A DNA stretch of 64,000 nt from Lingula anatina (lineage: Eukaryota; Animalia; Brachiopoda): NCBI GenBank assembly GCA_051362555.1, contig CM120641.1, forward strand, positions 35,470,401 through 35,534,400, written 5' to 3'. Positions within the stretch are counted from its first letter, which is position 1. Every line of letters begins with the position of its first letter. The position numbers and the translations under genes are program-made. Below are positions 1 to 64,000 of this stretch, one piece after another. A model generated the notes under the pieces. That model was not told the DNA's origin. It saw only the letters and a list, made by a program, of their open reading frames with translations, and ran no database searches.

Positions 1-3000
1 ACATGTCACGAAGGCGCAGTCGGCAAGGTGGACCAAGCCAGGATGTTTCCATGGCAGAACCTGTGGAGACATGTGGTCATGAGGAGCAAGAGGAAGAAGG
101 TATCGGTATACTATATAGTAAACATTTTACCCTGTGGTAGATAAGCAAAGTGCTGGTTGAGGTATGTTTTGAATGCATGGCATGTTGTATATGATTTACC
201 AGTTATTTTATAGTAAGATTTTTAACCCTCATTTCTGACCAGTATTTTGCAACTGGGTTTACCAAAGCAAACCATGGTACCTAAGAGAATTTTCCACTTG
301 GACAGTGATTTGTGCTAGCTGTCATAGAGATTAGCCTTATTAATGGGATGTTCTTGCCTTTGCGTTTCTTACGAGTGCATATATACTGGCACTAGTTTAT
401 TCAAAGCATGAAATACAGGTAAAGTAAAAATAGGAACCACCCCAACAGTTAGAATTTAAGATATGAATAAATGTTTATTACATGGGTGGGGAGGGTTGGG
501 TATGACAGTTTATAATTGGTTGTATAACATTATAATTATCCTGATGCGTTTGTTTCAGTCAGTTTGGTAATTAACCTTGTTAAGCACTTTTAGAGAGCTA
601 TTGCTCTCCGCTTGTTTATTATCTATTACTCTATCATAAACACAGTCACCAGTGCAGACTCTGTTTATGGTAAAATAATTTCAACTATGGCAGTTAAAGT
701 GTCATTTAACATTTCACTGTTCTTATTTTATTTTCATGTAAAGTTACTTTGGTTACATTGGTAATTTCCTATAAGCATGATAGATGAAAATGATTTAATA
801 TTCGAACTGATATTTTACCTCAGACACATAGCCCTAATTAGTTTTATTTGTAAGCATGATAGATGAAAATAATTTAATATTGCAACTGATATTTTACCTC
901 AGACACATAGCCCTAATTAGTTTTATTTGTTTTCAGGGACTTGGAAAAAGATCAAGCCTAAGTCAGGTCCCTTGAAACACTCAGGGATCAAATGGGAAAG
1001 AGTGAAGGTAATTTAAAAGCTTTATGTGACTGTACATTCATATGGTGAGAGCAGAAACAGTTTTTTTCTTTCAATGAAAAATGAAAATTAAAATCTGGTA
1101 CAGGACACTCACAGTAGAATGGTATGGGCTTTAAAGCTTTGTCTATATCCCTTTCCTTTTACCTTTCTTCCAGGACATTGTCCACAACAACCTGACTGCC
1201 AGTCACCCAGATGAGAGAAAGGATGCCATACAGGTAAGTTTTGATATTATTTTAATTCCCAGGATACATGTTATTGGACACACAGGTTGACTTGTAGTGG
1301 AAATGGGGCAAAGTTTATGTTTTAGTAACCGTAGAATGATATTTAAACAGATTTTGCTAATCAATTTAATTTTGATTATTTGTTTTGGTCCTTAGCACTC
1401 AAAGGAACATGATTCTTGATTCATATGCTTTTTTATGTTTATTGGTTGAATAATTGGCTGAATAATTTCCTGTCAGTTATATTTTAGGGGGATTGTTGTT
1501 TGCATAAAATATTATTCATGTGCATGCATGTTGTGTCTGTGTTTATAAGGAGAGAGGATGGGACACACATGCCCAGCAGCATTCAAACTTTTATTTTTGC
1601 AGAGGGGCCTAACACTCAGCTTGTTTCATCTGTTTGTGAAATAGTTGAAATTTGCTGGAGGTTGCAGAAATATTTTGAAATTCATGCTTAACAATAATTA
1701 CTTGTCACTAAGTATCCTTCATCCCAGATTAACAGATAGAAGATTTTTAATTTGCTTTGTCACATAATTACTTATTTTTCATATAAGTTCACATAAACAA
1801 TGTTAATAAGCATCATCAGTTTCCCCTATCCCAGATTAACAGATAGAAGACTTTTAATTTGCTTTGTCACATAATTACTTATTTTTCATATAAGTTCACA
1901 TAAACAGTGTTAATAAGCTTCTGAATCATCAGTTTCCCCCTATCCCAGATTAACAGATAGACTTTTAATTTGCTTTGTCACATAATTACTTATTTTTCAT
2001 ATAAGTTCACATAAACAGTGTTAATAAGCTTCATCAGTTTCCCCTATCCCAGATTAACAGATAGAAGACTTTTAATTTGCTTTGTCACATAATTACTTAT
2101 TTTTCATATAAGTTCACATAAACAGTGTTAATAAGCATCATCAGTTTCCCCTATCCCAGATTAACAGATAGAAGACTTTTAATTTGCTTTGTCACATAAT
2201 TACTTATTTTTCATATAAGTTCACATAAACAGTGTTAATAAGCTTCATCAGTTTCCCCTATCCCAGATTAACAGATAGAAGACTTTTAATTTGCTTTGTC
2301 ACATATTTACCTATTTTTCATATAAGTTCACATAAACAGTGTTAATAAGCTTCATCAGTTTCCCCCTATCCCAGATTAACAGATAGACTTTTAATTTGCT
2401 TTGTCACATAATTACTTATTTTTCATATAGGTTCACATAAACAGTGTTAAGAAGCTTCCTGATTTAGATGTTAAAGCAATAAAGTGTGTCGGTTTATATT
2501 AGCAATTAGGCCTGTTGAAGAGCGGTGATACCATGGTGATGTTTGCACTGAAAGAGAGGCTGGAAAAGGAAGACGAGCAGGACGATGTGAAGTACGAAGC
2601 CACCAAGGCACTGGTGCTGCTAGGTGAGAAAATTGCATGTGCCAGGCTGTGGTAATGCAAACAACTTTACAAGAAACATTATATAATTCATAATTTAGAA
2701 TATAATACAGGTTTTGAACTTAGTGCAGCATGCAAAGAGAGTCTGAGTTGATGAGGGGTTCCTGAAATCTCATTGTTACCTTTAATATGTTTTTCTATTC
2801 AATCTGGTGCAGCCTGTTGTAGATTTCCTTGAATGTTTTTTTTTTAAACATTACAAACAAACTTGTTATCAAGCAGTTTATTCATATTCTTGTCCTCAGT
2901 CCATTTAGTTGCAAACTTTTTTCATGAATTTATGTTTCCTTTTCCTTGTGCTTTTTGAGGGAAATTCAAAATTGAGTTCAGTTTGCATAATTAAGTATAC

Positions 3001-6000
3001 TGCCTTTAATGTTTTCTGATTTTTTTGTGATTCTTCAGGTTGTTGGGAAGAAGATGTGGTTAAAATGATTGTTAAGTTTTTGGTGTCGGGGAATCAGGAA
3101 ACAAGAAAAGATCTGATACGTGCCATGATAAATGGACGAAATGTACAGTTTGTTAATAAGGTGATTTTGAAAAGATGCTCTTTTGATTAATTTTGATTTT
3201 CAGTTTATAAACATGGTAATAATAGCACATGGTAGTTTAGAAAAGTTATTTTCATGAAATTTGACAGAAACATGGGATGGCATATTGTAGATTGAACCAA
3301 GGCTTTTAAAGTCTTGAACCTAGATCAGCTTTTGTTTGTATTGGTATTTGGGCACACTGATTTATATTACACAAACAAGTCTTAGGTCTTTTTTTTTTGC
3401 ATAGTTATCATTTTAATTTACAAAACTTCAAAGTAATCCATACAATTATAAAATCTTGTTAAAAAATTTACAGAAAATGGAAGTTTTTCCCATACTGGTA
3501 GAAGTGCTGAGTCATTTCTGTAAGAACCCAGACCCCTGTGACCCTGTTGCCTTTGATGCCTCCCTGTGCCTTGGTAAACTGTGCGTGAAGGAAGAGGCAG
3601 CTAGGACAAGACTGCGGAAGACTTTATTTGAGACTAAGGATACACACATCAAAAATCAGGTAGAAGAGTTATTTTAGAACAAGAAATCTGCCAGATATCA
3701 GAACTGTGAATTCAATGTTTTTGCTGGCAAGTTCTGAAAAGTATTGTTTTATGATGTTTCATGATGCAAGGTTAGTTTCTACATTAAAATGTTTTGCAGA
3801 CAATGTAATTGCTAACACTTAAATCTGAAATAGTGGAAAAAGAAGTATTCTGGACCAAGCAATGGGCCAGTGCACAGTTTGATTGCATGAATTTGGTAGC
3901 ATGATCCTTTAGAGAGACATCATTGCTCAAAATTGAAAATGAGTCAATACTGTTTTAACACTGGTCTCACCCAATTAGTCAGACATTAGCAATGAACCAT
4001 ACTTTCCAAAAATGTAGTCTTTTTATCATGAAAGAAAAAAAATCACTTTCAAGAAAGTGAGACTCGAGAAGTTGTATGTTACATTTGATCAGTGAATGAA
4101 TTAAAGAAAGACATTTTTATTTACAGTTATTAACATGGTGCACACATTTTTGACACTTTTAACACAAAATGTCTGAAGCCTGACCACCACATCAGTCATG
4201 GGAGTTTTATTTCCAAATGTACCTTCCACTGACATCAGATAATAAGTTGATCATTCTTATAATATATCTTTCAGGCCCTGGACATACTGGTAAGACAACT
4301 GCATGAGAAGGATTGGGCCATCGTGAAGGCAGTTCTAATGCAACTGAGGCATTCTCCAAACTGGAGGCACAGAGCAGAGGCTGCCAAACTCATTGCTTTC
4401 CTGGGTAAGACTGCCCACTTGTGTTTTTTTCTGTACATTTTGACATTTACTTTATTTTGTGCTGTTTACTTTTTGGTTTTATATGTCTAACATAATTACT
4501 TGAAAGATTTTTCAATAATGTGAATGATTTCAAGACGCACTTATATTGTTTATTGCAAGAAATAAGTGTACCCACTGATTATTCCCTGTGTGTGTGTGTG
4601 TGTGTGCATGTGCATGCGCATGCGTGTGTGTGTGTGTGTGTGTGTGCACGCACACTTTCACACTTGTAGAAAATGTAAACAGAATGCCTTTTTATCTGTT
4701 TATGGTGTGATTTGTGATACTTACAGGTCCAAAAAACGTCTGCAAAGAGTCAGAGGTAGAAAAAGTTTTTGCCCTGTTGGAATCCAGACTCTGGGATGAC
4801 CCAGTCAAGGTGAGAGAAGAATTTGTGCTGAAATTGAATGTTCTTTACAGAAGATGCATTTAGTATATCCTGGTGATTATCTGTAATGGTTAACTTTCTA
4901 ATTAATAAATAAAAACTGAAAATAAAATAAAATTATCTGATAACACACAGCTATGTTTACAAGATTAAATGCAACAAACTTACAGAGAGCATACTTAAAG
5001 AACGCAACATTTTTATAAGATATAGCAAGCACTTTTTTTACATATTTTATATCCATATTCACACAATATTTGAAAACATCATGGTAAATAATGTTCCAGA
5101 GTGTGCGACTTGAGATCACGAAGGCCCTTCAGGCTCTAGGCATGTACCAGAGGGTGTGTGACAGGGCCATGAAGTAAGTGTAGTCACTTGATGTAATCAC
5201 TTGATGTAGTCACTTGATGACTCCAGCATTGTAATGTAATGATTGGTTGCTGCTGTCCTCTAATATAGAGATACAATTGCCATATAATAAAACTACTATT
5301 GAAATATTCATCAAAGAATATGTATTTCACTGCCACTTCTCTTAACTAATAGTAGCTTTCAAGCTTGATATTCACCCTTACAGTTGTATGTACAGTCACA
5401 AGGGCGACTCAAAGGGTGCATTCCCAGAGATTTAGATCAATCCAGAGATTTAGATTTAGATCGACCTAACTCCCTGGGGGTTCACACTAAAGTGCAGTCA
5501 GCCGAGCCTGCACCATAGTTAATTACCCCCTTACAGCTTTTAGTAGGTGGGACAGACGCTTAAGCTGGCTAAGCTGACGGTAATCTAGTGAGACTCTCCA
5601 CAGGGATAGATCAATCTTAAATCTATGGGAATGGGGTCTTAGTCTTAATGAAATATAGGGTAGCTGGTCTTACACTGCATTAAAAATGGAGGCTTTCATG
5701 TGTTTTGATGCGTTTTGTTTATTTTTCAGGCATCTTGATAGTACTGATGAAGACATAAGGTCACAAGCAGTGATTTCCCTGGTGAGAAAATTTTAAATTG
5801 TGATTTGCATTCATTCATTAATATATTTTCCTGGATATGTTAGTTTTCATCAGATACAGAAGTAGAAGTTATTAACTTATTAATTAATTTGTTTATTTAT
5901 TTATTTTATTGCTATGTTTCTAGTAAGCAAAGGTTTAGTTTATTTGCATGTTTGTTTGTTTATTGATTGTCATAAGTTGCTTATTTCAGGGAGTTCTTGG

Positions 6001-7540
6001 AAAGAAGGATGAAAAGACAGTCAGAATACTCCTGGAGATGCTGGAGCTGGATTCCAGTGAATATGTCCGTCTCATGGTGAGTCTTGATAAATAGGCATAT
6101 ACACATCCTCTGTCAAATATTAATGCATACACATGTGTAATTATATGCAGAGAAATGCTCACACATATGTACACTAGCACGTTTGCCCACCATATTCTTC
6201 TTGCATGCGCACGTGCACGCACACACTCACACACACACACACACCAAAATATCTGTGACTGTATCATGTTTTGATTGGTTTACAATGATCAAATAAAATA
6301 AGAACTTTTTGTGTTGTTTCTTTTCAGATTATACGAACATTTGCAACAATGGGTATCACTGACAAGAAGATAATACGAACTCTGAGGGAACGAGAGAAGA
6401 CAGAGGGCGTCCTTGGCAGGTGAGATTTAAAAACCAAACAATGATTTTATGACCTTTTTTAAACAAAAGTGTAATTTTCCTGGAAAAAAATACCATACCA
6501 TATTGTAAACTGTTAACAGATTTGCTATCCATAAACCTGTTTTCGAGTTTTCATTGTCTGAGTTTTGAGTACTTCTTATAATAGAAGCTCTAGTAGGTAG
6601 ATGAATTTTCCAGGTATGTTTTTCTTTATAAAGGTCAAGCACTCTGTTATGCCATTAAGAGTGTTGAACATTTTATTTGAAAACTGACAGGCTGACCTGG
6701 ATATAAACAGACTTATAGGCTGACATATAATGTATGATAGTTCATTTATATAGTATTTCTTTCTCAGTTCTAAGGTAGGATCTAATTATTAAATGCTTTT
6801 TAAAGCATCAAAATTATAATCATCTGCAGAAAGAAACTTTTCTAACATTTGGATAATTTTCTCTAGTGCCAGAAAGGAACTTGAGGTGAAATGGTGTAGT
6901 TGTTCAATGTGTAACATACTCAATGTGTAACACACTATTGTTTTAACTGTGTATCTCGACTAACAGCTGGTGTTATGTTTAATTTTGATATATCTACATA
7001 TTGTTAAGTGTGCTTTTATCAATATTTTGATTTTTTTTTTGTATATAATGCATAAATCTTCGGTAATTTTTTATGCTTTGAAAATACTTGTTTATATTAC
7101 CTGATGTAATGATTACATGTACCATACGTAAGGGGAAAAATCTATGTAGTTGCTGTTACCTGTAGTACCTGTAGTACATAATGTAAGAGGGTTAGAGTGA
7201 TTATGCTATTTTAAAGGGTTATGCAACAGTGCATAAAAATTGCCCAAAACATTATTTTGTGCACTTTTTTGTGCATAATGTTTGAACATTTGATGGCTTT
7301 GCTGCCTTTTTTCCTGTATGGTGTCTGTATATTTGTCAGTTTTGCTGTCTAGTTAGTAAGCATACTCTTTCCTTTTCTAAATACATAATTTGAAATGATT
7401 AATCTTACAGAGTTCTTTTCATTTCCTGTTAGCATGTACAAATCCCAAATATATATTCTTTTTCAATTTTCAGAGAATCTACCAAAGCGCTGAAACTGCT
7501 AGGAGCAAATCCCACCGTCTCAGCAACAAAGGTGATTTGA
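1..7540 (+). CDS. HEAT/ARM-repeat protein (HEATR4-like), 3' part, multi-exon; 5' end lies outside the window
   Basis: GT-AG exons at about 1-99, 937-1008, 1174-1233, 2503-2623, 3039-3160, 3474-3659, 4275-4404, 4727-4809, 5100-5173, 5730-5781, 5990-6077, 6328-6419 and 7474-7540 splice into one frame ending TGA. HEAT-like helical pairs include VKYEATKALVLLG, WRHRAEAAKLIAFLG, SVRLEITKALQALG, DEDIRSQAVISLGVLG and SEYVRLMIIRTF. Confidence 0.8.
772..930. repeat. Two-copy ~79 bp intronic tandem duplication just upstream of a splice acceptor
   Basis: taagcatgatagatgaaaat...cagacacatagccctaattagttttatttg occurs at 772-850 and 851-930. Confidence 0.9.
1721..2458. repeat. Intronic minisatellite, ~107 bp unit, about 7 copies
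   Basis: atcccagattaacagatagaagacttttaatttgctttgtcacataattac... recurs at about 1721, 1828, 1942, 2046, 2153, 2260 and 2368. Confidence 0.95.
5414..5638 (+). mobile_element. MITE family A (PIF/Harbinger, Tourist-like), intronic copy
   Basis: Imperfect TIRs gggtgcattcccagagatttagatc...gatcaatcttaaatctatgggaatggggtc, followed by TTA. Homologous copies lie at 13616-14051 and 63536-63667. Confidence 0.75.
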
Positions 7541-8575
7541 GGGCAAGATGTCAGAGTAAGATGGATCAACCTCTCTGGTTACTTTGAAGGCTGATCTTCA
7601 GCTCAAAGTTGTAGTTGCATATGACTGACTGGGAGCTTTTGTTAGGGGTGCATGTTCTTGATCTCATCTACTAGTAGACAGCACTTCAAAAGAGCAGACC
7701 CAAGAAAACCAGAATAAAAATTTCTTTAGAAATTAGTAGCAGTACCCGATTCAGTAAAAATGTCTTTTCCTCTTTTCCTCTTGTCCTGAAAATGTTATTG
7801 GTTATGAAGAACTTTCTGAGATATATATCCACAATCAAAGAGATACATTGTCAAAACAACAGCACTGAAAACAGAACTTCCATCATTGGTGGAAATAGTG
7901 ATCATGTCAACTTACAGCCACTGCAACCCATCAAATTGTAAACTCTATATGAACTATATTGTTATGTTATCTGAAGGAATGTTAGCTGGAACAACTGGTA
8001 TTTTATAAAAATATTTTGTCTTACTAGATACAGTATACATAGTGGTCCACATCATGAGACATCGAAAGTACTTTACTGTAAGTCAAAGCATATTGTAGGA
8101 AACAAGGGCTGTGAGGATAAGGGATTGATACTTTTTTTATAACTTTTTTTTAATCACTGAAAAAACAATGTTCATGTGGTGAGTTGCATTGATCAGGTTC
8201 TATTAACTTGAAGATAAAGATCATGTAAAAAGTACATCTTCTTAATGAAGAAATGTTATTTAATTTTAATGCATGGCTACATTTGCTGTAAATAAGGTTT
8301 TCTCATGTACCTGAGATTTTGTAATGCCATAAAATGTGATAGACTGTGAAAATAAAGATGTTGGTGGGATTTATTTTGTTTAATTATTAAGCTTTATTCA
8401 GTGAGCATAAAAGCATAGTAAATACAGTAGTGTATATCTTTATCTTCCACGTTGTTATTTAACCCCACAAGTTTTTTAACCCCTCAAACGCAAATACATA
8501 TTGTAACTGTTGAACAATTGTTTGTTTAAAAATAGAAAAGAAAGGAAAAAAACAATGAGATATAATTATATATAT

Positions 8576-9590
8576 AGACTTGACATTTAATATGGAATAT
8601 TTTTTCCAAATCATAATTCATTAATTTTTTTCCCTATTTTGCTGACTGATAAATAAAAATAAGGATTAAAATTGCGTTTTAATAACTTTTAAATCTCTTT
8701 GATGTCATTGTGACATCAGTTCATTAATTGAATTTGCCAGTGAAGCAAACAAAAATGCATTATGTATTCTAAGTCATACAAAAACGATTGAAAGCGATAT
8801 TTTGGAACTCCATATTTTCCAAATTATTGTCTTTAAAAGAGTTTCACGTCCCACAAAAGACCCTCATGTCGTTGTCTAGTCACAGCAGAGGTCGCTGTTA
8901 CGCCTGACCTCATCTGGCTGCTACCAGAGCTTTCAAGTGGCAAGGCATTTCTTGGGATAGGCTTTTAGAGTTTAATCTGGAATAAAATTCCAGGCAGCGG
9001 CCAAAACTTGCCCAATTTGGTTCAGTTTTGTTGTAGGATATGCAGGCCGTTGATTTGGCAAGTAATGACCTACCTTCGTATTGTCTACGTGGTTAAAAAA
9101 TGGCGATTTTGATGACCAAGGTAGCTGCTCATTCCCTTGGTTCTGCAAGTTATCTGCTATTAAAAGTGCTCTGCTGAGAACCAGCAATCTCATCGTGTAA
9201 CCTAAAATTGTTCCTAAGGTGCCCCCTATCAAATGAAAGTTAAGTGGTTCCCAGATTATTCCTTTATTTGATCTGCTTCAGGTTTTCGTTAAGGACTACC
9301 ATTGGTGTTTTGGCACCAATGTGGTATCCACTCCAAATACTGACGCTGTCAATGACCCTAGCGGCACATGCTTCGTCGTAAGCCTCTTCAGGATGTCTGT
9401 AAACTCTGTTTTGACCAGTTGAGCAGTACAAGTACATGTAAAATCTGACCTCAATAAAGAAAGCCACGTTGCTTCAGTGTTCTACCCAGAAAGGATCATG
9501 GTCCCCAATCCATTAGAGAAACAAACGACGCTGTTTTGCTGTTTACAGTGGCCTCCTCAGAGGTCGTCTGGTATCCTAACCTGCTGAAAC
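8576..9590 (-). mobile_element. Tc1/mariner relic, 3' half including the right TIR
   Basis: The TIR agacttgacatttaatatggaatat follows TATATA. Decayed DDE-region peptides SVSIWSGYHIGAKTPMVVLNENL and LPWSSKSPFFNHVDN match Tc1 VMVWG and WPSxSPDLNPIEN. Homologous to 24515-25980. Confidence 0.85.
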
Positions 9591-9941
9591 TATATAGCAC
9601 ACTGATTCCTAGTTGTAAAAATGATACCATTGCTTAAGTGGAAAATGCTGATGCTAATGGTTTTATGTACACACCAACGGCATCAAGCCCAAAAAGTATT
9701 CAGATTTTCCATGATTGATACTTCTAGAGTGTTTAATATAGAATCGCTTTGTGGGCATAAAACAGTTGACGGAGAGACAAGAAAGAGTAGACACCGACAC
9801 ATACTCTGCATCTGTCATTTTATTGAGATACCCACGCATCTATGTGGAACAAGAGGGGGATACATGTACTTCCTAAATTTGGGAGGGGGACGTGCGCAGT
9901 AACACTCACTGGATTGACCACTGATCTGAGCCTTCACACCC

Positions 9942-9944
<3 letters not shown>

Positions 9945-10013
<69 letters not shown>
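9945..10013. repeat. (TA)n microsatellite
   Basis: Uninterrupted TA run. Confidence 0.98.
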
Positions 10014-10016
<3 letters not shown>

Positions 10017-11667
10017 ACCAAATCTTGTCCTTTGCATAAAAAGCCCAGACCCCCTGTTAATAACGCCCTGGCTGGGCCCATTCTTTAAGGTGTCTTTGCA
10101 TTGTTTACAGCATAATGGGCAAGTTAATTGACCAAGTTAATTGGCCAAACTGCCAGTTTGTTTGTATGGCATGTGCAGGGGATGTCATAGATATATATGA
10201 AGGCCCTCACTTAAATAAGCTAATTTCGTAATGTAAGTTATACTTATTATACCAGAGATGAGGTAGGGGAGTATTTTCACTTTTGCTGATAAAACATGAA
10301 TGAAACTTAAAAAAAAACATTGTATTGTATCTCTTTAAATAGCCACTCCTTGCTATAATAATAGTAATCTGAAAATGGAATTATATCCTCAAACATTACG
10401 CAATCAAAGTTACTTCGAAACAGGACAAACTAAGCATAGTAAATTAATAATAAATGATTTTATAATTTCATCATCTATTTTTTTTTTTTGTTACTTTTCG
10501 GTTATGACACAATTACTGAATTGTTATTAATGTACTTTATACCCATTTTAGAATTAATTTTAGCATTACAAGCTTCACCTCAATGTTCAACTTATGAATA
10601 ATATTACTACTTTTTCCTGTGGTTATTACGGGTGTTTTTTCATATATGTTGGTGTTTCTGTAATTCCAGATAATTACTTGTAATCAAGAAGTATTGTTCA
10701 CGATTCAAAGTTAATTTGCTGGACAGACACATTCAGTAGACAATGCATGATTTAAACTACTCACACGTCCTACTAAGCGTAAAGTGACGAAGTGCTGTGA
10801 CGAAATATTTAATTAATGCATGTAGCAATCAAAGTGATTAGTGCTGAAGTATAAGATAAACTTCTACCAAAACGCTAAACCGTCATACCCACACTAAGAT
10901 CAACAACTGTGCTTTAATGTCTCTCCTTATTTTGAAAATCGTTATTTCAGCAACCATGTACACTTAAATAATCAAGTTCTGATGAAACTGACCATCTTTT
11001 TTTTCCTCAAAAGTGCTAACCGTCACACTGACACAAAGATCAACAACTGTGCTTTAATGTCTCTCCTTACTTGAAAATCGTTATTTCTGGGGCCATATAC
11101 ACTTAAACATTCTGGTTCTATGAAACTGACCATCTTCTTTTTCAAAATCGCTTATGACATTTAAAAGAGTGCTGAGTTCCATCTAACACTTCTACCAGTA
11201 TTATTGTTACTGTTGATATACCACTAGTAACCATAGTAACCAGTAATATTTGTGCTGAACATACGCGTAACAGAAAATAATTAAATATGCATTTAAAATA
11301 TAAATATAAATTTAGTAATATCTCAAATGTTTCAAAGCCTTTTGAGCAGTTGCATACAAGCAGGTATGAAGCTATTACACTTAATTCAGTTAGATTTCAG
11401 GTGTTATCCATTGGAAGCGGTCCAATAATTATATATTCTGCGGCAAGCTATCAACAGGAAATCCATGAATAAAATTATTAGAATTTTCCCTAATAGATCA
11501 TACGGTATATCTTTAGACTCGTCATTAACCAGCACGCCTAACATAGTAAGTCTTAGAAATCTCCCTTTATGAACAAAAACAAAAAATGGAAAAAAAATCT
11601 GTAATAACGCACAGATATTTACAAAATAACTCAGCTGGATAAACAATGATTTCTTCAAATTCGTCTT

Positions 11668-13123
11668 CTAATTAAAATTATTGAATTTCAATAATTTGAA
11701 CATTGCCTTTCTGATGTTTGTATTCAGCAAACCGTAGATTAAAGGGTTGACTGCTGAGCTAAGCAAAACTAATTCCGAACTAATATTTAAAAGAGTAACA
11801 AAAAGATTCCTGTCGTTTAAAGACTGCTCCAGGTATGGCCCTATTATTCCACTAGGAAGAATCAGCACAATTAGTGTGCATACTGTAAGGGCTGTCATTT
11901 TAGCAAGTTTTGCCTCCTTTTTGTTCGAGGTTGAGACAATCGTTGGAATTTCGGCTACAGGTCTTTTCTTTGCTGGATCTTCATTGATGATTTCGCTACC
12001 TAGGTGCTCGATTTGATCAACAGATTGTTCATGTACAATTTGTGTGTCTTTGAATTCACTATGCACTTTAGTTGCGCATGCCGCGTTGCCTGTTGACGTG
12101 GAAGGTATCGGTTCTGTTGGGTTTTCAGCTAGCGGTTGCTTTAATCTTTGTCCAATATTACCATCTCGAGTAGTCGAGCTGGAAACGTCATTTGCTTGCC
12201 CTCCGTCCGGTCTCGTGTTTGTAGGCGACATTTGACCGTCAGCTTCCATGAGTTGATTCTGTCGCATGTCGCACGGAGCACACGATGTTGACGCTAAAGC
12301 TCCTGCACTCTGACTTACCCTCCGTGGACGTACATATACATGTAGAGCCCGGGGGATCCTCAGGGTATTTTTATGCAAAGTATTAACTTCAGCTCTGTTA
12401 TTAGTGACCAATCTGTCATTTATTCTTCTTTTATTAATTTGGACATGACGGAAAATCGCAACGTACAGTCCAAAGATTACCAAAAGACAAATTGGTACGT
12501 GTGGCAGTATCACGTATTTCGCGAATTCCCTTTGAATATCCTGTGGTCTGCATTCTTTGTCTGGGGACCAATTGTGCCAGCCAAACAATGGGGGGAGATG
12601 TATGGCAATACCGTAGAACCAAGTCAGTATTATGGCTGCTTTGTGTCTTTCCCGGCTAAATATTTGTTGGTACCGAGTGTTTCGACAAATTTTTATGTAT
12701 CTCTCAAATGCAATGAGTAACTGATGAAAGAAAGATACTGGGAGGAAACACCCGCCCATGAAAAGCTTTATGAGACAAAATAGTTTTTCATGCCTAAGAT
12801 GCTGCAGATTCGACACCATATCAATGAGATACGTTGAAAAAAATATTGAAGGGTGCGAACAGGAGTCCGGTGAGCAGATCAACAATCGCAAGGCTGAATA
12901 TTGCATAATTAACCTGCACTTGTAATTCTTTGAACTTGAGAAAAGTAGCGATAAAAAGACTGTTACCGAAAATGGTTGCACCAGATAATATGATTTCCAC
13001 AACAATGAGAACAGCGCAAGTGCCATGTTGGATTTCGCAATAACGCTTCTCCAGGTTAGTTCCATTTAAAATAGAACCTGCAGACATCGCTAGAACAGTC
13101 TCATTTCTCGGTGCAGTGCTCAT
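11668..13123 (-). pseudogene. Intronless orphan class A GPCR, copy 1; +1 frameshift in an A7 run near 12837-12843 (pseudogene or assembly error)
   Basis: ORF 12821-13123 carries the N-terminus to TM2 (GN, LAIVD) and ORF 11668-13065 carries TM3-TM7 (ERY, NPLIY) in another frame. Removing one A gives an uninterrupted 484 aa protein colinear with copy 2. Confidence 0.85.
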
Positions 13124-13508
13124 TTTGAGATAATTTTCCGCCGTGATATCAGTTCAATGGTATACATATACAGTGTAAATGTATGTGGATGTCCCTGCTT
13201 CTGGCACTTTCTTAACGTCGTGACATTTTATATCATTTTCACAACCAATAAGCTCAAAACCAAACCTTGTGATTATGGAAACTTAGCACGTAGACGTCCT
13301 TACCCTGGCCTGCAAAGCAATAAACACCGTAGCCTATACAGCAATTATTACCATGGCCTGTACAGCAATAATGCGTCTCTTGTTATGATTTAATGATATG
13401 GTCACACTGATTTAAGTTTATGGATGACATTCGCATTTCCATGACAGTAAGGTTGAGGTATATGGTGGCCTTAAAGTGGATCTACAGTATTTTCAGTGAT
13501 ACCACGCC

Positions 13509-13609
13509 TGGCGCTTCGAACAACAGGAAAATTGCACTAGTATTTCGCATACAGGCTTGACTGTATTTTCGTACGCTTTGGTGTGTTCATCCTATTGTTC
13601 AAAGCGCCA
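13509..13609. repeat. ~100 bp element with ~20 bp terminal inverted repeats (small MITE-like)
   Basis: tggcgcttcgaacaacagga ... tcctattgttcaaagcgcca; absent from duplication unit 2. Confidence 0.55.
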
Positions 13610-13615
13610 CCCTTA

Positions 13616-14051
13616 GGGTGCATTCCCAGAGATTTAGATCGATCCAGAGATTTAGGTTTAGATCGACATAACTCCCTGGGGGTTCACGCTAAATTGCAGT
13701 CAGCCGAGCGCGCACCATAGTTAATTACCACCTTACAGCTTTTAATAGGCGGGACAGACGCTTAAGCCGGGTAAGCTGACAGTAAGACCCCATTCCCAGG
13801 GATTAGATCGATCTACTTTGGATCGACCTAACTCCCTGGGGGTTCACGCTAAATAGCTGTCAGCCGAGCGGGCACGAAAGTTAATTACCCCCTTACAGCT
13901 TGTAGTAGGCGGGACGGACATTTAAGCCGGATTATCTGACAGTAATCTAGTGAGGCGGGGATAGATCGATCTAAAAGCTCTGGGAATACGCCCTAATCTA
14001 GTGAAACTCCCCACAGGGATAGATCGGTCTAAAATCTATGGGAATGGGGTC
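13616..14051 (+). mobile_element. MITE family A with a second family-A copy nested inside (13786-13993)
   Basis: The outer copy matches 5414-5638. It is interrupted at gacag-TAA-tctagtg by gaccccattccca...tgggaatacgccc, which has TAA on both sides. Confidence 0.85.
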
Positions 14052-14329
14052 TAACTCAGTTACAGCTACTCGTTGTCCACTGTATGCGACGCACAAGAGC
14101 AAATTATGTCTCGGCCGCGCCTCCATTTAATTACCCTCTTGTATGTTGCAGTGGATGACTCGTGTTGTAACTAGTACTTGTTTGTATGATACAGCGATGA
14201 AGCAGAGGGGAACCGATTCTTTAATATTCCCAAAAATTACAATCGTATTCAGATTTCCAAAGTCTCATTTATACATCTTACTTTCAGCTGTTACATGTTT
14301 AATACTTCAAGAGCGTATAATGACCTCTC

Positions 14330-15318
14330 CACAGGTTGTCTATGTGGTTCTAATCTGGCATTCTTGATGGCCAAGGTAACTGCTCATTCCCTTGGTTGTG
14401 CGACTTAAAGTACTCTGTGTGAACCGGAATTTTCACCGTGCAACCTACCTACGGTGCAAGTACTGATTCAGTCAGTGACTTAAGTCATTCTAGACGAGGT
14501 ACGCGCTTCGTCTTAGGCCTTTCCGGGATGTCTGAAAACTGTACTTTGACATCTTTAGTGGTACAGGTGAAATCTGAGATCTATAAAGAAGACCACGGGG
14601 TTTTATTGTCCTGTCCAGAAAAGGCCATGGCCCCCATTTCATTAGAGAAACAGACGACGATTTTTTTTCTTTTAGAGTTGCTTCCTCAGGGGTCGCCTGG
14701 TATTCTAACCTGCTGAAACCAGTCTGGTGTTCGTTAAGGGCCTTTAAAAACACGTTCTGGTGGCAATTTGCCGCTCATTCTGAACGGAATGGATGGTCTT
14801 TATTTAGTTGCCGCAGAATATCCGTAAGGACAGCTAGTTCTGTATCCTGGTGGGTACATTTCGATATATATTGGGCGTCAATTGCCTCTGTGTAGGTACA
14901 TCCGTGTGGGCATAACTCTATAAAACCGTGCGGACCGTTCCGCGTGACACAATACTCTGTCTCTGGCAATATATATATATTTTTCGCGCCATTCTGGCAC
15001 AGATTAACAATGTCAGCTCATTTTAGCTTAGCCCATTTACGCACTGCAAAGCCAACCGCTTGCATGCAAAATTTCAAATTCTTTTATGCTGTAGTTGCCG
15101 ACGTTTTTTTTTGGATAGCACCATGTTTTACCAAAGCCAAGCTTTGACAAACCCAAAGGAGCACTACCCAATGAAATCACTGCATATTACGCCGTACAGC
15201 AGTGCAAAAGAAAGGGTAGTTAATTGGTAGCAGCACACCTGACTTCACACTTTCCCATTCACATATCTTATATGAGATCTGAGCATTTTAAAGAAGAACG
15301 CATTCTCACCTAGGCATG
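14330..15318 (-). mobile_element. Tc1/mariner relic, internal and 5' part
   Basis: Reverse-complement similarity to about 24555-25470, for example aaagccaagctttgac, ggagcactacccaat, acatatcttatatgagatc, cctaggcatg and tgctcattcccttgg. Confidence 0.8.
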
Positions 15319-15647
15319 TATTGTGTTTGATAATGTTTTCGTTTTTGTGATCTTATGAAGTCCATTAGCTGCCTAAAATTGGTTCATTATTGACATATGA
15401 TTAAAACACATTTGAGCTGTAGCCAAATTAGCCAAAAGCACTCGTATTCTATACTTTTGTTTTAACATGTATTAAAATACTTTAAATATCTTACATTGGG
15501 ATTGTCATATTTACATGTAGGAACGGATCACAATTGGTTTCATTGGTTTCACATTTGATTTGTAAATTTGTAACCATATTTGAGATGTTAACTACAAACT
15601 AATTGTGTAGAAAAACAAAATTATCTTAGATTTTTTATCTAGCTTTT

Positions 15648-18600
15648 CATACTTATACCAGAGACGAGGAATGGGGGTATTTTCACTTTTGCTGATTAAA
15701 CATGAGTGAAACCTTTTAAAAAGCCAAGACAACGTTTTTTATCCCTTTTTAATAGCCACTCCTTGCTATAATAATCGTATGCTGAAAATGGAATTATATC
15801 CACAAACACTCGCCCATTACGCAATCAAAGTTATTTCGAAACAGGACAAACTGGGCATCGCCAAATTATAATAAATGATTTTATAATTCCATCAACCTTT
15901 TAGGTTTTAACACAATTCTTGAAATGTTTTTTTTTTGGTACTTTATACCCATTTTAGAATTAAAGCAATTTTAGTATTACAAACTTCACTTCAACGTTTA
16001 ACTTTTAGATTCCTACTTTTTCCTGGTTGTTTTTTCATATATGTTAGTTTTTCTATAATTCCGGGTAATTACCTGTTATCAAGTAGTATTGTTCACGATT
16101 CAAAGTTTATTTGCTGGACAGACACATTCAGTAGACAATGCATGATTTAAACTACTTGAACGTTCTACTAAAGGTAAAGTGACGAAGTCCTGTGACGAAA
16201 CACTTAATTAATGCATGTAGCAGTCAAAGTGTTGAGTGTTTAAGATAAACTTCTACCAAAACGCTTAACCGTCACACAGACAGGAAGACCAGTAATTGTG
16301 CTTTAATATCTCTCCTAATTTGAAAATCGTTATTTTAGGAACTATGTACACTTAAACATTCTAGTTCTGATGAAACTGACCATCTTTTTTTACCTCAAAA
16401 TTGCTAACTGTCACACTGACACAAAGATCAGCAACTGTGCTTTAATGTCTCTACTAATTTGAAAATCGTATACACTTAAACATTCAAGTTCTATGAAACT
16501 GACCATCTACTTTTTCTAAATCGCTTATGACATTTAAAAGAGTGATGAAATGAGTTCCATCTAACACTTCTATTATTATTACTGTTGATATACCACTAGT
16601 AACCATAGTAACCAATAATATTTGTGCTGAACATACGAGTAACAGAATATAATTTAATATGCATTTTGTGCTAAAATATAAATTGAGTAATATCTCAGGT
16701 GTTTCAAAGCCTTTAAAGCAGTTGCATACAAGCAGGTATGAAGCTATTACACTTAATTCAGTTACATTCCAGGTGTTATCCATTGGATGCGGTCCAATAA
16801 TTATGTATTCTGCGGCAAGCTATCAACAGGAAATCTATGAATAAAATTATTAGAAATTTCCCTGAAAGATCATACGGTATATCTTTAGACTCGTCATTAA
16901 CCAGCACGCCTAACATAGTAAGTCTTAGAAATGTCCCTTTATGAACAAGAACAAAAAATGGAAAAAAAGTTCTGTAATAACCCACAGATATTTACAAAAT
17001 AACTCAAGGCCTTAGCTGGATTAACAATGATTTCTTCAAATTCGTCTTCTAATTAAAATTATTGAATTTCAATAATTTGAACATTGCCTTTCTGATGTTT
17101 GTATTCAGCAAACCGTAGATTAAAGGGTTGACTGCTGAGCTAAGCAAAATTAATTCCGAACCAATATTTAAAAGAGTAACAAAAAGATTCCTGTCGTTTA
17201 AAGACTGCTCCAGGTATGGCCCTATTATTCCACTAGGAAGAATCAGCACAATTAGTGTGCATACTGTAAGGGCTGTCATTTTAGCAAGTTTTGCCTCCTT
17301 TTTGTTCGAGGTTGAGACAATCGTTGGAATTTCGGCTACAGGTCTTTTCTTTGCTGGATCCTCATTGATGATTTCGCTACCTAGGTGCTCGATTTGATCA
17401 ACAGATTGTTCATGTACAATTTGTGTGTCTTTGAATTCATTATGCACTTTAGTTGTGCATGCCGCGTTGCCTGTTGACGTGGAAGGTATCGGTTCTGTTG
17501 GGTTTTCAGCTGGCGGTTGCTTTAATCTTTGTCCAATATTACCATCTCGAGTAGTTGAGATGGAAACGTCATTTGCTTGCCCTCCGTCCGGTCTCGTGTT
17601 TGTGGGCGACATTTGACCGTCAGCTCCCATGTGCTGTTTCTGTCGCATTTCGCACGGAGCATACGACGTTGACGCTAATGCTTCTCCCTTCTGACTCATC
17701 CTCAGCGGCTGTACATATAGAACCCGGGGGATCCTCAGGGTATTTTCATGCGGAGTATTAACTTCAGCTCGGTTATTAGTGATCATTTGGGCTTTTATTT
17801 TTCTATTATTAATTTGGACATGACGGAAAATCGCAACGTACAGTCCAAAGATTAACAAAAGACAAATTGGTACGTGTGGCAGTATCACGTATTTCGCGAA
17901 TTCCCTTTGAATGTCCTGTGGTCTGCACTCTTTGTCTGGGGACCAATTGTGCCAGCCAAACAATGGGGGGAGATGTATGGCAATACCGTAGAACCAAGTC
18001 AGTATTATGGCTGCTTTGTGTCTCTTCCGGCTAAATATTTGATGGTACCGAGTGATTCGACAAATTTTTATGTATCTCTCAAACGCAATGAGTAACTGAT
18101 GAAAGAAAGATACTGGTAGGAAACATCCGCCTATAAAAAGTTTTAAAAGACAAAAGAATTTTTCATACCTCAGATGCTGCAGATTCGACACCATATCAAT
18201 CAGATACGTCGAAACGATATTGAAGGGTGCGAACAGGAGTCCGGTGAGCAGATCAACAATCGCAAGGCTGAATATTGCATAATTAACCTGCACTTGTAAT
18301 TCTTTGCACTTGAGAAAAGTGGCGATAAAAAGACTGTTCTCGAAAATGATTGCACCAGATAATATGATTTCCACAACAATGAAAACAACGCAAGTGCCAT
18401 GTTGGATTTCGCAATAACGCTTCTCCAGGTTAGTTCCATTCAAAATAGAACCTGCAGACATCGCTAGAACAGTCTCATTGCTCGGTGCAGTGCTCATTTT
18501 GAGATTATCTTCCAACGTGATATCAGTTCAGTGGCATTCATATACAGTGTAAAAGTTTTCTGGTACGTAATTTATATTTATATAATTTTCCATTTAGATA

Positions 18601-18880
18601 AAAAAAAAAAAAATTTTAAACATCTGCTGAAAAACAACCTTGTGAAAATGGAAACTTAGCACGTATACATCCTTACCCTGGCCTGTTTGGCAATTGAGAC
18701 CCTGGCCTGTACAGCAATTAAGAGTCTCTTGTTTTGATTTTATAATATGGCCACTCTGATTTAATCTTATGGATAACATCTGCATTTCCCTGACAGTAAT
18801 GTCTTTATTGACTATAGTATTTTAGTTGTTTGTATGATACAGAGATGAAGCAAATGAGAGCTGATTCTTTAATATTCCCT
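15648..18880. repeat. Tandem segmental duplication, unit 2
   Basis: Colinear with 10238-14232. Confidence 0.9.
17049..18497 (-). CDS. Intronless orphan class A (rhodopsin-like) GPCR, copy 2, 482 aa, long third intracellular loop
   Basis: Seven hydrophobic segments, N-terminal NxT sequons, SLAIVDLL, TM3 Cys, AFERY, TM4 Trp, LPPLFGW and SAVNPLIY followed by helix 8. First ATG is at 18497; the track start at 18515 is a TTG. Confidence 0.93.
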   Translation of the reverse strand: MSTAPSNETVLAMSAGSILNGTNLEKRYCEIQHGTCVVFIVVEIILSGAIIFENSLFIATFLKCKELQVQVNYAIFSLAIVDLLTGLLFAPFNIVSTYLIDMVSNLQHLRYEKFFCLLKLFIGGCFLPVSFFHQLLIAFERYIKICRITRYHQIFSRKRHKAAIILTWFYGIAIHLPPLFGWHNWSPDKECRPQDIQREFAKYVILPHVPICLLLIFGLYVAIFRHVQINNRKIKAQMITNNRAEVNTPHENTLRIPRVLYVQPLRMSQKGEALASTSYAPCEMRQKQHMGADGQMSPTNTRPDGGQANDVSISTTRDGNIGQRLKQPPAENPTEPIPSTSTGNAACTTKVHNEFKDTQIVHEQSVDQIEHLGSEIINEDPAKKRPVAEIPTIVSTSNKKEAKLAKMTALTVCTLIVLILPSGIIGPYLEQSLNDRNLFVTLLNIGSELILLSSAVNPLIYGLLNTNIRKAMFKLLKFNNFN

Positions 18881-19899
18881 ACTCTATTGCTGTTTTTTCG
18901 CCTTTTCGCATTTGTTTCAGGGTCTCCAGAGGATGTCATCCACAAAATTAAATCGGTGTGGCCTAATCATTATATAAGATGTAGAAAGTCATCTTAAAGT
19001 TTGGTCCTGCTAATTACGATTGCAGTAAATACCCATACTATGGCATTACGTACAAACCATTCATTAACTCTTCGACAAAGCCGAGAAACCGTGCACCTGC
19101 CACCATTTCACACCTTATGACGTCGATTCCCGACTATATTTTCCAAGGCACATCACTGAAACTTTGAGAATTGATCAAGTACATTCTGAAATTTGTGTCC
19201 AGCAAATGTCATACATTTTGATGGACCTCTGTAGGATTTAATAATCGTTTTATGGATTCTTTTTTCGGGGGGTCACCCAGTACCTCTGGAAACCGTGTTC
19301 TACCAATTCTTTTCTCGAACAATCTCAGAGCCTACGCGTCCTTTGGACGGGTACTTTTCCACTATAATGTATAAAGAAACTGAATGTCAGAGTCTGAGGA
19401 CATGGTGGTTGAGCAGGCCACAGATAATTGAAAGGGGTTTATTGTGAAATTTTAAAAATGAAGTCCTTTTTAAAGTTATGTATTTGTCCTTCCTCACACG
19501 AAGACAGATGACTTTTAGCTGATTGAAAAATTTAATAGTCATGTCGAATTTCCCCTCGTTTACGGCTTGTTGAGATGAAATATTCATTTATAAAAATCGT
19601 GTTCTCCATTTCCGTTCATTTTTGAAAGAGTGTATTATATGAAGATTTTAAACTTTTTTTTACATTTTTGCGTAGCTTTGTCAAAAAGACCATTTTGAAC
19701 GGTTTAGATTGGGGCTGTCTTGTCCCTTCACGATGTCAAAATTTAAAAACTGACTGGGTAGGAGAGGATACGGGCGAAATAAAAATTTTAATGACTTATT
19801 TTAGTGTATTTTTGGATTAAATAAAGCAAATGGCCCCTTAGCCCACTTCCCCCTTCCTGCGCGGTTGACACATTGGGGATTATAATAAAGGGAACCGGA

Positions 19900-20046
19900 G
19901 AAGATCAGCATTGGTCAGAATTGTGCCGGAAGTGACGTGCAGTGGTGTTAGAAACGAAGCTGAGTGGTCATTTTAACATAGAGGTGAACGGCAGTGAAGA
20001 CGGGTTGTCGGAGGAAAAAGAAGTTTTCTAAACAACATGGTAAGAT
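19900..20046 (+). promoter_or_regulatory. CpG-enriched promoter-like segment with an ETS/CRE composite motif and an ATG|GTAAGA first-exon end
   Basis: CCGGAAGTGACGT at 19926-19938 and aacaacATG|gtaaga at 20037-20045. Confidence 0.4.
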
Positions 20047-20875
20047 AACTCTCTTTTTTTTCGCATTTTGGGCAGAGAAAACTTGTAGAAATAATAAATG
20101 CATGATATGAAAACGTGACACGGAACTTGAAGGTGCAAAATCGTGCTTAATTGGCGGTCAACTTGTTTAGAAATAAATGCTGCGTCGACCGCCAGCGCGA
20201 CAAAAAGCGTAAAGGGGAAATAATTCCCGGGAGTCTATAAATCGTTGTCATGTGGAAATTTGGCATTAATATATTCCGATATGTCCATATCTAAGTATTT
20301 TTGGGGTGTATGAGCTGCAATTAGAACGAAGTTTTAGAGGTCTTGAAGGACCTTGTGAAAACAAGGAAGTAGTTCGTAACTAACAAGTGATAACCCGGTT
20401 CCTAGGACTATGATTGGAATGATAAAAAGAAAATATATGTTACTATGCTTTTATTCGCCTTTGAAATTAACTTTAAGATAATATGTTGAATTTTCATTTT
20501 CAATATTCAGATAAAAAAAATTGAAGTAAGAACAAATGATATCAAAATTATAACCATTGGCGCGTTCGTATTCAGTGAGGTGTATTTACTGCTTAAGGCC
20601 CAAATTTCCGTCTTATATATTTTTGGTAAAAGGGATTAAAGTAAGTATTCATCTCAAAATATCTCTACTTTGATACAAAATTTTGCTGAATTAAACAAAA
20701 TAAGTCGAAATAAAGAGGATATTACGGATATTGCACTTTGAGTTTTGATTATGGCAATCGACCTACTAAGGTTGAATAATGGAATTTGTGTCTTATGCTT
20801 GTTTTTCTATTGCACATAATTTGAGTGTTGTCGGTCCAAAAAAGAGCAGAATGATCAGTTTGCGATGAGTTCGAA

Positions 20876-21673
20876 TTAGATCGGCGTGTCTTCGTCACTG
20901 ATGGAAATGGCATCCTTGAAGCTCCGGTGATCCTCGGGTGATGGGGGTGTCCTTGGGGTCAGGTCAAGGTCATCAACTCTCCAGTCCGCATCATCGAGGC
21001 CTTTGGTGACGACATCATAGTATGCCTGCTCAGCCCGGGTGACGACGTCAAACATTGGCTGGAGGTCAACGTGAAAGAACCCGCTAAAATAGGACGTAAT
21101 TAAATGTTTATTTTCCACATACTGTTGTTACCGTTGTTTGGCGGGGGAATATACCGGTATATGAGAAAAGAATTATGAATTAAGGAGAACGAATGTTAAA
21201 TGTACTGATTATTCGAAAAGCTTCCTGGAAATATTTCAAGATGTATAATTGTCTCCAGTTCCTTTTATTCACACATACAGTAATTTTACTGCATGTTTTA
21301 TTTTTTCTTTGCGTATAACCCAATCTATTTCAGATTGGGCTGTTTAATGAATTTATCATATTCTAACTTTCTATATTAATCAAATCATGTAACAATCGTA
21401 TTTCACCTAAAAGGAGAATCCAGGTCGGCAACAATGTAGCACAGCATGCTAATTGAAATGATGGTAATAAAGGACACTACCAATTCGAAGCGGTAAGACT
21501 GGCCATCAATCATCTGGATTCCCAAGAATGCCGCCAGGCCCAAAGACTCCAAAATGATCCACCTAAAAAAGAAATTGATCATTATTGCTTTTGTCGTATT
21601 ACAAAACATTTTCTGAATCTTAAATAAATTGCTTTCGTTTTGTACATGATTACTTCTTGTAAAAATCTAGCAC

Positions 21674-21711
<38 letters not shown>

Positions 21712-24194
21712 ATCGAGAGAGAGAGACTCACTGTAAAATGTGTAGGCGAGTGTGGAAAGGCCCCATTCTATCAAAGTCCACTCCGATCAGGTCGATAACA
21801 ACTGTAATGGCCTTGTTGGTCAGCACCGTGTCCACGCGGTAAGACTTGTCCGTCATGTCTACGTTGCGCAGCCTGTCAAGCACCTCGTAAAGACTCTCTG
21901 AAAAAAAAAATTAAGTGTGAGTTGTGATATCTAAAAGGCCTACATTGCGCTTGCTAATGGAGAAATCAGTTGAAACATTTTATTTCAGGCTACTTAAGTT
22001 GTGTCCTGTTTGAACGGTTTCAGAAAAAGATTTTCTCCTCAAGAATGTTGCTGTATGTACCACTAAATGTTACATGGTCGCTAACGTTGTTTTGAATATA
22101 TCATTTATGTCTCCTCCATCTCAGTGTACCACAAACTTTTATGGTCTCATTCATAGCAAGAAAGAAGGCAATCAGGAGTATTGATTGTTGGTGATTTGGC
22201 CAAACAAGGCCGCTTTTATTATATAACCCCTCTATCCTGATCGTTTAACAATAATAACAATGTAGCAAATTGTTGCCTGTATTAAATGTTATGGCCTTAG
22301 GGATAAAAATTATATCAAATATTCAATAAGACTCATCATCCTAAAAATTATGATGCGACGAGTCAGCAAAAGTTATTATTTACCAACAATTTTGCACAAA
22401 TTTCATTTGTGGGGTTGCAAAGAGGGCCTGCACATGTGCACAATTAAGCTCTGGAGATTGTTGTCGCCATAAAATGTCGTTTGACTACGCCAAACTTTCC
22501 TTTCTTGTACCTCTTAAGGATACTTTGTCCACTATCAACTTACCTCTGATGTTTGGGGGTTTGGTGGTCAGAGTCTTATAGTAGCTCAGAGGATAATCCA
22601 TGATGTGGACCATCATATTAATGCTGGCGTCTTTCACGGACCGGATGATTTCGATCTTGTCGTGGGGTAGCAGATGAAGCTTGCCGGTCATAGCGACAAT
22701 CTGAGCCAGTAGCCCAATCTCGACCATGAACCTTGTTGTTACCTGCCCCTGCTTGCCGGCTACAACTTGGAAGATGAAGCCGAACATGATGGCGTAGACG
22801 AGACCAGAGGGTGTCAGGTAGCTACGAATGGCGTCGTTGACATTTAAATCTTGGCGGTCGACACCGATCTCGGTCCACAGAGCGTCCATCAGCCATTCGT
22901 CGAAGTACAGCATGAGTGGCGAGGCGAGGAGGCACAACACGCAGGGTGTCATAATGCGGAGAAGTTCTGTTGGCTGGTTAGGGAACTTGATCATTGTGTC
23001 CTTAACTTCGAGATCAAATGAACTCAGAAAAGGCTTGATAGAGGTGTCTGGTCGCTTTTTTAGCTCTTCTCGGAAAGCTCTCACCGCGACCTCAGCCTTA
23101 TTAACTGGCTGCCATCCTTTCATATGGTGTGTTTTAACATAAAGATACACCATAGCTGAAAATAAGACCTGCGTCATTAGTTGGAATTTAAAAGATTGTG
23201 GAATTTTAGATTTCATCTAATCGATAGTTTATGTTTGAGATCATACAATATACATGTAAGCCATAACACCTCCAGCGTCTTCGAGAGGTACACGTGTTCA
23301 AAACATTTGTCGCGAGAGGGTGACAGTGTCCCTTTATTGTGTTTGCGCGTGAATGTTTCTCTGCTTTTGTCAAATTACATTGCAAGCCAAATATTAAAAC
23401 AAAACGAAAGCGAATTATACTGAGAGATAGCTCTATTGGCTTGCTTATTATGTTTCATCATAGGAAAAATAAATGAAATTTAATTAATACGCAGAATATG
23501 TGGTGTCTTTCTCTTCAGTTATTGTATATGCTCTTAAGACTTAGAATTTTTCACAGTATTTTTCTGTATTTTTTCATGGAAGTATGAAAGCTACTGAATA
23601 TTAAAATTCAGCCTCCGTCAGCCGCTACAAATATGTGACATAATCAATTTTTTATCCATGGAATAAATGTTGAGATTAAGAGCGATGAGATATCGCAAGA
23701 TAGATACTGACTAGTGCAACGACTTTGTAAATGCAGCAAAGAAGCATATGTTTATCAAGATTTTCAAAAATATTTCTTGCATTACTGTATAAATATAATA
23801 TCATGTAAATGAATTAATAAGCAATGATTGCTTTAAAAGCATATGGACAAAACGGCCTAGCTGGCATTTATATTATTATACGCATTATACATTTGATTCT
23901 GCATAGACTTTCTAATGGATTGACAGAAAAGTATATAAACTGTATACCGAAAACAAAAGTCATGCAGTGTAGCAAAACAATCAAACATATGAGGTAGGCC
24001 TACAATATACGACATGCCATAATCGATGGTAGATTTGTTTTCTCTACTAACTTACCCAAAATTATTAAAATTATGGAAGCGAACGGAGGAATTGTTATTT
24101 CGTTAATGTCAGGGCGATCCTTTGTCTCTTTACCGGCTACCAACGCCATGTCGCTGGCAATCAGAAGTAAAGCTGTTACTACCACTCTATTCAT
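20876..24194 (-). CDS. Five-exon membrane protein, 426 aa, DUF4239/bestrophin-like
   Basis: Exons 24056-24194, 22544-23155, 21732-21897, 21407-21562 and 20876-21083 are all GT-AG, phase-compatible and total 1281 nt. The product has a signal peptide, several TM helices, and the motifs GLVYAIMFGFIFQ..E and YIVADLDSPFSGFFHVDLQP. Confidence 0.8.
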
Positions 24195-24439
24195 TGTCTT
24201 TGATATTCATTTCAAAATAAATACTTTGATCTAGAGTGGAGACATCGTCCTGCCCAGCCGTGTGTTGCGTGGCTGCAGAATCGCTGTGGAGAATATGCAA
24301 ATGAGATGTCAACGTAACGCGTTTGTGACGTCATACAGAATAGAGAATCGTGTAGTAGCGCAAGGGATGATCTCGAACGTCCGAGAACTATAATTGGTAT
24401 CATGACTTGTTGCATGTATTACAATGACAAGTTCCCTAT

Positions 24440-24514
<75 letters not shown>

Positions 24515-24518
<4 letters not shown>

Positions 24519-25976
24519 CTTGACATTTAATATGGAATATTTCAGTTTCGAAGGCATGCCTAGGTAAAAATGCGTTCTTTTTTCAAAAAACTCCGATCTC
24601 ATATAAGATATGTCAATGGAGAATTGTGTATCAGGTGTGTAGCTACCAAATAACTGAATTCCAGGTTTGTTGCACTGCTGAATTATATTATATGCAGTGA
24701 TTTAATTGGGTAGTGCTCCTTAGCGCAGGTCAAAGCTTGGCTTTGGCAAAGCATGGTTCTGTCAAAAAAGTTTCCATATGTCGGCAACTACTGCATAGAA
24801 AAATTTGAAATTTTGCATGCAAGTGGTCGGTTTTGCAATGTGTAAAATAAGCTACGCCGTGCTTTACAAATTTATTAATCTGTGGCAGAATGGCGCGAAA
24901 AATACAGACATTACCAGAGAGATAATTGCGCCGAACGAAACGGTCCGCACAGTTTTATAGAGTAATGCCCAGACTGATGTACCTACACAGAGGCTACACA
25001 CAATGTATTGAAATCTTACCACCAGGGTACAGGACCCACTGTATACTAGACGACCTCCGAGGAACCCACTGTAAACAGCAAAACATCGTTGTATGTTTCT
25101 CTAATGAACTGAGGACCTTGACCGTTTCTGGGTTGAACACTGAAACCTCGTGGCTTTCTTTATTGAGGTCATATTTCAAAGTGACTAAGATCATTAACAG
25201 CGTCAGTATATGGGGTGGATACCACATTGGTGCCAAAACACCAATGGTTGTCATCGACGAAAACCTGAACCAGATCAAATAAAGGAATAATCTGGGAACC
25301 ACCTGACTATCATTTGATAGAGGGCAACTAAGGAACAATTTTAGGTTGCACGGTGAGATTACCGGTTCACACAGAGCGCTTTTAATAGCAGATTACTTAC
25401 AGAACTAAGGGAATGAGCAGCTACCTTGGTCATCAAAATCGCCATATTTGAACCACATAGACAATATGTGGGTTGGTCATTACTCGCCCAATCAAAATGT
25501 CCGCCGATCTAAATGTCCTACAACAAAACTGGACCAAATTGGACAGATTTTGACCGATGCCTGGAATGTTATTCCAGATTGAACTCTACAAAACTATCCC
25601 AAGGAATGCCTTGCAACTTGAAAGCGCTGGTAGCAGCCAGAAGAGGTCAGGCGTAACAGCGACCGTTACTGTGACTAGACACTGACATGAGGGTCCCTTG
25701 TGGAGCGTGTAACTCTTTTACAGGTAATAATTTGGAAAATATGGGGATCCAAAATATCTCTTTTAATGGTTGTCGTATGACATACAATAAGCAATGTGTT
25801 TTTGTTTGCTACTCTGGCGAATTCCATTAAAGAACTGATGTCAAAGTGACATCAAAAAGATAATTAAAAGTTATTAAACCACTATTTTAATCCTTATTTT
25901 CATTTATCAGTCAGCAAAATAGGAAAAAACTGATGAAAAATGATTTGGAAAAAAATATTCCATATTAAATGTCAAG

Positions 25977-25980
<4 letters not shown>
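24515..25980 (+). mobile_element. Tc1/mariner element with both TIRs and a decayed transposase, embedded in (TA)n
   Basis: TIRs cagacttgacatttaatatggaatat ... atattccatattaaatgtcaagtctg. Remnant peptides SVSIWGGYHIGAKTPMVVIDENLN and WSSKSPYLNHIDNMW. TA runs of about 70 bp lie on each side. Confidence 0.92.
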
Positions 25981-26054
<74 letters not shown>

Positions 26055-27884
26055 TTCTCTTTTTTATTATTAACAATAAAACATCATATCTACACAACTG
26101 TCATATTTAAAAAAAAAGAGGAACGGCTGTTCAGTTTTAATGGGCGAAAGCAGCACTGAGAACAATGAGTTATAGGTAAATAATAATGAAATTTAACAAT
26201 ATTAACATTTTCATGGCTTGTTCAAGATGAGTTTATAAACTTAGAGTACTTATACTTAGAGTATATAATGCGTGATATAGTTCTAAATATCAGCGTTGTC
26301 GCTAGATAACCCATTTAGATTATGTTTTTTTTTTTTTTTTTTGTATGACAAAGACCCGTCAACAACAGCCTTCCAAATATAACGCTGACCTATATCAAAA
26401 CTAACAACCGACTTTATTTTCAGGATTTTTTCAATTACGATCTCGTACAAAACATGTTTTTGTCGAATCTTAGTGTCCCAATAAATTATGCCAGAGACGT
26501 CGACGAAAAATTAACGGAATCATTCAATGCAATGTGCCATATCGAACAAAAATAAAATGAAGACAAACTTTTCTCCTTACTGAGACTTGCTTTTCAACGG
26601 CAACATTTTAATTCCCAGTGAAAAAGAAAAATGTAAAAACTCTTAATATCTTACTAGTAATTACAACTTTCTGTGCCACTTGAAAAAGAAATGCCGCCCT
26701 TTATAATGACTTTTTTCTTGTGATTTATCGAAAAAGTCGTTGTAGCGCTTTTCCATTTTACTTTTACATGTCATTTAATTGCTGCCGTAGAAATCAAAAT
26801 ATGTAGACCTATTGTTATAGAAAAAGAGGCTGAGAACAGTTTTTATCGTACAAAAAAGATCGATTAATCCATATTCCCTTCATGTACCAGCATATATCTA
26901 TATATAATCGGTTGTGTATAGACTTTTTAAACAATACAGTAAGTACTAGTGTGGTACACAGTACAGGTTGTGCCGACAGGTTGTACTAGAAGTTTCAAGA
27001 AGAAAATGTAGATAAAGTAGTTGGCAAGTGACAATAAAGAATATGAAGGAACAAGTTGTTTAGTTTTTACCTCGCGTAATCAGTAAGATCAAGTCAATGC
27101 CAACGTGACACTAGCCATCAGTATTCTTTACAAGAAACATTTAGCCATACAGTGTATTTTATTTTGTTACTCACAAACATCATCCCTAAATGTATTTTGA
27201 TAGTATCGGTCATCATTTATCAAAGTTGTCTGGGTAAACTTTATATTGGATATAAGTATATACTCTTTTATGTAGATGTTTTAGTAACTGGGGAAAGAGC
27301 CCTTCTGAAATGTGTCCTTCAGGACCCCCCCCCCCCCCCACCCCCACCCCTTAAATCCGCCACTGCATAGGAGAGTTGACGCTAAATTTGAAAGTTATTT
27401 AAAAGTAATTAAAACCTATGTCCGGCATGTCCATTTCGTGTAATTTTGAAATGCTTATGGACTACTAGTATTTGTAATAACAATAATTTTTTTCATTATG
27501 CATTTACTATTCTTTTAGCCAGCCAAGGTCATGGAGCGAGCGGTCAATAAGCTTTTATTTATCTACCCGATTTAATATTCCCTAGCTCTGCGTGTCAGAC
27601 AGTTGAACTCTTGCGGGTCAAACGAGGTCGCGGCTTATGTCTGCAGTACTTAGCGCTTTGGAAATAGACAATCCGAGTGCATGCATGAAAGAGTAGAACT
27701 TTAGAAATGGGCAGAGACCCTCAGTGGGGAACTGCTAGATGTTATCACGGTAAGAAATTGACTTGGGGCTAAACTGATCGAGAGAAGGGGGGATTCTGAA
27801 GGTTGTGTCATAAAACAAGAGCTACTAATTTGCTATTGATTGGTGGTGTCAATGAACACATACTGTATAACAGATTACATGTAC

Positions 27885-28052
27885 CAGGCCCGTAGCCAGG
27901 GGGGGTTCGGGGGGTTCGAAAGAACCCCCCTTTTTGCTGGAAAAAGGTCCACTCTGGGTAAAATTTGACCTAGGTACATGGGGATTAAATGGTAAAAGGT
28001 CCACTTTTTCAGAAAAAGAACCCCCCCTTTGAAATTTCTGGCTACGGGCCTG
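27885..28052. mobile_element. 168 bp MITE with 15 bp perfect TIRs and an apparent 5 bp target duplication
   Basis: TGTAC-caggcccgtagccag ... ctggctacgggcctg-TGTAC, with internal G/C runs and a repeated aaaaggtccact. Confidence 0.85.
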
Positions 28053-29590
28053 TGTACTGTGTTTGGACTCTACTGTGTTTGGTGTTACACTTAACTCAAA
28101 ATGTCATCCTTTTAACTTTTTTTTTTTGAGTATATTTTGGTTCAGCTTGCTTGTGTTGATTGAACACAGTCAGTTCAATTTTATAGAAATGTAACATGCT
28201 TTACAGGTACATGTAGATCTGCCTCCTGTGGATGACCCGAAACTTGAAGATCGAGGGTGTGATATTCGGGAGATGCATTGAAAAGGGTATATACATTTCC
28301 CCAGGAATTAACTTATTAGCAGGAACTAGACTGTAATAGTATTCCATTATTTAAATGTTCAACCTTATACTTTAACAGGAAGTACACTAATGCTATGCTG
28401 TAAAAATATACATGTATGCCTTATATTGCCCTGAGCAAATAACCTGTTAAATTTTGACCCAAATGCATACACTGTAGCTGCAGTTCCTGTAACAGCTAGG
28501 TTTGTATATGCAATCACCAACATACTTATATATATTATCTCGTGTAGGACTGGAACACGATTAACTTATAGTAAGAATTACTTATTTATATGAGAGCAAT
28601 ATAGGGTTCAAGTACATGTAAGTGTGCATTTAAAGTCAAACATTTGAGAACATGAGAATTAATATTGTTAAAGTCATAAGACCTTAACATATCAAGCATT
28701 ATAACCTAGCGGAATGTAGAAGTATTTGGAGATGTTCTACCATGCAATTATGCTAAGTGGACTTAAATCTCTTTCTCCACAAGCGCTCCACAAGTCCACT
28801 CCCTTTTGTTTCGTTAAAAATTATTAATTGGTGCTGATATTAAACTGGGTGTGTCTACTGCAGGGGATTCAATTAAGTTACTCTAACAAAGGTTAATTTA
28901 TAAAGCCAGGTTATGAAGTTGCCAGCCTTTGAAAACAACAGTGTACCACAAAAATCTGACTCCCCTAAAAGGTGACTCCCCAGCCAGATTTTCATTATGT
29001 CACATAAAATACAATATTTGACACTAGGGAATCCACTGGCTCAATTTGCAATATCAGCCTCTTTCAGGTTGAATGTCAACTGGAATTAGGTGGAAGTTCT
29101 TTATGTGTTCATAATTTTTTATTGCAAATTGAATAGAATTTGAAAATTAGCTGTTTGATTGTTCTTCATGGTTGGACATAAATGGAGGGAATATATCTAA
29201 TCTGGTATATAAGCTAAAATAGAGAGATGTACAGATCAAAAAGTCTGAGACGAGCCATAAAAAAAAACAGGAGTATAGTATAGTATAGTATAGTATAGTA
29301 TAGTAACTACTGAAGAGACTGATACACTTCAGTGAGCACAGTTGGAATGATGCTGTTAACCCAGTGAAGTATATTGAATTATTTGAAAGTAGGTTAAGAA
29401 ACAGATCTTCTACTACTCGAGTATAAAGTGTTTTAGGCATAATTGATAAAACCCCAGTGAAGACGAAAACATTTCCATTCCCTAAATTACTTATGGAGTT
29501 GCCTTTTTTTTCAGATTTCTTTCCATGAACTGAGACATTCAATCTTATTGATTAAGTTCCTGCTCACCAGGCACAGCTAGACCACACTGC

Positions 29591-31919
29591 ATGATGGCAC
29601 TGGGAATCCACTGGCCATCAGCCGCTTATGCAGCCACTTCTTTTGGTGCAGGCATGATAAACCAGGTCTTTTCATTCTACCTGGTTAAGTTCTTCCTGAA
29701 TAGGTATCAAGTCTCCGAGAGCTGGTTCAACACAGCGCAAGCTATCTTCATGGTATGGAATGCCATCAATGATCCACTCTTTGGGTACATCCAAGACCGT
29801 GCGGAATGGCTGAGGAAGCGGAGATATGCAGTCCTCTTTGGAGGGCCATTCTACTGCTTGGCTTTTTTGGTACCCTGGTTTCCATGGGGTAATTACGAAT
29901 CTGGGTCTTGGCTGTGTGGCGCACATTTGCTGTTCAGTCTCTGTCTCTTTGATACTTTATTTACATTTGTACTTTTGGCCCAATGTGCAATTTTCACAGA
30001 GATGTCAGGAAGGCATGATGACCGTCTTCGCCTTATAAGATATGCAAAAATAGCATCTGTTCTGAACTCTGGAACATTGTTTGCTACAAACATGGTATCA
30101 GATAATCTGAATGACATTCCAAGTTTTCAGAAGTTTGCAGTGGTTTTGGCATGCTTGGCGATGGTATGTTTCTATATCACAGGCACATATGCACACACAG
30201 AGTATGAACTACGGCAAGCGGTTGCTGGGAAGCCAGAGAAGTCCCGCCCCGTCAGCCAGTACTCATTTATGCGACAAGCATGGCAGTTACTGACTCAGAA
30301 GAATTTTCTTTGCTTTGTTGCCATGAATTTCTGCCAGGAGTTTCACAGAGCCTTCATGAATGGCTTCACTGCTATCATCACTGATACACTGTTCTCACCA
30401 GAGGTTTTACCCACATTCCACAAAAGTGTATTTTACAGTATGAGAAATGTGCTCACTCCGGTAAGTTGACCTTATATAATAGGCATACAATGTGTATTAC
30501 ACTTTTATACGGCTAAAATTTTATTTGATTAGAAATATATCAACAATTTTCCCTTAATCACCAACTGGAGGTTATAATTTCTGTTGAGAATTAAGTAACA
30601 ATCAGTAAACATAATTTTGAGGTCTCAATTTCTATTTTGAACTGTTTTGAATAAAATTATCCTGTAAAAGAGGTTAGGCAATACGAGATCGTAATATGAT
30701 AGCCTATAATTTACTAGTATCTATTAATCTATAATAATTATTATCATTTATTTGTTTATTTATTTATTTTTTTTTTATTTTTGAAATGGTTGCACCCCTT
30801 GGTCACTGAAGAACATTTTGGATATTCATTCCATATAACTTGCAAGTATTATTAGAAAACATATGTAATTTCATGACACTGATACTGGCTGAAAGCTGAA
30901 TTTTTCCTCTCTGTTGAAGTCATCATGTTTTTAGCAAGATTTATTTCCAGTTGCTCGTGGTATCTGGTACCTTCCTGGTCAGTAAGTATGGAGCCTTCGC
31001 CATGATCAGGAGCAACTTCATTATCAAAATCTTCTCATCTGTGATCATGCTTCTTATTGGAAGAAACCAACCCCTGCTGTTGATACTCTTCATGACAGTG
31101 GACTTGTGAGTTTGAATGCATGACTGTTAGATCTCTCTCTCTCTCTCTCTCTCAGTAATACAAGGATAATTTGAGTACTTTTGAGCAAGTACTAATTAAT
31201 CTTACAATTTTTTGATATTCAGGCATGACCCCCCCCCCCCAAAAAAGGGGGGAATAACATTGTAATTTTATCAGTAAAATGGTTTACTTTCAGCTGTGCC
31301 ACGAATGCAGCATTTGCGCTGTCCAACATTCCTCTGTCAGATATTGCAGATGCTGACAAGAAATTATATTCAAGACCGTAAGTGTTAAAAATTAAAAATT
31401 GTTTTTCTTAATTTAAATCAATCAACACCTTGAAAGTAGTGGACAGATGATATAAATTTGGTTTCACCAAACTTTCTAAAAAAATGAAAGAAAAAAAAAT
31501 AAAAGAATGAGAAAGAAGAATGAAAGAAAGAAGAAGAAAAAAAAATCAAGCAAGTGCAGGTGTAGCAAGCAGACCCTTTTTATACAATATCATAAAAATA
31601 ATTTCAAATTCATTCCAGGCATCCTATTTCTACATCTGTGTATGGGACCAATGCTCTGGTTGTCAAACCAGCCATTTCTGTGTCCCCCATGATAGTAGTG
31701 ACCATACTTAACAGGTACGGCTATGAGCAATACAAACTTGGTCAACTTGCGGATGGCCTGTTGCTGGACAGTTTACAGGGAACCATGTTTTATTTGCTGT
31801 GCTTTATTCCCCTGGTTGTAGGGTCTATACAGCTGGCGATATGGTCACAGTTTACTCTGAGGAGCAGCCACAAAGTTTCCCATGAAGATACAGACACTGA
31901 GAGGGTCATGTACTCCTAG
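29591..31919 (+). CDS. MFSD13A: MFS transporter MFSD13A/TMEM180-like, 469 aa, four coding exons
   Basis: Exons 29591-30460, 30951-31105, 31294-31377 and 31619-31919 total 1410 nt. Motifs include WNAINDPLFG, FLVPWFPW, LCLFDTLFTFVLL and GTNALVVKPA. Confidence 0.88.
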
Positions 31920-32598
31920 TGGCTAGATGTAGTGTGAAGGGCATGGTGGCAATTTTGAAATTAATATAGGATGCTTTGTGATTGCTTAGAATTCAATGAC
32001 TAAAGGGTTACTATTTTTTTTTAACATTAAATCTTCATTAAAAGTGAAAAAAACTGTGATCACACAAGAAGGCTGATAATGGTACGAGTTGGCTATAAAT
32101 ATCCAAGTTGTTAAATTTTGACAAAAAAAAAAAAAAAAAAAATTGGTGTTGTTGGGTAGTCATTGCATATCCCTGGATGCACTTCCCCATATTGTAAAGA
32201 GTAGCTTACCCTCGGGCACCCCGTCCCATAGTTATCAAAGATAATGCTTGGGTTGCAGATGTATATGTAATTATTGCAAATAATCTTCCTTATAACAGCA
32301 TAAAAAAGTTAACATGAAAAAGTGCTTTTTAATGTTAAATGCATTAAAATGTAAAAGAGAATCATCCCTCCAAGGAAACCCTAACCTCCAGTTGCACTAA
32401 AGCTCTGACAGGTCCATGTGCATTCCCCATGACAATAACCAAAGTTGGAACTTCCTCATTAATAGGTGAGGAGTGCAAGGATAATAAATAAATAAAACAG
32501 GACTTTGAGAAGAGTCTGTATATTCATCACAGCATTTTGGTGGAACTTTCATTGGATGTTTTATCAATAATTATGAAAATGGTATTTACTTAAACTTA

Positions 32599-33132
32599 GA
32601 GCGCATTCTCAACGAATTAAGCCAGGCTTTACAAAGCCGGTGACCTAAAAATGGCGGACGTACATGAAAGAAAAACCGCCTAATCTTTTAATAGTCTCTC
32701 CGCCTCCCCACACGTCGTCCCTGCGGGGTACAGTAATTAAATCTCGGCTCCGTTCGCCATGCGGAAGCTACCTGAGAAATATTAAGTGCGCATGCTCATC
32801 AGTTAAACTCGTGGTGAAGAAAGCATGGCGGCTGAAGGCGATCGAAGGAAAAAAGCTCTTCTCTTCTATTATCTTTGAAAACAGAGACGAAAAAGGAATA
32901 GAGCAGCAATGATTCGACTATCTACGGAGATAATATCACCAGAGATATTCACGGAAATATTAATGTTCGGAGCCGAGATTTAATTACTGTACCCCGCAGG
33001 GACGACGTGTGGGGAGGCGTGTGAGAGGCGGAGAGACTATTAAAAGATTAGGCGGTTTTTCTTTCATGTACGTCCGCCATTTTTAGGTCACCGGCTTTGT
33101 AAAGCCTGGCTTAATTCGTTGAGAATGCGCTC
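32599..33132. mobile_element. 534 bp foldback MITE (Harbinger-type) with ~155 bp near-perfect TIRs and a TTA target duplication
   Basis: TTA-gagcgcattctcaacgaattaagcc...ggcttaattcgttgagaatgcgctc-TTA. The arms differ mainly by a ~12 bp indel. Confidence 0.92.
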
Positions 33133-33338
33133 TTATATTTGTTGTCTTTTTAATTCACTCAACTTGGAAAATAATTTTAATACAAGTATTTGTGAAAGGT
33201 CCTTTGCTTTGTTCAGGAATTCAGGTTATTCTGAAACCTGTCTCTTATATCTTAAAAATGAATTTTGTTTCAGCTTTTCTTGCTAGTAATTGCTTTTTTC
33301 CTTGGTGGAGTTCTGTGCTCTTGGTAATTATCCTAATT

Positions 33339-33578
33339 TACAAATATTAATTCTGGCTAGTGTGTCAGGTCAGCACTGTCCCTTCATACAAATATAAATT
33401 CTGGCTAGTGTGTCAGGTCAGCACTGTCCCTTCATACAAATATTAATTCTGGCTAGTGTGTCAGGTCAGCACTGTCCCTTCATACAAATATAAATTCTGG
33501 CTAGTGTGTCAGGTCAGCACTGTCCCTTCATACAAATATTAATTCTGGCTAGTGTGTCAGGTCAGCACTGTCCCTTCA
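33339..33578. repeat. 48 bp x 5 tandem repeat overlapping the NUP85 stop codon
   Basis: tacaaatat(t/a)aattctggctagtgtgtcaggtcagcactgtcccttca at 33339, 33387, 33435, 33483 and 33531. Confidence 0.97.
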
Positions 33579-36500
33579 TGTACTATAGCCCGGGCAAGGT
33601 TCCTAGTCAGTGCCAGTTTGATCAAACTCGTCTTTTCCAACTCTGCATCAGAAAACCCCTAAATAAAAAGGATAATATAAGTAAATACAAGTAATAATGC
33701 ATAAAATATTTACAAAATGAGAAGAACTAAATGGTGAATTAATTTGAGATTCAAAGCATGTTCTCGAAATAAATCCATTGAGAGTGATATCAATTCATCC
33801 ACACCACAACATTTTCAAGGTGAGAAAACTCTGCATGCTGTTTTTAAGAAATCACATTATGGACCTTTTTGTTTCTCGATGCATTACTGCAGGTCTCGAA
33901 TGCTCACCTTGTGATCACCCATTAGTTGGTCTGTTTTCTCTTCTACTTCCAATTTTTCAGCCAAACTTAACTCTTCCAAGCAGTGCATTAATTCATAGGT
34001 CTGTTGACTAGTGAAGACAACCTGAATATACAAATTATTGCATCAATAGGAGGACACTTTTTTACATATAGGGCACAGACCACTTGCACAATACAGGTAT
34101 GAGTAAGCGAATAAATAAATAAAATAAATAATAACATCTTTTTAAAAATACAGCATCACTTTCATCAAACAAATATTTCAAAAGAATTTTTAAATATATT
34201 CTTTTAATAAGTGAAGTAGAAACTATATCCAACATTAGCATTACCTCGTCTGCTTCTAACAGTGGCAATGCATCAGTGAGGAGTGTCAGCCAAAATCTAG
34301 AAAATAAGATTTCAATACCAAAGACTTGAGTTGTGACTCATAGGTGGGAATACATTAGCAAGGGTGAAAGTTGTAAAAACTGAAATTCCTGAAAACATAG
34401 CTTGCAATGCCTCATTACAATTAGACCACATGAAAAAAAACTTCATGAAGACTGAAAATCCTGAAATCGGGCATAATCCTGAAAACTTTCACCCATGCAT
34501 TAGTAATTAAAAATGCTAATATAAATTACAATTTCTTAACCTATTTTCCTTTGTTTTTTTTTTCATTTGCCAATTCATTTGAAATATAAACCAGTTGCAT
34601 TTTTTAATTGTGACGACAGGAATCGTACAGAAAGGTTCGTCTACTATCTTACTTTTTTGGTGCAAGTCTTGCAGTCAGTAGAGACAGCAGGAGTGAAGTT
34701 GCTGCTTCAAAGTCCCCATCTTCATATAACTTGTGAAATTCTCGATATTTTCCTGTAGTTATAGTTTTAGATTATACAGTGTAAGGAGTGAATTTCACAA
34801 TAGTTATCAGATTAAAAATCTGTGACATATGTAACAACTAATTTCATTAAAACATTTATTTCAATAACTAACTGTTACAATAATAATAATGCAATGGAAA
34901 AACAAAGCCTTGAGAATGCCAAAACAATTTCATTTTTGGTTCATGTTATTTACTTTTTTAAAAACAAATTCTTAAAATATTTAAAATACTTCTAAATTAA
35001 TTTGTTTCACTTTGGAATCTGTCCTCTTAATAAGAAAGATATGAACTTTACCAAGGAATGTTAGTCTGTCACTTAAGAGCATGGCTTGTCCCAGGTTATC
35101 TAGAAGGTCAAGGTTACTGAAGTCGCCTGTTGCCCTGTACCTGGTGAGAAACCTGAAAATTCACATAATTAAAGAGAAGTGTTAAATCGTCACCCGATTG
35201 CAAAGCAAAATTAATCCCATGTAAAACTTTGGCATTTAAATGCTCAGTATTTTATGTCGAGTCCAAACCAGATTCGTAGAATACCTGCACAGATTCGATG
35301 CACATCAAACAGATTTTATTCATTATTTCTTAGAAGGCTTCAAGTAGTTAGTAACTGAAGTAGCTTTAATCACATATGGTGTATTGATATAGAAATGTGA
35401 TACAAAATGAAATACCAAAAAAAAAAAAAAAAAAATGTATACACACGTAAAAACAAAATAATGACGACATTCCAGTGCAATAGTATAATGATCATGGTAT
35501 TAACTATAACGCAATTAATGATTCTCAACAAATTGACATCCCATTCAACAACTCCGAGTAACTTGTTGTCAAGATTAAAATACAGGCTTACTGTTCAGCA
35601 AGGTAGGTGGCAAAAGTGACATCCTTGGACTTGAGGCACCAAGACAAGGCTGATCCCAGTCTGTCATTGTGCAGTGCCTTCATTCCCATCACTTTACAAA
35701 TACTGTTAGCTAAAACATAAAAACAAAAGAAGTTGAAATACTGTTTTAACCAATGTTTTATTTCATTATGTTTAATGTAAGTGTGGATAATATGTGCCTA
35801 AAGTCCAGGATTTTTGTGTTAAGTCTCAAGGAGGTTTAGCAGAGTTAAAGATAATACAGTTACTGAAAATTAGTTTGGCATGCTTTAACTTTGCTACCTC
35901 TTTGATTTCATGTGTGATATTCTCTCTATTTAACAACATTAATATTTAATCCATATCAGTAAATTTCTTACTCATCAGTTACATCATGCTTTTCCAAAAA
36001 CAAAACTGTTCTTTGTTCATTTGTGTATGCTGGATATGAATTACAGCAGTTTGACCATTTCATTTCAGAGGTGTATTTAGTTTTTTTATGTAACACACAG
36101 CTGTTTTATTTTTTTTCTTAACATCAAAGAAAAACTTGCGTGAAATAATTTAAACAATTTAAATCTTTCAACACAGAAGAACACCAATAAAGTGTGAAAA
36201 CCTCTGCATTACATTAATGATGTTACTATACCTTGGTCATGCATGTCCCTTTGTTCACATATACGAAGTACTTTATGAGCTTTCCTTTCTGAACTAAGTG
36301 GAATATGTTCAATGTACTGCTCTAAATATTGCCTGAAATTAATTAATTTATTCAATCAAAGAATTTTAAAAGATCAAAGAAATTTAATCAAATATTATAT
36401 ATATATATATAAAGGTCAAAGGTCAAATAACTTATGTAAGTCAACAGACTGAACAAAACACAAAGCTTGGTTTATAAACTTTAAGTTAGCAACGAATGGG

Positions 36501-39500
36501 AAATGCAATAAATGACAGACAAACTGGATAAAAAAAACATCTGTGACAAAACACTGCCAGTATTCCTACTGACCCTGTTAATTGTATGCTTCCTTACCTT
36601 CCAAACTCTGGACAGTGATCAAGATAGGGAATTCCAACCTGCCAGAGACTGAAATGAAAATTAAAAACATGTGGGTTGAAAAATGCCTCTTTAATTGTTT
36701 AGCTCTGTGAAAGTTTACTATTAAGAACTAATTATGAATTTATTAACATAATACATGAATAAATTATGAAAATGATATAATGAACTCCTTTGGCAAAATA
36801 CCAGGCCTGTTGCAAATCCACAGTGAATTTGCAGCAAATTTACTGCAGTGTGGCTGCAATAAAAATTTTCTTGCATACTCCTGCAAACTTGTAAGTTGTT
36901 GCTACAACCTTTTAGTGTGAAGCAATATTGCTGCAATTTTGTTGCAATATGCAATTTAATAATGCAAAAAAAAAAAAAGCGAAATTTAAAGACTGATTGA
37001 AATAAGTAGTAAAACAAGCTACTGAGATGAAGGCAGAGCACCAACCTTTCATGTGACATCAGACCAGAGGCATATTCCAGCAATAAATACTCCCTCAAGT
37101 TTGACCCAAAGCTAGAAAATAACATAATTTAACTGTATCTTTAACATTTTTTCACAGCTACACAATATATAATCAGGAATAGAAAGAGAGAATCATTAAA
37201 ACAGCCAGTTGACAATTGTCATATATCATAACAAGGGCATATGACTGTTGGTACCCGTAAAACAAAAGTTGACAATGTGTTATTTTAATTTTTCTGTTGT
37301 TTGAGGTTTTGCAGTCTTATGGACTTGAGCTAGTGTTTGTAACTGTGCACTGAAACACAAAGGTTAGAAGCCACTGGGTTATTTGTGACATTCATTGTAC
37401 ATTAAGTTTGATATAATAGCAGGAGGGCATATAAAGCTTGACACTGTGCTTGTTATGATATATACTAAACTCAGTATGGGGCAAGTCACGGGCACCACAC
37501 CAAATGCCTGCAAAACTGAAGAAGGGCCATTAATTATCAATTTAATCAGTTACTAGGCCTTATTTCTGTTTTGGGCTAGTAGATTCTTACATCCTGGTGT
37601 CTCCAAGGATCAACAAGCTAATGATTTTGGCACAGACTGGAGTTGGATAATATAGGTTACTCACTTGAGTTTATGTGCCTCCAGCTGTCCACAGTGATGC
37701 AGAAGGTCAGTGAGATGAGACACAAACCACCAGTTGCTTAAATAAGAACTGAAATCAAACCAAAGACAACATCAATATATTAAGAGCCTTCTGATAAGAC
37801 CAAAGTGCATCAATTCCAATCTAATCTCAAGCATCCCCTTACAAACAGACATTGCCTCACCATAAAGGTTGCTGGTGTGACAGGAATGGAAGCTAAGGCA
37901 CTAGGAACCTTAGTCTTTTCTCCCATTACTTTGTACAGGTGACATTTGTCCCATAAGCTAATCCCAGTAATCCGCCTACCCTAACCTGTACTAATCATAT
38001 GGGACCCCAAACTTCCATTCCTAGGACTACCATTCTGGTACTTATCTACAGATATAAAAGCTGTAAGCTCCAAACCTGCTTTCTTTGATGACCTGGTGGA
38101 TGTCAAACTCTATGGCAGCCAGCAGGATATTCTCCAAGGGATCCACTTTGCTGTTGCCCCCATAGGCATCAATACAGGACTGAAATACACAGCATTACAT
38201 CATGGAATTGAAAATGTCTAGAAATGAATTGGTTTTCAACAGGCATGATACTTATTAAGATACAGATTAAGAAGTATAAATTTCTGGTGGAAGTTAAGTT
38301 GAAAACCAATCTTCTACCAAATAAATGCAATTATTGCCTCCACTGACCAAGGAGATATATTTTCCTCTGGATTGGTTTGTTTTGATGAAACCTTCAGTAT
38401 AGAGTTATTTTAGAGGGAAATAATCAACAATTTCAACTGAATCCGGGTATCCAAATATTTAAATAAAAAATTCTGATATTATGCAATACATTAAAACACT
38501 TAATGGTACATCAAATTAATGCGATGAGGAAATTCAAACCTTTCACAGTATTCCTTACCTGTGTGTGATATTGGAGATCAAATGCCTTTACAGTCGGGTT
38601 CTGGTAGAGAAGCTTGGAGACCATCATGTGATACCAGCACTCACAGAGGTCTTTTAGCTGTATAAATACTTGGTCATCCCCGATTAGAATCTGGTTAAAT
38701 AGAGAGAACAATAAAAAGTTTGAAATTATTTAAACAGTGAAAGAATTCAAGGAATAAATACTCCGCGTGAAGTATTTCACCCCTCATGTAGTTTACATAA
38801 TTTTATGCTGTACCACAAAGGTACTCATATTTTAACATAAACAAATGTCAAGTACAGCCAGCCTCTGTGTTAGTGTCTAAATAACTTAATTAATCCTAAA
38901 AGTAATACTTAGTAATTACTATATCGTGCCTTACACATATTAATATATTTCTCATTGAAGATAAATATGGACACCCACATGATGGTGTTCAAAATGTGTA
39001 TAATTTCTACTTAAAATACAATTATCTTGCCTGGGTTATGAAATGTTACTGAACACTAATAAATTTTGATTACAGAAAATATTTAAAGGGTCTACATACA
39101 TAAAACACCCTTTTTAGTTAAAGACTCCAATCAAATCTTGATAACCACATGACATCCCAGTACCCACCTTGCAAATGGTTTCCAAATTTTTATGGTTTCT
39201 GAATTCACCGTCTTCCAACCTTCTGACACTTTCTTCTTGCCAGTGTCTCCACTTCATGTCAAACTCTGCTGTGGACTGTCCAGTAAAGTACTAAAAACAA
39301 TACAAGTGTTTTGAAATTTCATGTTTAAAGTGTATAGAGAGATATTCCTGATCTCACTGTCAGAAATATTTGGGCATCTTTCAACCTAAAGATCCACCTT
39401 TTCTATTAGAATAAAACAATCTCTAACGTTCTTCTCACAAATGTTTTGACAAATGATCTAATCATATTCTACACCTATGTTATCAATACATTTCACATGT

Positions 39501-42361
39501 ACTAGTACCAATCTTTTTTTTTTTAATTTGGAAACTACACCTTATCATAATCAAATGGAAAATATGGCCAATCTTAACTCACTGTAAAGCATGGCATCTT
39601 GCGTAACAGCTCATCCATGCTCTCATACGCATCTGTTTGCCTGAGCGAGTGCAAGGACAACATGTTCCGGGCTTCCTCTATGCGACCTTGGAGGACGTAG
39701 CAGTAGACCTAGAGTGAAAGAAATGGTTGCACAGATTAATAAGCAAGGAACAAGTTATCCAGGTTTTATACTTTTACTGAAGAAAAATCTCTCAACTTGA
39801 GTCAGTTTATCCCCCTCAACAAACACACAGAAACGCATTTAGCATAAGCTGCATAACATCACTTAAAGTAAGAAAACTTTCATCATTTGAGTTCCAATCA
39901 CCCTCCTTCTACACACACTGTATATTCTATAATATGTTTAACTCACGGCCTCCCAGTATTCTGGGTTCTCTTCAGGTGTGTCTTCTCTAAGTACATCTCT
40001 AGCTTTTTTCTCCCCTTCATTGAAGTGCCACTTCAACCAGTCAAGCAATTTGACTAGTAAAATACCACCTGAAGATAATGCAAAATATGTCATACTAACA
40101 AAGCACTAATAACCACAACATGGGTAGGTAATATATTGAAATAGTCCAGACTTCAAATCTTTTTTCCCTTAATTCTCTCTTCCTAAACCTCTAAAATTCT
40201 GATATACAGTCAAAACAGCCACTGATTTTCACAGGTTGCCTATGACACGTCCCAAGATCATCATTATAATCCTTAATGTAAAAGCAGATTTGAAATATAA
40301 ATATTTTTTTAAAAAAGTATGAAATATAATGCCATTAGCAGAATGATGCTCAATACATCTTACAAGTGGTCTCAATGTTTCTTTCTATTTTAAAAAAAAG
40401 CAAATGATTCTTTAACTGGCCCAAGCTAATATCATTTTATTTATTTGCATTAGTTTTTCCTAAAACTTTTCAAATTAGTATCTTTACCAGGCAGGGTCTC
40501 TATGAACAGGATTTCACACAGACTCCAGATGAGTTCTATCATTTGGAAAAGCTCCATTTGACTGTGGTAGTATTTCTTCACTTCTTCCTCCATTACAGAA
40601 TCTAGGAAATTTTAAAATATTTTTATTATCACTAATGGCTTTTTGATTACAGAAATAGGAAACTAAAGGAGAGTGTTTTTTTTTTTTTTTGCATATATAA
40701 AACAATATTACTTCTATTCTCACTTAAGGAGGGAATCTTTAATCAGACCTAATGCACATAATATAATTGCAATATTCAAAGTAACCACAAAAATGGTCTA
40801 AATGTTTAAGTAGTGGACCACAAGACGCACCTGGTACACACAGTAGCTTTACCCCACCTTACTCCATGAGAAACACCCAATAACTGACTAGTTACTCACC
40901 TCTTGCAGCGATTAAATCCATTATGCAAGCTTTGAGCACAGATCTGTAGTTCCGACTGAATTTTACAAGCCTAGGAATAAAATGAAAACATCAAGAATAC
41001 AGAAACATTAAATTGTAAAAATAGAAAATAAAAGAGTAGGTCAGAAGTCTGGCTATAATACAGAGGAGACTATTACTATCTAGTGCCATTTCCCATACAC
41101 ACTTACTGTGGCTTTCTTCCTGTCCCCTCTATACCATGTTCATGGCTTTGAAGCATTAAGAATATATCTGGAAAAAAGACAATCATATACCACTGTTTCA
41201 TATATTTTGTCTTCATCTTCATAGATTCAAAACTTGGGCTCAAACAACACTGCTGATATATAGTAGCATTTTTTTCCAAAACTTTCTTAAGGTTTTAATT
41301 TTCAATGATGAAAATATAGACACTTCTGACTTTCAAATAAAATGTTAATTTCATTCATTGAGTTTGGAAAAGAAATATATGTGAATGTACAGTGAAATGG
41401 TTTAGAAAACTTCTTATACTCACTGTTTGACTCATTGACCAGTTTTCTAGTGTACACATCATGCATGTCTGTGTTCCATCTCACATCATGGACATATGCT
41501 GCCTCAGCACCTTCGCCACTAACTTCATCTGAAATATAACATGCAACTTAAATCAATGAAATAGGCAAAGCTGAAGATTTAAAAAGAACTTTTTTACTTC
41601 GACCATTTTAACAGATAAATGCCATTTCTGTTGCCAAAAAGAATCTAATTTATCGCCTCCTAACTAACCTTGCAACCTGCCTGGTCATCATTTTACAGTT
41701 TACATATGCAAATCTGTTTTTCATGCAAATGCACAAAAAGTGAATGTGTAAGAAATCATAGAAACTACTGCATGAAACTTCCAAGCTATGGCTTTCCTGG
41801 GAAAAGGGCCACACAGTAAATGTCTTTCATTGTATTTTGATCATTAGGACATACCTTCAGCAGATGTTGGCGTTCCAGCAAAAACAAACAGCTGATTCCC
41901 TACGCCCCAGGTGAATTTCATACCATGTCTACAGGCACTCCCTGGCACCAGCTAAAAAGTAACAAACTCATTTAATAAAATACGAGTGAAGATTTAAAAA
42001 AAGCAATCGACTCACGTACAGATTCGAACACATATGCGTTTTATATTGTCTTTTGAATGCAATTTTAAAGTATACTGACTTGAATTCAGTTAAAATGAAC
42101 TTTTATTAACACGTAGTTGTACCAGTCCAATTTAACTATTTTGTAAAACTACATGTAGTACACAAATGAATCACACATGGTAGTTTTACAATTTATATTT
42201 GTTATCTGGCATTAATTTATCTTTGAATTACAAGCAAGACATCAAACAGAAAGGTTAGGTATAGTATCAAAGCGAATGGTATGTTTTCCTTTCCTACTTT
42301 CAACCACAACAATGCTTTTACTAACCAACACTTTCGGATCACTCTCCCGCTCGCTTGCCAT
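33557..42361 (-). CDS. NUP85: Nuclear pore complex protein Nup85, about 20 exons
   Basis: Spliced peptides match Nup85: [112 protein letters not shown] and [15 protein letters not shown]. First exon is 42326-42361 and last is 33557-33658. Confidence 0.93.
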
Positions 42362-42422
42362 TTTCATTAGTAATCTTTCAGGTCTTCTTGCCACAAAAGA
42401 TCGTATCATGTGACTGATTAAA
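42362..42422. promoter_or_regulatory. Very short divergent intergenic region between NUP85 and CRYM
   Basis: There are 61 bp between the opposed ATGs. E-box TCATGTGAC lies at 42406-42414 and YY1-like AAAATGGC overlaps both start codons. Confidence 0.7.
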
Positions 42423-46214
<3,792 letters not shown>

Positions 46215-46924
46215 AGACACAAGCCAAGCCATCAAATAGAAAATGTGGAGTAAACACATTATCATCACAAGATATACATAAAATAGCAAAGTGATATTTC
46301 AGTGAGGATGAAAATAATAATCATGATAATATAATATTAGCAAAAGTAACAATAATGATAACAATATAACAGCAGGGCCCAATGCTGACTCATGTTTATT
46401 AAATATATGGCACTAGTTTGGGATGCTAAAGGGATAACAACTCTTCATACGAGATCTATAGTACACAATAAATACATTGTAAACAACTTACAGAAATATA
46501 ATCTTATTTTATCTCAAAAAGGGCAGTTATAGCAATTAATCTGAAATCTGTGCTTGTCATTGGACCACGTGACCACCACATGGCTATACTCTGTAACAAT
46601 TTCTTCAGAGTATTACAAAAAAAAAAAAAAAAATTGTGAGAAAAAAAACGGACTAACTTTGTACGTAAAGGATTCATTAACCATCGGCAAGTATGGAATA
46701 TTGCCATTTATCCCAGGAAAAGTCATATTTTGGCCAAAATGAACAGTTGTTATCCTCTTAACATTGCTAATTCAAATATACTCTGAATGAAATGATGAAC
46801 ATAATTACAAGATTTTAATAAAAAATAAATAAATAAATAAATAAATAAATAAACCGAAGGAACAATAATATACTCTGATATTCATCATTTGTTGGTTGCT
46901 ACTATTTCTTATCATGAGAATCGC

Positions 46925-47650
46925 CCGGAAGGAGTCACAGTCAGTGGTGTCAGGATAAACAATCTCCGCTTTGCCAGTGATACGGTTCTTCTAGCTACGT
47001 TGAGTGAGAATCTCCAAAATCTTTTTGAAAATCTCTTTGCTGCAATTGCCTCCAGCGCAAAGCTTGGATTATAGGTCGACTGCAAGAAAACAAAAACCAT
47101 GGTGGTTTCAAAATCAAAGGCCACACCACTTTGCAGATTGCTTCACGGGAACACTCCCATCGACCAGGTCTCCTCATTCGACTATCTCGGGGCCCTTGTG
47201 ACATCCAACACCTGTTACAAGACAGAAATCCAAAGAAGAATTAGTCAAGCAAAATGCCTTCACCCTTCTCAGCCAATCTTAAAGGATCGTTGGCTGTCCT
47301 TTAAGATAAAGATCCTCCTCATTCAAAACCTGTCTGGTCTCGTCTTCTGTATGGCTGCGAGTCTTGGAATTTGACAGCAGAAACACAGCGCAACATTGAA
47401 GCAGCTGAAATGTAGTTCTACAGGCGAATGATCCGAATCTCGTACATTGATCATGTTACCAATAAAGATGTCCTTACATGGTTTGATCAGAAAAGACAAC
47501 TCCTCAATACTGTCAGAGATAGACAACTGAAAATCTTGGGTCATTCCCTCAGAAAAGAGGGATTGGAGAATCTTAGCCATAGTGGTAGAATGCCCGAGGC
47601 AGACAACAAAAGACCTTCCTTGACAATTCTGAATTACCAACAAGACACCT
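46925..47650 (+). mobile_element. 5'-truncated, decayed non-LTR retrotransposon (RTE clade), RT C-terminal part
   Basis: INNLRFASDTVLLA (decayed RFADD), KTKTMVV, FDYLGALVT, EIQRRISQAK, YGCESW, RRMIRISYIDHVTN and RQLKILGH, spread across frameshifts and stops. Confidence 0.9.
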
Positions 47651-48688
47651 TTGGTCATGGGCGGGGAAACGGAAACCTTTGGCGAAATATTCTACTTCCA
47701 CTAGATAGATATAAACTGTTATTAATGAGCGCTGAAATTTTAAGACTTTATGCCAAGTTGTTGGTATACCTGAATTATTGTTAAAAAGTTGAAATATACA
47801 ATTTTTGTAAATATATGTAATCCGATGTTCACATTTAATTTACAAAAAAGCAATCTTCAATTCTTCTGTTAGCGATGTATTTGACTTATGATTGAGAACG
47901 TAAATAAACACCTATGTTACAAAATGACATGAAGCAAATGGCCGTAAATCTGCCAATTTCTAACAATCAAAACTCTTTGGCGACTCCTTTATCTTTGTCA
48001 AACATGTAACTCGTTAGCTGCCAGTACCACTTTAAACACCCGGTTGGTAATGCAGGTCCTGGGCAGCCTCTAATAAAGTAGCCTCCATCTCTCCGAACCT
48101 CCAGTTTTAAACATAAATGGTCATAGAGGCGAATCGTGGACGCGAAAGTTACCGAATTTTGATATTTTACCCTTGTAATGAATATGCCGACTTTGCCTTA
48201 TTAATTAATGTAATGAAAACGCTGTTTTATAACACACCATTTTCCAGATAATTTAAGAGATTCCCCTCAGCCAGAAAAAATTAAGTGTTTTTGTGGATTT
48301 TTTCTGGCAATATGACATTTTCACTCACTTTTATTTAATGTATAATTTCTGTGTATTCAGCAAATGCTTTTCACACAGCATTTATAATTATCTGTGAAAT
48401 AATTTTGCGTATGAACAAGTCCTAAGCGTATTCTAATTTCATCAAAATCTAATTGATGTTTTTAATGCACGCATTTTATGTTCGGAGACATTGTTACCTA
48501 TGTACGTTGGCTTTGCTGCCGCACTCTCTATGCTACAGACTGATCATGAAGAGTTGGTCATAAAATATAGTTCGTACATTGCTCGAGGACGTTCACAAAG
48601 GTCGCTTACGACAGTTTGTTTTATATATATACCGGTACTGTACTAGTACCTGTTATTGTTTAAGAGGGGTTTACATTTAATTTCCAAT

Positions 48689-51600
48689 ATGTATGCATCG
48701 CTCCACGCCCTGTGGATTGTTATACTACTGTTGCAAGTTGTACACGGTAAGTTTTGGACGTTGTACATGGTAAAGTTTGACAACAATAAGTAGTTTATAC
48801 ATGGGGAAAACTCTAGTCACGTTTAAAATTATATCAAGTGTTCACCATTTGTATGAGGCAAATTTCAGTCCTATGCGTGTGGCTGTGAATCTAAGGAAGT
48901 GTGAATCTTGTCAACAGTAAGTTGTGCGAAACTTTCAACATGCAAAATGGGACAGTGCGTTGTAAAATGTTCGTTCATTTGAGGTTATGTTTAGCTTTCA
49001 ACTTAAAATGGCTGTGGAATGGCACTGAACGTATGTTTATATTTTAATTTGCGTCCTAAATGTCCTAAATGTAACGTTCAAGTAACGCTGAAAAAGCGAT
49101 CCGTATTTCTTTCTATACAGTGTAGATAATGATTTATGAAGGTCCGTATGTCTATTTCAATTTATTCTCGATTTTCCCATGAAACCGGCGTAGCTACCGA
49201 ATGAAACAAAACTGGGGCAGAAAGACTAGATATCTGATAAACAGGCCTTCCATAAGTGTCGTGACTTAGCACATAAAACTGCTTATAAAGCGCGCAAACG
49301 TATGCAACGCAGCAATGCCAGTTGAGTGTTATCTTGTTTGACTAGAAATGAGCAGCATAGTAATGTATAGGCCTAGCTAAACCTACGGCCTAGATGCCAT
49401 GGTGGAACGGCGTTTCTCTACTTAACTGCTGGAAATGCATCACACCTCCAGGGCAAAGCGGAGGGACATATTACTATGTATAAAAAATTACAGGAATGCA
49501 TAACAGCCAGCCAGCCAGACAGACAGACAGACAGACAGACGGACGGCTGACTGACAGACCCAACCACTGGTCCATTTTCTGTGCCGATTGTGTCTTGTAT
49601 CATTTAGGCCTCCATGGGCAAAATACTAAAAATTTTACATATCAGGCCTATTGATAGTCGCATAAGATACCGGTATGTAGCAGATGTATGGGGCATATTC
49701 AGCGACATTAATACCTATTCGCACTGGCAATTTCGTCCGCGGTTCACGCTTAACCGCGGCTTTATCGGGGTTTACTGGACCGCGGTTTACTTGTTAGTGC
49801 AAATAGGATCATTTGTTAAAAAGAAAAAGAAAAATACGCTCTGGTTATCAATAATACACCAAACAGCTGTCGCCAGGTATGTCTGTTAATCACTGTTTCT
49901 GATCTTAAATGTAAGTATTAATGTTACAGGAACTGTGAAGCCCTGGATGTCACCGTTACGAGATTGTGTCATGGATACGTCACTACTAGTTGTGACATCA
50001 GCCGTGGATGAGAATTTAACACTATCATTTACAAGTGACGAATGCTACAAGGTATGGTGGAACATTACCTGTTTCATTGATTAGGTTTTTTCTTCAATAT
50101 AAGGAGTTAACAAAGTGGAGTTAAATTATTTTGATGTTACAACGCATTAGGCCTATTTTTTATTCCACACGTTTATCTAAAATTTTTTAAAAAGCGCACG
50201 TAAAATACAAAAAAAAAAAAAAAAGCCGCGAGTAGTTTAATTCATGTTTTGCTTTTTTCAGAGGGTGCCGTAATTTGTGCGTCCTGCGACATTTACATGA
50301 CATAATATTGTTGTGTTTCAGTGCCCCTTTCAGTATGTTAGTGACGATAAAACATCTGTCATAATACCGCCAAAAAGCAACTCTAGTTTTCAAGTGAGCA
50401 CCCACTTCCCAGTGACTTTGAAACTGGAGACGTCTGCCTTGCGCAACGTGTGCACGTGCGTGATTTAAAAGTGTCTTTTTTCGTGTTTTTGTCCTTTTTT
50501 TTGTCGGGCTGGTTGAGGAGGTGGTAGGGTTTGCTTTTGAAAAGGGGAGGCGGGCTTGTGCGTAGGAGTTCTTTTGATTAGTATAAATTGGCTAGCGTTG
50601 TAAGCTATATACTATGAATAGTGTAAAAAGACGAATGTATGTGATGGTTGCTCTTAGGTAATTAGCCAGTGATGGAATATTATATGTGATTCTTTTCTCT
50701 ATGTCAATCCATGCAAACTCTATTCAATTTTAAAGCCTACACAACAATTTTATACAATAAATAATTTTACGCATTGAGTTTAACCGCGTACTCCTTTTCA
50801 GTCAATACTTCAAGTACGCAGAATGCGGTGTATATACTTTAAATGTTGTCTCCCTGTCACCCGACAACTTGACTGCAGGGACCTGTGAGCTACAAATAAA
50901 TGCAGAAGGTCAAAACAGTGAAATTCGTAAGTGTTTAACAAATATATGCTTAGTGTGAACTTTGACGATTTAAACTATTGTTTTTTCTATACACTTCTTT
51001 TTTCAAATATTATAGTAAAGATACATCAGAAATAGCAAGTCTCAAGCCTCTAAACTGGATAAATATTTTAATACCTGAAATTATATTGTCCTTCCGGGTG
51101 TTCCTTCTTCAGATGGTAATGGAAGACTATAATTTCGGATTTTTATCCGTGGTTCAAATCAGGAAACGGTCACATCATTTACCTTTAATTGTTTAATGCA
51201 AAAGACAACGTGTTGATAATAGGAATGATCTGTTCTCTGTTCTAGCCATCTACATTGCATTGGCCGTTCTGGTAGGACTTGCAGTATTGTGGATAGTCCT
51301 GAAACTTTTGATTTACAGGTAGGTGGATGTCAGTGTGCGCTTTTAAATAACTGCTTTTTTCTTCCTTTTTTTTCGTAGTGGAGAAGGAAGGGTTAAAAAT
51401 TTCGATCGGCGCGTCTGCATGTTAAACAATGTAGACATTTGTTGACCAGTTTTGTTACTGAAAATTGAAGACTTAATTATATTTTATCTCTCGAATTACA
51501 TTTTGAAATAACTTTGAATTTCAGAAAATGTGTTCGCCCCTTTATAAGAAAAACAATACTGAGAAAAAGGGAGGTGAGCGTATTCTGTTAAAGATTTCTT

Positions 51601-54600
51601 TTAAAACGTTCCTTGAATATGAAACTAACAATAAGCATTGGGCATTGTAGTTGTAACATGTATCCTGTTAAACAAAACTTTACACAATCCGTGATCTATT
51701 TTATGAGCACATACAACAATCCTTCATATTCAAATAATAAGACAAGTTTTCAAATTTAATGTTAAATATTTGATATTAATTTATATATATTGATGTATGT
51801 CATATAAACACATCTTTCAGGTGTCGGATCTGATAGAAGGTAAAAGCGCCGCCCAAAAGACCAGATTGATCTCTCTTGATACCTTTAGGGGGTAAGCGTC
51901 CACGGTAGGGGGATGTAGGGAGGTAGCATTCTGCACCCCCCTTTTCCAAACTACCTCTTCCCAATGAAAAAAAGAAAAAAACTCTTTAATCTCTGGGACC
52001 CGTATACTTAATATGGTTCAAACTGAACAGTTTAAACTTATTTTAATTTCATTCTCACATTCTCCCAAACCAGAACGTAAAGCACTCACCGCAATGAAAG
52101 GATTCGTTGGCCACAAAAGTGAGAAAAATCGTGAACAAACTGTTTAGTCTGTTTCAGTACAAAGTTGCGTCTTCCGATATATTAGGCGACGGTAGAACAA
52201 TGCAATGTCGCTTAATTGCCTAACCCGTAAAATTTGCCAAATACGAACGACAACACCCATAACATGCATAAGGCTAAAAGATATAATACATACCACGCCA
52301 ATACATAAAAATAAGTTGTATTATTCCGAAGTCAATTTTTCTGTCGACTTACGCACCTATGAAACAGAAGTATTAATCTCATATCAACGTGGAATGACGG
52401 TGTTTACTTTTCCAGTAATTGCAAAAATTGGGATTATACGTTAGACTTCTGAAAGTGTTAGATATGCTATACTAATTATGTGTTTTGCGCTCCAGTTCCG
52501 ATCTCTTGTATTGTAATAAATTGACGGAAACACTTGATGATAATCCTGCGTAGTAATACATAGCTTTTTTAAAAAGCATTCTCGGTAAAATACAAAGCAA
52601 ACGCAGAATTAGAACAACGGTTAAATCTAAAATTGACTTCGATCTGTAAACACATAGATACATCATTGTTAGTGTAAAATGACTATAAACTATCAAAAGT
52701 TATTCTTATTTTTTTTTTCAGAATATCTATCACACTGATGATATTTGTGAACTTTGGAGCCGGAAAATATTGGTTTTTGGAACATGCTATATGGCACGGG
52801 TTGAATTTTGCTGATCTCGTCTTTCCATGGTAAATAAATAACTTTGTAATTATCTTAATTCTATTATAGCTAGCTTTGATGTTATGATATAGTGCACAAA
52901 TGTAAATATAGTTAAGCCCATGTGTCGTGAAGATGCCCATGTTTCATTGTTTAGCGTTGGTGGTAAAGTAGATACAATGTTGCAGTGTGTGAGGTGATAT
53001 GTTAGTTGATGCAGCAGAGAGTAGCCTATTCTGCTATTTCGTGTTTGAAAAAGCTACTGAAAGCAAGGATTTTCATTTTAGTGAATGTACATAGATATAA
53101 TAAATGAATATAGAATCATATTACATGCATTAGTGTAATACTTAACCTGTTTTTGTCAGTGTCATTTTTATTTATTTACCTGTTAATGTTAGTGTAATTG
53201 AAAGGCAGTGTAGAGCAAGATTAGCTTGATGTTTAAATGTAACCGCACATATTAGTCACATATGAAGATGGAGTTACCCTCGTATGTTTATTATTCCCTA
53301 AGGTTTGTATTTATCATGGGAACGGCAATGGCACTGACATTTCACTCCCTCAAGAAAAAAGAAGTTTCTTATGTTAAGCAGTTGAAGAAAATTGTCACCA
53401 GAAGCATAACTTTGTTCTTCTTGGGAATCGTTGGAAACACATGGTGGGCAGGTAAGAATTACATATGAGTAGTCAAGAACTTATTTTCAAAAGTTTCACC
53501 TGATATTCTTCAATTTGTGAATCGTGATGAGAGATTGTGTGACTTTTGTTTAAAACTTCTAATATCTTGTTGTAATCTCTGATGTAAAACACATGGCATA
53601 CTTGTTTAATGGGATTATGTTTTACCATGCATAAACTTTGAACAGTATTTCATTTATATTGATTTTTACTGTAGTGACCAGAGTTGAAAATATTCGCATC
53701 CCTGGTGTGCTGCAGAGGTTTGCAGCCACTTACCTGGTAGTGGGTTTGGTTGACATGTTCTTCTCCAGAGTAAGTGCTGGTTCATTGGCGATGAGTGTTA
53801 TAACGCAATATTAGGAAATCTGAAAGTTACATGTATATAACTTTATAGGATAAAGCTGTTTATATTGCACAAATGCAGGGTTTTGTGGTTTGTACTCGAA
53901 GACACGGCAGGCTAAATGTCGCCAGTCATTTAGAAATAAATTATTTAATTAGAAATTGTATAAGACATTAAATCCAAGTGCAGGGATGGATCAGCAATTA
54001 TTTATGAGTAAGATGATTTTTTTTTTTGAAAAATTCAATTTGGCATAAATCTGGGATAGGATTACTTTAACTCATGAATAGGGAAGAAATGTTCATTGAC
54101 AAATATGAATAAGATTTACATGGCTAATTGTTCTGTGCTTTGAAGGAGAAGATACTGTCACTGGTTGAAAACTAAAAAATTAAATAAAAAATATCAGAAC
54201 CTGTAACTGGACATCAAAGATGTAGGATGTGTATTCAGTACTTAACAGCAAATTTATGTAATCTATTCTCTATATTGTTTTCCATTCGTTGTGAAAATAT
54301 TTTCATGATATGTTTGTAGAAATTGGATCACAAAAGTGAAAATAAAGAGAAGCAGACTGGTAAAGATGAGGTAAGAATTAGTTCACATTTTGAAGATGAT
54401 GTAAATCAAAAATTATTTAGAAGTGATGTGTTGATTTGTACTAGTTATTTTTCATGTGTTTACTAGATTTCATATTATGGGCTGCAATGTACCATCTTTT
54501 TTCCTAGACAGTAAACATAACCATAAGGATGATATTTTATGAATTCCAAACCAAAAGTGGTGAGCATCAGAGCCCTTCCTCAGTCTCTCCCCTCCCCCAA

Positions 54601-57600
54601 AAAACAAATGTTTATCAAGCTTCCTACAGAACAATCCATATTTCATATTCTTCATTGAGTATTAAATGCTTGAAGGGAAAATGAGTGAATGTCCTTCTAC
54701 CCAACCTCCTTCACTGACAATCTGGACCTGCAGCTACTTAAGTAATGTATTAATATAGGGAGACTGTCTTTGGTATAATAATTGTACCGGTATTTTACTT
54801 GAAATAATCTCATGATCATTGCACCACAGTGAAAACCATTATCATTTGTAAGAAGTCCAACTTAGACTTGTATTTTCTTTCTAGAATGGTTCCTCTCATG
54901 AGCTTAATGAGATAGAGACATCATCAAGCAGCAATGTCAAAGTAGAACTAGGATCCAACATCATGTTGGATCCTTCAGTAGAGGAAAGGAGAGCAAAAAG
55001 GGTGATAATATTTTATTGTTATTTTAAACCCTTAATAGGGCTTATAACCTGTTTGATATTTTTAAACCATCAATTAACAAAGAAATGAATAATGGGTACA
55101 TTAATAATATAATATAAGATATTAAAAATTAATGATAAAAGAAATATTTTAATGAAGTCTTAATGAAGCTTTTTGTATAATTTTTCTAGCAGCCATGTTG
55201 GTACCACATCACCGAGCTGGTGTTATATTGGCCAGAGTGGATAATCTGCCTGGCATTCATTGCCTTGCATCTGGGAATAACACTGGGAGTTAAGGTGCCA
55301 GATTCAGACTGTCCAATGTATGTATGTATGTATGTATGTATGTATGTATGTATCTTTGTATGTATGTATGTATGTATGTGTGCTATCACACCTAACACAT
55401 CAATAGCACAATCAATACAATGATTCCTTTGAAAACTCACAAAGAAGACTGCTATAATTAGTCTCTTGTGCACATTGTTATACGTAACAAAACAATTCAT
55501 CACAAAGCCAAGTGGACCTACTGCATGTTGTTACACCAACAGGTGTATGTATACAAAAAACATTATATCCTACCATCACAGCTAACACAATCCTTTATTG
55601 CACCACACACTTTCCAATCTTTTCATTTACAACCCATGGACCTGATACATAGTATCACTTCTAAACATCTTGTGCTTTGTAGAAGTAGAATTAAAGCTTT
55701 TTTCGTTGTTTAATGAAATCATTTAAGATTGTATCAGCCACCAATAACTCGGATCTAATGTGGTATATGAAACAGGTACTGCAGTACACACTTTTATAGG
55801 CATGCAGTTAAACTTTGTCCTTCATATAGAAAAAAAAATCTGAAAATTTCAAAATGCTTGCTTCCTTAATCACCAAGGAATACAATATCTGAAACTGTTC
55901 ACAAAATCACAATGATCCATCTGGAAAATTTGTTAAGATATTTTAATATAATATTTTTTTACAGTTTTAATAAAATAAAAATAAAATCATTGAAATTACC
56001 TGACTGTATCATTATTATCATTTTCTTCTTCTTTTTTTTTTTGCAATATAAAGATCTAATGCACATTGAATGACTTATAAGTAAATCTGGTAAAAGTCGG
56101 CATTTATTTCAGAGGCTACCAGGGTCCTGGGGGCCTTGCTGAGGGTGGGAAGTATTACAACTGTACAGGAGGAATTGCAGGATATATAGACAGGTGGATT
56201 CTTGGAGCGGAGCGTATATATAACTGGCCCACATGTAAGGTATGTACAGGTTCATCATTAGTTGGTATACAGTACCCTAGCAGCCATATGTGGTAAAATT
56301 TGGAGCATTCTGATGTTCTGATGTAATGGCTTGGTAGTCCATTTTAGAGGGTAGGGAATACCAATTGCTTTCCATGTGATTAGCCTTATTTTTCGAGTAT
56401 GATGCATTATTTTAGCCCAATATTCTGCATGAAACGTGATTCTTGGTGATTGGTGATTGACCTGAACGTATCTTGGTAATTGGTGCTTAAGGGGGGGGGG
56501 GTATTCCCTACCCTCATTTTGATTTGGACAACCCCTCCTTCCCAACCCACATTGACTTAGGTATGCTTAGTGAAAGCAACACTCTTGTTTGATCCCACTT
56601 ATCCTTTGATTGGAATCAATGAATATTTTTTCAGTATATCATTATGTGTACATTACTGAAGCTTCCCTTACTCTAAATACTTTTTTAATTCCTCTTCTAT
56701 ATTATTTCTTACTGGGTACAGGAGATGTATAAAACCATCCTGCCATTTGACCCAGAGGGAATTCTAGGGACGGCCACTTCTGTTGTTATCTGCTTCCTTG
56801 GACTTCATGTAAGAATATGTATATAACACACTGACATTTATTTGATCAGTACTGTTCACACGTTGACAACTATTGAAAAAATATAGTCCCAGCATGTACT
56901 GGATATACTGTCAAAAAAAAAAAAATCATTCGTAACTTTTAAATAATGATTGGCTTATTATAACTGATGCAAAAGTATTTTTTCAAAAAAACTTGCTCAA
57001 TCACTTTGCAGGCTGGCAAAGTGCTTCTTGTTTACAAATCCCACATGGAACGTGTAGCTCACTGGATTGTTGGTGCGCTGATAACGGTAATGTCCATTCC
57101 AACTAACACAATGGCATGAACCACACTCACAAACAAATCACAATAGCAAAATCAAACCTTACTTCTAAATTTGTCACTCTTTCCCTCTTAGCACATATCC
57201 GCAAAACTAAAATAGCCCCAACTTATCTATATCAATCCTTGATATTCAGATCTGTTTATTACAGGGAGGACTTGCACTGCTTTTATGTAAAGGCTCTAAA
57301 AATGAAGGCTGGGTCCCCATCAACAAGAATCTGTGGTGAAGTTTTCAGTTTCATTAATTCTTATCTCATCTTTTGTGCTTTTGACACACTTCAATGAAAG
57401 ACATATCTATATTGGCATAGAGTGCCATAATAAGCATCGAATGTAATTAAAATCCTTTTAAAATGTTTTTCACTGTTGAGTCTAAAACTGTAGTAAGCCT
57501 GTGACTGATAGTAGATATATGATTACAAGATATTTAGCATTAAAATTGTTAAGGACGGATAACCATTCAATATCTTGTCAATGCAAATCTGTTTGCAACT

Positions 57601-58355
57601 CCTTTCGAATTCACAACAGATGCCCCCAAGGAACATTTGAGGTACCCCACAATATAAGACACATTAAATGCTCAAAAACACTATTTTTTTAAATAAAGAT
57701 GATTCCATTTCATATGCAACATTTGATCACACCTCCTAGGTCAGTATCTTATGTGCTGGCACTGGCAGCAATGGCATACCTACTTCTGGCTGCGTGTTAT
57801 ATACTTATTGATATGTTCCACATCTGGACTGGGGCTCCCTTCTTCTATCCTGGTAAAGTCTGCATTACACCATTTCTATAAAAGTTTTCTCTGTTTCATT
57901 TATCAATGAATATCAATGAATGTTACAATAAGAAATAAAATTATGTGACATTATTCATGAAGCCAGTCTCAGTTTTCTCCTTAAAAACATTTCTCGCTAC
58001 AATACCAATGCCGATTCTACAGAAATAAAAACATGATGGAAGTTTTGTTGGAATCAAATAACTTACTAATGAAATTGAACTTGTGAAAGCTACTTTGTTT
58101 TATTGTAATTAACCAAATTCATAGCATCTTTTAATTTAAAAATTACTTTTGTTCTTTTCAAATGACTTTTGATTCCCAGGTATGAATGCCATAGTTCTGT
58201 ATGTGGGCCACTCGGCTTTTTCTCGGAGCTTCCCCATTCGCTTTGAGATTCCCGAGAACCACGGTGCCCGTCTCGCCCTGGACCTCTGGAGTGCTGCGTT
58301 CTGGGTCCTTGTCGCTTTCTACATGCACAGGAGGGGTGTGTTCATCAAGATTTGA
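48689..58355 (+). CDS. HGSNAT: Heparan-alpha-glucosaminide N-acetyltransferase-like, about 18 exons
   Basis: Signal-peptide exon at 48689-48746. Spliced motifs include [97 protein letters not shown] and [12 protein letters not shown]. Stop TGA at 58353-58355. Confidence 0.92.
55318..55379 (+). repeat. (GTAT)n microsatellite starting at a splice donor
   Basis: The exon ends CCA AT|gtatgtatgtatg... Confidence 0.9.
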
Positions 58356-59117
58356 CACTGCATAGCGCAAGTTGACAGAATTCCTGTGGGAGCGAACTTT
58401 TCTCATTTGTCACGTATACCACAAGGGCATAAAATAGCAGTACCTTGGGTTGGGCATGGTGATGTCATACTCCTAATATGCAGTTATAAAAGAATACAAA
58501 CGAAAGGGTCTGGTATGAAATCCATATTGCAAACGTGTTTGTGTTGAAAGTAAAAATGAATAAAATGTATGAACAGATGCACTTCAGATGGATTTTAGTT
58601 GCCCCTCAATTTCTCCACATCAGCGCTTTATTTCTATCAGTAAAACGCAACAATACGTGTACCGGTACACTACAAGAGCAACCGTGCGCAGTGAGTGTAG
58701 AAGAGAACCTCAATATATAGGGTGCATAACAACGGTTTTGCTTAATAAAAACAATGTATTGCCTGCAAACATGTCTGTTTTTATCATGCTCTACTGAGAT
58801 TTCAATTCCGGATATTTGGTCTTTTAATATACATATATTCATAGACGTTTCTTTGGCGACCGACAAGACTCAAAATATCGAATATTATCAGAATATTATT
58901 GCTGTTCTATTTTATATTTCACAGTGGTCATCCGACATTAATTAAAAGAAACATTTGAATCCGTACATAATCACTTTAATTTTCTTATTTTTTTTTTAGC
59001 AAACGCTCTCTCACTCTCTTTCCCGTAGGAATGATACCATGAATAACTTATCTTTTTTGGCTTTACAAAGGCAGGCGTTACGTTTTTATCGCCCAGGCTA
59101 CGAGTTGGTCTGTTGAT

Positions 59118-59210
59118 TATAATCTGGTCATAATCAAATATCATATGGATTATAATCTGGTCATAATCAAACATCTAGGTCACAATCTGGTCATGATCAA
59201 ATATCCATGG
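59118..59210. repeat. Three degenerate 30-33 bp copies spanning the stop codon of the Gly-rich gene
   Basis: aatctggtcat(a/g)atcaaa at about 59121, 59154 and 59184. Confidence 0.85.
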
Positions 59211-61935
59211 CCGCTGTTGTAATCGTTTTGACCGGAGGGGTTGTCTCCAGCGTTGTACGAGCCCCCTCCTCCACCACATGAATCTTCGGAATTATCTCCG
59301 CAAGCTCCACCCGAGTAACCGCCTCCGCCCCCCGCTCCTCCAGCGTTACCATGTGCGCCCGCTCCACCACCAAACCCTCCCCAGGCTTGGTTAAATTTCG
59401 GTCTCCCACCAGTACCTCCGTTAACAAACGCGAATCCACCTTCACCGCCCGTACCGGAGGATCCTCCAAACTGGGTGCTACTGCGCCCGTTGGTCAGCAG
59501 GCCACCGCCGCCGCCGCCTGAATTACTGGTGTCCGCAGTTGAAGCGCCCTCCCCGTTTGAACCACCAGGCCAAATCGTACCTCCGCTGTAGCAGCTGTTC
59601 CCAGTAGTGCTTGTAGTGCCGCCACACGTTGCCCGCCGCGTTGAAGCCCCCTTAATACCTCCCCCGCCACCAGCTATGATAATAGGCGTGTTATCGGCGT
59701 ACGTCAGGAATGTGCCGCCACCACCGCCTGAGGAGGAATGAGAATTCTCACCGCCCATTTGTCCGACTAGAATCTTTATCTGGTCACCTGTAAGACAGCC
59801 GTTGGTCAAAAATTAGTGAGATTAATGCAGAGTGGGCTAACTGCTTATTGTTAGGGGTGCTGTTTTGGGGATACTGTTGCTATGTTTACTAATATGTAAT
59901 ATTAAATTTCGTAAGTTAACCAGAAAGCGGCAGAAAATCCAAAAGGCAGAAATTTCCAACCTACCGTGCACCCATAACTGAAGCGCGCGCGCACAACAAC
60001 AAACCTAACAAGACTTCGCCAAACATGCTTCGTGATACCCTCAAATATACGAATAGACAATTTCACACACACACACACACATACACATTTACCTGCATAA
60101 AACGTAAAGTCTCCAACCACATACGCGCCGTAGCCTCGATATGTACACCCACTGCTGTCACATCCACCAGCAGCACCTAAAGAATTATAGCACATGTATG
60201 ACAATCGTCGGAAAGAATCCTCAATCGTTCATGACAACTGGATATCATTTTACCCGACAAAAAAACAATCCTCCTCCGACATGTAAATGTCACAGTCCTG
60301 TTTAACATCGGCACTGCCACACGGGGCTCAAAACTTTTACCAAAAATATAATGTCTGTGTTGTCCACTTGCCTGCAGCCTCTATTCTATAAGTGCCACTG
60401 GACGGCATGGTCATGTACTGGATTCCGTTGGCCACTGTCACCAGCCCCCCTAGATCTGTCCCGTCATAATGAGAGCCCACCGAAGTAGGTCCATCCTTCC
60501 CAGTGGTACCAAGGTTTGTGAATGTCCCACCAGCGAACGCTACAGGATTAAGAAAGATACAACATGACACCATTCTTGATGACATGCATAGCGGGATGTG
60601 CCCCGCTTCAGATTGAAATCAAATACTGACAAAGTTATTGATATCTTTTTCTTTTGCAAAAGTCTTGAAATCAATACTTACTCACTTCTAACGGTCGCTT
60701 GAAAAGCAAATAAAAGCAAAAATGCCTGAAACAATGTAGCAAAGTTGTCAAATGTACAGACATAAAGTGGAAAATAACGCCGATGGTGTCCAAAATGGGG
60801 TTTATGGCAATTTTAGTGCACTATTTCACAATGCCGAAAGCAAAATCCCCACCAATTTTCAGTTTTGAACTACAGATAACATGGCTAGTCAGAAAATTTA
60901 AGAAGCATAGCGATTTATGCTCATGAAAGTTCCAACCCTCGCTTTGAAATGCCAACGTGAAAAAAATTCACAAAATGCGTATTTTCAAGATTAATCGTCC
61001 GATCAAGCTGTTTTTCGAACTAAACATGCTTTTTTAAAAATTAATTTCCTGTATGTTTGAATAGGTCAACTGGTTTCCCACTTAATTAAACAAGTTACCT
61101 GTACTGCATATAGTATAATGCTTCAAAAAAGCATAGCTGTAAAAATGGCCCGATCACGTTGAATTTAATTCTCAACCTGTTGATTTTAAACCAAAAGATT
61201 TTGAGATAACGACAATCTTAAAACAGTAATAAAAGAAAATAACGTACGGATGGTGCAGGAAAACCCGTCTGAGTCCAACAACAGGCCGCTGCCGCACTCG
61301 CATCTGTAACTTCCGGCAGTGTTGACACACGTTTCTTGACACTGGTGGGTGCCGTCCAAACACTCGTTTTTATCTACATGTACATGCAATGAAGCGCATC
61401 ATGACAATATTTTTACGCTTTATTTATACCAATTTAAAAATGAAAAAGGTTAAACCAACAATTTTACTAAATTTGTAACCAATGTCTATAAAGACCATCT
61501 AGAGTGTTCCTCGTCTTTGTTCTAAGTTGTCAAGCTTAGTGATTTATAGGGCATACTTATATCTAAAACCTCACAATCTCTGAGTAAAACAAAGGAAGAG
61601 ACAAACAAAAACTACACCTTCGTAAATGTGGTCCTAATTTTTCTTAATCCACAATCAATAAGTGTAAAACACGAAGATATTGTAATAAATTTAAACTCTC
61701 AAATTTCATGCTCGTATCCATGCGGTAAAATGTGAATAAGTTGCCTTACCTAGTAAAAGGACACATACATTTCGTGCAGACTCATATTTCGCCTGGAGAC
61801 ATTCAAAGCCATGGGGACCGACCGGCTTGAATTTAGAACATTCAGCAAAGCACTCTTGCCTGGTTGTGTTGATTTCGTGGGAAATAGCGGGTAGATCGGC
61901 ATATTGTAGATATTGGTCGGCGGCGGTGATAACAC
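59180..61935 (-). CDS. PAN/apple-like + Ca-binding EGF + ALK/LTK-type glycine-rich domain protein, no TM or kinase; first exon not securely located
   Basis: Phase-1 exons at 61750-61935, 61248-61373, 60372-60539 (GC donor), 60093-60176 and 59180-59787. EGF: DKNECLDGTHQCQETCVNTAGSYRCEC. ALK-like: FTNLGTTGKDGPT, GIQYMTMPSSGTYRIEAAGAAGG, IKILVGQMG, GGGGGTF, PIIIAGGGGG, GGFGGG and GGGGGYSGG. Confidence 0.85.
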
Positions 61936-63535
61936 CTGTTATGATTATATCCGTTTGCAAAAGTAAATTTGTTTTTAAGTAATCTTGTATGACAGTTTAG
62001 GGACTACTTGAAAGACCTCTTTGGAAGTAATTCAAATTCATGTCTCGTATTATATCATTACTGAAAAACATTCTTACAAATTGCTTAAGCTAAAAGATGA
62101 AAATTTTTCATTTTGTCACATACACACTTCTCGTCCACATTGTTGCAGACATGGTTTTGCAAAGGCTTCATGGGATGTCACATAAAGTATTTTTTACAGT
62201 TTGTAGATTGCTGTAGTTTAAAAAATGATTTTATCCAAATGAAAGTGGTATCCAAATGTCAAAAGTTACCTTTTAATAAAGGTCTACATATGTACACTAT
62301 TACCATTACTTACCAAATAAACTGACAACAATGATTAAATTGTAGTCAACCGCCATCTTAACGGTCCGGCCTGCAGGGCCTACAGGTAGGCTACATGACG
62401 GAACTGACGGATTCCCTAGAGACTATCGACTACGTTATATATAATGAAATGTCAGAAGTGTTGGTACAGGCAATACAAATCGATACAAGAAAAACATTAT
62501 TAAGCATACACTTATTTTGCTGTTTCTGTTTGTCAATGTATCATACTTCGAGTGAGTATACATCTGTCGGGGATGCTTGCTGAATAAAAGATGATTTACC
62601 GAGCACCTCGGGCGTCAGGACAAATGGTTTTGGGGGGGGGGGGGGAGGAGGGGGGGCAGCACGATACTATAAAAGTTCTTCATGTTTGATTGACATGCAG
62701 GTTGATGGCTGTAAAAAGTAGTTATAGTTATCAGTTACCAATTCTCTTACACATTTGTGTTATTTTACTCGTACCAACCTTTAATGTCTCAAACTACTCG
62801 CGCCGGTGTGTAAAGGTGAAACACAACAACGTAACATTCCACAAAATCATAATAGAAAATTATGAAATTCCCCACACGACCCTCTTCACAGCGTGAGATG
62901 CTGGTGACTGGACTGGTCGATGTTTAGAGGTCACTTTAGCATACTTGATTCAATCCCCCAATGTTAATTCTAATCACATTCTGGCTAGTGGTACTTACCA
63001 AGAAATGAAATTTTAATGTACAGTTGAATATCATGTAGCCAATTTTTAATCATATGCTTGTGAAAATTTCCCTGTGCACCCAAAATGTACAGAGCAGTGG
63101 AATTATTCACCACATTATTGAATAAAAATGAAATCTTATTGGGGATTGATCTTGAAGTCGAATATTTGTTAGCCGAACTTCAGGCACCTTCAGGACCAAA
63201 TAAAGATTACAATAAGGAAGATTGCTTTGGATTTTCTGGCAAACTATGATTTGTTAGCTGTCTTTTTAATGGAAGTTTTAAATAATAAATGAAAATCGGG
63301 ACAGAAATACAAATAACGATAACGGGAAGATTGCCAACGCTTTTTAATTCCTGACGAACTATAAAAATTTTTGCTGCAAAGATTGTGGTTGATGGAAGTT
63401 TAAATAATAAAATTAACGTCAGGTTTAAAAACGAACACGATAACAGAAGATTGTCAACGGACTTTGGAATATCTGAGCATCTAAAGGATTGCTTCTTTAA
63501 GGGATCTTTTAATGATACACATGAAGTGAGATTAA

Positions 63536-63667
63536 GACTGCATTCCCAGAGATTTAGATCGATCGATCTGGATCGACCTAACTCTCTGGGGGTTCACGCT
63601 AAATTGCTGTCAGCCGAGCGCGCACCACAGGGGATAGATGGATCTAAATATCTATGGGAATGGGGTC
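63536..63667 (+). mobile_element. MITE family A, internally deleted copy
   Basis: TAA-gactgcattcccagagatttagatcg...gcgcacca/cagggatagat...tgggaatggggtc-TTA. It lacks the central ~90 bp present at 5414-5638. Confidence 0.8.
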
Positions 63668-64000
63668 TTAGTGCCCTGTAACGTTTATAAGGTATATTGG
63701 GTAAGTTCAAGTTTCTTTCAAAACACACGAAAAAAAATACATTTCAAATACCCAGCCGAAATTTATCTCTACAGGGCAGCAGGCATATGATTAAAAAGTG
63801 CACTTTCTTCAAACTTCTGGTCGTAAATTTAACCTTTTCTCTCTAGAGTCCATAAAACACAGAGACCAAGCAGAAAATAACTGTGTAAATTTATTTTCGG
63901 GAAATAATATTACTTGCATTAGATATGACAGTGTTATTTCTTTAAATTGTACCATTTTTACCCTGAGTGTCAGAGCAACGTAAAAATTAGCTTGTAAATA

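What the first reader, a model, noticed from the sequence alone, without database searches (positions are those of the whole stretch)
20876..24194. Intron-containing animal gene resembling the mostly bacterial DUF4239/bestrophin-like family
Seen: an intact five-exon 426 aa ORF that the ORF track splits into four pieces. It has a signal peptide, an N-terminal TM segment, a core GLVYAIMFGFIFQVV...EIGLL, and a late TM pair ending DLDSPFSGFFHV. Knowledge: 'G.LYA..LGF....E' and 'DLD.PF.G...V' are signatures I associate with DUF4239 (PF14023), known mainly from bacteria, algae and plants and not a standard animal family. The animal bestrophin RFP motif is not evident. Inference: a domesticated horizontal transfer or a patchily retained ancient gene, possibly an undescribed anion channel with a novel N-terminal extension.
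Basis: partly seen in the sequence, partly recalled or inferred. Interest (0 to 1): 0.8.

Follow-up and report, generated by a model that had tools for sequence, protein, structure and literature searches.

The report
Overlooked bestrophin-like channel of marine invertebrates
A predicted five-exon animal gene encodes a membrane protein of the little-studied bestrophin-like (DUF4239) family, with relatives in lamp shells, molluscs, ribbon worms, an annelid, acorn worms and echinoderms, and it likely forms an ion channel separate from the familiar animal bestrophins.

Summary
Observation confirmed: five GT-AG exons on the minus strand give an open 426-aa protein, collinear at all four junctions with RefSeq relatives; RNA shows only trace exon reads and no junctions. 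Pieces hit PF14023, never PF01062; Lingula relatives (46-53% identical) pass Pfam's cut-off. A model of one of them matches KpBest, VCCN1 and BEST1/2 as the six best folds. The family is not an isolated transfer: named relatives span brachiopods, molluscs, nemerteans, an annelid, hemichordates and echinoderms, form one clade (97/91) and nest among protist-like proteins, with prokaryotes outside, though a prokaryotic donor is not rejected (AU p 0.19). No cnidarian, chordate or ecdysozoan was among the named hits. The extra N-terminal helix is shared with protist-like relatives. The Ca2+ clasp is missing; anion selectivity is unproven. No paper on the animal family was found in 10 searches. The scan noted only a different (fungal-type) bestrophin case before. 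Verdict: a real, apparently undescribed second bestrophin-fold lineage in marine invertebrates, at least as old as the protostome-deuterostome split.

The parts
24056..24194 (-). Exon 1: start codon, signal-peptide-like stretch, short outer linker, first part of the extra helix TM0 (aa 1-46)
   Evidence: GTAAGT donor, hydropathy; TM0 aligns with Lingula P0002/P0003 across the junction
22544..23155 (-). Exon 2 (aa 47-250): end of TM0, cytosolic linker, TM1, pore-lining TM2 and first half of the helical cytosolic domain
   Evidence: PF14023 E 2.2e-4; 51% identical to Lingula P0001
22776..22802 (-). Putative neck residues L165, I169, F173 on TM2 (inferred equivalents of KpBest I62, I66, F70)
   Evidence: weak end-to-end HHalign to a YneE set; F173 is F in 25 of 25 animal rows
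21732..21897 (-). Exon 3 (aa 251-305): second half of the cytosolic domain
   Evidence: tblastn 49-64% to Lingula paralogues
21407..21562 (-). Exon 4 (aa 306-357): TM3-TM4 hairpin ending in DLDSPF (21409-21426)
   Evidence: PF14023 E 1.4e-5 on the frame 21406-21666; 65-75% to Lingula paralogues
20876..21083 (-). Exon 5 (aa 358-426): GFF motif, last cytosolic helix, acidic tail, stop codon
   Evidence: tblastn E 2e-8 to P0002; stranded trace RNA on the expected strand in run X3
22103..22505 (.). Dispersed repeat inside intron 2; not part of the coding sequence, and the source of most RNA reads laid on the locus
   Evidence: reads 90-99% alike with loose ends at its borders

Best explanation
This is a predicted five-exon gene for a PF14023 protein that likely has the bestrophin fold and likely assembles into a pentameric ion channel opened by something other than the animal Ca2+ clasp, inherited in animals since likely the last common ancestor of protostomes and deuterostomes. 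Inferred working: a signal peptide and the extra helix TM0 put a short (in relatives long, acidic, Glu-Pro-rich) N-terminus outside the cell; the four-helix bestrophin core follows with its usual orientation; five TM2 helices line a central pore closed by a hydrophobic neck (L165/I169/F173); the cytosolic helical bundle forms the vestibule. Gating probably comes through the N-terminal additions, as in plant VCCN1. Selectivity is open; I lean to a weakly selective or Na+-permeable pore (neck like KpBest) over a strict Cl- channel. Shown: gene model by homology, family, fold of a 49%-identical relative, animal clade. Inferred: pentamer, neck register, conduction, gating, location.
For: Family. 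Fold: model of Lingula P0002, pLDDT 84, pTM 0.77; all 17 Foldseek rows shown are Klebsiella bestrophin entries or mutants, best E 3e-4, probability 1.0; VIA ranks 1-6 are bestrophins at Z 15.3-12.5 (bestrhodopsin, KpBest, VCCN1, BEST1, BEST2), next row 9.1. P0002 is 49% identical to the window protein over 373 aa. End-to-end profile match to YneE aligns the TM2 GF and the late PF motifs (score 32.8, 0 of 40 block shuffles as high). Invariant TM2 and TM3-4 residues in 25 of 25 animal rows (P162, G164, A168, G172, F173, W307, G359, F361). Tree: 30 animal rows one clade 97/91, 95/95 after dropping 13 rows. Unnamed fragments break at the window's intron 2 and 3 positions (17 of 34 late fragments begin R-W at intron 3). 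One protist-like relative has an EF-hand pair inside the cytosolic domain (P0132), which fits a gated channel.
Against: The fold was tested on a relative, not on the window protein (its exon 2 alone folded at pLDDT 38). Z of 12-15 is near the tool's warning level for helical bundles, rmsd 3.8-13.9 A, identity 7-14%. The YneE profile match is weak (probability 15-17%; best shuffle 31.0). No solved structure matches by sequence. No PF14023 protein with measured transport turned up in my searches. The middle neck residue varies (I 11, T 9, V 4, L 1 of 25). Owenia falls outside the other lophotrochozoans, and the Ambulacraria clade drops to 75% bootstrap in the reduced tree. Expression is at trace level.
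Confidence: 0.62

Rival explanations
1. Origin rival A: the animal family came by one ancient horizontal transfer from a marine microbial eukaryote (alga or other protist) into the bilaterian stem, bringing TM0 and the acidic N-terminus with it, and was later lost in chordates and ecdysozoans.
For: Animals nest among protist-like rows (96/87 and 96/92); the named one is the green alga Cymbomonas; Atlas look-alike clusters are mostly haptophytes, diatoms and cercozoans. No cnidarian, sponge, choanoflagellate or fungus among named hits (30 of 150 listed representatives looked up; 17 of 41 hits named to organism). TM0 is in 22 of 26 animal, 7 of 10 scored protist-like (one doubtful) and 0 of 4 prokaryote-like proteins.
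Against: 13 of 14 protist-like rows have no named organism and could include animal relatives such as choanoflagellates. No single donor clade is sister to animals. The gene is evidently loss-prone.
Confidence: 0.42
2. Origin rival B: an ancient eukaryotic gene passed vertically to animals and lost many times (fungi, non-bilaterians, chordates, ecdysozoans).
For: Eukaryote-like rows group apart from prokaryote-like rows (96/92; 100/100). Wide spread over algal and protist groups. Loss inside Bilateria already seems needed.
Against: Needs many independent losses; no non-bilaterian opisthokont was named among the hits.
Confidence: 0.42
3. Origin rival C: transfer straight from a prokaryote, either ancient or, confined to this lineage.
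For: The AU test does not reject animals grouped with the 8 prokaryote or prokaryote-like rows (p 0.186). A Poseidoniales archaeal protein is among the hits (24% identity).
Against: Best trees put prokaryotes outside; prokaryote-like proteins lack TM0. A recent transfer is excluded by orthologues in six phyla and shared intron positions.
Confidence: 0.13
4. Function rival: the protein keeps the bestrophin fold but passes bicarbonate or small organic anions, or is a non-conducting membrane scaffold, rather than a Na+/Cl- channel.
For: Algal bestrophin-like proteins are tied to HCO3- movement (PMC6708349, PMC11142338; start of abstracts seen; a different Pfam family). In 2 of 2 prokaryotic loci whose downstream gene I scanned, a family III CoA-transferase follows the PF14023 gene. 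Many carriers are shelled or calcifying.
Against: Nemerteans and acorn worms also carry it. Two loci are a thin base, and prokaryotic neighbours need not speak for the animal clade. Neck-position residues are conserved as in gated channels.
Confidence: 0.25

Closest known systems
Pfam PF14023 Bestrophin-like (formerly DUF4239; former name recalled)
   Same: HMM hits over the core; TM2 G-x-x-Y-A-x-x-x-G-F motif and late D-x-D-x-P-F-x-G motif.
   Different: Animal clade adds a signal-like stretch, an acidic outer linker and TM0 ahead of the core; spliceosomal introns; 20-25% identity to prokaryotic members.
Uncharacterised RefSeq/GenBank proteins of Lingula anatina (LOC106160646, LOC106167610, LOC106174549) and of molluscs, nemerteans, Owenia, hemichordates, echinoderms
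   Same: 46-53% identity to the three Lingula proteins, clade 100/100; 28-40% to other phyla.
   Different: The window protein itself was not returned by the searches; its intron 4 is absent from the late fragments examined.
KpBest / E. coli YneE (PF25539 Bestrophin_2)
   Same: Fold (Z 14.6, rmsd 3.8 A over 244 residues); inferred L-I-F neck like I-I-F; no Ca2+ clasp (PMC8496536 passages).
   Different: About 9-14% identity; separate Pfam family; no TM0 or outer N-terminus.
Plant VCCN1
   Same: Fold (Z 13.9); lacks the Ca2+ motif and uses an N-terminal extension for gating (PMC9076864 passages).
   Different: Thylakoid channel with amphipathic and charged N-terminal helices, not a signal peptide plus extra transmembrane helix.
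Animal BEST1-4 (PF01062)
   Same: Fold (Z 12.5-13.5).
   Different: No PF01062 hit, no RFP, no E300-D304 acidic clasp, middle neck residue I/T/V not F.

Membership tests
PF14023 Bestrophin-like | Score over Pfam gathering cut-off (32 bits) for the whole window protein | tested here: inconclusive
   Only single-exon frames could be scanned: 21.3 and 25.2 bits on different parts of the profile.
PF14023 Bestrophin-like | Closest full-length relatives over the cut-off, window protein inside their clade | tested here: met
   P0001 75.2, P0002 79.8, P0003 46.5 bits; clade 100/100.
Bestrophin superfamily | Bestrophin protomer fold (four membrane helices plus cytosolic helical bundle) | tested here: met
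   On the Lingula relative P0002.
Bestrophin superfamily | C5 homopentamer with central pore | not testable with these tools
   The complex tool takes at most four copies, and its queue was full.
Bestrophin superfamily | Three hydrophobic neck residues at i, i+4, i+8 on TM2 | tested here: inconclusive
   L165/I169/F173 by a weak profile alignment; Thr in the middle position in 9 of 25 animal rows.
Bestrophin superfamily | Ion conduction and selectivity | not testable with these tools
   Needs electrophysiology or flux assay.
Animal bestrophins BEST1-4 (PF01062) | PF01062 match | tested here: not met
   No hit at E up to 1 for window pieces and P0001, nor at E up to 0.01 for other relatives.
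Animal bestrophins BEST1-4 (PF01062) | Acidic Ca2+ clasp (E300-D304) after TM4, and RFP motif | tested here: not met
   After DLDSPF comes SGFF, with G359 and F361 in 25 of 25 animal rows; no RFP. Clasp defined from PMC8496536 passages; RFP position recalled.
Bacterial/fungal/plant Bestrophin_2 (PF25539) | PF25539 match | tested here: not met
   YneE control 331 bits; 0 of the 20 other proteins scanned list it.
Recent, lineage-specific horizontal transfer | Absent from related animals and nested among prokaryotes | tested here: not met

The most novel reading that the evidence does not exclude
Marine invertebrates carry a second, undescribed bestrophin-fold channel family that entered the bilaterian stem by transfer from an alga or protist, was kept and duplicated in lophotrochozoans and ambulacrarians but lost in chordates and ecdysozoans, and is gated without Ca2+ through an added transmembrane helix and acidic ectodomain.
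Probability: 0.28. Interest if true: 0.8.

Novelty: new variant of a known kind. Interest (0 to 1): 0.56.

Why it matters
Animal bestrophins are treated as one Ca2+-activated Cl- channel family. This points to a second lineage with the same fold in at least six marine phyla, including laboratory and farmed species (sea urchin, oyster, abalone), with no clasp and an extra membrane helix. It offers the first animal handle on PF14023, for which my searches found no functional study, a natural test of how the neck sets selectivity, and a clean case for the transfer-versus-loss question at the base of Bilateria.

Tried and rejected
No whole genome is held, so no genome-wide paralogue or absence test. 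No RNA holder was listed for the stretch; same-species runs were laid instead. Sequence searches of solved structures gave nothing (0 hits; 4 chance hits). Single-sequence fold of exon 2 failed (pLDDT 38). No complex prediction was obtained: the queue was full. HHalign against YneE alone was not significant (probability 0.1%). One search used wrong reading frames for five loci and was redone. MbnP and PEP_mutase Pfam rows were below cut-off and not pursued. No second family member in the window. PF14023 in Thermoplasmatota: 2 of 121 genomes, 0 of 14 controls. Plasmid search with the archaeal protein found none; with P0211 four, two used as outgroup. Bacterial PF14023 diversity in the tree is thin (2 canonical rows). 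L005, L008 and fragments were left out of the tree; 13 rows were dropped in the second tree. Papers: 'DUF4239' 2 papers on other topics (listing); 'PF14023' 11, all Plasmodium papers (listing); 'bestrophin-like domain' 0; six LOC ids 0; searches listed nothing on this animal family. PMC7535936 (passages, 4 supplements searched) and PMC4729200 (passages only; supplements not seen and may bear on this) do not mention DUF4239. Subscription journals are not covered.

Full report
Observation. Reading the region and testing splice combinations gave a minus-strand model with exons 24194-24056, 23155-22544, 21897-21732, 21562-21407 and 21083-20876: 1281 nt, 426 aa, four GT-AG introns in phases 1, 1, 2, 2. 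Because 132 combinations stay open, the frame alone proves little; the chosen borders align without gaps to RefSeq relatives at all four junctions, and tblastn of relatives finds exons 2-5 in order. The window is ordinary animal DNA: two rhodopsin-family GPCR genes and an MFS transporter flank the gene, with GC about 36%.

Expression. No RNA holder was listed; nine same-species runs were offered and eight were laid. Most reads belong to repeats at about 19884-20400 and 22103-22505. Four runs show trace depth on exon-bearing bins; in X3 exons 4 and 5 carry reads on the strand expected for a minus-strand RNA with none in the intron between, but X1 and X3 also have a few pairs in the other orientation. 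Four runs show nothing. No splice joint was listed. Full-length oyster proteins on 1.6-2 kb Logan contigs imply, by inference, that the oyster orthologue is spliced and expressed.

Family. Two exon frames hit PF14023 Bestrophin-like (21.3 and 25.2 bits, each under the cut-off of 32) and none hit PF01062. The nearest proteins are three Lingula paralogues, 46-53% identical to the model, all over the PF14023 cut-off. A search of 1.84 billion representatives with one of them found 238 proteins at E up to 0.001, 150 listed. A profile search gave 41 hits, 17 named to organism, all echinoderms, hemichordates, molluscs or a nemertean. No cnidarian, sponge, chordate, ecdysozoan, choanoflagellate or fungus was named; this is 'not seen among named hits', not absence. 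Atlas look-alike clusters are mainly haptophytes, diatoms and cercozoans. P0100 lies in a Poseidoniales archaeal genome.

Fold. A model of Lingula P0002 from a 95-row alignment reached pLDDT 84. Foldseek's listed rows are all Klebsiella bestrophin entries or mutants (best E 3e-4; TM by target about 0.6 for most). VIA-align over 48,161 chains ranks six bestrophins first (Z 15.3-12.5), then unrelated rows from 9.1 down. The window protein itself could not be folded whole; exon 2 alone gave an unusable model. No oligomer prediction was obtained.

Pore residues. From passages of PMC8496536: bestrophins are C5 pentamers with four membrane helices; the neck is I62/I66/F70 in KpBest, a Na+ channel without a Ca2+ site, and I76/F80/F84 in animal channels; the clasp is E300-D304. 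E. coli YneE matches KpBest in register. A profile comparison of the family with nine YneE-type proteins aligns end to end and pairs L165/I169/F173 with the neck positions and DLDSPF with LEDPF, but weakly (probability 15-17%, score 32.8; 0 of 40 block shuffles as high, best 31.0). Among 25 animal rows the third position is always F, the first L/M/F, the middle I, T, V or L and never F; no acidic cluster follows the PF motif. So Ca2+-clasp gating is unlikely and anion selectivity cannot be assumed. VCCN1 shows that a clasp-less member can be gated by its N-terminal extension (PMC9076864 passages).

N-terminus. A hydrophobic helix upstream of the core is in 22 of 26 animal proteins, 7 of 10 protist-like proteins that could be scored (one may be TM1; 2 more were not scored) and 0 of 4 prokaryote-like ones; a second, signal-like stretch is in 6 of 26 animals. 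Many relatives carry Glu-Pro repeats before it. Protist-like members add YHYH or tubulin-tyrosine-ligase-like domains, and one has an EF-hand pair inside the cytosolic domain. The extension is thus a eukaryotic subfamily trait, not a novelty of this gene.

Origin. In a 52-row tree (310 columns, LG+C20) the 30 animal rows form one clade (97/91), Ambulacraria one clade (97/92), lophotrochozoans other than Owenia one clade (98/93), and the window protein sits among the Lingula paralogues (100/100). Animals nest among 14 protist-like rows (96/87, 96/92), with prokaryote-like rows outside. The labels 'protist-like' and 'prokaryote-like' are my inference except for Cymbomonas, Poseidoniales and two proteobacterial plasmid proteins. 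After dropping 13 long or redundant rows, animal monophyly holds (95/95) but inner structure weakens. The AU test does not reject animals with prokaryotes (p 0.186). Unnamed fragments end near the intron 2 position, and 17 of 34 late fragments start R-W at the intron 3 position (8 start further on, 6 read through, 3 are non-animal), which fits old shared introns, though their taxa are unknown. A recent transfer is excluded; an ancient one from a microbial eukaryote and vertical descent with losses are about equally likely. The same dilemma is stated for other microbe-like animal genes in PMC4729200 (passages).

Literature and novelty. Ten searches showed no paper on this animal family; most were seen as listings only, and subscription journals are missing. 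The scan's earlier notes hold no look-alike and one case of a different, fungal-type family. Pfam already links PF14023 to bestrophins and the animal proteins are in RefSeq as uncharacterised, so this is a new variant of a known kind.

Verdict. Real gene, right family, bestrophin fold; likely a clasp-less channel of unknown selectivity; ancient in Bilateria. Interest 0.56.

Noticed in passing
window 10247-13453 and 15653-18802: A 3.2-kb tandem duplication (87% identity) holding two rhodopsin-family GPCR genes; the 11668-13153 copy has its N-terminal part in a different frame from the rest, so it may be frameshifted.
   Followed up: partly
window 29552-31919 (+): MFS_2 transporter gene; MFSD13A/TMEM180-like by recall.
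   Followed up: partly
window 36721-37128 (-), 42414-42740 (+), 59180-60618 (-): Exon-like frames resembling Nup85, mu-crystallin/ornithine cyclodeaminase and an ALK/LTK-type glycine-rich domain; names recalled, Pfam gave no hit on the three frames scanned.
   Followed up: no
window 8560-9590, 14318-15318, 24555-25995: Copies of a dispersed repeat 72-87% alike, with decayed frames that look Tc1/mariner-like by recall.
   Followed up: no
window 19884-20400: Repeat with many RNA reads showing T>C differences on one strand in runs X1 and X2; could be A-to-I editing or copies elsewhere in the genome.
   Followed up: no
L001:3992-5962 and L008:2001-4016: In an archaeal and a metagenomic locus the PF14023 gene is directly followed by a family III CoA-transferase.
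   Followed up: partly
P0132; P0047, P0112; P0071, P0104: Protist-like PF14023 proteins with an inserted EF-hand pair, or fused to YHYH or tubulin-tyrosine-ligase-like domains.
   Followed up: partly
Atlas structure rows: Bacterial clusters annotated Ion_trans (PF00520) align to the family at TM 0.57-0.65 outside that domain, hinting at voltage-sensor-like fusions to a bestrophin-like core; below the tool's naming bar.
   Followed up: no
L013:1-1005: A plasmid YneE-type bestrophin overlaps the end of a carbonic anhydrase gene.
   Followed up: no
window 1721-2458 and 33339-33579: Tandem arrays of about 107 bp and 96 bp units.
   Followed up: no
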